From contig JBGVPV010000074.1 of NCBI GenBank assembly GCA_045127215.1, positions 16,302-80,301 on the forward strand: a DNA stretch of 64,000 bases. Reading direction: 5' to 3'. This DNA comes from Eubacteriales bacterium. Its GTDB lineage: Bacteria > Bacillota > Clostridia > Oscillospirales > CAG-272. Of this stretch, positions 1 through 64,000 are shown piece by piece. Numbering within the stretch: the stretch's first letter is position 1; each line of letters opens with the position of its first letter. A program made the position numbers and the translations under genes. The notes below the pieces were generated by a model. The model made no database searches. It had not been told where the DNA came from and saw nothing but the letters and a program-made list of their open reading frames with translations.

Positions 1-1
1 G

Positions 2-919
2 CTTTCCTCACTTCTCACCTACGGTGCTCAGATACTTATGAGCCTTATGATGCTCTCTATGATCATAGTTACCATAACCATTTCCGTAGCATCTGCGGTC
101 CGTATCGGAGAGGTGCTTCAGGAAAAGAGCACTATCACCGACCCCGAAAATCCCATCACCGAAATACGTGACGGCAGTATAGTATTTGACAACGTAAGCT
201 TCAAGTACTCCGAGGGATCAAAGAAAAACTCCCTCTCGGGTATCAATCTCTCCATCGCCTCGGGCCAGACCGTTGGCATTATCGGCGGTACGGGTAGCGG
301 AAAAACCACGCTTATCCAGCTCATCTCCCGTCTTTACGACACAAACGAGGGTTGCGTTACCGTCGGCGGTGAGGACGTAAGAAAATACGGGCTTGAAGCC
401 CTCAGAAACGAGGTCTCCGTAGTCCTTCAGAAAAACGTTCTCTTCTCGGGAACTATCAAAGAAAATCTTCGTTGGGGTAACGCTAACGCCACCGACGAGG
501 AAATGGAAAGAATATGCCGTCTGGCGCAGGCTGATGAATTTATCAAACAGCTCCCCGACGGATACGATACCTTTATCGAGCGAGGCGGAACTAACGTCTC
601 GGGTGGACAAAAACAGCGTCTTTGTATTGCACGTGCGCTTCTCAAAAAGCCCAAGATACTTATCCTTGACGACTCAACGAGTGCCGTTGACACCAAGACC
701 GACGCGCTTATACGCCGCGCGTTTGCCGAGGAGATCCCCGACACCACCAAGATAATCATCGCGCAGAGAATTTCCTCAGTTGAGTACGCTGACAAGATAG
801 TAGTTATGGACGGCGGTCGCATTGAGTCCGTCGGAACTCACGACGAGCTTCTCCGGATAAGTCCCATATACCGCGAGGTATATGACTCCCAGGTGAAAGG
901 AGGAAGTGACGATGAATAA
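2..919 (+). CDS. ABC transporter ATP-binding/permease subunit, C-terminal part (5' end outside window)
   Basis: Frame is open to the window edge. Walker A GGTGSGKTT, signature VSGGQKQR, Walker B ILILDDSTSAVD. The stop overlaps the start region of the next ABC gene, as in a heterodimeric exporter pair. Confidence 0.9.
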   Translation, partial: LSSLLTYGAQILMSLMMLSMIIVTITISVASAVRIGEVLQEKSTITDPENPITEIRDGSIVFDNVSFKYSEGSKKNSLSGINLSIASGQTVGIIGGTGSGKTTLIQLISRLYDTNEGCVTVGGEDVRKYGLEALRNEVSVVLQKNVLFSGTIKENLRWGNANATDEEMERICRLAQADEFIKQLPDGYDTFIERGGTNVSGGQKQRLCIARALLKKPKILILDDSTSAVDTKTDALIRRAFAEEIPDTTKIIIAQRISSVEYADKIVVMDGGRIESVGTHDELLRISPIYREVYDSQVKGGSDDE

Positions 920-2906
920 TAAAATGAATGACAAAATGGACGGCAAGATGGACGGCAAGATGGACGGCAAAATGGACGGCAAGATGGACGGCAAGATGCC
1001 TCCAAAAATGAGCAAAAAAGAAATGATGAAGATGAACGGCAATCACATTCCTCGTATCATCAAGATACTTTTTGCCGACTACAAGCCTCAGCTTTTGCTT
1101 GTGGCTGTTTGCATAGTGCTGACCTCACTTGCGTCAACCATCTCCAGCTTCTTCCTAAACACGTTTATCAACTACATCAACGAAGGCCTCGAATTCGGTC
1201 TTGACGCGGTAAGCCACAAGATACTTATCGCTATCTGTATAATGCTTTCAATATACGCTGTCGGTTGGGTGGCGTCCTTCATGCACACTCGTACCATGGC
1301 AATAGTCACTCAGGGCTTCATGAACAAGCTCCGCAAGCGTATGTTTGAAAAGATGCAGAGTCTTCCCCTGCGTTATTTTGACACGCACCAGCACGGAGAT
1401 ATAATGTCGTATTACACAAACGATATAGACACTCTCCGCGAGCTTATCTCAAGAACTATTCCTCAGCTCATCAGCTCCACCCTTATCCTCGTATTCCTTA
1501 TCACCTCGATGCTTTATCTGAGCATCTGGATGGCGCTTATAGTCGCTTGCGCGACGGTTGCTATGGTAACCGTAACCAAGAAAATCGGCGGAAACAGCGC
1601 GAAAAACTTCATCAAGATGCAGAAATCCATCGCGCAGACCGAGGGCGTCGTCGAAGAGCTTATCAACGGTCAGAAGGTCGTTAAGGTATTCTGTCACGAA
1701 AAAGATAGCCAGGCGGACTTTGACCGCGTTAACGAGCAGCTCTGCGCTGACGCGACCCGCGCAAACCGCTTTGCAAATATTCTGATGCCTATTATGGCAA
1801 ACATCGGTAATATCCTTTACGTTCTGGTAGCATTCCTCGGAGGACTTATGATAGTCAGCGGTAACGTTACAAACGTCTCCCTCTCAGGTCAGGCTATGGG
1901 AATCGCGGTAGTAGTTCCCTTCCTCAATATGACCCGTCAGTTCACCAACAACGTAAGTCAGTTCTCCATGCAGATAAACTCCATCGTCATGGCGATGGCA
2001 GGTGCTAAGAGAATCTTTGAGCTTCTTGATGAAGAGCCCGAGCAGGACGACGGATACGTTATGCTGGTTAACGCACGCGAGGAAAACGGCGAGATAGTTG
2101 AATGCACCGAAAGAACGGGAATCTGGGCGTGGAAGCACCCCCATGGCGACGGAACAGTTACCTACACGCGCCTTATGGGTGACGTCCGTATCGTTGATAT
2201 GGACTTCGGCTACGTTCCCGAAAAGACCGTTCTCAAGAACATCACGCTTTACGCCGAGCCCGGTCAGAAGGTTGCCTTCGTTGGCGCGACAGGCGCGGGT
2301 AAGACAACTATCACAAATCTTATCAACCGCTTCTACGACATCGACGACGGTAAGATAAGATACGACGGCATCAATATCAACAAGATAAAGAAGGCAGACC
2401 TCCGCCGCTCACTCGGTATAGTTCTTCAGGACACCAATCTCTTTACGGGAACGGTTATGGAGAACATCCGATACGGTAAGCTTGACGCCACGGATGAAGA
2501 ATGTATTGCGGCGGCAAAGCTTGCAAACGCAGACGATTTTATCACCCGACTTCCCGAGGGGTATAATACAATGCTCACCTCAAACGGCGCAAATCTCTCT
2601 CAGGGACAGCGTCAGCTGCTCTCTATTGCAAGAGCTGCCGTCGCAGACCCGCCCGTAATGATACTCGACGAGGCAACGTCCTCAATAGATACTCGTACCG
2701 AGGCGCTCGTACAGCGAGGTATGGACGCACTTATGAAGGGCAGAACGGTATTCGTTATCGCCCACCGTCTCTCCACCGTACGCAACTCCGACGTTATTAT
2801 GGTGCTTGAGCACGGTTCTATCATCGAGCGTGGTACACACGACGCTCTTATTGCCGAGAAGGGCAAATATTATCAGCTCTATACCGGCGCATTCGAACTT
2901 GAATAA
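912..2906 (+). CDS. ABC transporter ATP-binding/permease subunit (exporter type) with repetitive MxxK N-terminal extension
   Basis: GGAGG lies 10 nt upstream of ATG 912 (the track start at 906 is GTG). Hydrophobic exporter domain, then Walker A GATGAGKTT, signature LSQGQRQL, Walker B VMILDEATSSID, IAHRLST. Confidence 0.9.
   Translation: MNNKMNDKMDGKMDGKMDGKMDGKMDGKMPPKMSKKEMMKMNGNHIPRIIKILFADYKPQLLLVAVCIVLTSLASTISSFFLNTFINYINEGLEFGLDAVSHKILIAICIMLSIYAVGWVASFMHTRTMAIVTQGFMNKLRKRMFEKMQSLPLRYFDTHQHGDIMSYYTNDIDTLRELISRTIPQLISSTLILVFLITSMLYLSIWMALIVACATVAMVTVTKKIGGNSAKNFIKMQKSIAQTEGVVEELINGQKVVKVFCHEKDSQADFDRVNEQLCADATRANRFANILMPIMANIGNILYVLVAFLGGLMIVSGNVTNVSLSGQAMGIAVVVPFLNMTRQFTNNVSQFSMQINSIVMAMAGAKRIFELLDEEPEQDDGYVMLVNAREENGEIVECTERTGIWAWKHPHGDGTVTYTRLMGDVRIVDMDFGYVPEKTVLKNITLYAEPGQKVAFVGATGAGKTTITNLINRFYDIDDGKIRYDGININKIKKADLRRSLGIVLQDTNLFTGTVMENIRYGKLDATDEECIAAAKLANADDFITRLPEGYNTMLTSNGANLSQGQRQLLSIARAAVADPPVMILDEATSSIDTRTEALVQRGMDALMKGRTVFVIAHRLSTVRNSDVIMVLEHGSIIERGTHDALIAEKGKYYQLYTGAFELE
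936..995 (+). repeat. Five tandem in-frame 12-nt units ATGGACGGCAA(G/A) encoding (MDGK)5
   Basis: Direct reading: units at 936, 948, 960, 972 and 984. Flanked by degenerate MNNK, MNDK, MPPK and MSKK units. Confidence 0.95.
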
Positions 2907-2929
2907 GTAATTTTTTGGAGCTTTTTACA

Positions 2930-4321
2930 ATGCTTAAAAAATATTTCGGCGACCGAAAATTTTATAAAATGGTATTGCTCCTCGCGATACCGATAATGAT
3001 ACAAAACGGCATCACCAACTTTGTCAATATGCTTGACAACGTCATGGTGGGACAGCTTGGAACGGAAGCGATGTCAGCAGTTTCAATAGTAAACAATCTG
3101 ATGTTCGTATTCAATCTCACAGTCTTTGGCGCGATATCAAGCGCGGGTATATTCACCGCGCAGTATCACGGTCTTGGAGACCGTAACGGTATCCGTAACA
3201 CCTTCCGCTTCAAGCTGATCATAATTGCCGTGACAGGCGTTATAGGCATTATAGCCTTTATCGCGGGCGGCGATATGCTGATAAATATGTTTTTGCACGA
3301 CAGCGAGTCCGCAGGAGATCTTGCCCTGACGCTCGACTATGCAAAAACCTATCTTGCGATCATGCTTATAGGACTTTTTCCCTACGCGATCTCTCAGGCC
3401 TACGCATCAACACTCAGGGAGACCGAGCAGACCGTAGTACCTATGGTTGCAAGTATTGCCGCGGTAGCCACTAACTTCGTTTTTAACTATATTTTCATAT
3501 TCGGTAAATTTGGCGCGCCCGCACTCGGAATTCGCGGTGCGGCTATCGCGACGGTAATATCTCGATTTGTTGAGCTTGCAATACTCGTTATCTGGACGCA
3601 CAGGAATACCGACCGCTGTGAATTTATCATCGGTGCGTTCCGTTCGTTCCGCATTCCCGCAGAGCTTATCCGAAAGATCATCGCAAAGGGACTCCCCCTT
3701 ATGTTCAACGAGATATTCTGGTCAACTGCCGTTACCTTTGTAACTCAGGCGTATTCAATGCGCGGACTTGACGTCGTTGCGGCACTCAATATCTCAAACA
3801 CGCTCAATAATCTCTTTAATATAGTCTACATCGCTCTCGGTAGTTCGATAGCGATAGTAGTCGGAAATCTGCTGGGCGCAGGTAAGCTCGAGGAAGCCAA
3901 GGACACCGACAGAAAGATGATAACCTTCTCGGTGCTCTGCTCTCTCGGTATGGCAATAGTGCTTGCCATCGTAGCTCCCTTTATCCCCCTGCTCTACAAG
4001 ACGACCGACGCCGTACGCGAGCTTGCAACCTATATGATGTGGGTCATCGCGGCGATCATGCCGTTCTGCGCTTTCTGCCACGCTTCGTACTTCACACTCA
4101 GATCCGGCGGCAAGGTATTCGTGACCTTCCTGTTTGACTCCGTATATATGTGGCTGGTGGTAGCGCCTATCGCTTTCTGCCTCTCACGCTTTACGAGCGC
4201 AAGTATATTTTTGATCTACCCCATCTGTCACGGTCTTGAGATCCCCAAGGTATTCTTTGGCGCGTTGCTTCTCAAAAAGACCCATTGGGTAAGACAGCTT
4301 GTAAGTAAAAGCGAGCTTTAA
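2930..4321 (+). CDS. MATE family efflux transporter
   Basis: About 12 hydrophobic segments. N-terminal LLLAIPIMIQNGITNFVNMLDNVMVGQLG is typical of MATE proteins. ATG 2930 lies 9 nt after TTGGAG (the track start at 2915 is TTG). Confidence 0.85.
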   Translation: MLKKYFGDRKFYKMVLLLAIPIMIQNGITNFVNMLDNVMVGQLGTEAMSAVSIVNNLMFVFNLTVFGAISSAGIFTAQYHGLGDRNGIRNTFRFKLIIIAVTGVIGIIAFIAGGDMLINMFLHDSESAGDLALTLDYAKTYLAIMLIGLFPYAISQAYASTLRETEQTVVPMVASIAAVATNFVFNYIFIFGKFGAPALGIRGAAIATVISRFVELAILVIWTHRNTDRCEFIIGAFRSFRIPAELIRKIIAKGLPLMFNEIFWSTAVTFVTQAYSMRGLDVVAALNISNTLNNLFNIVYIALGSSIAIVVGNLLGAGKLEEAKDTDRKMITFSVLCSLGMAIVLAIVAPFIPLLYKTTDAVRELATYMMWVIAAIMPFCAFCHASYFTLRSGGKVFVTFLFDSVYMWLVVAPIAFCLSRFTSASIFLIYPICHGLEIPKVFFGALLLKKTHWVRQLVSKSEL

Positions 4322-4332
4322 ATTATAAAAAT

Positions 4333-4368
4333 ACAAGGACTTGACTCGTCAAGTCCTTGTATTTTTTA
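4333..4368 (+). terminator. Rho-independent terminator after the MATE gene
   Basis: ACAAGGACTTGA-loop-TCAAGTCCTTGT followed by ATTTTTT. Confidence 0.8.
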
Positions 4369-4392
4369 TTATAATTATTTTTTCGACTTTTA

Positions 4393-4421
4393 TTGACAAA
4401 AAGTTTTATAGATGATATAAT
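4393..4421 (+). promoter_or_regulatory. Sigma-A type promoter for the AraC-family gene
   Basis: TTGACA (4393-4398), 17-nt spacer, TATAAT (4416-4421). Confidence 0.55.
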
Positions 4422-4498
4422 ATTCTACATATTAAAGGTTTTTTCTCGATAATTACTGTGACGATATTTTATATTAACCCGAAAAAGGAGTATGATCT

Positions 4499-5287
4499 AT
4501 GAAAAAATTCGACATATCAAATCTCATTATTACAAAAATATGCGATATATATAAATATACACTTCCGAGAGAAAGCGAGGGAGCTTCCACCGCGAAGCAT
4601 TCCCTGCTTATAATAAAGCTCGGTGGAAATACACTCTACTCTGCCGCAGGACACACCTCTGTCGCAGACGTGGATCACGCCGTGTATATCCCCGCGGGAA
4701 CGGAATACAAGATGAGCGTGGAGCATGCGGGCGAATGCTTCGTTGCCGAGATCGACGTGGCAGAGGCTACCGAAGCTTCCGGCATACAGCAGCTATTCAC
4801 CGAGAACGATAAGGAAATTATCGCAACGGCAAAGAGCGCGCTTCAGTATTGGAAGCTCAAGGGACCGGCGTATCACTCCAAATGCCTTTCCGAGCTTTAT
4901 ACGCTCGTCACACTCATTTCCACAATAGACGCGTCCGCACTCTCCCTTGCAGGCAAATACGGACTCATTCACCGCTCGGTCAAGTACATTGAGGCAAACT
5001 ACCGCCGCGCTGATCTTTACACTCCTGACCTTGCAAAAATGTCGGGGATCGGCGAGACCTATTACCGCAATATTTTCATTTCCGTATTTAACGTAGCGCC
5101 TACCAAATACATACAGAATTACCGCGTCGAAAAGGCAAAGGAGCTGCTTGTAAAATCAAGCGCCTCGATAGACGATATCGCTATCGCCGTAGGCTTTGCC
5201 AACGCATCATACTTCTGCAAGGTATTCAAGTCCACCACGGGACTCACACCCAAGGAGTTCGTCGCTAAAAGTAAAACGATCGGCTGA
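4499..5287 (+). CDS. AraC family transcriptional regulator
   Basis: C-terminal double HTH (IDDIAIAVGFANASYFCKVFKSTTGLTPKEF). N-terminal cupin-like sensor part. Confidence 0.85.
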   Translation: MKKFDISNLIITKICDIYKYTLPRESEGASTAKHSLLIIKLGGNTLYSAAGHTSVADVDHAVYIPAGTEYKMSVEHAGECFVAEIDVAEATEASGIQQLFTENDKEIIATAKSALQYWKLKGPAYHSKCLSELYTLVTLISTIDASALSLAGKYGLIHRSVKYIEANYRRADLYTPDLAKMSGIGETYYRNIFISVFNVAPTKYIQNYRVEKAKELLVKSSASIDDIAIAVGFANASYFCKVFKSTTGLTPKEFVAKSKTIG

Positions 5288-5302
5288 TAAAACTCATAAC
5301 AC

Positions 5303-5341
5303 AAAAAAAACGGCTTTGCCAAGTGGCAAAGCCGTTTTTTT
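5303..5341. terminator. Bidirectional rho-independent terminator
   Basis: AAAAAAAACGGCTTTGCC-aagt-GGCAAAGCCGTTTTTTT, an A-run and a T-run flanking a perfect stem. Confidence 0.85.
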
Positions 5342-5342
5342 G

Positions 5343-5380
5343 TTAAATTGTGCGTTTTTATTCTGCGCTAATACAAGCCC
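5343..5380. repeat. Copy 1 of a roughly 40-nt direct repeat (TTAAATTGTGCG..TTCTGCGCTAA..AAGCCC)
   Basis: Matches 5568-5607 with a few substitutions or indels. Each copy sits beside a terminator hairpin. Confidence 0.8.
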
Positions 5381-5513
5381 TTGGGCGCAGGGATTTAGAT
5401 GCAGAAGGCGTGATCTCAGAACTCGTCGGCGTACAAAGGTACGCCAGAGGCTGAGAGCGCGCCTAAAAAGCACACATCAAATGAAATTCGAAAAGTTTAC
5501 CTTGAGAATTTCT

Positions 5514-5559
5514 ACAAAAAACCGCCTTTACGATCAGTTTACTGATAATAAAAGCGGTT
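5514..5559 (-). terminator. Rho-independent terminator of the infB operon
   Basis: On the minus strand: ACCGCTTTTATTATCAGT-aa-ACTGATCGTAAAGGCGGT followed by TTTTTTG. Confidence 0.7.
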
Positions 5560-5567
5560 ATTTTCAA

Positions 5568-5607
5568 TTAAATTGTGTGCTTTTGTTCTGCGCTAAATAC
5601 CAAGCCC
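5568..5607. repeat. Copy 2 of the roughly 40-nt direct repeat
   Basis: See 5343-5380. This copy abuts the infB stop codon. Confidence 0.8.
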
Positions 5608-5611
5608 AAAA

Positions 5612-8449
5612 TTATCGAGCAATTTCTTCCATAATGTAGGCTTCGAGGATGTCGCCAACCTTGATATCGTTAAATCTGTCAAGTCCGATACCACACTCGT
5701 AGCCCTGAGCCACTTCCTTAGCGTCGTCCTTAAATCTCTTAAGCGAGGAGATCTTATCCTCAAAGATAACGATACCGTCACGAACTACGCGGATCATTGC
5801 GGAACGGATTACCTTACCGTCCTGGATATAAGAACCTGCGATAGTACCAACGTTAGGAACGTGAATGGTCTGTCTTACTTCAGCGTGGCCAAGTATTACT
5901 TCCTTGAACTCAGGAGCAAGCATACCCTTCATAGCGTCGGTTATCTCGTTGATACAGTCATAAATTACACGGTAGGTACGGATATCAACGTTCTGTCTTT
6001 CAGCGCTATCGATAGCAACCTTATCGGGACGAACGTTAAAGCCTACGATAATTGCGTTGGAAGCCGCCGCAAAGGTTACGTCACCCTCACGGATTCCGCC
6101 TGCCGCTGCGTGAATTACGCAAACCTTGACTTCATCGTTGGAGATCTTTTCAAGCGACTGCTTTACAGCCTCCGCAGAACCGCCAACGTCTGCCTTTACG
6201 ATTACGTTGAGCTGCTTTACGCCGTCTGCGATCTGAGCAAAGAGATCGTTGAGGTTTGCTCTTGCGTTTGCCTTGAACACCTCTTCCTTTGCCTTCTCAC
6301 GTCTCTGATCTGCAAGCTCTCTTGCCATTCTCTCGTCGGCAACTACGTTGAACTCGTCACCGGACGAAGGAACTTCTGCAAGACCGATGATCTCAACGGG
6401 AACTGAAGGACCTGCCTCCTTAAGCGTTCTGCCGTTGTGGTCGGTCATGGCTCTTACGTGACCTACGGACGTTCCTGCGATAACGATATCGCCACTTCTG
6501 AGCGTACCGTTCTGAACGAGCACGGTTGCAACAGGTCCGCGACCTTTATCGAGCTTAGCTTCGATTACGATACCCTTAGCGCGACGCTTAGGATTAGCCT
6601 TAAGCTCCTTGACCTCGGCTACGAGAAGCACGTTTTCAAGAAGATCGGAAATTCCATAGCCAGTCAGCGCGGATACGGGTACGCAGATAACGTCGCCGCC
6701 CCATTCCTCGGGAACGAGATCATACTTTGTAAGCTCCTGCTTGACCGCATCGGGATTTGCCGTGGGCTTATCCATCTTGTTTATAGCTACGATTATATCA
6801 ATACCAGCCGCTTTTGCGTGGTTGATAGCTTCTACCGTCTGAGGCATGATACCGTCATCAGCCGCAACAACGAGTATTGCGATATCCGTTGCCTGCGCAC
6901 CTCTTGCACGCATTGCTGTGAACGCCTCGTGTCCGGGGGTGTCAAGGAATGTAATATCCTGACCGTTTGCTTTTACGCGGTACGCACCGATGTGCTGAGT
7001 AATACCGCCTGCCTCGCCTGTGGTGACGTTGGTGTGACGGATAGCGTCGAGTATAGAGGTCTTACCGTGGTCAACGTGACCCATAACGCATACTACCGGC
7101 GCTCTGGGAACGAGAGTTTCCTCGGTGTCCTCCTGCTCGTCGAACAGCTTTTCCTCAATGGTTACGACTACTTCCTTAGTGACGGCAATGCCCATCTCAT
7201 CCGCAACTATTGCCGCGGTATCGTAGTCAACGGTCTGGTTTACGGTTACCATCATTCCGAGCATCATAAGACGCTTAACTACCTCAGCAGAGGTCACCTT
7301 AAGTCTGGATGCGAGATCACTTACCATGATCTCATCGGGAAGCGTTACGCTTGTAGGTGCTTTTGTCACGGGCTGAGTTGACTTCTTACCCTTGAACTTA
7401 TCCTTACCGCGAGCGCCGCCAAAGCCACCCTGCTGCATACGATTATTCGCGCCCTGCTTCTTTACTCTCTGGTTGCCGCCGCGTACGTCAGCAACTGCAT
7501 CGGGAACGAAGGTATCAAGTCTTTCATCGTACTTGGAAAGGTCAACGGACTCCGCGCGCATATCAACGACACGTGTCGCACCTCTCTGCTTGGGAGTGCT
7601 GTCAGTTCCCTTAACGGTCTGACTGCGTACGATAGGCTGAGGCTTGAATTTTTCAACGGGGCCTCTGGACTGCTTATCTTCCTTATCCCAGCCGCCTGCA
7701 TGCTCTCCGCCTCTCTGTCCCGGCTTGCCCGCAGGTCCTCTTTGAGCGTTATTACCGCCAAAGCGATCGTTGCGGTTATTTTTCGCGCCGTTCTGTCCGA
7801 ATCCGCCGCGTGTTTCGGGCTTGGGAGTGCTGTCAAATCTGCTGTCGAGCTTCTGTCCCTGAGCCTGACGCTGAGAGCTTGTCGCCGCGCTTACCTGAGG
7901 CTTTGCAGCCTTCATCTCCGCGGTCTTTGATACGGGAGCGCTCTTGGGCTGTTCATTACGAGGCTGAGCGTTCTTAGGCTGCTCGGTCTTGGGCTGAGCA
8001 TTCTTGGGCTGCTCCGGCTTCTGAGGAGCAGGCTTTACCGCTGCGGGCGCAGTCTTCTCCTTTGCCTGTACCTGTTCGGTATTCTTGGGAGCTACGGCAC
8101 TCGCGCTGTCCGCACGCTTCTGCTCCGCAACCGTCTTTTCCTGTACCGCGAGAGCGGCAGGTGCCGCCTCGGGCTTTACTTGCTCTGCCTTCTGAGGCTC
8201 CTTTTCTACGGGCTTCTTGGACGGAATATAAGTAACTCCGTCAAGATAGTTACCGATGTTATCTATCTGATTATTTCTTGTAAGAGTATCGAAAAGCATC
8301 TCAAACTGAGCTACCTCAAGTGTCGCCTGAGATTTGAGAGCAATACCCTTATTTGCAAGCACGTCAAGAACGTCCTTGCTCTTCATATTCATGTCCTTTG
8401 AAAACTGTGTTACCTTCAATAAGTTGGTAGTTGCTGCCATATTTTGCAC
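5612..8449 (-). CDS. infB: Translation initiation factor IF-2
   Basis: G domain [23 protein letters not shown]. Pro/Gln/Lys-rich repetitive N-terminal region. Lies in the nusA-infB operon context. Confidence 0.97.
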
Positions 8450-8493
8450 CGTATCCCCGTGCCGTCAGGGATTCCTTTCATGGTTTTAGGTCT

Positions 8494-8832
8494 TCAGATG
8501 TGTTTCTTGATCAAAAGGCAAAGCCCCTTGTCAGTCACGGCTACCGCGCCGAGCTTTGCGGTTTTTCCAACCGCGCTCGCGAGCCGTTCTCCGTCGTGGC
8601 AAAGCCTCACGTGCTCCACCCCGTAAAACTTACATTTATCGCTTATCTTTTTTTGTGTATTCTCAGACGCGTCACTTGCTTCGAGAACGATCAGCGGCAT
8701 ATTTTTGCCACCCTTTTTCATCGTCTCGCATATCATAGGCACGCCGAATATCAGCTTCCCTGCTTTTGCACAGAGTCCGAGAGTCAGCAGTATCTTTTCA
8801 TTTTCGGAATTCACCGATCTCTGATCACTCAT
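8494..8832 (-). CDS. ylxQ: L7Ae-family RNA-binding protein YlxQ
   Basis: Small protein between ylxR and infB. GLCAKAGKLIFG core is typical of L7Ae/YlxQ. ATG 8832 overlaps the ylxR stop (the track start at 8862 is less likely). Confidence 0.75.
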   Translation of the reverse strand: MSDQRSVNSENEKILLTLGLCAKAGKLIFGVPMICETMKKGGKNMPLIVLEASDASENTQKKISDKCKFYGVEHVRLCHDGERLASAVGKTAKLGAVAVTDKGLCLLIKKHI

Positions 8833-9106
8833 GCTCGCTAAGCTCTCTTTCCATATTTGCATAGACCTCTTCGGGAACGCTTACGTTAAGGCTTCTGTCT
8901 ATGCGGCCCGAGCGTCTTGCCTTTTTAAGACAACTGACACTCTGGCAAATATATGCGCCTCTGCCGTTCTTCTTGCCCGTAAAGTCAAGCAATATCTCGC
9001 CCTGGGGCGTTCTTACAACACGCAAAAGCTCCTTCTTGGGTTTATGCTCATTGCATCCGAGGCACTGCCTCTCGGGGATCTTTTTTATCTTGGAGCTCTG
9101 TTCCAT
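8825..9106 (-). CDS. ylxR: YlxR (DUF448) RNA-binding protein
   Basis: RQCLGCNEHKPKKELLRVV and GRGAYIC motifs. Conserved position after nusA. ATG 9106 is preceded by GGGGGA. Confidence 0.85.
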   Translation of the reverse strand: MEQSSKIKKIPERQCLGCNEHKPKKELLRVVRTPQGEILLDFTGKKNGRGAYICQSVSCLKKARRSGRIDRSLNVSVPEEVYANMERELSEHE

Positions 9107-9125
9107 ATTTTCCCCCAAACAAAAA

Positions 9126-10151
9126 TTATTCAGACTTTATGTCTATCTTAAAGCCGGTAAGTCTTGCAGCAAGGCGAGCGTTCTGTCCTTCCTTACCGAT
9201 AGCGAGGGAGAGCTGATCCTCATCAACGATTACTCTGCAGCTTCTCTCTGCCGTAAAGGTTACGGAACGCACCTCGGCGGGAGCAAGTGCCTCAGCAACG
9301 TACTCCTCGGGGATCTCGCTGTACTTAACTATATCTATCTTCTCGCCGCGAAGCTCGTCAACGATACCCGCAATTCTCATTGCGTGGTTACCGATACAAG
9401 CTCCTACTGCATCGACGTCCTCGTCACGTGACATAACGGCGATCTTGGTTCTCGAGCCTGCCTCACGGGAAATACCCTTAACAAGCACGACGCCGTCGAT
9501 GATCTCGGGGATCTCAAGCTCGAATATTCTGCGAACAAGTCCGGGGTGTACACGGGAAAGAGTAACGAGAGGTCCTCTTGCCTCTTTATTTACCTCGGTT
9601 ACAAATACCTTTATCTTATCGCCTACTGTGAAGGTCTCGCCGGGGATCTGCTCGCTCTTGATAAGAGTTGCGTGTCCTGTTCCGGTATCGAGAAGAACGT
9701 TGCCGTTATCGGAAAATACCTTACTTACGGTTGCGGTGATTATCTCTCCGCGCTTGCTCTCGTAAGCGTCCTGCATAGCCTTTCTCTCACCCTCACGGAT
9801 GCCCTGAATAATAACGGATTTTGCAGCAGCCGCGCTGAGTCTGCGGAAGTTCTTGGGCTTTACCTCAGTCTCAACCATCTTACCGAGCGTGTTTCTTCTG
9901 CTGAGCGCCTTTGCGTCTGCAAGAGAGATCTGGCACTGAGGATTTTCTACCTCCTCAACTACCTCCTTCTGCAAATAAACTCTCATATCCTCCTTAACGG
10001 GATCGATAGCAACGCGCATCAAAGTGCTGTTGCCGTATTCTTTTCTGAGAGCGGAAAGGAGAGCCGCCTCGATCTTTTCGAGCATATATTCCTTGGGGAT
10101 GCCCTTTTCCTTTTCCAGAAGGTCGAGAGCCACGAAAAATTCCTTGTTCAT
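9126..10151 (-). CDS. nusA: Transcription termination/antitermination factor NusA
   Basis: N-terminal domain, S1 and two KH domains (GKEGQNARLAARLTG). Operon context supports the call. Confidence 0.95.
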   Translation of the reverse strand: MNKEFFVALDLLEKEKGIPKEYMLEKIEAALLSALRKEYGNSTLMRVAIDPVKEDMRVYLQKEVVEEVENPQCQISLADAKALSRRNTLGKMVETEVKPKNFRRLSAAAAKSVIIQGIREGERKAMQDAYESKRGEIITATVSKVFSDNGNVLLDTGTGHATLIKSEQIPGETFTVGDKIKVFVTEVNKEARGPLVTLSRVHPGLVRRIFELEIPEIIDGVVLVKGISREAGSRTKIAVMSRDEDVDAVGACIGNHAMRIAGIVDELRGEKIDIVKYSEIPEEYVAEALAPAEVRSVTFTAERSCRVIVDEDQLSLAIGKEGQNARLAARLTGFKIDIKSE

Positions 10152-10191
10152 TTTAATCTTCCATCCTTTATATTTTTCAAAATTAATTCAA

Positions 10192-10662
10192 TCAGAATTC
10201 AAAATAAGTGCTTACCTTGGCAACGCTTGCGCGTTCAAAGCACATAACCTCGTCGGATACACGAATGCATATCTCGCCGTTCTCGCCAACGGGCATCAAA
10301 ACGCCCCTGAAAAGCTTTGAACCGTCACGAGCGGCATAAAGCTTGACCTCAACGTCCCAGCCCTCGCACGCCTCGAGATGAATATCGTTCTTAAGCTCTC
10401 TTTCAACACCGGGAGAGCACACCTCAAGATAATACTGCTCCTCGATAAGATCCGCCTCGTCAAGCAAAGGATCTATGGCTCTGTGAAGCTTCTCACAGTC
10501 CTGAATATCAATACCGTTTTCGGAGTCGACCGTTATTCTGAGAACCTTTCTTGCGCCCTCTTTAACGAATTCCACGTCCCATACCCATATACCAAGCTGG
10601 TCAGCCAAGGGCTCTGCAAGCTCCGTCACCTGCTCGGCAATGCTTTTTGCGTTTTTTGCCAT
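10192..10662 (-). CDS. rimP: Ribosome maturation factor RimP
   Basis: 156 aa. First gene of the rimP-nusA-infB operon, with a typical LEVCSPG(V/I)ER core. Confidence 0.9.
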   Translation of the reverse strand: MAKNAKSIAEQVTELAEPLADQLGIWVWDVEFVKEGARKVLRITVDSENGIDIQDCEKLHRAIDPLLDEADLIEEQYYLEVCSPGVERELKNDIHLEACEGWDVEVKLYAARDGSKLFRGVLMPVGENGEICIRVSDEVMCFERASVAKVSTYFEF

Positions 10663-10726
10663 TACAATCTCCTTAGAAGCCTTTTATCTAACAAGTAAGA
10701 GTGGACTTTTGCAAGCCCACTCTCAT

Positions 10727-10755
10727 CGTCGGTAGTATTATAACACATTTTTTCT
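10727..10755 (-). promoter_or_regulatory. Sigma-A type promoter of the rimP-nusA-infB operon
   Basis: Minus strand: TTGCAA, 17 nt, TATAAT with upstream TGt. A leader hairpin GAGTGGGC..GTCCACTC lies downstream (about 10690-10715). Confidence 0.5.
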
Positions 10756-10858
10756 TCGATTGCAATACTTTTTTTAACATTTTTTAAAACTTTTTTGAGC
10801 TTTTTTAAGAGTATTCGCAAAAAATTTCTACAATATAAATTAAAATTGCAAAATTCTG

Positions 10859-10887
10859 TTTACAAAAAGCAATGATTGTGCTATAAT
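10859..10887 (+). promoter_or_regulatory. Sigma-A type promoter for gdpP-rplI-dnaB
   Basis: TTTACA, 17 nt, TATAAT with an extended -10 TGc. Confidence 0.5.
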
Positions 10888-10948
10888 TATAGAATAGTAT
10901 TGTAAAATAGGGTAGTTATCTTTTACAGTTAATGAAAGGAAAAACTAT

Positions 10949-13030
10949 ATGTCAAATAAAAAATTCGATTTTTGGGGCAGTCTTGAAAAGTTCCCCGCGG
11001 TAGTATACGCAATACTTGCCGTAGTGTGTCTTTCTGCCCACGTACTTATATGCACCTTTACACAGGTATCAACCGCCGTATGCGGTCTTATAATCATTTC
11101 CGTATATCTCTTGCTTGCGGTGATCATCTATTTCACCATACACAAGCGCATAAACTTTATACGCATGGCGTCAGATGCTTCCGAGGAACAGAATAACGGC
11201 GTTATATACACCTTCCGTAATCACCTCAAGATCCCCTACGCCGTAGTAACCGAAAAAGGCAAGATAATCACGGTAAACTCCGCAATGAAGCAGCTCGCGG
11301 GAGCGACGGCAGTTTTCAACGCTGATCTTAAGGATATCTGCGACCTCTCCATTGACGATCTTATATCCGCATCCGCCGGTGAGATAGACACCATGGCAGA
11401 TCCCGACGAGGAGACCGAATACGATCTTCTCAAGGATAAAAAGGCTATCTGCAACATAGGACGCAAAGTATTCCACGTTGACTGTCATCCGCTGAACTCC
11501 AAGGGCAAGCTTTTTTACCTGCTTATGTTCAACGACATAACCGAGTTCAAAAATCTCCACTCGGTCTACACCGCAGAGCATACAGCCGTTGCGTATATAG
11601 TTATCGACAACCTTGACGAGATCGCGCAGTACGCGATGGTAAGCTATCAGGCAGAGACCGCAAAGATAGACTCCATTCTCAAAAACTGGGCAAAGGAGCT
11701 TGGCGGAATTTTAAGAGAATACGAAAAGCACAAATACGTGCTGATATTCAACAGACGCGCGCTCCGCAACTGCGCTAAGGCAAAATTCGACATACTCGAC
11801 AAGGTCCGTGAAATACACGTGGGTGATGAAAATATGCCTATCACCGTATCCATCGGAGTTACCACGCTCGGCAAGACTCTTGCAGAGCGAGAGCACGAGG
11901 CGCTCGTTTGTCTTGATATGGCTCTCCAGCGTGGCGGTGACCAGGTAGTTATGAAAAACGACGCGGGCACCTTCTTCTTCGGCGGACTCACCAAGAGCCA
12001 GCAGAAGCGTTCGGGCGGTCACTCAAGAGTTATCGCAAACAGACTTTGCTCTATGATATCGGGCTCGTCAAACGTCATAGTTATGGGTCACTCCAACCCC
12101 GACTTTGACTCCATAGGCGCGTGCGTCGGTATCGCGGCACTCTGTATGCATCTCGGCGTAAACGTAAAAATTGTTACCGACGTAAATTCCGAAAGCTTCA
12201 AGGCGTGCACATCAAGGCTGTGTGAGCTTGCGGATTACAAAAACATCTTCGTTGACGATACGGTCGGACTTGAAGAAAGCGAGTTCGGTACGCTTCTCAT
12301 AATCGTTGACGCAAATAACTTCAAGATACTTGAATCCCCCGAGATCGCGGCAAATTCCTTCAAGACCGCTCTGATCGACCACCATATCAAGAAGAGTGAA
12401 TTTGAACACGATCCTCAGCTCGTATACATCGATCCCTCCGCGTCGAGCGCGTGTGAGCTTGTCAGTGAAATACTTGAATTCAGTATTCCCGTCGGAGTTC
12501 TTCGCAAGGAAGAGGCAAACGTTATGATGTCGGGAATCATGGTAGATACCCAAAACTTCACACGTACCGTAGGTACACGTACCTTTGCGGCGGCGCTTTA
12601 TCTGCGCGGCGCAGGCGCAAGTACCGAATACGCAAGAACCTTCTTCGAGCAGGCGTTTGAGGATTATCATACCGAAGCTCAGTTCGGTAATAACGCAGAA
12701 ATATACAAAAATCAGATAGCCATCACCGCAAGCTACGGCACGGGCAGCGCAAACGACAGAGTTGCCGCCGCAAAGGCTGCTGATAAGCTGCTTTCCGTAA
12801 AAGAAGTCAACGCCGCGTTCGCCATAGTTCTTATGGGTGATACCGCTCATATTTCGGGACGCTCGAACGGAAAGATAAACGTACAGCTCATACTTGAAAA
12901 AATAGGCGGCGGCGGTCACTTTGACGTGGCAGGCGCGGCTATTGCCGACTCGGATATCGACGCCGCAAAGGCTGCCCTGATCGGAGCGATAGACGAATAT
13001 CTCGCAGATACGGCGCAAAACTCAAAATAA
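10949..13030 (+). CDS. gdpP: Cyclic-di-AMP phosphodiesterase GdpP (DHH/DHHA1 family)
   Basis: Two N-terminal TM helices, a PAS-like region, a degenerate GGDEF (RGGDQVVMK), DHH motif (LIDHH) and GGGGH. Conserved gdpP-rplI-dnaB order. Confidence 0.9.
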   Translation: MSNKKFDFWGSLEKFPAVVYAILAVVCLSAHVLICTFTQVSTAVCGLIIISVYLLLAVIIYFTIHKRINFIRMASDASEEQNNGVIYTFRNHLKIPYAVVTEKGKIITVNSAMKQLAGATAVFNADLKDICDLSIDDLISASAGEIDTMADPDEETEYDLLKDKKAICNIGRKVFHVDCHPLNSKGKLFYLLMFNDITEFKNLHSVYTAEHTAVAYIVIDNLDEIAQYAMVSYQAETAKIDSILKNWAKELGGILREYEKHKYVLIFNRRALRNCAKAKFDILDKVREIHVGDENMPITVSIGVTTLGKTLAEREHEALVCLDMALQRGGDQVVMKNDAGTFFFGGLTKSQQKRSGGHSRVIANRLCSMISGSSNVIVMGHSNPDFDSIGACVGIAALCMHLGVNVKIVTDVNSESFKACTSRLCELADYKNIFVDDTVGLEESEFGTLLIIVDANNFKILESPEIAANSFKTALIDHHIKKSEFEHDPQLVYIDPSASSACELVSEILEFSIPVGVLRKEEANVMMSGIMVDTQNFTRTVGTRTFAAALYLRGAGASTEYARTFFEQAFEDYHTEAQFGNNAEIYKNQIAITASYGTGSANDRVAAAKAADKLLSVKEVNAAFAIVLMGDTAHISGRSNGKINVQLILEKIGGGGHFDVAGAAIADSDIDAAKAALIGAIDEYLADTAQNSK

Positions 13031-13070
13031 GCACATTTACCATTTACAGTGAAACATAAAGGAGATCATC

Positions 13071-13523
13071 ATGAAAGTAATTTTAACACAGGACGTCAAG
13101 GGACAGGGCAAAAAGGATCAGGTCATCAACGTATCCGACGGATATGCGAGAAACTTCCTCTTCCCCAAGAAGTTAGCAGTTCCCGCTGATTCCACAGCCC
13201 TCAACGACGTAAAGAATAAAGAAGCTGCAAAGCAGCACAAGATCGACGTTGAAAGACAGGAAGCAAAGGACATCGCAAAGAAGCTTGAGTCTATCACCGT
13301 TACCTTCGTATATGCCGCAGGCCCTGACAAAAAGCTTTACGGCTCGGTAACCACAAAGGATATTTCCGAGGCGCTTGCTAAGACCTACAAGATCGATATC
13401 GACAAGAGAAAGATCACACTCAACGAAAACATCAAATCCTTTGGCAACTTCACCGCTGACGTCAAGCTCTACTCCGACGTTACGGGAAAGATAAACATTC
13501 TTGTCAAGGGCAAGGACAACTGA
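13071..13523 (+). CDS. rplI: 50S ribosomal protein L9
   Basis: MKVILTQDVKGQGKKDQVINVSDGYARNFL is the canonical L9 N-terminus. Confidence 0.97.
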   Translation: MKVILTQDVKGQGKKDQVINVSDGYARNFLFPKKLAVPADSTALNDVKNKEAAKQHKIDVERQEAKDIAKKLESITVTFVYAAGPDKKLYGSVTTKDISEALAKTYKIDIDKRKITLNENIKSFGNFTADVKLYSDVTGKINILVKGKDN

Positions 13524-13561
13524 TAAATTCAAAATAAAGCAGACAAGGATGGAACAAGTCA

Positions 13562-14905
13562 ATGAATGACGAGCTTCTGAAAAAATTACCTTTTTCGCTC
13601 ATTTCAGAGCAATCTCTGCTCGGCTCGGTAATAATCTCCCCCGCCGCGCTTGACGACGTGGTGCAGATAATAACCGCGGACGATTTTTATATGGCAGAGC
13701 ACGCAGAGATCTTCTCTGCTATAAAAGAGCTGTTTGCAAACAGCAAGGAAATAGACTTTGTCACGCTGGTGGACTCCCTCGTTACTCGCGGAGTTTACAC
13801 CGAAAGCGCGGCCACCGATTACATAAACCAGCTTGTAAACAAGGGTAGTAACGCTCTTAACGTCAAGGATTACGCAAAGATAATCAAGGACAAGAGCGTT
13901 CTGCGCAGACTTATAGGAGTTTGCGACGAGATCTCCGAAAAGGCGTACGGCGAGGAAGGCGACGTTACGGGACTCGTTGACTACGCGGAAAGCCTTGTAT
14001 TTGACATCGCTCAGGGCAGAAACTCCAAGAACTTCCGTCACATCAGTGACGTCATAGGCGACGTTTATCAGAATCTTCACACCATCGCAACCGAGGGTGA
14101 CTCCGCTCAGGGTACCAAAACAGGCTTTTCGGGCATTGACCGAGTTCTTGCGGGTATGGGTAACTCCGACCTCATTCTCGTCGGTGCGCGTCCCGGTATG
14201 GGTAAGACCTCGTTTGCCTTGAACATCGCCACCAACGTAGCGGTTCAGTCCAAAAAGACGGTATGTATATTCTCTCTTGAAATGTCTGCCGAGCAGCTCG
14301 TTACGAGAATTATTTCAAGTGAGGCGATGATAGACAGCTACGCGCTAAGAACAGGTAACCTTGATTCCAAGCAATGGAGTGAGATAGCAAAGACTACCAC
14401 CAAGCTTGCAGGCTGTAACATACTCATAGACGATACCACGGGTATGACCGTCACGGGTATGAAGGGTAAGCTCCGCAGAGTTAAAAACCTTGGACTTGTG
14501 GTAGTTGACTACCTGGGTCTTATGCAGAGCGACAAGCGAATTGAAAACCGCGTTAACGAGGTTGCGGAAATTTCCCGAAACCTCAAGATCATGGCAAAGG
14601 AGCTCGGAGTTCCCGTTATCTGCTGTGCACAGCTCTCCCGTGGACCCGAATCCCGAACCGACAAGCGACCCATGCTTTCCGACCTTCGTGACTCGGGAGC
14701 TATCGAGCAGGACGCAGACGTAGTAATCTTTCTTTATAAGGACGACTACTACAAGACAGAAAAGGAAAACTCCGACGAGGGCTGTATTGCCGAGGTCATC
14801 GTTGCAAAGAACCGTCACGGCTCAACCGATACTATAAAGATGGGCTGGATAGGACGCTACACCAAGTTCCGTACCATTGCTCAGAATATGGAGGATTCCA
14901 ACTGA
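13562..14905 (+). CDS. dnaB: Replicative DNA helicase
   Basis: Walker A GARPGMGKTSFALN, a RecA-like C-terminal domain and AQLSR. Confidence 0.96.
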   Translation: MNDELLKKLPFSLISEQSLLGSVIISPAALDDVVQIITADDFYMAEHAEIFSAIKELFANSKEIDFVTLVDSLVTRGVYTESAATDYINQLVNKGSNALNVKDYAKIIKDKSVLRRLIGVCDEISEKAYGEEGDVTGLVDYAESLVFDIAQGRNSKNFRHISDVIGDVYQNLHTIATEGDSAQGTKTGFSGIDRVLAGMGNSDLILVGARPGMGKTSFALNIATNVAVQSKKTVCIFSLEMSAEQLVTRIISSEAMIDSYALRTGNLDSKQWSEIAKTTTKLAGCNILIDDTTGMTVTGMKGKLRRVKNLGLVVVDYLGLMQSDKRIENRVNEVAEISRNLKIMAKELGVPVICCAQLSRGPESRTDKRPMLSDLRDSGAIEQDADVVIFLYKDDYYKTEKENSDEGCIAEVIVAKNRHGSTDTIKMGWIGRYTKFRTIAQNMEDSN

Positions 14906-16281
14906 TGACGTACCCCTGCGGCTCACTGCCGCGCGAATTCCAATCTGCGCACGCACTTTGCGGTGCTGATGAGGGCGAGAGTATTTTAGCGGCGTTTTCG
15001 GGAGGATCTGATTCGTCAGCCATGCTCGATATGCTTGCAAAATACTGCGCACAAACGGGTACGGCGCTGTATGCGGCTCACGTAAATCACTGCATCAGGG
15101 GCGCGGAGGCTGACAAAGACGAGGAGTTTTGCAGAGAAACCGCCAAACGCCTGGGAGTCAAAATATTCGTTCTCAAGGTAGACGTTCCCGCGTACGCTCA
15201 AGAGCACAAGCTGAGCGTTGAAACGGCGGCACGTGAGCTGAGATACGAGTTTTTTGACAGAATAATGCGCGAGAATAACATTCACATACTCGCCACCGCC
15301 CACAACGCAAACGACAATCTTGAGACCATACTCTTCAACCTTTCAAGAGGCTGTGGACTCAGCGGCATCTGCGGTATTCCCCCCGTAAGAAACTGCGAGG
15401 GCGGATACGTAGTACGTCCGATACTCGAAATGAGCAAGACGCAGATACTTGAATACTGCCGCGATAACGGCATTGAATTTGTCACCGACAGCACCAATAC
15501 CGATACCGATTACACCCGAAATATGATACGGGCTCAGATAATTCCCGCGCTCATGGCTATCAACTCAGGTGCGGTAGAAAACGCGGCTCGCCTTTCGGCG
15601 ACCTTGCGTGACGATGCCGCCTGTCTTGAAAGTATGACGGACTGGTTTCTCGAGAGCATTGAGGACGATATGTCCGTGGACACCGAAAAGCTCATCGGCT
15701 CTCCCGCGGCAATTTCGGGCCGAGTCATTATTGCCCTTTATCGCGAGGTCTCGGGCGGCAAATCACTTGAACAGGTGCACGTGAATGATATTATCAGACT
15801 GTGTGAGAGATGTGTTCCCCACTCAAAAATACAGCTCCCATCAGGAATCGACGCCAAGATCGAAAACAAACGGCTTTATTTTGAAAAGCGCTGTGAGTTA
15901 CCCTCAGCACCCGAGGAATTTTGTGTTACTCTTACCGACGGTAAAAACAGCATTCCGCAAATAAATGCCGAAATCATCACCAAAGGCTCACAAGACGAAA
16001 ATATTTCTGAAAATTCAATATCCCTGTATTTTAATTCTGCCAAAATATGCGGTAGTCTTGTGGCAAGAAATCGTCAGAGCTCTGACAAAATTAAGGTAAA
16101 CGGCGTAAACAAGAGCATCAAAAAGCTTTTGTGCGACAAAAAAATACCACTTGAAATACGCTATCGCCTCCCCGTTATTTGCGACGATGAGGGCGTTATA
16201 GCAGTTCCCTTCCTTGCCGTAGCTGACAGAGCGCGGACAAAGAACGGCGACCTTGAATTGAAGTTCATATTAAACGATTGA
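14905..16281 (+). CDS. tilS: tRNA(Ile)-lysidine synthase
   Basis: PP-loop SGGSDS. ATG overlaps the dnaB stop (TGATG). tilS-hpt-ftsH synteny. Confidence 0.9.
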   Translation: MTYPCGSLPREFQSAHALCGADEGESILAAFSGGSDSSAMLDMLAKYCAQTGTALYAAHVNHCIRGAEADKDEEFCRETAKRLGVKIFVLKVDVPAYAQEHKLSVETAARELRYEFFDRIMRENNIHILATAHNANDNLETILFNLSRGCGLSGICGIPPVRNCEGGYVVRPILEMSKTQILEYCRDNGIEFVTDSTNTDTDYTRNMIRAQIIPALMAINSGAVENAARLSATLRDDAACLESMTDWFLESIEDDMSVDTEKLIGSPAAISGRVIIALYREVSGGKSLEQVHVNDIIRLCERCVPHSKIQLPSGIDAKIENKRLYFEKRCELPSAPEEFCVTLTDGKNSIPQINAEIITKGSQDENISENSISLYFNSAKICGSLVARNRQSSDKIKVNGVNKSIKKLLCDKKIPLEIRYRLPVICDDEGVIAVPFLAVADRARTKNGDLELKFILND

Positions 16282-16315
16282 ATTTATATTAAAGAAACAG
16301 GAAAGGATAATTCTT

Positions 16316-16870
16316 ATGAAAGTGATTACAAGCGACATTGAAAGCATACTCGTAACCCCCGAGCAGATCGACGAGCTCACCACAAGGATCGCAAAGCAGA
16401 TCAGCGAAGACTACAAGGATTCCAAAAAGAAGCTCGTGCTCGTATGTATCCTCAAGGGGTCTCTTATGTTTACAAGCGAGCTTATGAAAAAGCTTGAGCT
16501 CCCCGTAGAGATAGAGTTTATGAAGGTCTCCTCTTACGGCGCTCATACCGAGTCTACCGGTGTTATCAATATTCACGTCGACCTCATGCGTGAGGATCTT
16601 GACGAGTGCGATTTTATTCTCGTCGAGGATATAATCGACAGCGGAAGAACTCTTGACCACCTCATAAGGTACTTTCTTGCCAAGGGCGCGGCAAGCGTCA
16701 AGACCTGTACTATGCTCGATAAGCCCAGCCGCAGAGTAGTTGACCTTGTGCCCGACTACGTAGGCGTTGAGATACCCGATAAATTCGTCGTAGGATTCGG
16801 ACTCGATTATATAGAAAAATACCGCAACCTGCCCTTTGTGGGCGTACTTAAGCCCGAAATATACGGCTAA
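16316..16870 (+). CDS. hpt: Hypoxanthine phosphoribosyltransferase
   Basis: PRPP-binding VEDIIDSGRTL. 184 aa. Confidence 0.93.
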   Translation: MKVITSDIESILVTPEQIDELTTRIAKQISEDYKDSKKKLVLVCILKGSLMFTSELMKKLELPVEIEFMKVSSYGAHTESTGVINIHVDLMREDLDECDFILVEDIIDSGRTLDHLIRYFLAKGAASVKTCTMLDKPSRRVVDLVPDYVGVEIPDKFVVGFGLDYIEKYRNLPFVGVLKPEIYG

Positions 16871-16915
16871 TAATTATTTTCCCCCAGAACAGCAACCAAT
16901 TACGGAGATTTTTTG

Positions 16916-19045
<2,130 letters not shown>

Positions 19046-19071
19046 CGTATAAACACAAAACTTAAAATCCG

Positions 19072-19115
19072 CGCCCTTGGCGCAATACCCATATCCGAGT
19101 ATTGTGCCAAGGGCG
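19072..19115 (+). terminator. Strong hairpin after ftsH (terminator-like, no clear U-tract)
   Basis: CGCCCTTGGCGCAATA-12 nt-TATTGTGCCAAGGGCG, a 16-bp stem with one G-U pair. Confidence 0.4.
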
Positions 19116-19134
19116 ATTAGCTAAAGAGTAGTAT

Positions 19135-20184
19135 ATGAAAACTGTAAAGATCAACGCGTCCACCCCCTACGACATACTCGTCGGTGACGGACTGCTACAA
19201 AAGTGCGGCGAGCTTTGCCGCGAGGTAATAAAGCCCTGCAAGATATGTATCATATCCGACGATACCGTAGCAGAGCTTTATCTTGAAAAAACAAAAAAAT
19301 CCCTCATATCCGCAGGATTTGAGGTAATAACATATGTATTTTTGCACGGTGAGGCGTCCAAAAACGTCAGCGTGCTTTCAGATATACTTGAATTTCTTGC
19401 CGACAACCGCATCACGCGCTCAGACTGTCTTGTGGCGCTTGGCGGCGGAGTCGTTGGCGATATTTGCGGATTTGCCGCGGCAGTATATATGCGCGGTATA
19501 CCCTTCATTCAAATGCCCACTACCCTGCTCTCCGCAGTTGACTCCTCGGTCGGCGGCAAAACGGGAGTGGATCTTCGCGCAGGTAAAAATCTCATGGGCG
19601 CATTCCATCAGCCCCTGAGAGTTATATGTGACTACTCCACACTCAATACCCTGCCGCCCGAGATCTTTGCGGACGGATGCGCTGAGGTGATAAAATACGG
19701 CATCATCAACGACCGAGAATTTTTCTTTGAGCTCAAAAAAGGCATAGCTCAGAATATTGAGAGTATCATTGCCGAATGCGTAGCAAACAAGGCAAGAATA
19801 GTTGAGGCAGATGAGTTCGAGCACGGTTGCCGTCAGCTGCTCAACCTCGGGCACACCGTAGGACACGCGATAGAAGCGTGCTCCGATTTTGCCATATCCC
19901 ACGGATCTGCCGTCGCCATCGGCACGGCTATCGTAACGCGCGCCGCAGTAAAAAATGGGCTGTGTGACGCTGAGGAGCTTGACGAAATTCTCACGCTCCT
20001 TAAAAACACGGGGCTTCCCACAGAGTGCAGCTTTACCGCAGAACAGCTCTGCGCCGTTGCAACGGCAGACAAAAAACGCGCAGGAAGCAATATAACCCTC
20101 GTCATCCCACGCGCTATCGGAAACACCGAGCTTGTAAGCATGCCGATAGACGAGCTTTGCGAATTTATACGCTCGGGACTCTGA
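19135..20184 (+). CDS. aroB: 3-dehydroquinate synthase
   Basis: GGGVVGD nucleotide-binding motif and metal-ligand histidines (GHTVGHAIE). Confidence 0.92.
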   Translation: MKTVKINASTPYDILVGDGLLQKCGELCREVIKPCKICIISDDTVAELYLEKTKKSLISAGFEVITYVFLHGEASKNVSVLSDILEFLADNRITRSDCLVALGGGVVGDICGFAAAVYMRGIPFIQMPTTLLSAVDSSVGGKTGVDLRAGKNLMGAFHQPLRVICDYSTLNTLPPEIFADGCAEVIKYGIINDREFFFELKKGIAQNIESIIAECVANKARIVEADEFEHGCRQLLNLGHTVGHAIEACSDFAISHGSAVAIGTAIVTRAAVKNGLCDAEELDEILTLLKNTGLPTECSFTAEQLCAVATADKKRAGSNITLVIPRAIGNTELVSMPIDELCEFIRSGL

Positions 20185-20286
20185 GCATTATGCGCTACAA
20201 AATCATATTATAATATCAATAACTAAAGTTTTTTAGGAGATAGGAACGGCAAACATAAATACGCTTTGCCACCTGAATTTTGCAAT

Positions 20287-21393
20287 ATGTCAACAAGCTA
20301 TGGAAAAAAACTGAATATAAGCATTTACGGCGGTTCACACGATGACTGTATCGGGATAAAGGCACATGGACTTCCCCGTGGATTTAAAATAGACCGCGGC
20401 GAGCTTGAGGCATTTATGGCAAGACGCGCTCCCGGAAAGAGTCCCTACGCCACTCAAAGACGCGAAACCGATACGCCGATATTTCTCTCGGGCATTGACG
20501 AAGATGGGATTATCTGCGGTGACGAGCTTCACGCCATCATACAGAATACCAATATGCGTTCATCGGACTACAAAAACACGGAATTTATCCCCCGCCCCTC
20601 TCACGCGGATATGGCGGCTATGCTGAAATACGGCAAAGACGTGGATCTTCGCGGCGGCGGACATTTTTCGGGCAGACTTACAGCCCCCATGTGTATCGTA
20701 GGCGGCATTTGCTTGCAATACCTCAAGACTCTCGGTATCGAGATAGGCGCGCACATTTACGCCGTAGGCGGTGTACGTGACGACGGATTTGAGCTTGCAA
20801 GTGTCAGCCACACTGAGCTGAATACCCTTAAGGAGCGCGCAGATTTCCCCGTTTTGAATCTCGACGCAGGTGAGGAAATGAAGCGCCGCATCAGAGAAGC
20901 CGCAGAGAATAAGGATTCCGTAGGCGCGATCATAGAATGCGCGGCGATAGGGCTTCCCGCAGGACTTGGCGAGCATATCTTTGACGGTATGGAAAATCGC
21001 ATTGCCGCCATAGTTTTCGGTATTCCCGCCGTCAAGGGCATTGAATTCGGCAACGGATTTGCCTGTGCTGACCTGCGCGGCTCTCAGAACAACGACGCCA
21101 TAACCGTACGCGACGGAAAAATTTGTACAAAGACCAACAACTGCGGCGGAATACTCGGCGGTATGACAAACGGTATGCCGCTCGTTTTCCGTGCCGCTAT
21201 AAAGCCCACCCCCTCTATTTCCAAAGAGCAGGACAGCGTTGATATGAACACGCTGACACCTGCAAAGCTTACAATACACGGCAGACACGATCCCTGCATA
21301 GCCCTGCGAGCTGTTCCCGTTTTCGAGGCGGCACTCGCTATCGCAGTTTGTGACGCTCTGCTCTCAGAAGAAAGTGACTCTAATGAAATTTAA
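20287..21393 (+). CDS. aroC: Chorismate synthase
   Basis: N-terminus ISIYGGSHDD..GLPRG resembles the FGESHG..GxPAG block. C-terminal RHDPC is present. The start is uncertain (ATG 20287 preferred over TTG 20266). Confidence 0.85.
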   Translation: MSTSYGKKLNISIYGGSHDDCIGIKAHGLPRGFKIDRGELEAFMARRAPGKSPYATQRRETDTPIFLSGIDEDGIICGDELHAIIQNTNMRSSDYKNTEFIPRPSHADMAAMLKYGKDVDLRGGGHFSGRLTAPMCIVGGICLQYLKTLGIEIGAHIYAVGGVRDDGFELASVSHTELNTLKERADFPVLNLDAGEEMKRRIREAAENKDSVGAIIECAAIGLPAGLGEHIFDGMENRIAAIVFGIPAVKGIEFGNGFACADLRGSQNNDAITVRDGKICTKTNNCGGILGGMTNGMPLVFRAAIKPTPSISKEQDSVDMNTLTPAKLTIHGRHDPCIALRAVPVFEAALAIAVCDALLSEESDSNEI

Positions 21394-22579
21394 CGTAAAG
21401 CATACCGTTTCCGCCTGTTTTATCGCAATAACCGTACAGGCAATAATCATAAATTTCCCCCCGCTTCTTTTCGTTACCTTTGAAAATGAGCTTGGGATAT
21501 CTCTTGCAAAAATAGGAACGCTGATAGCCATAAGCTTTATAACTCAGCTTTGCATGGACTTCACCGCCTCAAAGCTCCCCCGCGTATTCAACACGCGCGC
21601 TATGCTTGTGGCAGGTCAGATATGCTCGTCGGTAGGACTGTTTTGTATCGCGCTTCTTCCAAAGATAATGCCTCCCTACGCGGGACTTGTTATCGGTATA
21701 GTGATAGCCGCATTCGGAAGCGGAATTATCGAAGTGCTTGGCAACCCCACGATAGAAGCCTGCCCCATTGAAAACAAGAGCAGAATACTCTCTGTACTTC
21801 ACTCCTTTTACTGCTGGGGACTCGTGCTGACCGTTCTCGTATCCACCGCGTTTTTCTACTTCTTCGGCACTGAGCGTTGGGAGCTTTTAACTTGCATCTG
21901 GGCGTGCATCCCTGCGCTGAACGCCATTATGTTTATCAAAGTACCGATATATCATACCGCCCACGACTCCACACAGACAAAGGGCAATAACCGCGTGCTG
22001 CATTCATTCGTTTTCTGGGCATTGCTTGGTGTGATGGTATGCGGCGGCGCGGCTGAGCTTTCCATGTCTCAATGGGCGTCAAGCTTTGCCGAGACGGGAC
22101 TTGGCGTTTCCAAAACGGTAGGAAACCTCTTAGGCCCCTGCGCTTTTGCGGTTCTTATGGGAAGCGCGCGTATTCTCTACGCAAAATACTCCTCTCGTAT
22201 AAATCTTTCGGCTTATATGATCTTTTCCGCCGTGCTGTGCATTATAGCGTATCTTACGGCGGCGCTTGCCCCTATACCCGTAGTCTCCCTTATCGGATGC
22301 GCGGTATGCGGCTTTGCCGTGGGCATCATGTGGCCGGGTACGCTTGTTATGGCTACCGAAAAAGTCTCGGGCGGCGGTATTAAAATGTTCGCTCTGTTGG
22401 CGCTTGCGGGAGATATAGGCTGTACCTTAGGCCCTTCCGGTGCGGGATTTATCGCTCAGCTCTTCGGGCATAATCTGAGAATTTCCTTTTTATTCTCGGC
22501 ACTCTTCCCCGCCATTATGATATTACTCATACTCGCAATAAATAAAAACGCAAAAAAATCAACGTCTCCGAAGGGATAA
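21383..22579 (+). CDS. MFS transporter embedded in the shikimate cluster
   Basis: About 12 predicted TM helices. The start overlaps the aroC stop by 11 nt. Confidence 0.75.
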   Translation: MKFNVKHTVSACFIAITVQAIIINFPPLLFVTFENELGISLAKIGTLIAISFITQLCMDFTASKLPRVFNTRAMLVAGQICSSVGLFCIALLPKIMPPYAGLVIGIVIAAFGSGIIEVLGNPTIEACPIENKSRILSVLHSFYCWGLVLTVLVSTAFFYFFGTERWELLTCIWACIPALNAIMFIKVPIYHTAHDSTQTKGNNRVLHSFVFWALLGVMVCGGAAELSMSQWASSFAETGLGVSKTVGNLLGPCAFAVLMGSARILYAKYSSRINLSAYMIFSAVLCIIAYLTAALAPIPVVSLIGCAVCGFAVGIMWPGTLVMATEKVSGGGIKMFALLALAGDIGCTLGPSGAGFIAQLFGHNLRISFLFSALFPAIMILLILAINKNAKKSTSPKG

Positions 22580-22585
22580 AATAAA

Positions 22586-22879
22586 ATGGAACTCAACGAA
22601 TTGAGAAATCAAATAGACGCTATCGACAAACAGCTTATCGAGCTTTTTGCAAAAAGAATAGACGTATGCCAAAGCATCGCCGAATATAAGCGTCAAAACG
22701 GATTAGAGGTATATGACCAAAAGCGTGAGAACGCGGTGCTTGACAAGGTTGCGTCTCTTTGCGACCAAAAGCTCGTTGAGCCTACCGTAGAGCTTTACCG
22801 CGCTATCTTTGCCATATCCCGCGACTATCAGACCAAAAATATAAACGAGAAACGCACCGATCCCGAGGAGGAAGTATGA
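22586..22879 (+). CDS. Chorismate mutase (AroQ class, monofunctional)
   Basis: 97 aa, all-helical. LRNQIDAIDKQLIELFAKR is typical of CM type II. Confidence 0.85.
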   Translation: MELNELRNQIDAIDKQLIELFAKRIDVCQSIAEYKRQNGLEVYDQKRENAVLDKVASLCDQKLVEPTVELYRAIFAISRDYQTKNINEKRTDPEEEV

Positions 22880-24120
22880 GAGTATCCAACCTCAAATGCG
22901 GACTTATCGGCGAGCGGCTCGGCCACAGCTTTTCCCCCCTGATTCACGCCTGTCTTGCGGACTATTCCTATACGCTGACCGAGATATCCCCCGAAGGACT
23001 TAAGGGGTTCGTAGCCTCACGTCAGCTCGACGCATACAACGTAACCATTCCCTACAAGAAGGCAATAATGCCTTATCTTGACGTGATCTCCCCCGAGGCG
23101 ACAGCCATTGGAGCTGTCAATACCGTAGTACAGAGAGACGGCAAGCTTTACGGCTACAATACCGACTATTTTGGATTTTGCTATATGCTTGATTCCTCGG
23201 GTATAGACCCCCGTGGCAAAAAGGTGTTGGTGCTTGGAGCAGGTGGCGCATCTGCTACCGTATGCGCGGCAATGGGGGACAGAGGCGCGAGTGAAATAGT
23301 TACGCTTGACTCAAAGCAGAACACCCCCGAAAATATAAGACTTCATTCGGACGCCGAGATAATCGTTAACGCAACGCCCGTAGGCACGTATCCCCACAAC
23401 CTCGTCTCACCTGTGGAATTGAAGCAATTCAACCGTCTTTGCGGTGTTCTCGATCTCATATACAATCCCGCGCGGACCGCGCTTCTCTTGAAAGCGGAAA
23501 AGCTTGGAATACCGAACATAAACGGACTCCCAATGCTTGTAGCGCAAGCAGTACGCGCGTCCGAGCTTTTCACTGGAGAAAAAACGGCAGACTCGGTTTG
23601 CAAGGAGATAATTCAAAAAATAAGTGACGAGACCGAAAATATAATCATTATCGGTATGCCGGGCTCGGGAAAGACTACGGCGGCAAGAATAATTGCCGAA
23701 AAGCTTTCAAGACCCTTCCTTGACTCCGACAAGTTTTTCTGCGAAAAATTCGGAAGAACTCCCGCCGAGGTCATAACGGCAGACGGCGAGGATATATTCA
23801 GACAAATGGAGAGCGAGGTCATCGCCGAGCTTGGAAAGCAAAGAGGCAGCGTCATCGCCTGCGGCGGCGGTGTGGTAACAAGAGAGCGCAATTACGCCCC
23901 CCTGCACCAGAACGGAGTCATAGTTTTCCTTGAAAGAGCGCTAGAAAATCTCTCAAAGCGCGGCAGACCGATATCCGAGTCTACCTCTATCGAGGAGCTT
24001 TACAATTCACGCATAAACGCGTATAACGCCTTTGCGGATCTCAGAGTACAGAGCACCGAGATCCCCGAAAAAACCGCAGATCTTATCATAGAAAGTGTAA
24101 AAAACAGAGGGAAAATATGA
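22876..24120 (+). CDS. Fused shikimate dehydrogenase / shikimate kinase
   Basis: The N-terminal roughly 250 aa is AroE-like ([22 protein letters not shown]). The C-terminal roughly 165 aa is AroK-like with P-loop GMPGSGKTT. Confidence 0.88.
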
Positions 24121-24536
24121 AGATATTAGTCATTAACGGCCCGAATCTTAATATGCTTGGCATTCGTGAGCCTGAAATTTACGGCAAACAGGATTTTAAA
24201 GCACTCGAAGCGTATATCAAAAGCTCTGCCGAGGAGCTTGGTCACACGGTAACGCTCTTTCAGTCCAACCACGAGGGCGAGATAGTTGACGTCATTCAAT
24301 CCGCATACGGCGTGTTTGACGGCATCGTCATAAATCCCGCGGCATACACCCACACGAGCGTGGCGATACTTGACGCGCTGGGCGCGGTAGCAATACCCAC
24401 GGTCGAGGTACACCTCTCCGATATTAGCGTGCGCGAGGAATTCCGCCGCCATTCTTACGTTTCCATGATTGCCAAAAAAACCATCTGCGGCCTTGGATTT
24501 GAAGGCTACCGCAAGGCACTTGAATATTTTGCATAA
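24117..24536 (+). CDS. aroQ: Type II 3-dehydroquinate dehydratase
   Basis: [40 protein letters not shown]. Confidence 0.95.
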
Positions 24537-24541
24537 CAAAA

Positions 24542-24580
24542 ATCCCGACGGATATTACACTACCCGTCGGGATCTTTTAT
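24542..24580. terminator. Terminator hairpin after aroQ, directly abutting the transposase stop codon
   Basis: ATCCCGACGG-12 nt-CCGTCGGGAT followed by CTTTTATTT. Confidence 0.7.
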
Positions 24581-25093
24581 TTATTGTTCATCTACATACA
24601 ACTCATCAAATTGCCAACGCATCGGGTTTTCGTAAATATAACGCAAATGTTCTTCATAGTCTTCCCTATTCCGAATAATGTGGTCATACGAACGATATTG
24701 CCAAATATTTTCCCCACATTCTTTATTACAAAATCTTTTAAACGTAGACACGAATTTTGAAGATGTCGAATTTTGAATTGTAGGGACCGGCGTCCTCGAC
24801 GGTCCATTTTCTTTTCCCTTGATCCACAATAAAATATGGATATGATTTGGCATAATAACATAAGACTCTACGGATAAATTGTGATAAAAATCATTAAGTT
24901 GGCGTATGTATTTATCTGCAAATTTCCCATATCGCGTCAATTCGTTTTTTGGACCGTCGAGGACGCCGGTCCCTACAATATGAGAGAGAACACATCGTCT
25001 TTCCTTAGTACATATCGTTAAAAAAACCACACAATTATCATTATAATCCGCGCCACTCAGACGCATTGTTTTTCTATATTTAAAATTATCCAT
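24581..25093 (-). CDS. REP-associated tyrosine transposase-like protein (IS200-like HUH/Y1, RAYT type)
   Basis: HUH motif PNHIHILLW. C-terminal RSYDHIIRNREDY..YIYENPMRW block. Single gene without IS ends. GTAGGG-hairpin repeats lie in and around it. Confidence 0.8.
   Translation of the reverse strand: MDNFKYRKTMRLSGADYNDNCVVFLTICTKERRCVLSHIVGTGVLDGPKNELTRYGKFADKYIRQLNDFYHNLSVESYVIMPNHIHILLWIKGKENGPSRTPVPTIQNSTSSKFVSTFKRFCNKECGENIWQYRSYDHIIRNREDYEEHLRYIYENPMRWQFDELYVDEQ
24780..24805 (+). repeat. REP-like hairpin inside the transposase ORF (GTAGGGACCGGCGTCCTCGACGGTCC)
   Basis: GTAGGG foot, 6-bp stem GGACCG/CGGTCC and 10-nt loop. Encodes GPSRTPVPT on the minus strand. Confidence 0.9.
24951..24976 (-). 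repeat. REP-like hairpin inside the transposase ORF, the exact reverse complement of 24780-24805
   Basis: GGACCGTCGAGGACGCCGGTCCCTAC. Encodes VGTGVLDGP on the minus strand. Confidence 0.9.
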
Positions 25094-25260
25094 TTAATCA
25101 CCCATATTATTATAAGGCAAATCGGCAGAGAAAAGAGCCCTCTACCGATTTCTAATCTGTAATTTCCATTTCAAAAATAACAATGAAATATACGATGGTT
25201 TCATACTGCCGCTCTCCCACAAGGGAAAACTCACGTGATACGCCCTCAAATCTCATAACG

Positions 25261-25752
25261 TCAATCCATTATTTTCATAATAAACTTAGTACGCTCGGCT
25301 TTGGCGCCGCGTATTTCTATAACGTAATCAAGCTCAAGCGTGCCCGCCTCTGCAATTCGGTTTCTGACCTCAAGTGTATTGACGCAGATCTCAAACGGCA
25401 TATACGGCGTCTGATATATACAATGGTGACGCTTGCCGCGCTCGAATACCAACACCGTGGAGACGATTCCCGTGCGCCCCATCGTTACAAGCCCCGGCTC
25501 ACGCATATCGAAGGACACCGACGTTATCGAGCCCTCCATACCCGTAGCCTCACTCTCCTCGTAGGATATCTCGGCGCGGTCGCCGTCTATTTTGAACGTT
25601 CCAAAGGTTTTTATTTCTATTTTATCGGGCTCAACAGACGCCCCAATATCTTCATCAGCCATCTCCAAAACGTCTGCCTCATCAAGTCCGAATAACGAGG
25701 CTTCCACCTCGTACGTTATGGATTCAATACGTATTTTAACTTCTCTTTGCAT
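25261..25752 (-). CDS. DUF1934 (YwiB-like beta-barrel) protein
   Basis: 163 aa. Pattern V.I...I......E......G.F...G....I.Y.E is typical of DUF1934. Called by recognition only. Confidence 0.6.
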   Translation of the reverse strand: MQREVKIRIESITYEVEASLFGLDEADVLEMADEDIGASVEPDKIEIKTFGTFKIDGDRAEISYEESEATGMEGSITSVSFDMREPGLVTMGRTGIVSTVLVFERGKRHHCIYQTPYMPFEICVNTLEVRNRIAEAGTLELDYVIEIRGAKAERTKFIMKIMD

Positions 25753-25854
25753 AAGGATTTTTTCTCACTTTCCCACTTTTCCCATATATTGTATCATATC
25801 GCCCGAGGCTTGTCAAGAAAGCGTAAAAATTTTTATAAAAAATGCGTAAATCCT

Positions 25855-25883
25855 TTGACATTCGTATAATTTAGTGATATAAT
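25855..25883 (+). promoter_or_regulatory. Sigma-A type promoter of the galT-hydrolase-EEPx4 operon
   Basis: TTGACA, 17 nt, TATAAT, a perfect consensus. Confidence 0.6.
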
Positions 25884-25921
25884 TATTATGAAGTAATATG
25901 TTTAGTTTTACGGAGAATTTT

Positions 25922-27433
25922 ATGGTTTGTGAAAAAGAACTTTCAATAAAAATCAGACAGCTTATCGACTACGCGCTTAAGAACGCGCTCATCGAAAAAG
26001 AAGACGTAAATTTCTGCATCAACGGTATTCTCGGAGTACTCGGCGCATCCGAGTATATCGACCCCGTATCCGCAGAGCCATGTGAGCTTGAAGACATACT
26101 CGCATTTATGTGCGACTACGGATATGAGAACGGAAGATTAGAAAATAATTCCGTGGTATTCAGAGATCTTTTTGACACCAAGATCATGGGCATTCTGACT
26201 CCGAGACCGAGCGAGGTTGTAAAAAACTTCTTCTCGCTCTACTCCATAGATCCCTCTGCTGCAACCGATTATTTCTACGGCTTGTGTCGCGCAAACGACT
26301 ATATCCGTACCTACCGAGTTGCAAAGGATATGAAGTGGGTGTACGAGGGCAAATACGGTGCGCTTGACATCACCGTCAACCTCTCAAAGCCCGAGAAGGA
26401 TCCCAAGGCGATAGCGGCGGCAAAGCTGGTAGCACAAAGCGGGTACCCCAAGTGCCTGCTCTGCCCTGAGAACGAGGGACACACAGGAAACGCGGCTAAG
26501 CCCGCAAGGCAGACTCTGCGTCTTATTCCCCTGGAGCTCAATTCTCACAGATGGTATATGCAGTACTCCCCTTACGTTTATTACAACGAGCACTGCATAG
26601 TTCTCTCCGCGGAGCACACGCCTATGATGATAGATCACGGTACGTTCTGTCGCGCGCTTGATTTCGTTGAACAGTTCCCCCACTACTTCATCGGCTCTAA
26701 TGCAGATCTGCCCATAGTTGGCGGCTCTATCTTAACACACGATCACATGCAGGGCGGTAACTACACCTTTGCGATGGCACAGGCGTCCGTGGACACAAAG
26801 CTGACGTTTGAGGGATTTGAGGACGTAAGCGCAGGTATCGTTGCGTGGCCTATGTCGGTAATAAGACTTGCCTCTGCTGACAAGCTGCGTCTTGTTACCC
26901 TTGCCGACAAAATACTTGCCGCTTGGCGCGCGTACTCCGACGAGGAAGCGTTTATCTTTGCCGAGACTGACGGCGAGCCCCACAACACCATAACCCCGAT
27001 AGCAAGAATGAGAGACGGCATTTTTGAACTTGATCTCGTTCTCAGAAATAATATAACCACCGAGGAGCATCCTCTGGGAGTATATCACCCCCACGCCGAC
27101 GTACATCACATAAAGAAGGAAAACATCGGACTTATCGAGGTCATGGGACTTGCAGTTCTCCCCGCAAGACTTAAAAACGAAATACAGATAATGAAGCAAT
27201 ATATCCTTGAAGGACGCGATTTCTCTGAAAACGAGGATATCGTAAAGCATAAGGATTGGTTTGAGTCCATAAAGAATTCCTATGAATTCACTGTTGGAAA
27301 CACCGAGAACATTCTCTGCCGTGAGATCGGCAGAGTGTTTGAGCGCGTACTTGAGGATGCAGGCGTTTACAAGCGTACAAAGGAAGGACACGACGCGTTC
27401 ATCCGTTTTGTTGAACACGTAAATTCTATCTGA
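25922..27433 (+). CDS. galT: UDP-glucose--hexose-1-phosphate uridylyltransferase (type 2 GalT)
   Basis: YPKCLLCPENEG and THDHMQGG motifs. About 500 aa, the Firmicute type. ATG 25922 follows ACGGAG (the track start at 25898 would be almost leaderless). Confidence 0.88.
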   Translation: MVCEKELSIKIRQLIDYALKNALIEKEDVNFCINGILGVLGASEYIDPVSAEPCELEDILAFMCDYGYENGRLENNSVVFRDLFDTKIMGILTPRPSEVVKNFFSLYSIDPSAATDYFYGLCRANDYIRTYRVAKDMKWVYEGKYGALDITVNLSKPEKDPKAIAAAKLVAQSGYPKCLLCPENEGHTGNAAKPARQTLRLIPLELNSHRWYMQYSPYVYYNEHCIVLSAEHTPMMIDHGTFCRALDFVEQFPHYFIGSNADLPIVGGSILTHDHMQGGNYTFAMAQASVDTKLTFEGFEDVSAGIVAWPMSVIRLASADKLRLVTLADKILAAWRAYSDEEAFIFAETDGEPHNTITPIARMRDGIFELDLVLRNNITTEEHPLGVYHPHADVHHIKKENIGLIEVMGLAVLPARLKNEIQIMKQYILEGRDFSENEDIVKHKDWFESIKNSYEFTVGNTENILCREIGRVFERVLEDAGVYKRTKEGHDAFIRFVEHVNSI

Positions 27434-27455
27434 TATAGGATATAAAAATATTAAA

Positions 27456-28385
27456 ATGAAAAACAAAAACAAGATGCAGATCAAAAAGATCACGGACAAA
27501 CACGGCGTCACCCGCGAATATATCTTCTTTGAAGTAAAATTCAATCACTACCGCGACGTTTCAGATTCTCACGCGCACGAGGTAACGGATCGCTATGAGG
27601 AGAGAAGCTGTGAATGCGTGCTGGCACTTCCAAAAAGCTACTCCAAAAGAGGCAAGAAAACTCCCCTGATCCTGTCGTTCCACGGAGCGATGGGCAAGGT
27701 ATGCGCCGCAGAGGATAAAACAGGCGGGATCTCCCTCGCATACAACTGTATTGACGCAGGATATGCCGCACTTGACGTTTGCGGCTCCGAGCCCGACGGA
27801 TTTACCATGGGTTGCCCCGAGCATATATTTGCCGCATTCAAGGCTTACAAATTTGCTATTGAAAATTATAATCTCTCGGATCGCGTTATGGTAGCGGGCG
27901 GCTCTATGGGTGGTCACTCGGCAATGAATTTTGCCAACACCTTTCCCTCTATCGTATTGGCGGCGGGACTTTTCTACCCCCGACTCAATATGGACACCAC
28001 GGATGTCGACGGACACTCCTGCCGTGGCACGTGGGACAAGACCAAGGTAAACAGTCTTGGGTTCAGCACCCACGAAAAAATAATAAGCGTATACCGTTTT
28101 CCAAGTGACGAATGGTGCGAGGAAAACACCACGGGCTTCAACCCCCATCGCACTCGCTCGTTTACAGACGCTGACGGTAAGCGCGTTATAATTCCCCCCT
28201 GCCCTATAAAAATATGGCAAGGACTTGACGACGTGACGGTAGATCCCGTTCTCACAAAGGAATACGTGGATTCCATTCACCGCGCAGGCTGTTATGCAGA
28301 GCTTCATCTGCTTGATGGCGTCGCACACAAGACAACTCCCGTTATGCGAGAGGAGCTGGTCTTGTGGTTTAACAGATTTATTTAA
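27456..28385 (+). CDS. Alpha/beta hydrolase (serine esterase/peptidase-like), cytoplasmic
   Basis: Nucleophile elbow GGSMGGH. C-terminal acid/His region (WQGLDD ... GVAHK). No signal peptide. Confidence 0.7.
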   Translation: MKNKNKMQIKKITDKHGVTREYIFFEVKFNHYRDVSDSHAHEVTDRYEERSCECVLALPKSYSKRGKKTPLILSFHGAMGKVCAAEDKTGGISLAYNCIDAGYAALDVCGSEPDGFTMGCPEHIFAAFKAYKFAIENYNLSDRVMVAGGSMGGHSAMNFANTFPSIVLAAGLFYPRLNMDTTDVDGHSCRGTWDKTKVNSLGFSTHEKIISVYRFPSDEWCEENTTGFNPHRTRSFTDADGKRVIIPPCPIKIWQGLDDVTVDPVLTKEYVDSIHRAGCYAELHLLDGVAHKTTPVMREELVLWFNRFI

Positions 28386-28416
28386 AAATATTTAACCTAT
28401 CAAGGAGGATACGGTA

Positions 28417-29619
28417 ATGATTACAGATAAGCATAAAATAATTTACGCAACAGACCTTATCGGATATGAAAATCAGGCAAATTTATTGCATGAGATATTA
28501 GAGGTAACACTCGGCATTGACGTTCCGGTATCTAACGATACACGCGCAAAGCCGACTGAGTATGAGATTCTTATCGGTCACACCAACCGCCCGCTTTCAC
28601 AGCGCGCTTACGAGGGAGAGGGTGCAAAGAGACTTATGTCTCACGAGATCATCATAGAAGGCAACAGCATACAGCTTGCCTGCGGCGGCCCTTATTCCGC
28701 AAGGTTTGCGGTGCTGACTCTCGGAAAGGCACTCGCCGAAGGCTCTCTTGACTCCTACGTAAATAAGAGAGTTGAGCTTACCACCGAGCACGTTCCTCAC
28801 ACCGAGGGCACCGACGCGCGTATTATGAGCATTAACGTGCTTGGACAGTGCTACATCAAATCAAATCACAACGGCAAACATCCCGTATCCAGCGAACGCG
28901 CCGAGATATTGGCAAAGCTTTTAGTTGACTACACGCCCGACCTCGCGGGAGTTCAGGAAATGGACGTGAAATTCCACGCACCGCTTGACGCGTATTTTGA
29001 GGTACTCAAGCAGCACTACGGCCTTGAGTATGCCATAGCCCTCACCCAACACGGCAAAAAGACAAACGACTGTCCGATAATCTACCGTGCGGACGAATAC
29101 GAGCTTGATTACGAGAATTTTGTCCCCGCAAACTACCATATCCCCGAAAAGTATAACACTATGTACCCCTGCGGAGTTGCAAGCACCAAGTTCACCGACA
29201 AGCGCGATCCCACCGTACAGGTCGCAATGATATCTAACCACTGGCACTGGGAAAAGGAGGACGTCGCCCTCGATCCCCCGAGACAGCAGATAGACGCTGA
29301 CGATTTAGCGGCGACCACTAAATTTTTGGAAGAGACCTACCCCGGCGTAAGAGTTTTCAGCACGGGAGACTTCAACAGCCATCGATTCCAGGAAAAATAC
29401 TTCAACCGCTATCTTGAAGCCGTTGACGGAGTTGCGGCAGATCAGATCGCCATCGCAAACGGCGTTCACACACCCGCACTCGTACACATGGGATATCTTA
29501 TAGATCACATCGTCGGCAAGAAGGGCACGTTTGACGTACTGCTTCACGCCCCCACAAAGAATCGCTCCGACGTACTGACCGATCACAAGCCCATTTACGC
29601 TGATATTAAATTTATTTAA
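28417..29619 (+). CDS. EEP-family (endonuclease/exonuclease/phosphatase) protein, paralogue 1, no export signal
   Basis: One N-terminal alpha/beta module (YEILIGHTNR, IQLACGGPYS) then an EEP core: ARIMSINV, GVQEMD, SNHWHWE, GDFNSHR, IDHIV, LTDHKPIYADI. Confidence 0.75.
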   Translation: MITDKHKIIYATDLIGYENQANLLHEILEVTLGIDVPVSNDTRAKPTEYEILIGHTNRPLSQRAYEGEGAKRLMSHEIIIEGNSIQLACGGPYSARFAVLTLGKALAEGSLDSYVNKRVELTTEHVPHTEGTDARIMSINVLGQCYIKSNHNGKHPVSSERAEILAKLLVDYTPDLAGVQEMDVKFHAPLDAYFEVLKQHYGLEYAIALTQHGKKTNDCPIIYRADEYELDYENFVPANYHIPEKYNTMYPCGVASTKFTDKRDPTVQVAMISNHWHWEKEDVALDPPRQQIDADDLAATTKFLEETYPGVRVFSTGDFNSHRFQEKYFNRYLEAVDGVAADQIAIANGVHTPALVHMGYLIDHIVGKKGTFDVLLHAPTKNRSDVLTDHKPIYADIKFI

Positions 29620-29649
29620 TCATAAATATAATAGGAAGGGAAAAATTTT

Positions 29650-31443
29650 ATGAAAAAGCTTTTATCACTCGTGTTGGCACTCATATTTATTATGGGCTGT
29701 CTTGCCACCATGTCCTCTTGCGCTATTTTAGACATTTTTAATACTGACAACAAACCGGGCGAAGACGTCCCCCCTGTAATCGAGCCCCCCATCACTGAGG
29801 AGACTGACGTTGCCATAATCAAGGACGGCGCACCTCAGTTCACAATCGTTTATCCCGACGGTTCTTCCACTGAGCTCCGTGAGAAGCTCACCGCTCTCAC
29901 CGCGCAGATCAAGAAAACCACCGGCGTTACCATGAAGTCCATCAAAGCCTCTGAGGCTACCGACCCCAACGCGAGATACATACTCCTCGGCGCTACGGGT
30001 CACGAGGCGTCTTTCGCCGCAATGGAATCTCTGTCCAACAATGAGGATGCCTACAACATCGTGGCAGAAGGCAGGCACATCGCTTTCGTAGCTCACTTCG
30101 AAAGCACTCTTCTCACCGCGATAGATTATTACACCTTCAACTCTATCGAAGACAACTATGACAGCGAGACCGAGACCCTTATCTTTGAAGACCGCAACCG
30201 CAAAGGTAAGGACCCCCTTGCCACCGCATTCGATATGAACGATATCGATAAGTACACCATCATTTACAGCCCTGAAATGCCGGATTACTACAATACCGCA
30301 GTATCCATCAAGAATCATATCGCATCCGTAACCGGTGTATCCCTCAAGATCCGCAAGGACTACGAGGCTATCGAATCCCCCTATGAGATAATCGTTGGAA
30401 ACACCAACAGATACATCTCTCAGAAGAACTACAAGAACAGCGCTCGCCTTATGGAATACAGAATAGTCGTTGACAAGGGCTGCTTGCAGGTGGTTTGCGG
30501 CGGACTTTATTCCGCAAACGCAGTTCTTCCTCAGCTTTTTGACTCGCTTCTTACAAAGAGTAGCGTAGTTATCAAGAACGGTACTCCCCTCTCGGGAAAT
30601 ATGGCGCAGGAAAAGGTGCCTCACTCCGAGGGCACGGACGTTCGTGTAATGACAGCAAACATTCTCGCGCAGTCCTCCACCTCTCTTGCTGAGGGCTTCC
30701 CCCCTTCTATTGAACGTGCGGAAATATTCGCAAAGATACTCCTTGACTACTCCCCCGATTTCGTAGGTGTACAGGAAGCAGACGCAAATTATGCGCGTGC
30801 TATGTCTCATTACTTCGAGGTGATCAAGAAGATCTACGGAATTGAGTACAGCTCAACAAAGACAGATATTGACGGCACACCCATAGCAAACTACATTCTT
30901 TACCGTTCAGACAAGTATACTCTTAAGTCCCAGAAGGCAGAGCTTCCCAGCTATGCTGTAACATCCACCTCCAACTTCTATCACAGCGTACTGTCCAGCG
31001 CAATGTTCGTAAGCAAGAGCAATCCCTCCATCGAAATCGGTATGCTCTCTGCTCACTGGCACTGGGAAAAGGAAAGCGCAGTTGTTGGCACGCCTAAGCA
31101 GAAGATAGATGCTGAGCAGATGGCGGCTGAATACAACAGACTTCAGCAGGCGCACCCCAACGCAAAGATCTTCTGCACGGGTGACTTCAACAGCCACAGA
31201 TTCAAGAATAAGTACTTCAACGAATTCCTCGCAGCTATCAACGGCGCGGTGGCAAGTACTATCGCTAAGAATAACGGCGTACTCACCCCCAGCTTCCAGC
31301 ACTACACTCCCCTTCAGTACATCGACCACATCATCAGTACTGACGGTACGTTTGACGTGCTTAAGCATGCAGGTACAAACAACCACTCAAACAAGCTTAC
31401 CGACCATCAGCCCGTTTACGCTGATATCAAATTCACAAAATAA
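29650..31443 (+). CDS. EEP-family protein, paralogue 2, probable lipoprotein
   Basis: Signal peptide with lipobox-like IMGC. Two N-terminal alpha/beta modules. EEP core: VRVMTANI, GVQEAD, SAHWHWE, GDFNSHRF, IDHII, LTDHQPVYADIKFTK. Confidence 0.75.
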   Translation: MKKLLSLVLALIFIMGCLATMSSCAILDIFNTDNKPGEDVPPVIEPPITEETDVAIIKDGAPQFTIVYPDGSSTELREKLTALTAQIKKTTGVTMKSIKASEATDPNARYILLGATGHEASFAAMESLSNNEDAYNIVAEGRHIAFVAHFESTLLTAIDYYTFNSIEDNYDSETETLIFEDRNRKGKDPLATAFDMNDIDKYTIIYSPEMPDYYNTAVSIKNHIASVTGVSLKIRKDYEAIESPYEIIVGNTNRYISQKNYKNSARLMEYRIVVDKGCLQVVCGGLYSANAVLPQLFDSLLTKSSVVIKNGTPLSGNMAQEKVPHSEGTDVRVMTANILAQSSTSLAEGFPPSIERAEIFAKILLDYSPDFVGVQEADANYARAMSHYFEVIKKIYGIEYSSTKTDIDGTPIANYILYRSDKYTLKSQKAELPSYAVTSTSNFYHSVLSSAMFVSKSNPSIEIGMLSAHWHWEKESAVVGTPKQKIDAEQMAAEYNRLQQAHPNAKIFCTGDFNSHRFKNKYFNEFLAAINGAVASTIAKNNGVLTPSFQHYTPLQYIDHIISTDGTFDVLKHAGTNNHSNKLTDHQPVYADIKFTK

Positions 31444-31454
31444 AGGAAAATCGT

Positions 31455-33287
31455 ATGAATAATACCGAAAACACAAAAAACACAGAGAATCTTGAGGCAA
31501 CGGCTGACGTAAAGGTCGCTAAAAAGCCTAACAAAAAGGTTCTTATAATCGCAATTGCAGCAGTCCTCGCAGTAGCTATTATTGCAGGCGTGCTTATAGT
31601 TCTTGGCGTATTTGGCGGCAAGGACGAGCCCCCCGTTATCGAGACCGCAAACATAATTGAAAACGGCGTGGCAAATTACGCTATCGTTTACCCCGACGCT
31701 TGCTCAGGCGTTCTTGACACTCAGCTCATCTCTCTCATTTCCGCCGTTCAAGCCAAAACAGGCGTAAGACTTGATATGATAAAAGCGTCTCATGCAAACG
31801 ATCCTGATGCAAACTACATACTCATCGGCGCTACCGGCTTTGCGGAGTCCGAGGCGGCAGTAGCTTCTCTTAAGGGTAACGAAGACGCCTACACCATTGA
31901 GAAGGCAGGCAAGCACATAGTATTTGCAGGACATTTTGACAGCTCTACCGCGTCTGCCATAGAATACTTCGTACTCAATATGCTCAACAGCGGATATGAC
32001 GCAACCACCAACACCCTCACTCTCAAGGAGCATTGGTTTGACGGCACGGTTGCATTCCCCGCATCCTTCGACGCGGAAAATCTTTCCCTCTACACCATAG
32101 TTTACAGCTCCAAGACCACCAACGCCAAGGCAACCGCTGAAAAGATACAGCAGCGCATCAAAGATACCACAGGTAGAACCCTTGAGGTCAAGAGAGATAC
32201 AGGCGTATCCGAGTCCGCGTATGAGATAATCATCGGCGAGACCAACAGAGCGCTCTCCCAAAAGTGCTACGACAAGACTTACCTTATGGAATATGAGTTC
32301 GTAGTTGAAAAGGGTCAGCTTCAGATAGTCTGTGGCGGTCTGTATTCTGCAAGAATGGCAGGATACGAACTTGCTAACTTACTTACAAAAGAGGACTTCT
32401 CCTTCGCTACCGGAGCTCACGGACGTACAAACCTCGCAACTAAGAACGTAGCTCACACCGCAGGCACTGACGCGCGTATCATGACTGCAAATATCCTTTC
32501 GTACGGACAGATAACAAGCCAAGGAATGAATTTCCCCATCTCCGACGAGCGTGCAGAAATATTTGCAAAGATACTCGTTGACTACACCCCCGATTTCGTA
32601 GGTGTTCAGGAAATGGATTCCACGTTCCAGAAGCCTTTCAATAACTTCCTTAAGATCATCAAAGAGACGTACGGAATAGAATATTCCATCGTTCTTACCA
32701 AGGCTAACGGCGCGACCAACCACAGCCCCATCATTTACCGTTCTGATAAATACAAGTGCGATTATCAGAAATTCACTCCCGTTTCCTACGCTAAAAATCC
32801 CACCAAGCAAAAAGAAACAGGTGAATTGGAGTATGGCAGCGGAATTTCAAGTGCAAAGTTCACAAGCCTTACCGATCCCACCAAGGAGATAGCTATTCTC
32901 TCTTCTCACTGGCACTGGGAAAAGGAAATCGCGTCGGGTACTGACAATCAGTATTACGATGCCAAGGAGATGGAGGCAGTTATCAACGAGGTTGCTGCTA
33001 AGTACCCCAACGCTAAGATATTCAGCACGGGTGACTTCAACAGCCACAGATACTCAGGAAAGTATCTCAGAATATTCCTTGAAAACACCGACGGTGAAAT
33101 TGCAAGCACCATAGCTAAGAAGAACGGAGTTCTAAAGCCCAGCTTCCAGCATATGAATCAGTACATCGACCACATTATAGGTAAGAAGGGTACGTTTGAC
33201 GTACTTCTCCACCAGGGTACTGATAACGGCTCCAAGACACTTACCGACCACCAGCCCGTTTTTGCTGATATTAAGTTTACAAAGTAA
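31455..33287 (+). CDS. EEP-family protein, paralogue 3, N-terminal membrane anchor
   Basis: TM anchor VLIIAIAAVLAVAIIAGVLIVLGVF. Same two-module plus EEP architecture and the same catalytic motifs. Confidence 0.75.
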   Translation: MNNTENTKNTENLEATADVKVAKKPNKKVLIIAIAAVLAVAIIAGVLIVLGVFGGKDEPPVIETANIIENGVANYAIVYPDACSGVLDTQLISLISAVQAKTGVRLDMIKASHANDPDANYILIGATGFAESEAAVASLKGNEDAYTIEKAGKHIVFAGHFDSSTASAIEYFVLNMLNSGYDATTNTLTLKEHWFDGTVAFPASFDAENLSLYTIVYSSKTTNAKATAEKIQQRIKDTTGRTLEVKRDTGVSESAYEIIIGETNRALSQKCYDKTYLMEYEFVVEKGQLQIVCGGLYSARMAGYELANLLTKEDFSFATGAHGRTNLATKNVAHTAGTDARIMTANILSYGQITSQGMNFPISDERAEIFAKILVDYTPDFVGVQEMDSTFQKPFNNFLKIIKETYGIEYSIVLTKANGATNHSPIIYRSDKYKCDYQKFTPVSYAKNPTKQKETGELEYGSGISSAKFTSLTDPTKEIAILSSHWHWEKEIASGTDNQYYDAKEMEAVINEVAAKYPNAKIFSTGDFNSHRYSGKYLRIFLENTDGEIASTIAKKNGVLKPSFQHMNQYIDHIIGKKGTFDVLLHQGTDNGSKTLTDHQPVFADIKFTK

Positions 33288-33305
33288 AAAATAAGGTATT
33301 AAAAT

Positions 33306-35093
33306 ATGAGAAACATTATTGATGATCCCGCAAAAAAGAAAAACGCCGCTAACATAAAAATAATCGCATCGGTCATCGCAGTTCTCTTGATCATTAGCTG
33401 CACGTTTATTATGTACTCGTGTAATAATAAAAAATCCACGCAGATCATCAAGAATGGAACACCTCAGTACACTATCGTCACCCCCGACAACTGCTCAGAC
33501 GCACTCAGCGCAGAAATATCCGATTTGATCTCAAAGATAAAGACCGAAACGGGTGTTGAGCTGAGCTGTATCAAGGCTTCCGAAGCTACCGATAAGAACA
33601 AGGCTTACGTTCTTATCGGATCTACGGGCTTTGAAGAATCAAATTCGGCAATCGAAGCACTCGGGGCAAACGCGGACGCGTATACCATTGAACCATCAGG
33701 AAAACACGTAGTGGTAACGGGGCATTTTGACTCCGCAACAGCAGACGCCGTCAAGTACCTTGGCGAGCATCTCGTCAGCGAGGGCTACAATGCCTCATCG
33801 CAAACTCTCACGCTCACAGCCTACGCGTTTGAGGGCGCTACCGCGCTCCCCAAAGCCTTTGAGGTAAGTGAGCTCTCCCGTTACACCGTAATATATTCAG
33901 ATAGTACCCTCGGCAACCAAGAGGTTGCAGAGAAGATACAAAAGCGTATCCGCGACTATACCGGAATTACCGTAAACGTCGGCAAGGATACCGAGACACC
34001 CGAGACGGCTTATGAGATAATAGTAGGAAAAACCAACAGACGTATCTCACAGAAATACTTCGAGGGAAAAACTTACCTTATGCAGTATAAGCTGGTAGTT
34101 GAAAAGGGTCAGGTACAGATAATTGGCGGCGGCCCTTATTCCGCAAAGCTTGGAGGATACGCGCTTGCAAGTATGCTGATGGATAAAAATCTCTCACTCA
34201 CAGCAGGCACTCACTCCGAGATGGACGTAGCCACCGAGAGCATTCCGATCACCGAGGGCGCTGACGTGCGTATCATGACGGCAAACCTTCTTACCGACGA
34301 GGCGGTGACCGAAGCCACGAGAGACAACTTCCCCGTTCCAGCAGAACGCGCAGAAATACTCGCAAAGATACTCGTTGATTACACTCCCGACTTCGTAGGC
34401 GTTCAGGAAATGAGCGCAGGCTTTGTAGAGCCGCTCAATGATCTTCTTAAGATCGTCAAGGATACCTACGGGCTTGACTACTCCGTAATACTTACCGAGT
34501 GGAAAGGCAAGTCAAACCACTGCCCTATCATCTATCGTGCGGACAAGTACAGACTTGACTATCAGAATCTTACCCCCGCGTATTATCTGCCCAACGGAAC
34601 TCCCCCTTCAAAGAATTGGGGAAATTGGTACGACAACGCAACCGCCGCGGCGAAGTTTACAAGCCTTACTGATCCCACCGTTGAGATCGCCCTGCTGACG
34701 TCTCACTGGTATTGGGAAACAGAGCAGGAGGCCGCAAACAACGGTCTTATTCGTCAGGAGATAGACGCCCGGACTATGACTGACGTATTCAATTACGTCA
34801 AAGAAACCTTCCCGAATGCAAAAATATTCTGCACGGGTGACTTTAACAGCCATCGCTTCAGCGGTAAGTATTTCAATCAATTCCTTTCGAACATAAGCGG
34901 CGCGGTAGCAAGTAATATTGCACGCTCCAATGGAGTTCTCAAGGAGAGCTACAAGCACCAGGGCGTGTATATCGACCATATCATAGGCAAGAACGCTACC
35001 TTTGACGTGCTTCTCCACAGTGGAACCAAGAACGCTTCAAGCACGCTGACAGACCATCAGCCTGTTTTCGCGGATATTAAATTCACAAAATGA
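33306..35093 (+). CDS. EEP-family protein, paralogue 4, probable lipoprotein or anchored
   Basis: Hydrophobic N-terminus with LIISC. Same architecture. EEP core: VRIMTANL, GVQEM, TSHWYWE, GDFNSHRF, LTDHQPVFADIKFTK. Confidence 0.75.
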   Translation: MRNIIDDPAKKKNAANIKIIASVIAVLLIISCTFIMYSCNNKKSTQIIKNGTPQYTIVTPDNCSDALSAEISDLISKIKTETGVELSCIKASEATDKNKAYVLIGSTGFEESNSAIEALGANADAYTIEPSGKHVVVTGHFDSATADAVKYLGEHLVSEGYNASSQTLTLTAYAFEGATALPKAFEVSELSRYTVIYSDSTLGNQEVAEKIQKRIRDYTGITVNVGKDTETPETAYEIIVGKTNRRISQKYFEGKTYLMQYKLVVEKGQVQIIGGGPYSAKLGGYALASMLMDKNLSLTAGTHSEMDVATESIPITEGADVRIMTANLLTDEAVTEATRDNFPVPAERAEILAKILVDYTPDFVGVQEMSAGFVEPLNDLLKIVKDTYGLDYSVILTEWKGKSNHCPIIYRADKYRLDYQNLTPAYYLPNGTPPSKNWGNWYDNATAAAKFTSLTDPTVEIALLTSHWYWETEQEAANNGLIRQEIDARTMTDVFNYVKETFPNAKIFCTGDFNSHRFSGKYFNQFLSNISGAVASNIARSNGVLKESYKHQGVYIDHIIGKNATFDVLLHSGTKNASSTLTDHQPVFADIKFTK

Positions 35094-35094
35094 C

Positions 35095-35136
35095 AAAAAA
35101 ATACCGTCGCAGTTTAGACTGCGACGGTATTTTTTG
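35095..35136 (+). terminator. Rho-independent terminator of the galT-EEP operon
   Basis: AAAAAAATACCGTCGCAG-tttaga-CTGCGACGGTATTTTTTG. Confidence 0.85.
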
Positions 35137-35202
35137 TTATACTCTGCCTCCCCACGCCGTCATCCTCGAACGAGCATCCCCTACGAAAAAACAACATACT
35201 TT

Positions 35203-35228
35203 GTAGGGACCGGCGTCCCCGACGGTCC
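35203..35228 (+). repeat. REP-like hairpin (GTAGGGACCGGCGTCCCCGACGGTCC)
   Basis: One mismatch (in the loop) to the intragenic copy at 24780-24805. Confidence 0.85.
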
Positions 35229-35261
35229 AAGCCTGTAATAAAGTAACTTTTACATAGAAAT

Positions 35262-35287
35262 GGACTGTCGAGGACGCCAGTCCCTAC
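35262..35287 (-). repeat. REP-like hairpin, inverted partner of a doublet (GGACTGTCGAGGACGCCAGTCCCTAC)
   Basis: The stem is changed to GGACTG/CAGTCC, a compensatory pair change relative to GGACCG/CGGTCC. 33-nt spacer containing GTAACTTT. Confidence 0.85.
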
Positions 35288-35396
35288 AAATCAAGTCGTC
35301 GAGGAGACTCCCCCGTTTTTTACCTTTTGTATATTATTTCCATTTTTTACCACAAAAATTTGTATCTTTTGCGATATGGAAATTTTTGTAAATATA

Positions 35397-35425
35397 TTGA
35401 ATTTTTCCCTAAAATATGGTAAAAT
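35397..35425 (+). promoter_or_regulatory. Sigma-A type promoter upstream of spo0A
   Basis: TTGAAT, 17 nt, TAAAAT with an extended -10 TGg. 40 nt before the ATG. Confidence 0.45.
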
Positions 35426-35465
35426 ATGGATGTAATGAAAAATACACGGAGGATAAAATTAAAAA

Positions 35466-36239
35466 ATGGAAAAGACAACTAAAATATTGATCGCCGACGA
35501 GAATGCGGCAAGCAGACAGTCACTTATGTCAGAATTACGCAGAGCGGGCTACGCAAGCGTCGAGCTTGCGGCAAACGGAGAGGAAGCACTGCATAAGATA
35601 GATCGATTTCACCCCGACGTTGCCATAATCGACGTATGGCTCTCGGGTATTGACGGCATCGGAGTGCTTCGCAACAGCCGCAAGCTCAATTTCGGATCAG
35701 ACAAGGTGCCCGCATTCATCGTGGTATCCATGGTGTCAAATCAAAGCGTTTTTATTGAAGCGGCAAATGCAGGGGCAGACCTTTGCCTGTTAAAGCCCTA
35801 CAACACGGACAGCCTGTGCAATCATATCGCCTCGCTTGCTCAAAGCAGAGCCACCGAGGGCACGGCAGACGCAATGACAGGCGCACCCGACATAGAAACT
35901 CAGGTAACCAAAATAATACATCAGATCGGCGTTCCCGCGCATATAAAGGGATATCAGTATCTGAGGACGGCTATTTTGCTGACCGTCAAAGACTCGGATA
36001 TAATCAATTCCGTCACAAAAATACTCTACCCTTCCGTAGCAAAGAAATATCAGACCACCACAAGCCGCGTTGAGCGCGCTATTCGCCACGCGATAGAGGT
36101 GGCGTGGGATCGCGGTGACGTTGACACACTCAACTCCTATTTTGGCTACACAATCCAAAACAACCGTGGCAAACCCACTAATAGCGAATTCATCGCCATG
36201 ATCGCAGATAACCTCAGACTTCAATATAAGCTGTACTAA
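35466..36239 (+). CDS. spo0A: Sporulation master regulator Spo0A
   Basis: Receiver domain ([21 protein letters not shown]) plus the Spo0A C-terminal DNA-binding domain ([48 protein letters not shown]). Confidence 0.95.
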
Positions 36240-36243
36240 AGTA

Positions 36244-36284
36244 AAAACGGCGTGATACCCCTCGGGGAGTATCACGCCGAAATA
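36244..36284. terminator. Hairpin between convergent spo0A and the zinc-ribbon gene
   Basis: GGCGTGATACCCC-tc-GGGGAGTATCACGCC. An A-run on the plus side gives a U-tract for the minus-strand gene. Confidence 0.65.
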
Positions 36285-36303
36285 TTATGAGTTTATTTTC
36301 GGC

Positions 36304-36984
36304 TTATATTAACAAGAGACACCACTTGCCCTTATACTTGATAAGAGTCATTTCCTGTGTTTGACCATCCATCTTTACCTTTGCGATCTTAACGCCCTTG
36401 ATGTCTTCAACATCGAAATCATCAATGATTTCCTCAAGATATTCAAAGCGCTTCTTAATCTCTCTCTTTTCAGAAGAGGTAGCGTCCTCGATCTTTACGA
36501 TTCTATATTCAGCACCCTCCATGTAGGAATCTTCCATAGACTCCTCGAGCATTTCAATGTAATCGCTCTTGTCCATATTCTCATCCATCTCAAAGTAGAA
36601 GGAAGGAAGAACGCTTACGAATTGCTTTGCATCACAGTCAACTATCGCATCAAGACCTTTCTTAAGAACTGCCTTGGGGCTGGGGAAAATAACGGAAATA
36701 AGTATGCTGATAACGATGATAGCCGCAACCGCAGCACCACCGATAATACCAAACTTCTTGATCTTTTCCATACCTACCTTTTCCGCAATAGCCTTAACGT
36801 TCGGAACCTTCAGAGATACAGTGCTCGTAAGGCTGGGCTCTGCGGTAGCGGTAGCGCCCTGAGCTTCCTCGTTTACACTTACCTGCTCTGCAAATTCCGC
36901 AGGCTTGACTTCAGTGCCGCAAGCAGGACAGAACTTAGCATCGTCCAACATCTCCGCGCCACAATTTACACAAATTTTTGACAT
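36304..36984 (-). CDS. Zinc-ribbon membrane protein (hypothetical)
   Basis: CVNCGAEM..CPACGTEV zinc ribbon, one TM helix (FGIIGGAAVAAIIVISILISVIF), and an extracytoplasmic domain of about 130 aa. ATG 36984 has AAAGGA upstream (track start is 37008). Confidence 0.6.
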   Translation of the reverse strand: MSKICVNCGAEMLDDAKFCPACGTEVKPAEFAEQVSVNEEAQGATATAEPSLTSTVSLKVPNVKAIAEKVGMEKIKKFGIIGGAAVAAIIVISILISVIFPSPKAVLKKGLDAIVDCDAKQFVSVLPSFYFEMDENMDKSDYIEMLEESMEDSYMEGAEYRIVKIEDATSSEKREIKKRFEYLEEIIDDFDVEDIKGVKIAKVKMDGQTQEMTLIKYKGKWCLLLI

Positions 36985-37182
36985 AGCCGTAATTCCTTTC
37001 TCGGTCATTTTTTGTAATAATACCGTCGTTTATCCGACGGCTTAAAAGACTCTGGTTCAATTATAGCACACATTTTTACAATAATCAAGAGAATATGACA
37101 TTTTTTTCGCAAAGATTGTTTACAAATCCCCCTTTTTGTGATAAACTATGATAGAAATAACGATAAAGCGAGGGAGACACCT

Positions 37183-37878
37183 ATGTATAAATATGAAACA
37201 CACCTGCACACCTTTCCCGTAAGCGCTTGCGCCAAGAAGTCCGTAAGAGAGAACATTGAGTTTTACAAAAAGCTCGGATATGACGGGATTTTTATAACGA
37301 ATCACTTTATAGACGGCAACGTATCCGTAGACCGCAACGCGCCGTACGATGAAAAGATCAATTTCTATTTCTCCGCATACGAGGAAGCCTTGGAGATAGG
37401 CAAAGAGATCGGACTGCGTATATTCTGCGGCATCGAAATGTCCTACAAGGGTACGGATTTTCTCGTATTTGGTCTTGACAAGGAATGGTGGCTCGCTCAT
37501 CCGGAGATAGCAGAGCTTAAAAAGAGCGTACAGCTCCCCTTACTTATGGAGCACGGCGCGCTTATCTTCCAGGCGCACCCCTTCCGCGAGGCAAAATATA
37601 TTGACCACATCAGACTTTTCCCCTGCGTTCAGGGTGTTGAGGTCATCAACGCAGGACGTACCGATCACGTCAACCAAATGGCAGAGCTTTACGCCGAGCA
37701 TTACGGCAAGCTCAGGATCGCGGGCACGGATAATCACTTAGGCGCAGACGTCAAAATGCTTGCAGGAGTATGCACACAAAAGCCCATTGAGAGCGTTGAG
37801 GATTTCATCCACGCCATGACAAACGGTGAGGCGGAGCTTTTCCACGAGCCTAATCCCCTCGCACCCATAACGGAATAA
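37183..37878 (+). CDS. PHP-domain metal-dependent phosphoesterase
   Basis: N-terminal ETHLHT. Later His/Asp ligands (QAHPFRE, GTDNH). ATG 37183 follows GAGGGAG. Confidence 0.7.
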   Translation: MYKYETHLHTFPVSACAKKSVRENIEFYKKLGYDGIFITNHFIDGNVSVDRNAPYDEKINFYFSAYEEALEIGKEIGLRIFCGIEMSYKGTDFLVFGLDKEWWLAHPEIAELKKSVQLPLLMEHGALIFQAHPFREAKYIDHIRLFPCVQGVEVINAGRTDHVNQMAELYAEHYGKLRIAGTDNHLGADVKMLAGVCTQKPIESVEDFIHAMTNGEAELFHEPNPLAPITE

Positions 37879-37879
37879 T

Positions 37880-37895
37880 AAAAAACGGCATATCG
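37880..37895 (+). repeat. Left arm of a 16-17-nt perfect inverted repeat (AAAAAACGGCATATCG)
   Basis: Starts 2 nt after the PHP stop codon. The partner lies at 39197-39213, 1.3 kb away. Confidence 0.85.
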
Positions 37896-37934
37896 TCACC
37901 TCTGCAACTTTAGCGGAGAAAACAATTTCATAAC

Positions 37935-37973
37935 GTAGGGCGGGGGCGTATTTGCTTACAAATGGGCTCCCGC
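37935..37973 (+). repeat. REP-like element (GTAGGGCGGGGGC..17 nt..GGCTCCCGCC)
   Basis: GTAGGG foot plus an imperfect GC-rich stem. Its first 13 nt are the exact reverse complement of 38065-38077. Confidence 0.7.
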
Positions 37974-38003
37974 CGCTTCGTTTTTTTAAGCAACATCTAC
38001 ATC

Positions 38004-38026
38004 GTAGGGGCGACCATTGGTCGCCC
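38004..38026 (+). repeat. REP-like hairpin (GTAGGGGCGACCATTGGTCGCCC)
   Basis: GTAGGG foot overlapping the stem GGGCGACC/GGTCGCCC. Confidence 0.8.
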
Positions 38027-38053
38027 GTTTTTGTTTTCATAAAGGTATTTTTC

Positions 38054-38077
38054 GGTGGGAGCAAGCCCCCGCCCTAC
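38054..38077 (-). repeat. REP-like hairpin (GGTGGGAGCAAGCCCCCGCCCTAC)
   Basis: CCCTAC foot. Related to the GGGAGGAGCAAGCCCCTCCCCTAC copies at 45079 and 51917. Confidence 0.75.
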
Positions 38078-38257
38078 GACTATTTGTTTTCTGCGGATAA
38101 TGGGTTCGGGCTTCTGCCCGATTTTGCGCGATGGACTGCCACGCGCTATGCTTGCCCCAGACGCGAGCGTCGGGGATTTCTATTTTTAATAGATTTTTCA
38201 CTCTTGAATAAACATCATCGGAGGTGCTAAGTTGAATCAATAACAACTAATCCGTTA

Positions 38258-38286
38258 TTGAAACAATACGATTATCATGGTATAAT
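38258..38286 (+). promoter_or_regulatory. Sigma-A type promoter of the HTH/TPR gene
   Basis: TTGAAA, 17 nt, TATAAT with an extended -10 TGg. Confidence 0.5.
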
Positions 38287-38327
38287 AATAGTGCTTCGAA
38301 GCTAATCAAAAGTAAGCAAAGGAGATA

Positions 38328-38963
38328 ATGATGTTTTATTTGTCAGAAAATCTAAAAAAATATCGCATTATGAAAAATCTTACACAAGAGGATGTTGCAA
38401 GATATTTGGGTCTAACTCCTCAAAGTATTTCAAAATGGGAACGCGGTGAATGTTATCCCGATATAACGTTTCTACCCGCATTGGCAAACATATTTGAAAC
38501 AAGTATAGATCTGCTTATAGGTATGGATACGATACGAGCACAAGAGACACGCTTCAACATTCACAAAAAAGCTTCTGAGTTTCAGCGTGACGGTGATTAC
38601 GCTTCCGCAGAGAAAGTGTATAGAGATGCATTACTGATATATCCAAACAAACCCGGAATGATTTTGGGCCTTGCGGGAGTATTAGCTTTGCAGAACAAAT
38701 CCGAGGAAGCGATTGAATTAATGGAGCGTGGATTGCCACTGTCTGTTAACGAGAAGCAAAAAGCGACAATGCGTGCTACGCTTTGTTTTTTATATTTGAA
38801 GTGTGGAAAAACCGACAAAGCAAATGCACTTGCTTCCGAACTTCCTCACACAAGAGAAAGTCGCGAGGTAATTCAGCCTTTAATTCAAAAAGGGCTTAAC
38901 GAGTCGGAAATAAATGACAATATTAGAAATATACTTCTCGGCGATGGAAAGAGCATTTGGTGA
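38328..38963 (+). CDS. XRE-family helix-turn-helix regulator with C-terminal TPR-like domain
   Basis: HTH LTQEDVARYLGLTPQSISKWERGECYP, followed by helical repeats (ASAEKVYRDALLIYPNKPG..EEAIELMERGL). Confidence 0.8.
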   Translation: MMFYLSENLKKYRIMKNLTQEDVARYLGLTPQSISKWERGECYPDITFLPALANIFETSIDLLIGMDTIRAQETRFNIHKKASEFQRDGDYASAEKVYRDALLIYPNKPGMILGLAGVLALQNKSEEAIELMERGLPLSVNEKQKATMRATLCFLYLKCGKTDKANALASELPHTRESREVIQPLIQKGLNESEINDNIRNILLGDGKSIW

Positions 38964-39002
38964 TTATCCATCAACTTCAAAAAGCACAAGAAATCCATTA
39001 TC

Positions 39003-39034
39003 GCCCCGCCTCGCGCGGGGCTTTTCTTTGTTTT
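39003..39034 (+). terminator. Rho-independent terminator of the HTH/TPR gene
   Basis: GCCCCGC-ctcgc-GCGGGGC followed by TTTTCTTTGTTTT. Confidence 0.75.
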
Positions 39035-39046
39035 GGCATATCAAAA

Positions 39047-39165
39047 AGCCTTCTCCTGTGGGAGAAGGTGGCAGCCGAAGGCTGACGGATGAGGAGTCTG
39101 TTTCGTTTTTTTCAAACACCTCATCCACCGCTAACGCGGTCCCCCTTCCCCCACTGGGGAAGGCT
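39047..39165. repeat. Composite palindromic element (three hairpins)
   Basis: CCTTCTCC-tgt-GGGAGAAGG; GGATGAGG..23 nt..CCTCATCC; CCTTCCCC-cact-GGGGAAGG. Generates the spurious ORF 38914-39183. Confidence 0.7.
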
Positions 39166-39196
39166 ATGCAATTTTACCGCTAATTTGGCAAACCGT

Positions 39197-39213
39197 CGAT
39201 ATGCCGTTTTTTT
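39197..39213 (-). repeat. Right arm of the inverted repeat (CGATATGCCGTTTTTTT)
   Basis: Exact reverse complement of 37880-37895 plus one extra T. Ends 1 nt before the M48 peptidase stop codon. Confidence 0.85.
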
Positions 39214-39214
39214 A

Positions 39215-40435
39215 TTATTTCTTTGCCATCAGCTTCTCAACCGCCGCAATTCTCTCGGCAAGCGGAGGGTGACTGTATTCAAGAACTACGTTGATTCGTG
39301 AGGGCGCAAGATGCGCGAAATTATCACGCGCCAGCTTTTTAAACGCCGTAACGGTTGCGTCGCCGTATCCCTCGATAACCGCCTGAGCATCAGCTCTGTA
39401 CTCTGCCTTACGGCTGCGCGCATTCATAACGAGTGCGGTAAGCGGCTGAATAACTCCAAGCAAAATTCCCGTAAGAACGTAGGTAAAGCCAAAGTTAAGG
39501 CTATCAAAGCCAAAAGAAGTATAAAACTCGGGAACGGATGCGGCAAAATACACCGCAACTGCCATAAGAAGCATGTTCCCAATATTAAGTATCTGTCCCT
39601 TAAGAACGTCCTTATTGAGTCCGTGACCCATCTCGTGCGCGAAAATAGCGCAGATCTCCTCGGTAGTCATAGCATTAAGAAGATTATCGTAAAGCACGAT
39701 CGTCTTCATTTTACCAAATCCCGTAAAATACGCGTTGAGCTTAGTGGTACGGCGAGAAGCGTCCATCACCTCTATCGCTTTTACCTTATAGCCATGCTTT
39801 TCGAGAAGCGCGAGCAGCTTATCCTTAAGCTCACCGTCCTCAAGAGGAGTAAACTTATTGCCGATTCGGCTGAATATGGGATAGAGGAAGGACATAACCA
39901 TGGTAAACGCGAAAACAACCGCCGCAAATACAAGTATCATCCACGCGCCAAGCGCTCCGTACACGCCGTAAATAAGGCAAGCAAGACCAAAGGAAAGTCC
40001 GAAATTCAGAATAAGATCTCTGATACAATCGGTAATAAAGGTCTTTATAGTCGTCTTATTAAAGCCGTACTTCTGCTCGATAACCATATTCATTATGTAG
40101 CTTCTCACAACACCAGTCACGAAGTTAACGGCGGTAACGAGCAGGATGATCGCAAAAAGCTGTGTTATGGGATGCTCACCAAAGAGCGATGCGAACGCGG
40201 AGTACGCATTCGTTGCCAGAAGCGCGACCTCGATCACGCAGGAAATAATAGAGGTAAGTATCGCAAGACGCGACTGCTCTGCGCTGTATTTCTTCCACTT
40301 AACGTAAGTCTCAGCGTCATATACGTCCGCCATATTCTCGGGCGTAGGGTTATTTGCCGAGCGGTATCTGATAACGTTTAGCACGAGATCATAGATACCC
40401 GTAAGAACTGCCAATGCAATAAAAATCAGTTTCAT
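39215..40435 (-). CDS. M48 family (Ste24/HtpX-like) integral-membrane zinc metalloprotease
   Basis: HEMGH zinc motif, a downstream E..H region and multiple TM helices. Confidence 0.85.
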   Translation of the reverse strand: MKLIFIALAVLTGIYDLVLNVIRYRSANNPTPENMADVYDAETYVKWKKYSAEQSRLAILTSIISCVIEVALLATNAYSAFASLFGEHPITQLFAIILLVTAVNFVTGVVRSYIMNMVIEQKYGFNKTTIKTFITDCIRDLILNFGLSFGLACLIYGVYGALGAWMILVFAAVVFAFTMVMSFLYPIFSRIGNKFTPLEDGELKDKLLALLEKHGYKVKAIEVMDASRRTTKLNAYFTGFGKMKTIVLYDNLLNAMTTEEICAIFAHEMGHGLNKDVLKGQILNIGNMLLMAVAVYFAASVPEFYTSFGFDSLNFGFTYVLTGILLGVIQPLTALVMNARSRKAEYRADAQAVIEGYGDATVTAFKKLARDNFAHLAPSRINVVLEYSHPPLAERIAAVEKLMAKK

Positions 40436-40450
40436 AACAATCTCCTATAT

Positions 40451-41626
40451 TCAATCTTCTTTAGCGTATTTCCAATACATTTCTCGGGTGTCATAGGTGG
40501 ATGTAGAGGTTTTCACGGTGGACTGATCCTTGTTTATCCTTCCGACCTGCACACAAACGTACCGTCTGCCAGTTATATCGTCCACGCCTGCCGTCACGAA
40601 ACAGCTCGTGGGGATATCCTCGTATCCCGTCTTGCCTCCAACTATCATTATGTCAGAGCCTTTTCCTGCGTAATGCGGTGCGGTATTTGCGTACTTGTGC
40701 TTCTCAAGTCGGCTGGTATACCAATCGCACCACATTCCCATCTGAGTGCTCTCGGTCTGCCCCTCTTGATATATATCAACGAAATACTGAGTATTTCTGC
40801 CAAGCACTGCAGTCGCGGCAGGATTATTCATTGCCGCCGCCATAATGGCCGCCATCTCTCGACAGGTGGTATAGTGATCGACGTTATAAAGTCCTGTGCA
40901 GTTGGTAAAATGAGTTGACGTAAGTCCGAGTGCCGCCGCTTTGGCGTTCATAAGCTCAACAAACTGAGCCTCGCCACCCGCTACGTAATCGGCAATAAGC
41001 CAGCACGCAAATGTATCCGACTGATAAATTATCAGATGCAAAACGTCCTCAACGGTAACGGTATATCCCGCCTTCCACTCAAACGCAACAGAGCCGCCCT
41101 TATTACCGGGCTCCTTATACTTATTTATCATCGCCTCGGTAACCGTAAGCCTTGCGTTTGCGTCCTTGGCATTCTCACACGCCACGAGAAGCGTCATAAC
41201 CTTGGTCATAGATGCGGGGTAGACTCTCTCGTCTGCACTTTTTCCCGCAACCACAATGCCATCGGTGATATCGGTGAGGACTATCGCGGCGGAATCTATA
41301 TCCTTATCCGCGCTTACGTCAAGTGTTTTATCAGCGGCCTCTGCAAGGTACGTACCCTCTGCCGTAACACTCGGCAGCATTATTTCAGTCTTAAGTCCGG
41401 GCTTTGAAAGCGAGGAAGCCGGCTGCTTGTTAGGTCTGCTTCCGCCACTGCCTCCACCTGTGTGAACGGTATAATCGTCGGCGTCCTCAATAGCGTTTAC
41501 TATCATACACGTTGTCATTACTGCAAGAGAGACCAAAAACGCGCAAAACGTAACTATCAAAGCTATTGCGATATTCTTATTTATATGTATTTGCTGTTCT
41601 TTGCGATTATTTTTATTCATAACCAA
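40451..41626 (-). CDS. D-alanyl-D-alanine carboxypeptidase (serine-type, S11 family)
   Basis: N-terminal TM anchor. SxxK as ASMTKVMT and KTG as GGKTGYE. Confidence 0.8.
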   Translation of the reverse strand: MVMNKNNRKEQQIHINKNIAIALIVTFCAFLVSLAVMTTCMIVNAIEDADDYTVHTGGGSGGSRPNKQPASSLSKPGLKTEIMLPSVTAEGTYLAEAADKTLDVSADKDIDSAAIVLTDITDGIVVAGKSADERVYPASMTKVMTLLVACENAKDANARLTVTEAMINKYKEPGNKGGSVAFEWKAGYTVTVEDVLHLIIYQSDTFACWLIADYVAGGEAQFVELMNAKAAALGLTSTHFTNCTGLYNVDHYTTCREMAAIMAAAMNNPAATAVLGRNTQYFVDIYQEGQTESTQMGMWCDWYTSRLEKHKYANTAPHYAGKGSDIMIVGGKTGYEDIPTSCFVTAGVDDITGRRYVCVQVGRINKDQSTVKTSTSTYDTREMYWKYAKED

Positions 41627-41651
41627 ACGTCCTTTGAATTGATACTATCTT

Positions 41652-41680
41652 ATTTTACCATATTCGCAAGCTATTTTCAA
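41652..41680 (-). promoter_or_regulatory. Sigma-A type promoter of the carboxypeptidase-M48 genes
   Basis: Minus strand: TTGAAA, 17 nt, TAAAAT with TGg. Confidence 0.45.
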
Positions 41681-41689
41681 TAGTAAGCC

Positions 41690-41745
41690 CCGAAAAAATA
41701 AAAACGGCAGAAGAAAAATTTTTCTTCTGCCGTTTCTTTATTTAT
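41690..41745 (-). terminator. Rho-independent terminator downstream of rny
   Basis: ACGGCAGAAGAAAAA-tt-TTTCTTCTGCCGT with A and T runs on both sides. Confidence 0.8.
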
Positions 41746-41828
41746 CTGATGCGCTTTCGCGACTTATATACCAATGGGGTTCTATGTTAAATTTATAAAA
41801 ATCCTTTTGGAAACAGATAAAATTGCGA

Positions 41829-43373
41829 TTACTTAGCGTAATCAATAGCGCGGCTCTCTCTGATAACGTTGATCTTGATCTGTCCGGGATACTTAACGTC
41901 CTCCTGGATCTTCGCCGCCATATCGCGAGCGATAATCTTCATGCCGTCATCATTGATCTCCTCGGGCTTGACCATAACTCTGATCTCTCTACCCGCCTGT
42001 ACCGCATAAGCCTTGTCAACACCGGAGAAGCTCTTTGCGATCTCCTCGATCTTTTCAAGTCTCTTGATGTAGTTCTCAAGATCCTCACGACGTGCGCCGG
42101 GACGAGCCGCGGATATCGCGTCTGCCGCCTGAACGATAACTGCCGTGATGGTCTGAGGTTCAACGTCGCCGTGATGCGCTTCAATTGCGTGAATAATATC
42201 ACGACCCTCTTTGTACTTCTTTACGAGATTTACGCCAAGCTCAACGTGAGAGCCTTCCATCTCGTGTGTCTGCGCCTTACCAATATCGTGGAGAAGTCCC
42301 GCGCGCTTTGCAACTACGCTGTCAACTCCAAGCTCGTCGGCTATCATACCGGCGATAAGCGCTACTTCTATTGAATGCTTGAGTACATTCTGACCATAGC
42401 TGGTTCTGTACTTAAGTCTGCCAAGCATTCTGATAAGCTCAGGATTGATTCCGTGGATACCCACGTCAAAGGTTGCCCTCTCTCCTGCCTGCTTGATTCC
42501 CGCCTCGACCTCGCGAGCGGATTTTTCAACGGTTTCTTCAATTCTGGAAGGATGTATTCTTCCGTCGGAAATAAGCTTTTCAAGCGTGAGTTTTGCAGTT
42601 TCTCTGCGAACGGGATCAAAGCTTGAAAGCGTGATCGCCTCGGGAGTATCGTCAATGATAAGCTCAACACCCGTAAGCTTTTCAAGCATCTGAATATTTC
42701 TTCCCTCACGTCCGATAATTCTTCCCTTCATATCCTCGTTGGGAAGCGAAACAACGGAAACCGTGGTCTCTGCCACGTGGTCTGCCGCACATCTCTGTAT
42801 CGCGAGTGAAATAATATTCTTTGCCTTTTGATCAGCCTCTTCCTTGAACTGAACCTCAAGCTCAGTCATCTTCTGAGCGAGCTCGTGCTTGGTTGCAGAT
42901 TCAACTCTTTCGAAAATTTCCTGCTTAGCTTCCTCGGTGGAAATTCCGGAAATTCTTTCGAGTATCTGCATCTCGCTCTCACGGAGCTGATTGATCTGCT
43001 CACCAAGAGCCTCGTTCTCCTTGATCTTTCTGTCAAGCTGTTCGTTCTTACGCTCAAGCGAGTCAGCTTTTTTGTCAAGGTTTTCTTCCTTCTGCGCCAT
43101 TCTGCGTTCCATTCTGGAAAGGTCAGCTCTGCGCTCCTTAAGCTCCTTTTCAGCCTCGTTTCTCTGTCTGAGGATATCCTCTTTTGCAGAGATAAGGGCT
43201 TCCTTCTTCAGTGTTTCAGCCTGCTTCTTGCCTTCTTCACGAACTCTCTTTGCTTCTTCTTCAGCCGAGCCTATTTCCGCCTCAGCCTTCTTTTTTCTTG
43301 TGTTGTAACCCACAAAATAAAAAGCAATTGCAGCAACGACGAAGCCGATAACACCGCCAATTACGTAATCCAT
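41829..43373 (-). CDS. rny: Ribonuclease Y
   Basis: N-terminal TM helix, coiled coil, KH domain ([11 protein letters not shown]) and HD domain (LLHDIGK). ATG 43373 lies 6 nt after GGAGG. Confidence 0.96.
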
Positions 43374-43583
43374 AAAGCACCTCCTTGTCTTTTCGTTTTC
43401 AATATTACATATTTCATCACATAATACTTTTAACAAATCGCAAGTCGAGCTTTTTTACCTGCATTAAATATTAAAATTTCAATTATCGATTAAAACAAAA
43501 CAGAATATCTTAACAATCTTAACACGGGCAACAAGCCCAGACAAACGATATGCCATCATACTATAATTATGACATATACATAT

Positions 43584-43612
43584 ATTTTACACGATTTTCA
43601 ACAATTTGTCAA
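43584..43612 (-). promoter_or_regulatory. Sigma-A type promoter of rny (long leader)
   Basis: Minus strand: TTGACA, 17 nt, TAAAAT with TGt. Confidence 0.5.
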
Positions 43613-43632
43613 GTGTTTTTGTCCATTCAGCG

Positions 43633-44109
43633 TTATTTATTTGCGTTTTCTGCCGCAAATTCTCTGTGTTTTAATCTGTTTTTGGAAAATAACATGGGAA
43701 TTATGGAAACGCAGATCATTCCCGCGGCAATTCCAAAGCCGATAATAAGCGTCTTTACCATATTGTCAAACGCGGCAGGATAATCGTTGTTGATAAAGCT
43801 TGAGATCGCGTAATACAAAAAGCTTCCGGGGGCGAGTGATATTACGCTTGAAAGCGAAAATTCTATCGTAGGCGTTTTAAAAATACGCGCAAGTATCTCT
43901 GAATACGCCGCACCCGCTATCGCACCGACAAAGTTGGATATAAATACGCCCTGTCCGTAAAAATCACAGAAAAACCACGCGGCATACGCCAAAAAACCGC
44001 CAAAAGCCGCGAAGAAAAGATATTTGGGACGTATTTTTACGATAAGCGAAAAGCCAAGAGTTCCGACAAATGAGGTGATAGATCCTATCAAAAAAGCCAT
44101 CCAGTTCAT
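43633..44109 (-). CDS. Threonine/serine exporter family protein, small subunit (DUF3815-like)
   Basis: 158 aa with about 5 TM helices. The start codon overlaps the upstream partner's stop. Confidence 0.7.
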   Translation of the reverse strand: MNWMAFLIGSITSFVGTLGFSLIVKIRPKYLFFAAFGGFLAYAAWFFCDFYGQGVFISNFVGAIAGAAYSEILARIFKTPTIEFSLSSVISLAPGSFLYYAISSFINNDYPAAFDNMVKTLIIGFGIAAGMICVSIIPMLFSKNRLKHREFAAENANK

Positions 44110-44948
44110 TATAACAGACCTCCAAGCAAAAGCATTGCGGCAAGATAGCCGATCGCGATAATTACCGCCGTCATCACAGCCTGTATCATACGCAGAGCGC
44201 CCGACAAAAGATTGCCGTACATAAGGTCACGCAACGAGTTACCGAAATCAAGTCCCGGGATAACCAGCATTATCGCGCCAATGGTGATGTACTGTATATT
44301 CTCACCTATCCCGAGAGCCACGGAAAGTATGGACAGCACCGCAAGACAGAAGGATTCCACCACGGTCCTCGCAATAACGTTCAGGTTTTTCTTACCCGCA
44401 AAATATCCGATAATTCCAAGAAGCATTCCAACCAAAGCCGCGGCTATGCCGTCACGCACGGTTCCGCCGAAAAACAGGGCAAATCCGCCTGACATAAGAG
44501 CGTTACCCGCAACTACGAAAAACGAAGAGTACGGCTTTGATTTCTTTGCTGTATATATCCACTGCTCCACCTCGTCAAGCGAGGGCTTTTCACTGCATAT
44601 ACGGCGTGATATGCCGTTAAATTCCTCAAATTTGCTCAGATCCTTGGATACGCCGTAAACTCGTCGCATCTGCGAGGAATAACTACCGTCGGGCATTCTT
44701 ATAGCTGCGATCAGCAGCGAGGTGATAACGAACACCTCAACGTGAGCCACGCCGTAAGCATGGCAAATACGCTCCATAGAATCCTCAACTCTATGTACCT
44801 CTCCCCCACTTCTGAGCATATGCTCACCTATATCAAGTACTACGCACAGCAGTCTGTCCGTGTCGTTCTCGTGAGGTGAAGGAACGATACTCGCCGTCGC
44901 TTCCCCCGAGGGAGCCGCCACAGTCTGCCACGGAATTTTTTTGATCAT
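44109..44948 (-). CDS. Threonine/serine exporter family protein, large subunit (ThrE/DUF1212-like)
   Basis: SGGEVHRVEDSMERI motif and TM helices. ATG 44948 follows AGAGG. The track start at 45014 falls on the -35 box. Confidence 0.7.
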   Translation of the reverse strand: MIKKIPWQTVAAPSGEATASIVPSPHENDTDRLLCVVLDIGEHMLRSGGEVHRVEDSMERICHAYGVAHVEVFVITSLLIAAIRMPDGSYSSQMRRVYGVSKDLSKFEEFNGISRRICSEKPSLDEVEQWIYTAKKSKPYSSFFVVAGNALMSGGFALFFGGTVRDGIAAALVGMLLGIIGYFAGKKNLNVIARTVVESFCLAVLSILSVALGIGENIQYITIGAIMLVIPGLDFGNSLRDLMYGNLLSGALRMIQAVMTAVIIAIGYLAAMLLLGGLL

Positions 44949-44985
44949 ATAAACCTCTGAATGAGTAAAATTAAAATCATAGCAA

Positions 44986-45014
44986 ATTATATCACAATCC
45001 CGTCCGATTTGCAA
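44986..45014 (-). promoter_or_regulatory. Sigma-A type promoter of the thrE-like pair
   Basis: Minus strand: TTGCAA, 17 nt, TATAAT. Confidence 0.5.
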
Positions 45015-45078
45015 TAGAGTTGTAAAATAAATATGGTGGAAAATTTTTAATAATGAGATAATTCACTTAGAGTAGAAA

Positions 45079-45518
45079 CGGGAGGAGCAAGCCCCTCCCC
45101 TACGGCGTGATAACATAATGCGTTGTAGGGACAGGCGTCCCCGACTGTCCGTTCGGGCGTAAATGTTACTTTATGACCGTAAGGGGCGTCGAGGACGTCG
45201 CCCCCTACAACGTATAACATTATTTATCCGTAGTGGCGGATTCTATATCCGCCAATTTTAATATAAATGTTACTTTAAACCCATGCGGGAGGCGAAACGC
45301 CTCCCCTACAATGTGCAACATTATTTATCCGTAGGGGTTAGCGCCTACGACAACCCGAATTGTAGGGGGCGACGTCCTCGACGCCCCATTACGATATAAA
45401 TGTTACTTTTTGCCCACTCGGGAGCATATTGAATGCTCCCCTACGAAGAATAATGTTATCTATCCGTAGGGACAGGCGTCCCCGACTGTCCGTTCGGGCG
45501 TAAATGTTACTTTATGAC
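45079..45518. repeat. Array of nine REP-like GTAGGG-hairpins in alternating orientation with conserved spacers
   Basis: Hairpins at 45079-103(-), 45125-150(+), 45183-208(-), 45230-253(+), 45285-309(-), 45331-356(+), 45362-387(+), 45420-444(-), 45466-491(+). Spacers carry TAACATTATTTATCC or TAAATGTTACTTT. 45125-45177 is identical to 45466-45518. Confidence 0.9.
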
Positions 45519-45552
45519 AAAGGACTATCCATCGCAACATATAACACCACAC

Positions 45553-45590
45553 AAAAAAATATCCACGCGATCATACGATCACGTGGATAT
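45553..45590 (-). terminator. Rho-independent terminator after rplA
   Basis: Minus strand: ATATCCACG..CGTGGATAT stem followed by TTTTTTTG. Confidence 0.75.
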
Positions 45591-45617
45591 TTAAATACTT
45601 TATTCAGCCCAAAAGAA

Positions 45618-46304
45618 TTAGCCGAGCTTAGACTGGTTGATCTTAATGCCGGGGCCCATTGTGCTTGCGATAACGCAGCTCTTAATGTACTGACCCTTTG
45701 CAGCAGCAGGCTTTGCCTTGATAACTGCGCCTACGAGTGTGTTGAAGTTCTCAGCGAGCTTCTCTGCACCGAAGGATGCCTTACCGATAGGACAGTGAAT
45801 GATGTTGGTCTTGTCAAGACGGTACTCGATCTTACCTGCCTTAGCCTCAGTTACAGCACGTGCAACGTCGGGAGTAACGGTTCCTGCCTTAGGAGAAGGC
45901 ATAAGTCCCTTAGGACCGAGAACCTTACCGAGCTTACCGATAACGCCCATCATGTCGGGGCTTGCAACTACAACGTCAAAGTCGAACCAGTTTTCCTGCT
46001 GGATCTTATCTGCGTACTCAACGCCACCTGCGTAATCTGCGCCTGCGTCAAGTGCCTTCTGTACGTTGTCACCCTTTGCGAATACAAGTACCTTTACAGA
46101 CTTACCTGTACCGTTGGGGAGTACTACCGCACCTCTAACCTGCTGGTCAGCGTGACGGGAGTCAACGCCGAGGCGGATGTGGATCTCGATAGTTTCATCA
46201 AACTTTGCCTTAGAAGTCTGGCAAACGAGTGCCAGTGCCTCAGAGGGATCGTATGCTTTGCTCTTATCTACGAGCTTTGCGCTGTCAATATATTTCTTTC
46301 CCAT
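45618..46304 (-). CDS. rplA: 50S ribosomal protein L1
   Basis: [18 protein letters not shown]..; ATG 46304 lies 9 nt after AAGGAGG. Confidence 0.97.
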
Positions 46305-46318
46305 TTTCAATACCCTCC

Positions 46319-46744
46319 TTAGTCCTCAACTACAACGCCCATGGAGCGAGCTGTACCAGCTACCATGCTCATAGCTGTCTCAACGCAAGATGCGTTAAGG
46401 TCGGGCATCTTGAGCTCAGCGATCTTTCTAACCTGCTCTGTGGTGATCTTTGCAACCTTAGTCTTGTTAGGCTTTGCAGAGCCGGACTCGATCTTAGCTT
46501 CCTTCTTGATAAGAACAGCTGCGGGAGGAGTCTTTGTGATAAATGTGAAGGAACGGTCTGCATATACTGTAATAACTACAGGAATGATAAGACCGATGTC
46601 ATTCTTTGTTCTTTCGTTGAATTCCTTTGTAAATACGGGAATTGCAACACCATACTGACCGAGAGCCGGTCCTACGGGAGGCTGCGGAGTTGCCTTACCA
46701 GCGGGCAGCTGCAGCTTGATGTAACCCATAACTTTCTTTGCCAT
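46319..46744 (-). CDS. rplK: 50S ribosomal protein L11
   Basis: [30 protein letters not shown] is the canonical L11 N-terminus. Confidence 0.97.
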
Positions 46745-46827
46745 AATTAAAATACCTCCAAACGTGGTGATTTACGGGAGAATTCCAAAAATTTTTCTCC
46801 CTCCCACTTTTTAAAAAGCCTTTCGGC
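46745..46827 (-). promoter_or_regulatory. Candidate L1-binding autoregulatory leader upstream of rplK
   Basis: 83-nt untranslated gap. The minus strand contains GGGAGA-aaaatttttggaat-TCTCCC followed by GTAAA. Not verified with a covariance model. Confidence 0.3.
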
Positions 46828-47364
46828 TCACGCAAGCTTTACGCTCGTTGCGTCAAGCTCAACAGGCATGTCACGGCTTCCACGCTTAACGAGAACCGTA
46901 ACTTTCTTAAGATCGTCGGAAATGACCTGAATAACTCCCTTATAGCCTTCGAACAGACCATCGGTAACAGTTACCGTGTCGCCTACCTTAACGGCAAGCT
47001 CAACTCTGCTGCTCTCAATGTTAAGCTGCTCTACCTCAGCATCCGTAAGCGGAGTGGGGCGTGATCCGGGGCCTACGAATCCCGTAAATCCCGTAATAGA
47101 CTTAACTGCGTGCCAGCTCTCGTCTGTCATAACCATTTTTATGAAGACGTAGCTCGGGAAAATCTTAAGTACGACTTCCTTTTCCTTGTCGCCGTTCTTT
47201 TCTATAACGGTCTCAACGGGAACGCGGATGTCAAAAATAAGATCTTCAAGTCCTCTGTTTTCAACGATTTTTTCAAGGCTTGCCTTTACCTTGTTTTCAT
47301 AACCCGAGTAAGTGTGCGCCACGTACCATCTTGGGCCAACGTTCATTTCATTGATATCGCTCAT
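46828..47364 (-). CDS. nusG: Transcription termination/antitermination factor NusG
   Basis: NGN domain (WYVAHTYSGYENKV) plus a C-terminal KOW domain (GDTVTVTDGLFEGYKGVI). Confidence 0.96.
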   Translation of the reverse strand: MSDINEMNVGPRWYVAHTYSGYENKVKASLEKIVENRGLEDLIFDIRVPVETVIEKNGDKEKEVVLKIFPSYVFIKMVMTDESWHAVKSITGFTGFVGPGSRPTPLTDAEVEQLNIESSRVELAVKVGDTVTVTDGLFEGYKGVIQVISDDLKKVTVLVKRGSRDMPVELDATSVKLA

Positions 47365-47376
47365 ATCAATTCCTCA

Positions 47377-47634
47377 TTAGAAGAAACTTGCGAGTGCGCT
47401 GATTCCTTCGGAAAATGCGTAATCAAGCGCACCTATAACTATCGCACAGGCGATAACGATCACCAATACGACGCCGGTATTCTTGAAAACCTGCTTCCAT
47501 GAGGGCCAAACGATCTTCTTGGTTTCGCTCTTGAATCCTCTCCAAGTCTCCTTGAAATTGCCCTTCTTCTTTTCCTTAGCGGGCTTTGCGGACTTTTCAG
47601 AAGCTTCAACGACCTTCTTTTCCTTATCTGCCAT
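47377..47634 (-). CDS. secE: Preprotein translocase subunit SecE
   Basis: Lys-rich N-terminus, then a single TM helix (KIVWPSWKQV..VLVIVIACAIVIGALD). Lies in the rpmG-secE-nusG order. Confidence 0.9.
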   Translation of the reverse strand: MADKEKKVVEASEKSAKPAKEKKKGNFKETWRGFKSETKKIVWPSWKQVFKNTGVVLVIVIACAIVIGALDYAFSEGISALASFF

Positions 47635-47652
47635 TATTTCCTCCTCTCAGAA

Positions 47653-47814
47653 TCACTTGGATTCTTTGTGAAGAGTGTGCTTGCGGCAGAACCTGCAGTA
47701 CTTCTTGAGCTCAAGTCTGTCAGGATCGTTCTTCTTGTTCTTCTTTGTGTCGTAATTTCTCTGCTTGCACTCTGTGCATACGAGAGTAATCTTGACTCTT
47801 GCATCATTAGCCAT
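47653..47814 (-). CDS. rpmG: 50S ribosomal protein L33 (absent from the supplied ORF track)
   Basis: Hand translation of the minus strand gives [53 protein letters not shown] (53 aa) with CxxC..CxxC. GGGAGGTG lies upstream. Confidence 0.93.
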
Positions 47815-47953
47815 TTTCGGCACCTCCCATTAAATTTTATTTGACACCTTCGGATGCCCGAAAGCGTCCTGTGTACCTCCCTCACACGAACAGTTTGTCT
47901 GCCTTTGGCGCTTTGTGGCACAACAAAAAAGCCTACTCGCAGAGGTAAGACCT

Positions 47954-47982
47954 ATTATATCACTATTCAAGCACTTTGTCAA
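47954..47982 (-). promoter_or_regulatory. Sigma-A type promoter of rpmG-secE-nusG (leader of about 135 nt)
   Basis: Minus strand: TTGACA, 17 nt, TATAAT, a perfect consensus. Confidence 0.55.
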
Positions 47983-48021
47983 GGTTTTTTTGAAAAAAAG
48001 TGAGTTTTTTACAAATAACGT

Positions 48022-48063
48022 AATGAAACGGTCTGTCAAGCGTTACCGACAGACCGTTTCATT
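48022..48063. terminator. Strong hairpin after the CD-repeat gene
   Basis: AATGAAACGGTCTGTC-10 nt-GACAGACCGTTTCATT, a 16-bp perfect stem. Confidence 0.65.
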
Positions 48064-48079
48064 ATAAATATAACGTATA

Positions 48080-48529
48080 TTATTCGCCGTCAAGCGCCTC
48101 GAGATCCTCTTCGGCGATGATACACTCGAATTTTTCTCCGCAAGCGGGGCAAGCGATCTCCTCGGGATCGATGCTTCCGTCGAAGCAAACGATCTCGCCG
48201 CAAGCAGGACACTCTGCCTCGTAGAAATCATCCTCATCACAATCGCAGCCGCAATCGCAATCACAGTCGCAATCACAGTCGCAGTCGCAATCACACTCGT
48301 CCTCGCAAAGAAGCTCCTCTACCTCGCCGAGATCCTCGTCGATCTCCTCGATGTATTCGCCAAGCTCTGCAACCTCATCGTCAAGATCCTCGATAGCCAC
48401 TGCCATATCGGATACAAGCTCGAGAAGTGCCGCGATAACCTTGCCCTCCTTGGATGCCGTATCAAGCTCCATGCCGTCGCAAAGGCCCTTTATATAAGAC
48501 GCTCTTTCGTTAAGTGTCATCTCACACAT
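48080..48529 (-). CDS. Acidic protein with (Cys-Asp)n repeat and C-terminal double CxxC zinc ribbon (resembles the family I recall being named CD1247 N-terminal domain protein)
   Basis: AGGAGG lies 6 nt upstream of the ATG. Helical acidic N-terminal domain, CEDECDCDCDCDCDCDCDCGCDCDEDD, then CPACGEIVCF..CPACGEKFEC. Confidence 0.75.
   Translation of the reverse strand: MCEMTLNERASYIKGLCDGMELDTASKEGKVIAALLELVSDMAVAIEDLDDEVAELGEYIEEIDEDLGEVEELLCEDECDCDCDCDCDCDCDCGCDCDEDDFYEAECPACGEIVCFDGSIDPEEIACPACGEKFECIIAEEDLEALDGE
48236..48295 (-). repeat. Hexanucleotide microsatellite (GAYTGY)n encoding the Cys-Asp repeat
   Basis: Plus strand reads ATC ACA ATC GCA GCC GCA ATC GCA ATC ACA GTC GCA ATC ACA GTC GCA GTC GCA ATC ACA. 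Confidence 0.9.
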
Positions 48530-48545
48530 ACTGCACCTCCTGGGA

Positions 48546-49103
48546 TTACGCGCGGGAGAGATACTCGCCCGTTCTTGTGTCTATCTTAAGAACCTCGCCC
48601 TCGTTGATAAAGAGCGGAACCTTAATAACCGCACCTGTCTCAAGAGTTGCGGGCTTTAAGGTGTTGGTTGCGGTGTTACCTGCGAAACCGGGGTCAGTCT
48701 GAGTTACTGTAAGCTCAACGAACGTGGGAGGCTCAACGCCGAATACGTTACCCTTGTAGGAAACGATCTTGCAGAGCATCTCTTCCTTAACGAACTTGAA
48801 GCTGTCGGGAAGCTTGTCGCTGTTGAGGGGAAGCATATCAAAGCTTTCCATATCCATGAAGTAATAGAGATCGCCGTCGTTGTAAGAATACTGCATCTCT
48901 CTTCTCTCAATATAAGCGTTTTCGAACTTATCAGTAGGGCTGAAGGTTCTTTCAATAACCGCGCCGGTGATAACGTTCTTGATCTTAGTGCGGACAAAAG
49001 CCGCTCCCTTACCGGGCTTTACGTGCTGAAATTCGATTACCTGATATACGTTGCCGTCCATATCAAAGGTAATACCGTTTTTAAAATCGCCTGCTACTAC
49101 CAT
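48546..49103 (-). CDS. efp: Elongation factor P
   Basis: [46 protein letters not shown] 49103 lies 9 nt after GGAGG (the track start at 49163 is an upstream extension). Confidence 0.96.
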
Positions 49104-49177
49104 TTTTGCAGTCCTCCGTTTAAAAAAATATCGTATTTGATGTTTGCGCAAATTTTGACGCATACTAAATTCATTTT

Positions 49178-49206
49178 ATTATACACTATTTTCTCGCAAA
49201 TTTCAA
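49178..49206 (-). promoter_or_regulatory. Sigma-A type promoter of efp
   Basis: Minus strand: TTGAAA, 17 nt, TATAAT with TGt. Confidence 0.5.
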
Positions 49207-49394
49207 GTGTTTTTTTGCATTTTTCCAAAAAAATATAAAATTTCCCCATCGGAAACCCTAAAACTCGGACGCGCCCCGAGCTTACGTTTTGGAAAAGCCT
49301 CGCCCGAGGCGGCAATTTATAGTGTAAAATGCTCTTTTTTCATAAAATTAAGGTGCTGTATTTGTGAGTAATAACCTAAAATATACAAAGTCCG

Positions 49395-49423
49395 TTGACA
49401 ATATGAAAAAAATATCTTATAAT
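49395..49423 (+). promoter_or_regulatory. Sigma-A type promoter of yicC-remA-gmk-rpoZ
   Basis: TTGACA, 17 nt, TATAAT, a perfect consensus. Confidence 0.55.
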
Positions 49424-49474
49424 TATATTTGTATATATTTATAGCAATTTATTTGTACGAAAGGGATCTTTCTT

Positions 49475-50362
49475 ATGATAAGAAGTATGACTGCCTTTGG
49501 CAGAGCGAAGGGTTCTGTGGGCGGCAAGGAGATAACCGTTGAGCTGCGTTCGGTGAATAACCGTTTTTTTGATTGCTCGGCAAAGCTCCCCCGCGCATTT
49601 TCCTTTCTTGAAGAAAAGATAAAGCCCCACCTCCAATCCCGCTCTATCTCGCGTGGAAAAGTGGACGTTTTTATTTCTATCGACGTCGTTGACACGCCCG
49701 ACGTAGTCATCGACATCGACGAGGGCTACGCCGCCGCCTATATAAAGGCTCTGCGTAAGCTCAGAGATCAGTTTGATCTTAACGACAACATAAGCGTAAT
49801 GAGCGTAGCGTCCAACAAGGACCTGTTCGTTATCAAGAAATCCGAGGAGGATACCGAGAAGGAATGGGCAGATCTCTGCACCGTGCTTGACGTGGCGATC
49901 GACAAATTCCTCGCCGCAAGAGAGCGCGAGGGACAAAATATCCGTCTTGACCTCGAAGGCAAAATAGCTTCTATCAGTGAAAAGGTAACGCGCATCGAAG
50001 CTCTTTCCGAGACCGACACACGCGAATACCGCATCAAGCTCGAGCAAAAGCTCAAGGATATGCTGTCCGACAGCCGCATAGTATTCGACGAGAACAGAAT
50101 ACTCACCGAGTGCGCGATATTTGCAGATAAGATAGCCATCGACGAGGAGCTTGTACGCCTGCGCTCACACTTTGACGGCTTCTCTGAGATCCTCTCGGCT
50201 GACGAGCCCGCAGGCAGACGTCTTGATTTTCTCGTTCAGGAGATCAACCGCGAGACCAATACCATTGGATCAAAATGTCAGAATTCCGCAATCGCAAAGC
50301 TCGTGGTGGATATCAAGTGCGATATCGAAAAGATACGCGAGCAGATACAGAACATCGAGTAA
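49475..50362 (+). CDS. yicC: YicC/YloC family stress-induced endoribonuclease-like protein
   Basis: MIRSMTAFGRA..EL(R)SVNNRF N-terminus, C-terminal DFLVQEINRETNTIGSK, and synteny with remA-gmk-rpoZ. Confidence 0.88.
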   Translation: MIRSMTAFGRAKGSVGGKEITVELRSVNNRFFDCSAKLPRAFSFLEEKIKPHLQSRSISRGKVDVFISIDVVDTPDVVIDIDEGYAAAYIKALRKLRDQFDLNDNISVMSVASNKDLFVIKKSEEDTEKEWADLCTVLDVAIDKFLAAREREGQNIRLDLEGKIASISEKVTRIEALSETDTREYRIKLEQKLKDMLSDSRIVFDENRILTECAIFADKIAIDEELVRLRSHFDGFSEILSADEPAGRRLDFLVQEINRETNTIGSKCQNSAIAKLVVDIKCDIEKIREQIQNIE

Positions 50363-50383
50363 TCCCAAAAGGAGAGCAAAGAT

Positions 50384-50647
50384 ATGAAGTTTATAAACAT
50401 AGGCTTTGGAAACATGGTATCGGCTGACAGAATAGTTACCATCGTCAGCCCCGACTCCGCCCCCGTCAAAAGACTTGTTCAGGACGCCAAAGACAGCGGA
50501 CGCGTTATAGACGTTTCCTGTGGCAGAAAGACACGCGCGGTCATCATAACCGACAGCGAGCACGTTATACTTTCCGCAATTCAGGCTGAAACCATCGCAA
50601 ACCGCGTTGACAACGCAGATATCGCGGACGACGAAATCGAAGAATAA
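50384..50647 (+). CDS. remA: RemA/YlzA (DUF370) regulator
   Basis: [29 protein letters not shown].. is highly characteristic of the family. Confidence 0.9.
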
Positions 50648-50678
50648 TAAATCAAACATTCAAAATACGGAGATAATC

Positions 50679-51287
50679 ATGAAAAAAGGACTTTTAGTTG
50701 TAGTATCAGGCCCCGCAGGAAGCGGTAAAGGAACTGTCGACGCCCATCTTCTCAAGAGAGACGATTTCGTTTACTCGGTATCCGCTACCACCAGAGCTCC
50801 GCGTCCGGGTGAAGTTGACGGCGTTCACTACCATTTCATTTCGGTAGAGGAATTTAAAGAAAGACTTGAGCGCGGCGATATGATCGAATATACCCAGTAC
50901 TGCGGAAACTTCTACGGAACACCCAAGAAAGAGGCTGAGGAGGTTTTGGCATCCGGCAGAAACCTCATACTTGAAATTGAGGTAGAGGGAGCGCACAACG
51001 TCAAAGCAAAATACCCCGAAGCCGTTCTCATACTCCTTCTTCCCCCCTCATATTCAGTTCAGGAGCAGCGTCTGCGCGGCAGAGGCACCGAGACTGAGGA
51101 AAAGATACTCGAGCGTCTCGCGGCGGCTCGTCAGGAAGTCACGTTCGCAAACGACTACGATTACATCGTTTATAACTACGACGGCAAGGACGCCGATGCC
51201 GCTGAGGAGATCTTGCACATAGTAATGGCAGAAAAGGCGGCTATTTCCCGTAACCCCAACGTTGCCGAGCTTTATCTCAAAGGCTGA
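50679..51287 (+). CDS. gmk: Guanylate kinase
   Basis: P-loop GPAGSGKGT and SATTRAPRPGEVDGVHYHF. ATG 50679 follows ACGGAG. Confidence 0.95.
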   Translation: MKKGLLVVVSGPAGSGKGTVDAHLLKRDDFVYSVSATTRAPRPGEVDGVHYHFISVEEFKERLERGDMIEYTQYCGNFYGTPKKEAEEVLASGRNLILEIEVEGAHNVKAKYPEAVLILLLPPSYSVQEQRLRGRGTETEEKILERLAAARQEVTFANDYDYIVYNYDGKDADAAEEILHIVMAEKAAISRNPNVAELYLKG

Positions 51288-51302
51288 TAATCTACGACAA
51301 CT

Positions 51303-51498
51303 GATTTTTGCGAGATTCCAAACGCGACTTGTCGCGTTTGATCTTCCCTAACGGTCAGATTTCGACTGCGTTCTCCCCGTGTCATTCTGAGCGGAGGACA
51401 ACGTCCGAAGTCGAAATTTTGCCTCGGCAAAATCGCCGCAGGCGGAATCCCGGGGAGAACTTCGCTCAGAATGACACGCTGAGCGTGTCGCAAAAATC
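51303..51498. repeat. Roughly 196-bp intergenic palindromic element
   Basis: Outer inverted repeat GATTTTTGCGA / TCGCAAAAATC. Inner 15-nt pair GTGTCATTCTGAGCG (51379-93) / CGCTCAGAATGACAC (51463-77). TTCTCCCCG / CGGGGAGAA pair. Local hairpins CAAACGCGAC-ttGTCGCGTTTG and ATTTTGCC-tc-GGCAAAAT. Confidence 0.85.
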
Positions 51499-51568
51499 AT
51501 ATATTGCAACTCATTACACAGTAAAATCAAAAAATAAATATATAAAACATTTTTAAGGAGAAAAAACA

Positions 51569-51898
51569 ATGCTTTACCCTACTATCGACCAGCTTACCAA
51601 GGATCAATTCAACCGCTATGAGCTCGCTCTCGCAACCGCAAAGTGCGCAAGAGCTCTGACAAACGAATACGTTGAGCAGAAGGAAGCGGCTGAAAAGGCA
51701 GCAACCGGTAACAAGGACGCTGACCGCAGCGTTATCAACGCTATCAACAAGGAGTACCGCGAGGAGAAGGCAGTAAAGAACGCCATCACAAAGATCCACA
51801 ACGGAACTTATAAGATCGTAAGAACCGAGCCCACAGAGGAAGTAGCAGAAGAAGCTACCGCTGAGGAAGTAACCGAAGAAGCTACCGACGCAGAATAA
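51569..51898 (+). CDS. rpoZ: DNA-directed RNA polymerase subunit omega with acidic C-terminal extension
   Basis: N-terminus NRYELALATAKCARAL. Position after gmk. Confidence 0.88.
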   Translation: MLYPTIDQLTKDQFNRYELALATAKCARALTNEYVEQKEAAEKAATGNKDADRSVINAINKEYREEKAVKNAITKIHNGTYKIVRTEPTEEVAEEATAEEVTEEATDAE

Positions 51899-51916
51899 TT
51901 CTTGACTCTGCACTCG

Positions 51917-51941
51917 CGGGAGGAGCAAGCCCCTCCCCTAC
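51917..51941 (-). repeat. REP-like hairpin CGGGAGGAGCAAGCCCCTCCCCTAC
   Basis: 25 of 25 nt identical to 45079-45103. Sits inside a heptamer repeat tract. Confidence 0.9.
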
Positions 51942-51950
51942 AACTGCTCT

Positions 51951-52006
51951 CTTAACTCTGCACTCTTAACTCTTCACTCTGCACTCTTCATTCTGCACTC
52001 TTCACT
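51951..52006 (+). repeat. Tandem heptamers CT(T/G)(A/C)A(C/T)T, eight copies, plus two more at 51901-51914
   Basis: cttaact ctgcact cttaact cttcact ctgcact cttcatt ctgcact cttcact. The tract ends just before the priA RBS GGAGGG. Confidence 0.9.
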
Positions 52007-52023
52007 CTCCCGGAGGGATAACT

Positions 52024-54519
52024 ATGTCCGAATACGCAGGAATACGTCTTCTCGACGTACCGTATTGTCTTGACAATACCTTTGATTATTATATACCACC
52101 AGATCTCCGCCGTGATATTCTCTGCGGAGATTTTGTCACGGTTCCTTTTGGAACTGCCAATAAGTCAAGACTCGGACTCGTGACCTCCCTTAAAGATGCG
52201 CCTGAAAACGCAGGCGTCACCTGTAAGCCCATACTATCGGTATGCGATAAGAGCCTCTCTCTTGGCGAGGAAGCGCTTGGACTGTGCCATTTTATTGCAG
52301 AGCAGACGCTGTGCACCGTGGGAGACGCGGTAAGGGCAATGGTACCCGCCTCGGTGCTGTCAAAGCTCGAGGACGTGTATACGCCCGTCGAAAACGCCCT
52401 TCTGCCCGAGGAGCTTGACTCCCCTGCCCTGTTTATATACGAGTATATCGTAAAGAAAGGCAAGGCGACCCTTGCTTCTCTGAATGCTAAATTCGGCCCT
52501 GCCACAAAGCCCGCCCTCAAAGCACTTATCGACGCAGGCGTGATAGTTCACGAATGTCAGCTTAAGGCGGAATCGGCAAAGACCGAGGAATTCTGTCAGC
52601 TTATTATTTCACGTGCGCGCGCACAAATGATATGCGAGGGGGAGGAATCCCCAAAACTCCGTTCTGCAAAGCACGTCGAGCTTCTCGAATATATGATAAG
52701 CGCCGTTGGTGAGGACGAAGAGGTTGCCGTCGCCGAGCTACTCAGCGACTGTTCAGCAACCAAAGCGCAGTTGAATGCGCTTTGCGATAAAGGACTTTTA
52801 CGCATAAACAAGCACACGATTGACAGAAGTATAGTTTCGCAGAAAATCGACAAAAAAGAATCAAAGACATGCGTGCTGAGTGCCGAACAGCAAAAAGCGT
52901 TTGAAACGCTTTGCGCGCTTGCGGACTCATCGGAAGCTCACGGCGCACTTCTGCACGGAATAACGGGAAGCGGCAAAACCAGCGTTATGCTCGCTCTGAT
53001 AGATCACGTTCTCGCCAAGGGCGAGGCGGCTATCGTTCTGCTCCCCGAAATCGCGCTCACTCCCCAATCCCTTGAGATATTCTGCTCAAGATACGGAGAG
53101 AGAGTGGCAGTCATTCACTCCGCGCTTTCCACTGGAGAGCGTTTTGATACCCACAAAAGAATTAAGAACGGTAGGGCGGACGTTATAATCGGAACCCGCT
53201 CAGCCGTTTTTGCCCCCACGTCAAAAAGACTTGGACTTATAATCATAGACGAAGAGCAGGAGCACACCTACAAATCGGATATGAATCCCAAATATCACGC
53301 GCGTGATATTGCGCGTTTTCGTTGCGCTCATCACAAGTCGCTTATGGTACTTGCCTCTGCAACCCCCTCATTCGAAAGCTACAAAAAGGCAGTAGAGGGC
53401 AAATACACGCTCGTAGAGCTTAACAGCAGATACGGCAGTGCCAAGCTTCCCACCGCAATCGTTGCGGATATGAGGTCGGAAGTGCAAACGGGCAATCTCT
53501 CACCAATCGGTACGGAGCTGTGCCGCCGTCTCGTAGAAAATCAGCAAAAGGGTGAGCAGGCAATACTTTTCCTCAACCGCCGCGGATACAATAATTTCAT
53601 AAGCTGTCGTAGCTGTGGGGAAAATATAAAATGCCCCGATTGCAGCGTTTCCATGACCTATCATACAAGCTCGTCATCATACGACTCGGGTTATCTTGCG
53701 TGTCATTGGTGTGGCAGAAGAATGCCGCTTCCCAAGGTCTGCCCGTCCTGCTCCTCCGAGCATCTGGCGAGAATGGGATACGGAACTCAACGCGTTGAGC
53801 AGGAGCTATCGCTGATACTTCCCGACTCAAAAATTCTGCGTATGGACGCAGACGCCACGACTGCAAAGAATTCTTACGACGAGCTGCTCGGTAAATTCAG
53901 AGCAAAAAAAGCAGACGTACTCCTCGGCACACAGATGGTGACCAAAGGACACGATTTCCCCGACGTAACTCTCGTTGGCGTACTGCTTGCGGATTCCTCG
54001 CTTTATCTTGACGATTACAGAGCCGCCGAGCGCACCTTTGCAATGCTGACACAGGTTATCGGACGCGCGGGACGCAGCTCCAAGGAAGGTATTGCGGTGA
54101 TACAGACCAATAATCCCGACAGCGAATGCATAAAGCTTGCCTGCGCACAGGACTACAAAAAGTTTTATGAGAGCGAGATACGTATGCGCAAGCTGCTCGT
54201 ATTCCCGCCGTTCTGCGACATAGCCCTGCTTACGCTATGCTCCTCGGACGAGCGTGAGCTTACCAAGGCGTCCGCACTGCTGTCTTCAAAGCTGACGGAA
54301 TATATGAGCGGAGAATACTCTGATCTGCCCCTTATTACGTACGGCCCGTTTGAAGCACCCGTATATAAGGTGGATAATAAATACAGAATGAGAATGGTGG
54401 TAAAATGCCGCGTCGGAAAGCGATGCCGAGAAATGCTCTCTGAGCTGCTCAAATATTTCTCAGGCTCGGGGGCTAAAGGACTTTCCCTTTCCATCGACAT
54501 AAATCCCACTAATTTATAA
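52024..54519 (+). CDS. priA: Primosomal protein N' (replication restart helicase PriA)
   Basis: Walker A GITGSGKTS, DEEQEH box, and a Cys-rich zinc insert (CRSCGENIKCPDCSVSMTYH..CHWCG..CPSC). Confidence 0.95.
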   Translation: MSEYAGIRLLDVPYCLDNTFDYYIPPDLRRDILCGDFVTVPFGTANKSRLGLVTSLKDAPENAGVTCKPILSVCDKSLSLGEEALGLCHFIAEQTLCTVGDAVRAMVPASVLSKLEDVYTPVENALLPEELDSPALFIYEYIVKKGKATLASLNAKFGPATKPALKALIDAGVIVHECQLKAESAKTEEFCQLIISRARAQMICEGEESPKLRSAKHVELLEYMISAVGEDEEVAVAELLSDCSATKAQLNALCDKGLLRINKHTIDRSIVSQKIDKKESKTCVLSAEQQKAFETLCALADSSEAHGALLHGITGSGKTSVMLALIDHVLAKGEAAIVLLPEIALTPQSLEIFCSRYGERVAVIHSALSTGERFDTHKRIKNGRADVIIGTRSAVFAPTSKRLGLIIIDEEQEHTYKSDMNPKYHARDIARFRCAHHKSLMVLASATPSFESYKKAVEGKYTLVELNSRYGSAKLPTAIVADMRSEVQTGNLSPIGTELCRRLVENQQKGEQAILFLNRRGYNNFISCRSCGENIKCPDCSVSMTYHTSSSSYDSGYLACHWCGRRMPLPKVCPSCSSEHLARMGYGTQRVEQELSLILPDSKILRMDADATTAKNSYDELLGKFRAKKADVLLGTQMVTKGHDFPDVTLVGVLLADSSLYLDDYRAAERTFAMLTQVIGRAGRSSKEGIAVIQTNNPDSECIKLACAQDYKKFYESEIRMRKLLVFPPFCDIALLTLCSSDERELTKASALLSSKLTEYMSGEYSDLPLITYGPFEAPVYKVDNKYRMRMVVKCRVGKRCREMLSELLKYFSGSGAKGLSLSIDINPTNL

Positions 54520-54552
54520 ATTACAACTTCAACTACATCAGGAGATATAAAA

Positions 54553-55005
54553 ATGGCAAAGCTTAAAATAGTTAAGGTCGGCGATCCCGTACTCAGAAAG
54601 GTATGCCGCCCCGTTGACGCGATCACACCGCGTATAAACACGTTACTTGACGATATGATAGAAACCATGCGCGAGGCAGACGGCGTAGGACTCGCCGCAC
54701 CCCAGGTTGGCGTATTGCGTCGCGTAGTAGTTATAGAAACACCCGACGAAGGACTTATCGAGCTTATCAACCCCAAGATCATCGCATACTCAGGTGAGCA
54801 GGAGGGTGAAGAAGGCTGTCTTTCCGTTCCCGGCAGATGGGGTATTACCAAGCGACCCATGCACGTCACCGTACGCGCCGTTAACAGAGCGGGCGAGACC
54901 TTTGACATCACAGGCTCGGGATTGCTTGCAAAGGCTTTTTGCCACGAGATAGATCACCTCGACGGCAAGCTTTATATCGACATCGCAAAAATGATAGATG
55001 CATAA
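54553..55005 (+). CDS. def: Peptide deformylase
   Basis: GVGLAAPQ, EGCLS and HEIDH motifs. Confidence 0.96.
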   Translation: MAKLKIVKVGDPVLRKVCRPVDAITPRINTLLDDMIETMREADGVGLAAPQVGVLRRVVVIETPDEGLIELINPKIIAYSGEQEGEEGCLSVPGRWGITKRPMHVTVRAVNRAGETFDITGSGLLAKAFCHEIDHLDGKLYIDIAKMIDA

Positions 55006-55017
55006 CGGAGGACTTAA

Positions 55018-55950
55018 ATGAAAATACTGTTTATGGGTACGCCCGATTTTGCCGTATTCTCTCTCAGATCTCTTCTTGAATCAAATCACGAGATCCTCGG
55101 CGTTATAACACAGCCCGACAAGCCCAAGGGACGCGGATACGCGCTCCTGCCTCCCCCCGTCAAATCCTTTGCGACCGAAAAAGGCCTCCCCGTATATCAG
55201 CCAAACACCTTGCGTGACGAGGCGTTTGCAAAGCTACTTGCCGAAATAGACCCCGAGGTCATAGTAGTCGTTGCGTTTGGAAAGATACTTCCCGTAAGCG
55301 TGCTTGATTACCCCAAGTACGGCTGTATAAACGTTCACGGTTCCCTGCTTCCTGAGTACCGCGGCGCCGCCCCCATGCAAAGAGCTATAATCGATGGTAA
55401 GACCGTTACGGGTATTACCACGATGTATATGGCGGACGGAATCGACACAGGCGATATGCTTCTCAAAGAGGAAGTGGCTATTGAAGAAAACGACAATTTT
55501 GAAGATGTACACGACAAGCTCGGCGCATGCGGCGCTTCTCTCATAGTAAAGACGCTCGATATGCTCCAGCGCGGAGAGCTTGAGCGCATTCCTCAGGATC
55601 ACACTTTGGCGACACACGCCGCAAAGATCACCAAGGAGGACTGCGAGCTTGACTTTACCAAAGACGCAAAACAACTCCATGACCTTATCAGAGGTCTTTC
55701 CCCTATTCCCCTTGCATTTACCCACACGCCCGACGGCAAGATGCTTAAGATCACGGAAGCAAGACTTATCTCTGCTGACGCATCCTGCGGCAAGGCAGGT
55801 GAGATAATCGCCACCGAGGGTGGCTTTGACGTCGCCTGCGGCAAGGGTGCTTTAAGAATTCTCGGAGTTCTTCCCGAGGGCAAGGCGCGTATGTCTGCGG
55901 CGGATTTCGTCCGCGGCAGAAAAGTAGGAATAGGAGATATACTTAAATAA
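55018..55950 (+). CDS. fmt: Methionyl-tRNA formyltransferase
   Basis: MKILFMGTPDFAV and NVHGSLLPEYRGAAP. Confidence 0.96.
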   Translation: MKILFMGTPDFAVFSLRSLLESNHEILGVITQPDKPKGRGYALLPPPVKSFATEKGLPVYQPNTLRDEAFAKLLAEIDPEVIVVVAFGKILPVSVLDYPKYGCINVHGSLLPEYRGAAPMQRAIIDGKTVTGITTMYMADGIDTGDMLLKEEVAIEENDNFEDVHDKLGACGASLIVKTLDMLQRGELERIPQDHTLATHAAKITKEDCELDFTKDAKQLHDLIRGLSPIPLAFTHTPDGKMLKITEARLISADASCGKAGEIIATEGGFDVACGKGALRILGVLPEGKARMSAADFVRGRKVGIGDILK

Positions 55951-55975
55951 TCTCAATATCCCAAAGGAGACAAAC

Positions 55976-56674
55976 ATGCTGTTCGGTTGGTTTTATTACG
56001 ATTGGACTATCCTTATAGTTTTACCTGCCCTTATCATCTCCATGATAGCGCAGGCAAAAGTATCATCGGCATACAAAAAATATGCCGCTTATTCGACTCG
56101 GAACGTCACGGGCTATGCGGCGGCAAGGACAATACTTGACGCGAACGGTCTTTCGCACGTTGCCATCGAGCGTGTACGCGGACATCTTACCGACCATTAC
56201 GATCCCAAGGCTAACGTCATACGCCTCTCAGACTCGGTCTATGACGCCGCAAACGTAGCGGCGGTAGGCGTTGCGGCTCACGAGGCAGGACACGCGGTTC
56301 AGTACGCGTTCGGATACGCCCCCATAAAGCTGAGAATGGCGATAATCCCCGTGACACGCTTTGGCTCTATGATGGCAGTACCGCTCTTTATAATAGGACT
56401 GCTTATGGCAAGTGAATCCTTTATGGTACTCGGCATAGTTCTCTACGCCGCAGTTACGCTTTTCCAGCTTGTGACTCTTCCCGTAGAGTTCAACGCGTCA
56501 TCAAGAGCGCTCAAGGCGCTTGACGCAAGAGGCATACTTTCCTCAGAGCAGAAGGTGGGAGCTAAAAAGGTGCTCTCTGCCGCCGCTCTTACCTACGTTG
56601 CGGCGCTTCTGACCTCACTTCTGACCTTGCTCAGACTTGTCCTGCTTGCATCAAACAGAAATTCAAGAAGGTAA
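55976..56674 (+). CDS. Membrane zinc metallopeptidase (YpfJ/putative neutral zinc metallopeptidase family)
   Basis: HEAGHAVQ motif and 3-4 TM helices. Confidence 0.8.
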   Translation: MLFGWFYYDWTILIVLPALIISMIAQAKVSSAYKKYAAYSTRNVTGYAAARTILDANGLSHVAIERVRGHLTDHYDPKANVIRLSDSVYDAANVAAVGVAAHEAGHAVQYAFGYAPIKLRMAIIPVTRFGSMMAVPLFIIGLLMASESFMVLGIVLYAAVTLFQLVTLPVEFNASSRALKALDARGILSSEQKVGAKKVLSAAALTYVAALLTSLLTLLRLVLLASNRNSRR

Positions 56675-56679
56675 CCAAA

Positions 56680-57984
56680 ATGGCAAAAAACCAAACGCAG
56701 AATCCACGCGAGCTGGTATTTGAGCTTTTGCAAAGACTGGAGAGCTCAAAGCAGTTTTCTAATATCGCGCTTGATCACGCGCTCTCGTCCTCACAGCTCT
56801 CGGACGCTGACCGCCGTCTTGCGTCAGCGCTTTTCTACGGTGTTATCGAACGAATGATAACGCTTGACGCACGAATTTCTCAACTGTCAAGCAGAAAGAT
56901 AGAGGATATAGACAAAAAGACCCTCACAGCGATAAGGCTCGGACTTTATCAGCTTATGTATATGGACAAAATTCCGCCTCACGCGGCTATCAACGAAACC
57001 GTTTCCTTGTGTTCTACTAAAAGTCGAGGCTTTGTAAACGGCATTTGCCGTGCTCATACGAGATCCCCCGAAATGACGCTACCGTCGGCATCGGAGCATC
57101 CCGCCGCGCATCTTTCGGTAAAGCACTCCGTAGGAGAGCCGATCTGTCAGAGATTTATAGATATCTTCGGTTTTGAAAGATCCGACTCCATATTTAACTC
57201 TCTTTGCGGCGGCGAGGGCACTACACTCAGAATAAACACGCTGAAGATAAGCCGAGACGATTTTTGCGCACAAGCTGATAATGCGGTAGCGGACGAGCTT
57301 TGCCCGACCGCCGCGTTTATCAAGGGCTCGGTTCGAGACACGTACGGATTTGACGAGGGCCTGTTCTTCGTACAGGATCGCGCGTCTCAGATATGCACCG
57401 CGGTGCTTGGAGCAAAAGAAGGAGACACGGTCATTGACGTATGCTCCTGCCCCGGTTCAAAAAGCTTTGGCGCGGCGATAGACATGAACAACACGGGTAA
57501 AATACTCGCGTTCGACCTCCACGCAAAAAAGCTCCCTCTCATAACCGACGGAGCAAAAAGACTTGGTATAGACATAATAACCGCCGCTCAATGCGACGGC
57601 AGAACTCCTATTGACGAGCTTGTGGAAAATGCGGACAAGGTTCTTTGCGACGTCCCCTGCTCGGGCTTTGGCGTCCTTGCAAAGAAGCCCGAGCTGAGAT
57701 ACAAGGACCCCGCAGAGTCCGACGCGCTTCCCGCCATACAGCTCGCAATACTTAACAACGCCTCGCGTTACGTAAAGCACGGCGGAACGCTGGTATATTC
57801 CACCTGCACGGTATTTCCCCGTGAGAACGAACAAAATATCGGGCGTTTTTTAGAAAGCAATAGAGATTTCATTCTCACACCCTTTGAGTACGGAGGCGTA
57901 AAAGCCCCCGAGGGATACGTCACACTCCTGCCCGACGAGCACGGTACGGACGGATTTTTCATCGCAAAACTTACAAAAATTTAA
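56680..57984 (+). CDS. rsmB: 16S rRNA (cytosine967-C5)-methyltransferase RsmB
   Basis: NusB-like N-terminal domain. SAM methyltransferase motifs DVCSCPGSKS, DVPCSGFGV and YSTCT. Confidence 0.9.
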   Translation: MAKNQTQNPRELVFELLQRLESSKQFSNIALDHALSSSQLSDADRRLASALFYGVIERMITLDARISQLSSRKIEDIDKKTLTAIRLGLYQLMYMDKIPPHAAINETVSLCSTKSRGFVNGICRAHTRSPEMTLPSASEHPAAHLSVKHSVGEPICQRFIDIFGFERSDSIFNSLCGGEGTTLRINTLKISRDDFCAQADNAVADELCPTAAFIKGSVRDTYGFDEGLFFVQDRASQICTAVLGAKEGDTVIDVCSCPGSKSFGAAIDMNNTGKILAFDLHAKKLPLITDGAKRLGIDIITAAQCDGRTPIDELVENADKVLCDVPCSGFGVLAKKPELRYKDPAESDALPAIQLAILNNASRYVKHGGTLVYSTCTVFPRENEQNIGRFLESNRDFILTPFEYGGVKAPEGYVTLLPDEHGTDGFFIAKLTKI

Positions 57985-57994
57985 GGAGCTTACT

Positions 57995-59074
57995 ATGACA
58001 GGCACATCTGCACCGGACAACAAAATAGATCTTTTGTCGCTTAATATAGGTGAGCTTGAATCCCTTGTCAGCGATCTTGGAGAACCCAAGTACCGCGCAA
58101 AACAGCTTTTCATTCCGATGCACAAGGGTATCTCCCCCGACGGTATAACCAACGTTGGAAAGGCACTCAAGGCAAAGCTTGCGGAGCGTGCCGTATACTC
58201 ACTTCCCACGGTAAGACGAAAGCTGGTATCCGCTATTGACGGCACAGTAAAATACCTCTTTGGTCTTAGTGACGGCAACTCCGTCGAAAGTGTGGTTATG
58301 AAATACAAGCACGGAAACACCATCTGCATCTCCTCTCAGGTAGGCTGCCGTATGGGCTGTAAATTCTGCGCGTCTACCATCGGCGGCAAGATACGCGATC
58401 TTGCCCCCTCTGAAATGCTCGGTCAGATAATCGTGGCTCAGAACGATATCGGAGAACGCATCTCCAACGTCGTTATGATGGGTATAGGCGAGCCGCTTGA
58501 CAACTACGCAAATGTGCTGAAATTTTTGGAGCTTGTCAACAGCGAGGACGGACTTAACATAGGTTACAGACATATTTCCCTGTCCACCTGCGGACTTGCT
58601 GAAAAGATAGACGATCTCGCAGAAAAAAATCTGCCCATCACGCTCTCTATCTCACTTCACGCATCCGACAATGAAACGCGAAGCAGCATAATGCCCGTAA
58701 ACAAAAAGTGGAATATTGAAAGACTTCTTGGCGCCTGCAAGAATTACTACACGCACACGGGTAGAAGAATATCATTTGAATACACTCTTATCTCGGGTAA
58801 AAACGACTCACGCGAGGCGGCTCTCGCGCTTGCCGCGCTTCTCAACAGACATCTGCGCGGTGTAAACGACACAATGCCCATTCACGTAAATCTCATTCCC
58901 GTAAACCCCGTCACCGAAAGCGGATTTTCAAGCTCGGAGAAAAAGACGGTAGCAGAGTTTGCCGCCACTCTTGAACGCAAGGGCGTGCGCGCTACCGTGC
59001 GCCGTACTCTCGGCGCTGACATAAACGCATCCTGCGGACAGCTTCGCCGCGAGGAAGAACAAAACAAGAACTGA
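57995..59074 (+). CDS. rlmN: 23S rRNA/tRNA (adenine-C2)-methyltransferase RlmN (radical SAM)
   Basis: CRMGCKFCAS radical-SAM cluster motif, MGIGEPL, and C-terminal SCGQL. Confidence 0.94.
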   Translation: MTGTSAPDNKIDLLSLNIGELESLVSDLGEPKYRAKQLFIPMHKGISPDGITNVGKALKAKLAERAVYSLPTVRRKLVSAIDGTVKYLFGLSDGNSVESVVMKYKHGNTICISSQVGCRMGCKFCASTIGGKIRDLAPSEMLGQIIVAQNDIGERISNVVMMGIGEPLDNYANVLKFLELVNSEDGLNIGYRHISLSTCGLAEKIDDLAEKNLPITLSISLHASDNETRSSIMPVNKKWNIERLLGACKNYYTHTGRRISFEYTLISGKNDSREAALALAALLNRHLRGVNDTMPIHVNLIPVNPVTESGFSSSEKKTVAEFAATLERKGVRATVRRTLGADINASCGQLRREEEQNKN

Positions 59075-59130
59075 CAGTGCATAGTGAAACCGACTCACGC
59101 CGCGATATACATAAATCACGGAGTCGGTAA

Positions 59131-60318
59131 ATGAAATACAGAATTATATCAAAAAGAAAAGTTTCGCGAACAAAGACGTCGGTCGTACCGTATTGCGTCT
59201 TACCCGAGAAATTCGAGGACGGCAACACTCAAAGAGAAAAGATACTACTCGATTCTCTTTTTGAGCTTGCCACGCTACCCGAAGTTTCTCGGCCGCGCAA
59301 AATACGTCAAAGAAAACAATTATTTTTAAAGCAAAAACTATATGCGCGCCTTAAAGCTCTCGAAAGAAAACTCGAGCAGACTCAGAAGCACGCCACCGCC
59401 TTTTACACACGCGTATTATTCGGCGTGTGGGGAGTGACGGGTGCCATCGCGCTGATCACGCTTTTTGTCTTCTTCGGGAAGCTGATCATTCCCCATTCCA
59501 CACTACGCATTCCATCGTTTGTAGGCATGGACGTAAGCGAGCTTGAAAACACCGAGGAATACGAGCTTATAATAAGCTACGAAAGCCACGACGAGCTTGC
59601 CGCGGGAACGGTCATATCGCAGACGCCCCCCATGGATACCGAACGAAAGCAGTTCCCGAACAGCGGCGCTTGTAAAATATTTTTAAGCGTAAGCGCAGGA
59701 AAACACTTTTACAGCATCCCCTCACTCACGGGACTTAGCCGCCGCGACGCCTTACTCCTGCTCAAAAGCGAGGATATACCCGTACGCGTCGTCACTCAAC
59801 ACTCGGACACGGTAGCGGCAGGATACGTCATTGACACACTGCCACCGCCCGATCAAAAGCTTTTTGAGGGGGAGACGTTGACACTCAGAGTGAGCCTTGG
59901 GAAAGCCGCAAGGACAGTTTACGTACCCTCACTTTTCGGACTAAGTGAGACCGAAGCCTCGGCGGCAATAAGCTCTGCGGGACTCACACTCGGTAAAATA
60001 ACCTACCAAAGCTCCGATATCGAAGCGGGTAAGGTGATAGCTCAGCAGTACACCCCATTCTCACAGCTCACCTCAGGCAAGAGCATTGATATTACGGTGA
60101 GCCTTGGAAACGCATTTACGCAAAAATATATCCCCGAGCTATACGGCTTAACTGTCGAAGAAGCCGCAGAAAAGCTCGGCGCGGTAGGACTTGTCATAGG
60201 CAATATATACGCCGTATCCTCGGGCGCGCCCGCAGGAACCGTAATATCGCAGTCGGTCTTACCCTCCACACCCATAACCTCGAATATAACCTCAGTAGAT
60301 ATATACGTCAGCTCATAG
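59131..60318 (+). CDS. Membrane protein with four extracellular PASTA domains and no kinase domain
   Basis: About 95 aa of basic cytoplasmic N-terminus, one TM helix (VLFGVWGVTGAIALITLFVFF), then four PASTA-like repeats starting IPSFVGM, IPSLTGL, VPSLFGL and IPELYGL. Confidence 0.8.
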   Translation: MKYRIISKRKVSRTKTSVVPYCVLPEKFEDGNTQREKILLDSLFELATLPEVSRPRKIRQRKQLFLKQKLYARLKALERKLEQTQKHATAFYTRVLFGVWGVTGAIALITLFVFFGKLIIPHSTLRIPSFVGMDVSELENTEEYELIISYESHDELAAGTVISQTPPMDTERKQFPNSGACKIFLSVSAGKHFYSIPSLTGLSRRDALLLLKSEDIPVRVVTQHSDTVAAGYVIDTLPPPDQKLFEGETLTLRVSLGKAARTVYVPSLFGLSETEASAAISSAGLTLGKITYQSSDIEAGKVIAQQYTPFSQLTSGKSIDITVSLGNAFTQKYIPELYGLTVEEAAEKLGAVGLVIGNIYAVSSGAPAGTVISQSVLPSTPITSNITSVDIYVSS

Positions 60319-60337
60319 CAACAAGGAAAGGCAGTAT

Positions 60338-61294
60338 ATGATAATAAATTCTTTAAAAGGAAAGATAACACGTGGCGTCGGCGGTCTTTATACCGTCACC
60401 GTCATCGACGAGCAAAGTGAATATTTTCGTCAATCGGTAAAGTGCCGCGCGCGCGGTATTTTTCGCCATAATCACCTCACGCCGCTTCCGGGTGACGTGG
60501 TGCTTATGTCATACGAGGACGGTCAGGAGGAAAACTCCGACGGCGGAAAATTTGTAATTGACGAAATAATCGACCGCAAAAACGCGCTCATACGCCCCCC
60601 TCTTGCAAATCTTGATTATCTTTTCGTGACTATGGCGTGCGCCTCTCCCTCCCCCATTCTCTCAACCGTTGACAAGCTGATCTGTATCGCAGAGCACAAC
60701 AAAATAGAACCGATCATCGTAATCACCAAGTGTGAGCTTGACGAGGACAAGGCTGAAGAGCTGAGGGCTCTCTACGCCTCCTGCGGCTTTGAATGCTTCA
60801 AGCTCTCCGCAAAGGACAATATCGAAGTTGAACCCATAGATAACTTCATAAAGCAAAAAATGGCGGGAAAGACCGCCGCCTTCGCAGGCGCGTCGGGAAT
60901 CGGCAAGTCAACGCTGCTCAACCGTCTCTTTCCTCACCTCGAGCTTTCCACCTCGGATATAAGCAGAAAAATAGAGCGCGGCAGACATACCACGCGCGAG
61001 GCTGTACTCTTTGAAATATCAGACGCCGCGAATTGCGGCTACATAGCCGATACCCCCGGATTTTCAATGCTTGATTTCAAGAGATTCGACTTCTTTGAAA
61101 AGGACGATCTCGTTCATACTATGAGAGAATTTGAAAGCTACATCGGTGAGTGCAGATATACAAAATGCTCTCACACCAAGGAGCAAGGCTGCGCGGTCAT
61201 TGAGGCAGTAAAAAAAGGTGTTATTCCGAAATCGAGACACGAGAGCTACGTTGAGCTGTACGATATACTCAAAACCAGAAAGAAGTGGGAATAA
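60338..61294 (+). CDS. rsgA: Ribosome small-subunit-dependent GTPase A
   Basis: Circularly permuted GTPase: TKCEL, GASGIGKSTLLN, and zinc knuckle CRYTKCSHTKEQGC. Confidence 0.94.
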   Translation: MIINSLKGKITRGVGGLYTVTVIDEQSEYFRQSVKCRARGIFRHNHLTPLPGDVVLMSYEDGQEENSDGGKFVIDEIIDRKNALIRPPLANLDYLFVTMACASPSPILSTVDKLICIAEHNKIEPIIVITKCELDEDKAEELRALYASCGFECFKLSAKDNIEVEPIDNFIKQKMAGKTAAFAGASGIGKSTLLNRLFPHLELSTSDISRKIERGRHTTREAVLFEISDAANCGYIADTPGFSMLDFKRFDFFEKDDLVHTMREFESYIGECRYTKCSHTKEQGCAVIEAVKKGVIPKSRHESYVELYDILKTRKKWE

Positions 61295-61298
61295 GACT

Positions 61299-61925
61299 AT
61301 GAAGGCATTTATATACGTGGGCGGTGAGGTAAACGTACAAAACCTGACCGAGCACCCCAAAGGTGACGATCTTCGTATCGCCGCGGACGGCGGCTACAAT
61401 ACCGCGGGGAAGCTTGGCGAGAGTATCGACGTCCTCGTCGGAGATCTCGACTCCATTACGGGAGAGATACCCGATAAGGTGGAGCTTATCAAGGTACCCG
61501 CCGAAAAGGATTTCTCCGATCTTCAGCTTGCGATAAACGTCGCGCTTGAAAAAGGAGCGGACGAGATAGTTATAATCGGAGGTCTTAGCGGCAGACTCGA
61601 CCATACGCTTGCCAACCTTGCGCTTCTGCCAACACTTGCGGCAATGCGCGTCCACGCCCACATAAACGACGGATTTAACCGCGTTCGATACTTAAGCTCA
61701 TCAAGCACGCTTATCGCGCGCAGTCACTACAAATATCTCTCGCTCATCCCCATCTCCGAAAAGCTTCGCGGAGTGAGCATTGAGGGCTGTAAATACCCTC
61801 TTAAAAACGCAACTCTTACAAAGCGCGAGCCCACGCTGACGATATCCAACGAGATAGAAGGAAATTGCGCGCTCATCTCGGTACGCAAGGGTGAGTGCTA
61901 CGTAATTGAGAGCGCGCAGGCGTAA
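61299..61925 (+). CDS. thiN: Thiamine diphosphokinase
   Basis: GDLDSI motif and GGLSGRLDHTLAN. Position after rsgA. ATG 61299 (the track start at 61218 overlaps rsgA). Confidence 0.88.
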   Translation: MKAFIYVGGEVNVQNLTEHPKGDDLRIAADGGYNTAGKLGESIDVLVGDLDSITGEIPDKVELIKVPAEKDFSDLQLAINVALEKGADEIVIIGGLSGRLDHTLANLALLPTLAAMRVHAHINDGFNRVRYLSSSSTLIARSHYKYLSLIPISEKLRGVSIEGCKYPLKNATLTKREPTLTISNEIEGNCALISVRKGECYVIESAQA

Positions 61926-63065
61926 CTATACCGCAACTATATTGAATTTCTCAAACCACTTGACAGTTTGACAAAGCATACCCTTTTTGCGAATACGCGA
62001 GGGTATGCTTTTTTTATCGGTGTCACCAATGCCACCGTCCTCAAAGATAGAATACAGCACGCAGGACTCGTCTTCAAGATAGGACTCCAGCAGCTCGTCA
62101 AGCTGCTTTTCCATTTTTTTAAGAGCCCGTTTTCCAATAAGAGAGGCTCGCGGCTGGACGCTTATTATCCGAGCTCCGCAAGGCTCTGACAGCAAATACG
62201 CTCTCAGCGCTGAATATTCACGCGCCTCGGCAGTCCCGTCCTGAATACGTACGGCGCGCAAGCCTTGAGCCGCCGCCCGTCTTGCTTCGTTCATAAACGC
62301 AGGCATATAGCAGTCAAACTGCGGATATCCATAGGCAAGCAGGGCGGCACTCAGGTCAGACTCGATATCCGCCGAGGTGTATTTTGACGGAGCTACCCCG
62401 ATAAGCGACTTATGCGAGTTGAATGAATAGTGTGACGCGTGTATATCCACCTCGCTCTCGCCAAAACGAGTACACAGCATTCCTCTGCCGCGAGAGATAA
62501 CACGTATGTCGCAAAACAGATCCTCGGGAACGGTTCTCTGGCTTCCGCAGATATACTCTACGAGAGGTCGCGACCTCACCGCAATATAGCCGCCAAACAG
62601 CTTAAAGAGCGGCAAGAGAGTGTTTGAAAAATATATCCGCCCGTCTTTTTTTGCGCAATACAGCGGAAGGTCTCCTCCGTCCGACCGATAGGCTAAAAGC
62701 TCACCGCATCTGCCATCGTAGATAATGGCGACAAACGGCAGATCCATACCGCACACGCATCTCTCACCCTGCTCAAAATACCGCAAAAGCAGATCTGTGG
62801 CAAGCTCGGTGTTTACCGACGGATACTCCGCGGAAACTATCACCGCCGTATAAAGATGACCGTTATGACGCAGGGTAAGCGGCTGCATCGGCTTTTCAAA
62901 TATCCTCCCGTCACCCGAATATAAGACCGAAAATTCCTCTCCAACGTACGCGCACCCCACGCCGCTTCCGCCGCAGATCCTTACAAGCTCGTTAAAATTT
63001 CTTCCGCCCGATCCCCCACCGTCAAAGCTCAGCACTCCGCAAAAAAACCTCATATTCCCCTTCAC
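61926..63065 (-). CDS. Hypothetical protein with asparagine-synthase-like class II glutamine amidotransferase N-terminal domain, lacking a PP-loop domain
   Basis: FFCGVLSF.. and DLLLRYFEQGERCVCGMDLPFVAIIYDGRCGELLAYRSDGGDLPLYC resemble the AsnB GATase domain. No SGGxDS motif is present. The start is uncertain (GTG 63065 or ATG 63053). Confidence 0.55.
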   Translation of the reverse strand: MKGNMRFFCGVLSFDGGGSGGRNFNELVRICGGSGVGCAYVGEEFSVLYSGDGRIFEKPMQPLTLRHNGHLYTAVIVSAEYPSVNTELATDLLLRYFEQGERCVCGMDLPFVAIIYDGRCGELLAYRSDGGDLPLYCAKKDGRIYFSNTLLPLFKLFGGYIAVRSRPLVEYICGSQRTVPEDLFCDIRVISRGRGMLCTRFGESEVDIHASHYSFNSHKSLIGVAPSKYTSADIESDLSAALLAYGYPQFDCYMPAFMNEARRAAAQGLRAVRIQDGTAEAREYSALRAYLLSEPCGARIISVQPRASLIGKRALKKMEKQLDELLESYLEDESCVLYSIFEDGGIGDTDKKSIPSRIRKKGMLCQTVKWFEKFNIVAV

Positions 63066-63209
63066 TCTCCCCCATACTTTTTGACTATTATATGAATAAG
63101 CGCCGTCAAATATTTCCCATTTTTTAGCTTTGAGGCGTCACACTCCGCCACTTGAATTCATATAATCGTAACAGAGCTGAATTTAAAATACCCGTGTCGG
63201 AGGTAGCGT

Positions 63210-63368
63210 ATGTGCTGTAAAAACAAAAGAAGCTTAATTGGCGTGTGTACCGTATGCTTTGGAGCGGGAATATTGCTTTCCTTCCTGCTTCCCGGATACT
63301 TTCTTGCATTTATCGAAGCCGTTGCCGTAGTCGCATCGGGAATACTTTTACTCGGAAAGCGCTCTTGA
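63210..63368 (+). CDS. Small hydrophobic protein, 52 aa (absent from the ORF track)
   Basis: GGAGG lies 6 nt upstream. Translation: MCCKNKRSLIGVCTVCFGAGILLSFLLPGYFLAFIEAVAVVASGILLLGKRS. The ORF ends 13 nt before the spoVM start. Confidence 0.4.
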   Translation: MCCKNKRSLIGVCTVCFGAGILLSFLLPGYFLAFIEAVAVVASGILLLGKRS

Positions 63369-63381
63369 AAGGAGATCTTTT

Positions 63382-63462
63382 ATGAAAATAGTTCTTATTC
63401 ACTCCCCCGCCATACTCTCACCCATTTTGAGAAAGTGCTTTGGCATAAAAAAACGTAAATAA
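63382..63462 (+). CDS. spoVM: Stage V sporulation protein M (26 aa; absent from the ORF track)
   Basis: AAAGGAG lies 8 nt upstream. MKIVLIHSPAILSPILRKCFGIKKRK aligns without gaps to B. subtilis SpoVM as I recall it (MKFYTIKLPKFLGGIVRAMLGSFRKD). Same length, and the same neighbourhood downstream of thiN. Confidence 0.65.
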   Translation: MKIVLIHSPAILSPILRKCFGIKKRK

Positions 63463-63470
63463 TGCAAATA

Positions 63471-63511
63471 AAAAACGGAGTCGCCCTTGAAAAAATCGAC
63501 TCCGTATTTTT
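63471..63511 (+). terminator. Rho-independent terminator after spoVM
   Basis: ACGGAGTCG-13 nt-CGACTCCGT followed by ATTTTT. Confidence 0.75.
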
Positions 63512-63585
63512 AAAGTTTTATTTTCCTATTGAATGCGGTAGAAAAATATGATATAATTGTTATCAGTAAAAAATGAGGTGGCAAT

Positions 63586-64000
63586 ATGTATTCAGGATTT
63601 CTTCCGATTTCAAAACAGGATATGACAGAGCTTGGCTGGGACAGGCCTGACTTTGTATACGTTACGGGTGACGCTTACGTGGATCACCCCAGCTTTGGCG
63701 TCTCGCTGATCTCGCGAGTACTTGAGGCAGAAGGATTCAGAGTTGCCATACTTTCTCAGCCCGATTACAAGAGCTGTGAGGCATTCCGTGAGTTTGGCAA
63801 GCCGCGTCTCGGTTTTCTCGTTACGGCAGGTAACATAGACTCTATGGTGGCGCACTACACGGCGTCAAAGAAAAAACGCTCATACGACTACTACTCCCCC
63901 GGCGGCAAGGCAGGTCTGCGCCCCGACAGAGCTACCATAGTTTACTGCAACCGCATACGCGAGGCGTACGGTGACGTGCCGATAATCATCGGTGGACTTG
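63586..64000 (+). CDS. YgiQ-family radical SAM protein, N-terminal part (3' end outside window)
   Basis: Hand translation gives [61 protein letters not shown].., typical of the UPF0313/YgiQ N-terminal domain. GAGGTG lies upstream. Confidence 0.8.

Follow-up and report, generated by a model that had tools for sequence, protein, structure and literature searches.

In-frame, inverted REP hairpins on either side of the HUH codons of a RAYT-like transposase gene from gut Clostridia

Quentin et al. 2018 (BMC Genomics 19:475, PMC6006769) reported that in subclass 2.4 some tnpAREP genes contain REPs inserted in frame. According to the text of that paper, the TnpAY1 proteins of this subclass share the signature NH[IFV]H, WQ and YIxNNP, have a median length of 194 aa, carry no tail domain, and are reported mainly from Cyanobacteria and Bacteroidetes. 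Y---NP is given in its Table 1 as a signature of class 2 TnpAY1. Subclass 2.4 proteins are described as having a repeat-containing variable insertion between beta3 and alphaC, together with an 8-aa insertion in the N-terminal half. Both insertions were modelled as peripheral, and the N-terminal 8-aa insertion was treated by the authors as a small protein domain.

The ORF examined here lies at 24581..25093 on the minus strand of a 64-kb stretch of DNA, the whole of which was analysed and is referred to as the window. The core phenomenon is already known, and the window gene is a further case of it, from a large clade of Clostridia. An earlier note on this DNA had regarded REPs in frame inside a RAYT gene as undescribed, which does not hold, as Quentin et al. 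had reported them in subclass 2.4. A full-text term search of the main RAYT, REP and REPIN papers returned no mention of REPs inside RAYT genes besides Quentin et al. 2018. No inverted pair around the HUH motif, co-variation of its members, or frozen synonymous sites were found in the text of that paper. Nor did the available texts of the RAYT and REP literature yield a description of the N-terminal insertion as itself a REP, reverse-complementary to the one that follows the HUH motif.

The ORF starts with ATG and encodes a RAYT-like (TnpAREP-like) Y1 HUH transposase of 170 aa, as judged from motifs and from profile and structure matches. The protein contains the motifs MPNHIHILLW (H84/H86) and DHIIR...YIYENPMRW (Y152). 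The HUH codons, H84-I85-H86, are located at 24836..24844 (-), between the two in-gene hairpins. The codon of the candidate catalytic tyrosine, Y152 in YIYENP, is located at 24638..24640 (-), and this residue is aligned opposite Y115 of E. coli TnpAREP, which we take to be the catalytic residue of that enzyme. H84, H86 and Y152 (in PNHIH and YIYENP) are invariant across alignments A1 and A2. The Pfam profile Y1_Tnp matches the protein just above its cut-off of 23 (23.7 bits, E=5.7e-5), and the NCBIfam profile NF047646 (REP_Tyr_transpos) matches residues 70-160 only, with 62.6 bits (E=3.6e-17), below its equivalog cut-off of 80. The nearest solved structure by sequence is that of E. coli TnpAREP, 4er8_A (E=5.7e-8). 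The same chain is the top Foldseek match of a structural model of moderate quality (pLDDT 69), with a TM score of 0.49-0.50, and the TnpA proteins of ISDra2 and IS608 are ranked behind it. The C-terminal autoinhibitory extension (the E161 region in E. coli) is absent, the 4er8 alignment stopping at residue 160 of the 170 in the query and at residue 123 of the 165 in the chain. These results support the assignment of the protein as a RAYT-type Y1 HUH enzyme, which the earlier note had made from the HUH motif and the C-terminal block of the 170-aa ORF.

The gene had also been described as a lone gene without IS ends. This is confirmed, and neither a tnpB nor multi-copy identical elements accompany it. 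Its neighbours in the window, aroE/K, aroQ, DUF1934 and galT, are housekeeping genes. Synteny with the aroQ, galT or aroE/K of the window was found at 0 of 80 homologous loci, and the DUF1934 neighbour has a weak match (41% identity) at one of the 80 only (L065). Since the neighbouring genes are not common to the 80 loci, synteny is uninformative on vertical descent. Upstream of the ORF, at 25109..25148 (-), alignment with loci L001, L003, L005, L006, L010, L015 and L039 identifies a conserved element, in which the hairpin TCGGTAGAG..CTCTGCCGA is followed by TATAAT 15 nt before the ATG. This element is putatively promoter- or insulator-like.

Two copies of one 26-mer, GTAGGGACCGGCGTCCTCGACGGTCC, are present in frame within the ORF. 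The first in-frame REP copy (site 1) is located at 24951..24976 (-), encodes VGTGVLDGP (residues 40-48) and has its GTAGGG foot on the sense strand. The second copy (site 2) is located at 24780..24805 (+), encodes GPSRTPVPT (residues 97-105) and has its foot on the antisense strand. Both copies are exact, and they are exact reverse complements of each other. They are separated by a spacer of 145 nt that holds the HUH codons, and their GTAGGG feet point outward. The claim of a 26-mer and its exact reverse complement in frame on either side of the HUH motif thus stands, with coordinates, peptides and frame all in agreement. Each 26-mer folds as single-stranded DNA into a hairpin with a 6-bp stem (-9.9 kcal/mol on the strand that reads GTAGGG first, z=-4.1 to -4.4), which agrees with its earlier description as a GTAGGG foot plus a 6-bp-stem hairpin. 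The G+C content of the 26-mers is 73%, compared with 31.5% in the rest of the gene and 48% in the window. The in-gene copies are REPs of the GTAG type, with a 5' GTAG at the foot of a G+C-rich stem-loop in the 20-40 nt range. A search of Rfam returned chance matches only, far below the gathering scores. In the predicted structure, site 1 is a loop that leads from strand 1 to the first long helix, modelled with low confidence, and site 2 is a loop that follows the HUH strand and precedes the next helix, with pLDDT <50 at residues 96-104. In the 4er8 alignment, site 2 forms an 11-residue insertion with respect to E. coli TnpAREP.

The window contains six matches to the GTAGGGACCGGCGTCCTCGACGGTCC family, compared with 0.00 expected from 100 shuffles. 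The near-identical extragenic copies that had been noted at 35203, 35262, 45125 and 45466 are all present: one mismatch at 35203, two compensatory mismatches at 35262 (-), and three mismatches each at 45125 and 45466, made up of compensatory changes and one loop base. In total, the 64 kb contain 14 more hairpins with a GTAGGG or GTAGTG foot, all of them intergenic and divided among several stem and loop classes. By 26-mer matches and folding, the segment 35203..35287 is a foot-out inverted REP doublet of the in-gene hairpin class, with the stems ACC and ACT and a spacer of 33 nt. At 45080..45491 lies a BIME-like intergenic array, in which GTAG-footed hairpins that belong to several stem and loop classes alternate in orientation and are joined by recurrent, conserved linkers (TAAATGTTACTTTA within pairs and ATAACATTATTTATCC between pairs). 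A hairpin scan identified two intergenic GTAGGG hairpins of other classes at 38004..38077 (38004-38026 on the plus strand and 38054-38077 on the minus strand). Within the window, no GTAGGG hairpin flanks the ORF for several kb on either side.

The 14 extragenic hairpins, the doublet and the array bear out the expectation that the hairpin family is repeated beyond the gene, and they support the in-gene 26-mers as true members of the GTAG-footed REP family of this genome. The further expectation that the in-gene hairpin matches the local REPs is borne out in part: across the homologues, in-gene hairpins tend to match the REPs near the gene, but that of the window gene is not the dominant type of the window. 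The ACC stem of the gene is found in 1-2 of the 14 extragenic hairpins (at 35203 and, nearly, at 35262). The other hairpin classes of the window are those found as in-gene hairpins of other family members. There are probably further RAYT paralogues elsewhere in the genome, and the cognate REP family may be small in the window or may be served by other paralogues.

Relatives of the 170-aa protein are abundant, with 4007 at E<=1e-5 in a 90% cluster collection and 14,250 at E<=1e-3 among 50% cluster representatives. Scanning the GTDB species representatives yielded at least 519 loci. Of these, 80 were kept; they come from gut or rumen Clostridia MAGs, mainly Oscillospiraceae and Acutalibacteraceae, and have 44-80% identity. 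Foot-out inverted hairpin pairs enclosing the HUH codons were found 68 times in 81 sequences, always at the same two predicted loops and with the feet outward. Their spacers measure 133-190 nt, and 67 of the 68 have a length of 3n+1. Most of 62 full-length homologues (44-80% identity) contain an inverted repeat of 24-32 nt across the HUH motif. The in-gene inverted pair is a trait of a large gut-Clostridia gene family.

The hairpin sequence varies among the homologues, and both copies change together. Of the 72 genes that have both feet, 54 have perfect 6-bp stems of the same type at the two sites, and nine have perfect but different stems, the differences always being compensated pairs. Local stems are perfect in 63 of the 72, and the other nine have another hairpin geometry or are degenerate; one or both feet are missing from seven further genes. 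Single-sided stem changes are limited to two genes (L006 and L017), and in both the sense strand has a G.U wobble. The homologues comprise nine stem types and several loop classes, and more distant genes have wholly different hairpins at the same two sites (for example GGGGCGATTCACGAATCGCCC and GGGGCGGATAATATCCGCCC), with the GTAGGG foot constant. The predictions that residues 40-48 and 97-105 vary between homologues and that the two segments are mutually reverse-complementary in DNA are both borne out, the first across the stem and loop classes and the second in most of the homologous genes. The same relation can be recognised in protein sequences. Cluster representatives at 37-50% identity contain peptide pairs that are reverse-complement translations of each other, such as VGADAHIGP/GPMWASAPT and VGAGHPAGP/GPAGCPAPT, and VGAIHESPE/RAIRESPLR is a further pair from cluster representatives. 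The site 1 and site 2 peptides are compatible at a mean of 6.97 of 9 residues, compared with 4.33 for pairs taken across proteins.

Codon positions indicate the level at which the hairpins are constrained. In 13 close homologues, third-position identity over the hairpin codons has a mean of 0.93 and is 1.00 except at two edge codons, while amino-acid-conserved codons elsewhere have a third-position identity of 0.46 (Mann-Whitney p=4e-7). Because third codon positions are invariant in the hairpins, the constraint acts on the DNA or RNA and not on the peptide. In the in-gene copies, the nucleotide sequence and the local hairpin are under constraint; it is this local hairpin that is always kept, and not the pairing between copies. 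Long-range pairing as the primary constraint was rejected on the basis of the nine genes with different, individually perfect hairpins. Wobble pairs offer just two changes that bear on the strand (RNA or DNA), both G.U on the sense strand and too few to discriminate; selection on the local hairpin may act through RNA instead of DNA.

The in-gene hairpins are also related to the REPs in their surroundings. Among the long-loop REPs in the flanks of the homologues, 24 of 40 have the stem type of the local gene, compared with 9.0 +/- 3.1 after permutation (0 of 5000). The in-gene copies change in step with one another as well as with the extragenic REPs nearby. Ordinary gene conversion, and not enzyme action, could be behind this concerted evolution.

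Some REPs lie immediately next to the genes, and the enrichment of the own type in the flanks is partly due to these. Some genes (for example L039 and L021) are additionally flanked by a cognate REP in inverted orientation. Others (L052, L074 and L076) contain no in-gene hairpins and have a REP doublet directly beside the gene. Four distant homologues, with 26-33% identity, were found in a plasmid collection, and the in-gene pair is present in none of the three of these that were examined. The RAYT of a Leptolinea plasmid (29% identity), used as an outgroup, is a classical flanked REPtron, with REP arrays to either side of the gene but not within it.

The two sites are dynamic. Many homologues show tandem in-frame multiplication of the hairpin, with 1-6 units at site 1 and 1-8 units at site 2. 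The units are 24, 27, 33, 42 or 48 nt long, and their boundaries differ by lineage. Some homologues (among them P0142, L055, L063 and L067) are chimeras with different hairpin classes at the two sites. The sites undergo tandem duplication, and in some genes the hairpin has been replaced by one of another class. The earlier note had suggested that the in-gene pair seeded the extragenic family. The spacers of the extragenic doublets measure 2-163 nt and are unrelated to the spacer of the gene, and the in-gene doublet was rejected as their origin.

On balance, we lean towards the view that the ORF is a RAYT whose cognate REP hairpins sit inside the coding sequence and are kept matched to the REP family. 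Two cognate GTAGGG-footed hairpins would then lie in frame and in opposite orientation in peripheral loops beside the HUH strand, the REP pair having left its flanking position in a REPtron for two tolerant loops within the ORF. The protein would tolerate the insertions because both loops are peripheral. The encoded enzyme may recognise the in-gene hairpins on single-stranded DNA in the same way as extragenic REPs. If so, the copies would be repeatedly re-copied or replaced, or would be selected to stay recognisable, and they would be kept matched by a DNA-level process, either selection for recognition or the enzyme repeatedly copying and replacing them. That whole hairpins are replaced across unrelated classes, with nothing shared but the 6-nt foot, suggests a site-specific process and not homologous recombination.

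It is plausible that the hairpins in addition act as built-in cis binding sites that damp expression or activity, and through them the enzyme and its substrate class might be inherited together. It is possible, if somewhat doubtful, that the in-gene pair is a selected cis module, in which the enzyme binds the hairpins of its own gene (as DNA or mRNA) and limits its own production, and in which a hairpin swap re-sets the REP class propagated by the lineage. If this is true, thousands of genes would each contain their own substrate's sequence, and the family would amount to a natural table in which enzyme-hairpin pairs can be read and RAYT-REP specificity decoded.

The hairpins might instead be neutral passengers, two REPs that inserted into permissive loops of an ancestral RAYT without disturbing its frame and are now neither recognised, processed nor functional. 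We consider this unlikely. Both sites are predicted to be peripheral, low-confidence loops, the hairpin-less genes of L052, L074 and L076 are still intact ORFs, and in-frame REPs are known in unrelated genes (Di Nocera 2013, PMC3733652). The variable region is placed away from the DNA-binding and catalytic sites in the text of Quentin et al. 2018 (PMC6006769), whose authors regard the insertions as probably neutral. However, synonymous sites are invariant in the hairpins, against a third-position divergence of ~54% in the rest of the gene, and the local stems are perfect in most genes, with their changes compensated. Both copies co-vary, and they do so with nearby REPs too. Passive drift also cannot yield unrelated hairpin classes at the same two sites.

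It is decidedly unlikely that the pair is primarily an mRNA structure element, with local hairpins or a 30-bp duplex lowering translation or triggering RNase III so that the transposase stays scarce, and with the resemblance to REPs being secondary. In the predicted minimum-free-energy fold of the mRNA segment, the two copies do form a perfect helix of 30 bp with each other (-91.5 kcal/mol, z=-10), and in both single-sided stem variants the change gives a G.U wobble on the sense strand. The transposase mRNA of IS200 is under hairpin control, which provides a precedent. This control has been discussed by Di Nocera (PMC3733652). On the other hand, in nine genes the stems at the two sites differ, which breaks the long duplex but leaves each local hairpin perfect, identical hairpins are found outside genes as well, in some cases after terminators, and the hairpin-less homologues keep a REP doublet beside the gene and not in it. 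The invariant GTAGGG foot is unpaired in the local hairpins and is paired only in the long-range duplex, so a model of two local hairpins fails to explain the conservation of the foot.

A rearrangement switch had also been suggested. The inverted copies would recombine, so that the 145-nt HUH segment is inverted or deleted and the enzyme turned off and on. This is very improbable, even though a perfect inverted repeat of 26-30 bp surrounds the catalytic segment. The HUH segment is inverted relative to the N- and C-terminal motifs in 0 of 75 complete homologous genes, and all 75 are collinear, as seen in consensus assemblies, where minority forms are invisible; the inversion switch was rejected on this basis. 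An inversion would also scramble the reading frame. One deletion variant was found (L081/P0194), from which exactly the segment between the sites is missing; it keeps GTAGGGACCG, then 17 nt, then CCCATC, but it resembles a decayed pseudogene.

Scarcely credible is a role of the loops VGxGVxDxP and GxSRTxxPT as protein, for example in hairpin contact, with palindromy as a by-product: site 2 lies directly before a helix that is aligned to the hairpin-contacting helix (K82, R78) of E. coli TnpAREP, but the fixed synonymous positions rule out peptide conservation as the explanation, stem changes bring radical residue changes, the exact reverse complementarity of two different peptides has no protein-level rationale, the loops are predicted to be disordered, and the region was modelled as remote from DNA in the text of Quentin et al. 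(PMC6006769).

The view of the ORF as a RAYT that carries its cognate hairpins has practical consequences. The REP class can be read from the gene and even from the protein, since each of the two peptides is the reverse-complement translation of its partner. The family provides thousands of natural, presumed enzyme-substrate pairs for the study of specificity, hairpin replacement and autoregulation. G+C-rich motifs like VGTGVLDGP and GPSRTPVPT in many "hypothetical" proteins of gut Clostridia are DNA-level features and not protein domains, and the in-gene repeats mark places where homologous sequences are truncated, expanded or chimeric. The outline will not surprise a RAYT specialist; the strict paired, co-varying arrangement and its scale make the family a practical resource for work on RAYT-REP specificity.

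Among the known systems, the IS200/IS605 elements share the fold and the catalytic motifs, and they use sub-terminal hairpins as recognition sites. Their hairpins lie outside the gene and on one strand, whereas the window gene is without IS ends or tnpB. The in-gene pair is similar to a REPIN (Bertels and Rainey 2011, PMC3116915) in that two inverted REPs are able to pair into one long hairpin. It differs in its spacer, which is not short and variable but consists of 145 nt of essential coding sequence that no extragenic doublet carries. The classical REPtron, represented by E. coli yafM/TnpAREP (Nunvar 2010, PMC2817692; Ton-Hoang 2012, PMC3333891; Messing 2012, PMC3479197), combines a Y1 HUH enzyme with GTAG-footed hairpins, and it resembles the present locus in the inverted cognate REP pair in cis and in the extragenic inverted doublets and BIME-like arrays. 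In the window gene, by contrast, the pair lies inside the ORF and nothing flanks it in the window, the protein scores below the NCBIfam equivalog cut-off, and the C-terminal autoinhibitory tail of E. coli TnpAREP, of ~25-40 aa, is absent.

In-frame palindromes that are tolerated in surface loops are also known from the Rickettsia RPEs and from intragenic GTAG/CGTC REPs (Di Nocera 2013, PMC3733652). Those reside in unrelated genes at scattered insertion sites, whereas in the RAYT family the palindromes reside in the gene that encodes the presumed mobilising enzyme, and the site, orientation and pairing are fixed family-wide.

Subclass 2.4 remains the closest described system. Compared with the published signature of subclass 2.4, which corresponds to RAYT Group 4 (Bertels 2017), the present protein fits in NHIH, IWQ and the absence of a C-terminal tail. 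Its Y motif agrees in the looser form YIxxNP: it reads YIYENP, with E in place of N, although many of its relatives have YIxNNP. The clade of the window gene differs in its hosts, which are gut Clostridia (Oscillospiraceae and Acutalibacteraceae MAGs). The homologues share with subclass 2.4 the variable, repeat-bearing insertion between the HUH strand and helix C and the small insertion in the N-terminal half. As in subclass 2.4, the inserted elements are long GTAG-footed REPs with a GGG/CCC stem base, and they have entered the gene without a frame break.

In one homologue of the RAYT gene, at locus L081 (1270-1320, protein P0194), the entire stretch that separates the two REP sites (GTAG-footed hairpins) and encodes the HUH motif is missing, and what remains reads GTAGGGACCG, 17 nt, and CCCATC. 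The locus represents a deletion derivative with its end points at the hairpins. The homologous protein P0157, known here from its protein sequence alone, begins as a RAYT of the VGADSISAR/RADMESAPT class (hairpin classes are named by the translations of the site 1 and site 2 hairpins). It extends to its second hairpin foot, where it passes without a break into the N-terminal portion of another RAYT, of the VGTGVLDCP class. P0157 is an apparent RAYT-RAYT chimera, which could have arisen by REP-foot recombination or as an assembly chimera. In three further loci, L052, L074, and L076, neither loop encodes a hairpin any longer, and a REP doublet with outward-pointing feet and an 85-89 nt spacer directly adjoins the gene (5998-6134, 7385-7525, and 9804-9944, respectively).

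The window also holds a BIME-like intergenic array (45080-45491) of ~10 GTAG-footed hairpins in alternating orientation; by stem and loop, they fall into six or more classes. The linker TAAATGTTACTTTA recurs within its foot-out pairs and ATAACATTATTTATCC recurs between pairs. A AAAGTAAC(T)TTT core resembling these linkers is present in the 35203-35287 doublet and in locus L034. Another REP of the window, GTAGGGGCGACCATTGGTCGCCC (38004-38026), matches the peptide pair VGATIGRP/GRPMVAPT of the family member P0236, and because of this correspondence its sequence suggests that a matching RAYT paralogue lies elsewhere in the source genome. As a separate observation, L007, L061, L067, L068, and L078 each carry two RAYT paralogues no more than a few kb apart. 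The paralogues differ in hairpin class; one such combination is a long-loop class beside the GGGGCGATTCACGAATCGCCC class.

Without its hairpins, the RAYT gene of the window (24581-25093, minus strand) has a G+C content of 31.5%, compared with 48% in the window. In composition the gene looks foreign or mobile, even though IS ends are absent here. Its neighbourhood is matched by none of the homologous loci, with the sole exception of a weak DUF1934 match in L065. Downstream, aroQ and the RAYT gene converge on the stem-loop CCCGACGG..CCGTCGGG (24538-24578), which is probably a bidirectional terminator common to both.

A distant RAYT (29% identity) is found on the Leptolinea plasmid AP024711.1 (L084, 1086-2434). 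It has no in-gene REP, and GTAGGGGCGGATnGCATCCGCCC arrays lie on either flank; some Clostridia homologues carry this hairpin class inside the gene (VGADIIRP type). Just 5' of the window RAYT start, a hairpin, TCGGTAGAG..CTCTGCCGA, is followed by TATAAT (25109-25148, minus strand). This element is kept in L001, L003, L005, L006, L010, L015, and L039; two of these loci, L015 and L039, have a cognate REP directly upstream of it. The element looks like a terminator or insulator followed by a promoter, similar to the arrangement described in IS200.

Follow-up and report, generated by a model that had tools for sequence, protein, structure and literature searches.

Here, we identify the four tandem paralogues of a six-gene operon in a 64,000-nucleotide stretch of DNA (the window) from an uncultured Clostridia bacterium of the gut as, judged by sequence comparison, old members of a large, widespread and uncharacterised protein family. 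In these proteins, one or two N-terminal modules of glycosidase type precede a C-terminal EEP domain, which structure prediction and residue conservation indicate to be a Mg2+-type EEP phosphoesterase retaining the full catalytic set (N, E, H, D/N, D, D-H). We tentatively suggest, with somewhat less than even confidence, that the exported members are surface phosphoesterases acting on phosphorylated carbohydrate.

Table 1. Features of the operon, in positions of the window.
Feature	Position	Strand	Basis
Sigma-70-type promoter, TTGACA-17-TATAAT with TG extension	25855-25883	+	12/12 consensus match
Class II GalT	25898-27433	+	NCBIfam NF003629, TIGR01239; Pfam GalP_UDP_transf N-/C-terminal domains
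Cytoplasmic alpha/beta-fold serine hydrolase, esterase-like, GGSMG nucleophile elbow	27456-28385	+	Pfam Esterase
Paralogue 1 (P1), 400 aa: one module and EEP domain, no signal peptide	28417-29619	+	Alignment, domain parsing (M-EEP, class "none")
Paralogue 2 (P2), 597 aa: lipobox N-terminus, two modules, EEP domain	29650-31443	+	Alignment, domain parsing
Paralogue 3 (P3), 610 aa: membrane anchor (aa 27-51), two modules, EEP domain	31455-33287	+	AlphaFold2 model, Foldseek
P3 module A (~aa 62-200)	31638-32054	+	
P3 module B (~aa 204-335)	32064-32459	+	
P3 EEP domain (~aa 336-610)	32460-33284	+	
Paralogue 4 (P4), 595 aa: lipobox N-terminus, two modules, EEP domain	33306-35093	+	Alignment, domain parsing
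Intrinsic terminator hairpin, 18-bp stem, A-run 5', T-run 3'	35096-35135	+	

The six plus-strand genes, which extend from 25898 to 35093, encode a class II GalT, a cytoplasmic alpha/beta hydrolase and P1 to P4, in that order (Table 1). They are spaced 11 to 31 nt apart (22, 31, 30, 11 and 18 nt in gene order), and every one of the five gaps contains a purine-rich ribosome-binding site. The first-pass annotation had described a single unit with one consensus promoter and one terminator, and the coordinates, gaps, promoter and hairpin all match this description. The promoter is the sole 12/12 match across the 11 kb scanned (25000 to 36000), the hairpin folds as RNA with a ΔG of −30.6 kcal/mol (z = −9.4 versus shuffles), and the terminator scan found no convincing plus-strand terminator between the genes. 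Co-transcription of all six genes as one transcription unit is plausible on these features. The scan listed the hairpin on the minus strand; it is a palindrome with a T-rich stretch downstream on the plus strand and, because an A-run precedes and a T-run follows the stem, it could terminate transcription in both directions. The operon is located in the core chromosome, between shikimate genes with a DUF1934 gene and spo0A.

Full-length alignment confirmed four paralogues of the annotated lengths, alignable across their entire shared length. P1 shares 41-46% identity with the other three; among these, identities are 48% for P2-P3, 53% for P3-P4 and 42% for P2-P4. P1 begins straight in its module without a hydrophobic stretch and is presumed to be cytoplasmic. 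P2 and P4 start with a hydrophobic stretch and a lipobox-like Cys, and in P3 residues 27-51 are predicted to form a transmembrane helix; with these predicted lipoprotein or membrane-anchor N-termini, P2 to P4 would be anchored on the outer face of the membrane. Domain parsing, which assigned P1 to class "none", agreed with the annotated division into one non-exported and three exported copies. By contrast, the description of the exported copies as near-duplicates did not hold: they are old paralogues, only 42-53% identical, and each is matched by separate orthologues (66-98%). Identity to orthologues is 71-73% for P1, 88% and 69% for P2, 94% and 66% for P3, and 98% and 70% for P4.

Structure prediction and Foldseek assign the C-terminal ~275 residues to the EEP fold. 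Structure comparison could have put this domain outside the EEP fold; instead, the AlphaFold2 model of P3 (pLDDT 88.8) matched CNOT6L, BVU_0621, BT3783, Nocturnin, PDE12, TDP2 and DNase I in Foldseek at E values of about 1e-13. Moreover, among 26 sequences with identity down to 23%, N346, E386, D527, N529 and D572 never vary, and H485, H573, D598 and H599 hardly do. A profile of the family searched against PDB sequences matched BVU_0621 best (E 1.7e-19), along with PDE12 (1e-10), the mannosyl-6-phosphatase BT3783 (3-5e-10) and Nocturnin (1e-8), and DNase I at no better than 3e-3. The annotated EEP core with intact catalytic signatures is borne out by these results; the motifs quoted for it are present in the paralogues, except that P4 has GVQEMS instead of GVQE(M/A)D. 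Pfam Exo_endo_phos scored 22.6 bits for P2 and 19 bits for P4, both under the cut-off of 24.5.

The N-terminal modules had been described as duplicated and as resembling N-terminal domains of glycoside hydrolases, and both points found support. Modules A and B are homologous by hhalign (probability 97.7%, E 1.8e-12). In Foldseek, the model of the P3 N-terminal half (pLDDT 92.9) matched the N-terminal domains of GH115, GH84 and GH20 (E 8e-6 to 1e-3, probability about 1.0), and the predicted fold of both modules agrees with these alpha/beta domains. However, there the domain is present in a single copy before a glycoside hydrolase catalytic domain, whereas here it is duplicated before an EEP domain. 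The Pfam models of the GH20, GH84 and GH115 N-terminal domains gave no match to the paralogue sequences, and an invariant motif, E-I-x-x-G-x-T-N-R, is particular to the modules. With a single module as query, one Foldseek match was an archaeal S-layer cell-wall anchoring domain (9fsa).

As the first-pass annotation had proposed, the module-EEP fusion is undescribed: we found no Pfam or NCBIfam model, no PDB entry and, in the literature searched, no paper for it. It is not a rarity, however: at E ≤ 1e-30, no fewer than 1076 clusters built at 50% identity match, nearly all of them from uncultured Clostridia of the gut or rumen. A lipobox or transmembrane start is present in 143 of 147 two-module proteins, and 20 of 38 one-module proteins have neither; pairs of an exported long and a cytoplasmic short protein occur at loci L014 and L017. 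Many members stand alone in uninformative contexts. In raw counts, which reflect a minority of loci and genes for sugar metabolism that are generally abundant in Clostridia, distant loci contain a ~490-aa lipoprotein (10 loci; 3 of 8 members match SBP_bac_1) and AraC regulators (6 loci). Distant loci also encode CE2/AxeC2-like and CE15 esterases and a GH2/GH106-like protein, and NagB with NahK (L008) or GalE with a sugar-1-phosphate nucleotidyltransferase (L014) lie near family members. The suggested co-occurrence of the architecture with galT is limited to one syntenic clade: galT and the hydrolase gene occur with family members in close syntenic relatives alone (L038/L051, L046 and L048), and about 40 other loci examined, which hold family members or EEP relatives, have neither gene.

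GalT exceeds the cut-offs of NF003629 (740 versus 628 bits) and TIGR01239 (654.5 versus 650.15 bits), is matched by both Pfam GalP_UDP_transf domains and has THDHMQ as its HxHxQ motif. Its real start is probably the ATG at 25922, behind GGAG, giving a product of 503 aa, the same length as the L046 orthologue (orthologues, 503-504 aa). That galT occurs without galK or galE was upheld: neither was recognised among the window's ORFs, as judged by eye from N-terminal sequences and for some ORFs by Pfam or NCBIfam scans, or in the syntenic loci across flanks of 8-10 kb. GalT proteins of Bacillota are ordinarily of class II (preprint 10.64898/2026.09.13.751320), and the presence of one here therefore says little about substrate. 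BlGalT2 prefers GalNAc-1-P (preprint 10.64898/2026.09.13.751320). Similarly to the Leloir-like GNB/LNB pathway (NahK, the class II GalT LnpC/BlGalT2, and GalE), the operon opens with a class II GalT, and distant loci of the EEP family carry NahK (E 2e-105 to PDB 4WH1) or GalE; the window, however, has no recognised phosphorylase, NahK or GalE, and the link of this pathway to the EEP proteins is circumstantial. The hydrolase barely passes Pfam Esterase (22.4 bits, cut-off 22), has otherwise only weak matches and has no signal peptide visible in its sequence. Of its 369 homologues, the 120 listed are 60-97% identical, and all source names giving an organism are Clostridia.

The first-pass model, in which phosphoglycan would yield hexose-1-phosphate for GalT, is speculative and draws indirect support from a BT3783-type sugar phosphatase that is close to the family in sequence and from carbohydrate or HexNAc genes at distant loci. 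Among the nearest characterised sequence relatives is the EEP-domain mannose-6-phosphatase BT3783 (PDB 4C1R/3MPR), which holds Mg2+ in its active centre, is encoded by a yeast-mannan utilisation locus of Bacteroides thetaiotaomicron and, in that gut bacterium, acts on a phosphorylated glycan (PMC4978465). However, BT3783 is a single-domain protein of ~290 aa from Bacteroidota without glycoside-hydrolase-type modules, and its identity to the window proteins is low. BVU_0621 (PDB 3G6S), a structural-genomics protein of Bacteroides vulgatus, has the catalytic motifs of the family, matches the EEP domain over its full length and is among the top Foldseek matches (TM 0.75 on target); it is likewise single-domain, has no assigned function and is the subject of no paper in the literature searched. 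The CCR4/Nocturnin/PDE12 branch has the EEP fold in common and cleaves ribose phosphate esters (the Nocturnin crystal structure contains its substrate NADPH, 6nf0; PDE12 is a 2',5'-phosphodiesterase), but these enzymes are eukaryotic and intracellular, act on nucleotides and lack a lipoprotein anchor and glycoside-hydrolase-type modules. Counting against the carbohydrate reading, the module-EEP family has no characterised or ligand-bound member, the best structural matches are RNA- or DNA-processing enzymes, the window proteins fall just under the Pfam EEP cut-off, the galT/hydrolase linkage is found in one syntenic clade, and the operon has no transporter gene.

Other readings account for parts of these data. 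The operon may be a patchwork in which galT and the hydrolase gene are unrelated housekeeping genes under the promoter of a locally expanded set of EEP genes, without a common pathway. We regard this as quite possible, if doubtful: the galT/hydrolase linkage is confined to syntenic close relatives, galT is missing from the 10 kb around most family members, and hydrolase orthologues with 63-65% identity sit alone elsewhere amid housekeeping genes, beside MscL and transaldolase or beside acetate kinase. However, the order galT-hydrolase-P1-long copies persists in relatives with EEP proteins as divergent as 62-66% identity, and the Leloir-like genes for NahK, GalE and the nucleotidyltransferase occur independently near members elsewhere. 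Remodelling or recycling of the cell's own envelope, with phosphodiester-joined teichoic-acid-like or secondary cell-wall glycopolymers as substrates and P1 and GalT recycling sugar-1-phosphates, would fit the predicted anchoring at the membrane surface, the confinement of the family to monoderm Clostridia, the core chromosomal region with synteny kept in relatives, the S-layer match of a single module and the presence of more than one member on separate contigs in several genomes (HGM12713, HGM12691 and one Eubacteriales MAG). Nevertheless, AraC regulators, the solute-binding-like lipoprotein and catabolic enzymes as neighbours speak for nutrient use rather than wall synthesis, Pfam and NCBIfam scans found no wall-biosynthesis genes in the operon, and we consider this role improbable.

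EEP membrane nucleases of Mycoplasma and other Firmicutes scavenge nucleosides and phosphate, and P2 to P4 could similarly be surface-tethered nucleases or nucleotide phosphodiesterases acting on extracellular DNA, RNA or nucleotides. The top Foldseek matches (CNOT6L, PDE12, Nocturnin, TDP2 and DNase I) and the predicted lipoprotein anchoring suit such scavenging, P4 weakly matches the NCBIfam MnuA membrane nuclease family, and a relative in L043 adjoins a Na/Pi cotransporter-PhoU gene and a two-component system. This is unlikely, however, given that the MnuA score of 27 bits is far under the cut-off of 185, that the DNase I profile match is poor next to the 1e-10 to 1e-19 of the PDE12/BT3783/BVU_0621 group, that a non-specific nuclease with a cytoplasmic paralogue would be hazardous, that the modules are of glycosidase type and that recurring neighbours concern sugars, not nucleosides. 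The EEP superfamily also includes sphingomyelinases and inositol 5-phosphatases, and some relatives lie near PAP2 or phospholipid genes, or near GFO/IDH/MocA oxidoreductases, a sugar-phosphate isomerase-like TIM barrel, DeoR regulators and FGGY kinases. Nevertheless, it is very improbable that the paralogues are phosphodiesterases or phosphatases of lipids or polyols (sphingomyelinase/phospholipase-C or inositol-phosphate phosphatase type) with host lipids, bacterial lipids or inositol phosphates as substrates, because these neighbours are generic and neither sphingomyelinases nor inositol phosphatases appear among PDB sequence matches at E ≤ 1 or the top 50 Foldseek matches.

We tentatively retain phosphorylated carbohydrate as the substrate. 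We suggest that the exported enzymes would cleave phosphate mono- or diesters on phosphorylated glycans, oligosaccharides or sugar phosphates originating from diet, host, yeast or other microbes. They would use the usual EEP mechanism, in which an Asn/Glu pair holds the metal and the C-terminal Asp-His pair activates water. GalT may bring hexose-1-P or HexNAc-1-P into UDP-sugar metabolism and the esterase may contribute de-esterification; this step is the weakest, and both genes may just as well be co-transcribed neighbours that descent alone has kept there. For the bacterium, cleavage at the surface would free sugar, and possibly phosphate, for uptake, and the cytoplasmic P1 would complete the breakdown of imported phosphorylated fragments.

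Here, we identify a family of proteins in which one or two N-terminal alpha/beta modules (A and B) precede a C-terminal EEP phosphoesterase domain, an architecture that is undescribed yet widespread. The EEP superfamily and the glycosidase-type N-terminal domain are each well known separately. We found no description of their fusion in the literature searched, and the full architecture has neither a Pfam or NCBIfam model of its own nor a solved structure among PDB sequences. Judged by the models and papers found, what is new is the fusion of module and EEP domain, the duplication of the module, and the large family of Clostridia lipoproteins that results.

The paralogs P1 to P4 of the operon have a predicted EEP fold with intact metal-binding and general-base residues, and they comprise predicted exported and cytoplasmic forms. 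For P3, AlphaFold2 was run on an alignment of 26 sequences; in the resulting model (mean pLDDT 88.8, pTM 0.82), residues ∼336 to 610 adopt the EEP fold by Foldseek comparison with the PDB. CNOT6L, BVU_0621, BT3783, Nocturnin, PDE12, TDP2, and DNase I are matched at E ∼1e-13 and probability 1.00, and all 50 listed of the 140 matches at E ≤ 1e-3 are EEP-fold enzymes (target TM up to 0.79). Across the 26 sequences, with identities down to 23%, N346, E386, D527, N529, and D572 are invariant, and H485, H573, D598, and H599 show conservation of 90% or higher. The catalytic residues of the family align to equal motifs in BVU_0621 (PDB 3G6S) and cover the N-terminal Asn, the metal-binding Glu, the central His, the Asp and Asn of GDxN, the late Asp, and the C-terminal Asp-His. 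The window paralogs score under the PF03372 cut-off of 24.5 bits (22.6, 19.0, and 13.0 bits, with no Pfam match to this model for P3), while more distant family members exceed it at 28 to 121 bits; the sub-threshold scores reflect divergence rather than another fold. Flavodoxin and adenovirus matches of the window proteins in Pfam and NCBIfam were rejected as spurious.

Residues 60 to 335 of P3, modeled separately (pLDDT 92.9), have their best Foldseek matches, at probability ∼1.00, in the N-terminal domains of glycosidases from three families, i.e., GH115 alpha-glucuronidases (4c90, E 8e-6), GH84 (6pv4, E 2e-5; 2cbi), and GH20 (8pxt, E 4e-5; 7dva; 4h04). In GH20b, GH84, and GH115 proteins, a glycoside hydrolase catalytic domain follows, whereas in the window proteins the EEP domain follows. 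The modules have no Pfam match at E ≤ 0.1, including to the GH20b/GH84/GH115-type N-terminal domain models, and no NCBIfam match. Because comparison of the two module profiles gave a probability of 97.7% and an E of 1.8e-12, modules A and B are homologous. Module B carries the invariant motif E-I-x-x-G-x-T-N-R (T263/N264/R265). Altogether, the predicted structures and Foldseek matches support the first-pass annotation in assigning the C-terminal domain to the EEP fold and in likening the modules to glycoside hydrolase N-terminal domains, and the profile comparison bears out its proposal that the modules are duplicated.

A word-indexed protein search returned 46 relatives, all unnamed or labeled "hypothetical" or "EEP family protein". 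When 1.84 billion cluster representatives, with clusters counted at 50% identity, were searched exhaustively with a profile, 13193 proteins matched at E ≤ 1e-3, of which 1076 also pass E ≤ 1e-30; the best 150 are mostly full-length, at ∼560 to 640 aa. A scan of species-representative genomes gave 35 loci, 32 of them in MAGs of uncultured Clostridia from human gut, rumen, or faeces; the remainder are one record labeled "bacterium" and Lentisphaerae and Verrucomicrobia loci that match the EEP domain only. A scan of metagenome contigs, chiefly short ones, added little context. By domain parsing of 195 family proteins, with a crude signal rule for export class, 147 have two modules, and 143 of these start with a lipobox or transmembrane segment; 38 have one module, and 20 of these lack an export signal. 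In loci L014 and L017, a signal-less short form directly follows an exported long form, which mirrors P1 with P2 to P4. The pairing of a predicted exported two-module form with a predicted cytoplasmic one-module form is a family-wide pattern. In a single protein of 3270 aa (P0047), two modules and an EEP domain are followed by six more module-EEP units (seven EEP units in total), making it a fused equivalent of the window's tandem genes.

The operon layout given in the first-pass annotation holds: six ORFs on the + strand with gaps of 22, 31, 30, 11, and 18 nt, each gap with a purine-rich ribosome-binding site, one consensus promoter, and one strong terminator (Table). A terminator scan found no + strand terminator of substance between the operon genes, and two weak promoter-like sites lie inside the operon. 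This anatomy suggests one transcript for all six genes. Because Rfam at gathering thresholds gave no RNA family across 24000-39500, this interval has no known riboswitch or leader. Horizontal transfer of the locus was rejected, as its GC content of 0.47 to 0.50 equals that of the flanks and synteny is kept in relatives. P1 to P4 align across their entire shared length, with identities of 41 to 46% between P1 and the others, 48% for P2-P3, 53% for P3-P4, and 42% for P2-P4. Because each has its own orthologs in other metagenomes (identities of 73% and 71% for P1, 88% and 69% for P2, 94% and 66% for P3, and 98% and 70% for P4), they are old paralogs, and a recent tandem duplication was rejected on the same grounds. 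These separate orthologs and the mutual identities of 42 to 53% contradict the earlier description of the exported copies as near-duplicates.

Coordinates of features in the window and in comparison loci
Feature	Locus	Position	Strand	Remarks
Six operon ORFs	window	25898-35093	+	
Operon promoter	window	25855-25883	+	TTGACA-17-TATAAT with TG extension; sole 12/12 match in 11 kb scanned
galT start	window	25922	+	probable ATG; GGAG precedes; gives 503 aa, as L046 ortholog
Gene 2, alpha/beta hydrolase	window	27456-28385	+	
Weak promoter-like sites	window	31936-31965, 33276-33305		
Operon terminator hairpin	window	35096-35135	+	18-bp stem, then T-run; dG -30.6 kcal/mol, z = -9.4 vs shuffles
MFS transporter gene	window	21350-22579	+	
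IS200-like Y1 transposase ORF	window	24581-25093	-	
DUF1934 gene	window	25261-25752	-	
DUF1934 promoter-like site	window	25816-25788	-	11/12 with TG extension
REP-like element copies	window	24780-24800, 24956-24976, 35203-35223, 35267-35287, 45125-45145, 45188-45208, 45362-45382, 45466-45486		
PHP-domain protein	window	37138-37878	+	
PHP-domain protein	L043	14660-15514		
PHP-domain protein	L044	9617-10585		
PHP-domain protein	L011	7167-8327		
Amino-sugar gene group	L008	4365-17602		rumen Clostridia
∼490-aa lipoprotein	L008	12642-14108		
∼490-aa lipoprotein	L011	62-1477		
∼490-aa lipoprotein	L012	11542-13038		
∼490-aa lipoprotein	L013	8390-9862		
∼490-aa lipoprotein	L014	8369-9829		
∼490-aa lipoprotein	L017	8209-9825		
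∼490-aa lipoprotein	L020	13308-14810		
∼490-aa lipoprotein	L044	4937-6403		

Several further elements surround the operon. A DUF1934 gene diverges from it, with a promoter-like site back to back with the galT promoter, and the same arrangement occurs in loci L038, L046, and L051. An MFS transporter gene lies within a row of shikimate-pathway genes, between those for chorismate synthase and chorismate mutase, and has an equal position in L038 and L051. A REP-like 21-nt element, GTAGGGACNGGCGTCCNCGAC, has 8 copies in the window vs 0 expected. Six of them form three inverted pairs with a spacing of ∼60 to 180 nt, one pair between the operon terminator and spo0A and another within an IS200-like Y1 transposase ORF.

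Loci of three kinds share with the window the order of galT, the hydrolase gene, P1, and a long copy or copies between DUF1934 and spo0A. A single long copy is present in L038, L037, and L051 (identity of 62 to 68% to the window EEP proteins, 84% for GalT, and 89% for Spo0A), at least two are present in L046 and L047 (66% identity), and the third kind is L048, which belongs to the window's own species. Because all share the synteny of the window, these loci descend from one arrangement. In ∼40 other loci that encode family members or EEP relatives, the fetched flanks contain neither galT nor the hydrolase gene. Functional coupling of the two genes to the EEP set, as proposed at first, is therefore possible, but independent co-occurrence lends it no support, and the operon context is a lineage-specific arrangement.

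The first gene encodes a class II GalT (NF003629, 740 bits, cut-off 628; TIGR01239, 654.5 bits, cut-off 650.15; IPR000766), and its translation contains THDHMQ, a HIT-type HxHxQ motif as defined for this class (preprint 10.64898/2026.09.13.751320). Class II GalTs are restricted to Bacillota and Actinomycetota; the Bifidobacterium enzyme has a 50-fold preference for GalNAc-1-P, and the Lactobacillus enzyme is among the few others biochemically characterized (2026 preprint 10.64898/2026.09.13.751320). Therefore, the class tells little about the sugar-1-phosphate used by the window GalT, which has no solved relative among PDB sequences. Gene 2 encodes a putative alpha/beta hydrolase that has a GGSMG elbow and lacks an export signal. 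It scores 22.4 bits against the Pfam Esterase model (cut-off 22), and every other HMM match is below its own cut-off. We found 369 homologs, with identities of 60 to 97% among the 120 listed (P0192 to P0311); orthologs at 63 to 65% identity adjoin genes for MscL and transaldolase, or acetate kinase. Conservation of the gene 2 family in Clostridia is unusually strong, at 60 to 67% identity over many MAGs, and elsewhere it is a stand-alone gene.

To what extent do gene neighborhoods point to a substrate? Crude ORF calls from 45 loci were clustered, and an unannotated lipoprotein of ∼490 aa adjoins family members in 10 loci. It matches SBP_bac_1 weakly in three of eight members (best E 2e-7), has no match in PDB or NCBIfam, and stands without neighboring ABC permease genes; a role as an orphan partner of the exported enzymes, in solute binding or substrate capture, is possible. 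AraC-type regulators are near family members in six loci. Among the loci examined, the gene content of L008 points most clearly to amino-sugar metabolism, with NagB, an AraC regulator, an N-acetylhexosamine 1-kinase (E 2e-105 to PDB 4WH1), a second AraC regulator, three EEP-family genes, a solute-binding-like lipoprotein, and an AxeC2-like esterase lipoprotein. L014 encodes GalE, a sugar-1-phosphate nucleotidyltransferase, a GFO/IDH/MocA oxidoreductase, and a sugar-phosphate-isomerase-like protein, L039 a CE15 esterase and a GH2/GH106-like protein, and L044 an FGGY kinase and a CE2/GDSL esterase. Many family members are isolated genes with uninformative surroundings, and one relative adjoins a Na/Pi cotransporter-PhoU gene. 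Overall, the neighbors lean toward carbohydrate acquisition, as seen in a minority of loci. PHP-domain proteins, which are metal-dependent phosphoesterase-like, are encoded within a few kb of members of the EEP family not only in the window but also in three or more unrelated loci; their Pfam scores are mostly under cut-off, and the nearness may be coincidence.

The characterized relatives bear on the same question. A single-sequence search with P3 against PDB sequences gave nothing useful, and a family profile was needed. This profile matched BVU_0621 (function unknown, E 1.7e-19), PDE12 (E 1e-10), BT3783 ("mannosyl-6-phosphatase", 3MPR/4C1R, E 3-5e-10), Nocturnin (E 1e-8), TDP2 (E ∼3e-4), and DNase I (E 3e-3). 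These E-values place the family in an EEP branch with characterized cutters of sugar and ribose phosphate esters, outside the DNase I and sphingomyelinase branches. BT3783 is an EEP phosphatase from a Bacteroides yeast-mannan utilization locus; its assay substrates were phosphorylated sugars and a high-mannose N-glycan bearing phosphate, and its active center contains Mg2+ (PMC4978465). The family is linked to this sugar phosphatase by sequence relatedness, at the E-value given.

We tentatively favor carbohydrate phosphate as the substrate, a reading that we hold at slightly less than an even chance. The exported lipoproteins would act at the cell surface and cut carbohydrate phosphate esters, whether mono- or diesters. 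Import of the products would follow, for which the adjacent solute-binding-like lipoprotein of other loci may serve, and the cytoplasmic one-module form would work on the phosphorylated fragments once imported. That GalT takes a sugar-1-phosphate product is speculative. A more specific version, which we consider a long shot, is that the surface-anchored class excises phosphodiester-linked hexose or HexNAc from host, yeast, or bacterial phosphoglycans, so that sugar-1-phosphates would enter UDP-sugar metabolism via class II GalT without a kinase step. In that version, an EEP catalytic domain would have replaced the glycosidase catalytic domain behind a glycosidase-type N-terminal domain, and the window proteins would found a large unrecognized class of carbohydrate-phosphate esterases in gut Clostridia.

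Other accounts have to be set beside the carbohydrate-phosphate reading. The six genes may share a promoter without sharing a pathway, which would be compatible with any substrate; we regard this as a serious possibility, if not a probable one. Surface nucleases are unlikely; on the MnuA membrane nuclease model NF045851, P4 scores 27.3 bits against a cut-off of 185, and P1 to P3 have no NCBIfam match to it. Rather improbable, too, is a role in turning over the bacterium's own wall polymers, and we give very little credence to lipid or inositol phosphoesterases, the family profile having matched no sphingomyelinase among PDB sequences at E ≤ 1. Present evidence leaves several candidate substrates.

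What is known of how gut bacteria degrade glycans comes chiefly from glycoside hydrolases, lyases, and esterases. To our knowledge, enzymes handling the phosphate groups of glycans are barely catalogued, and BT3783 is the sole EEP example acting on glycan phosphate that surfaced in this analysis. The family described here comprises more than 1000 clusters at 50% identity. Its members come almost entirely from uncultured Clostridia of the gut and rumen, usually carry a lipoprotein anchor, and lack a domain model for half of their length. Because the family is large and gut-specific, it merits biochemical follow-up. Should its members be nucleases or wall-turnover enzymes, the outcome would be a useful yet ordinary annotation of a common "hypothetical protein". 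Should they act on phosphorylated carbohydrate, they would help explain how monoderm gut bacteria gain access to phosphomannans, teichoic-acid-like polymers, or phosphorylated host glycans, and would justify a new entry in catalogues of carbohydrate-active enzymes.
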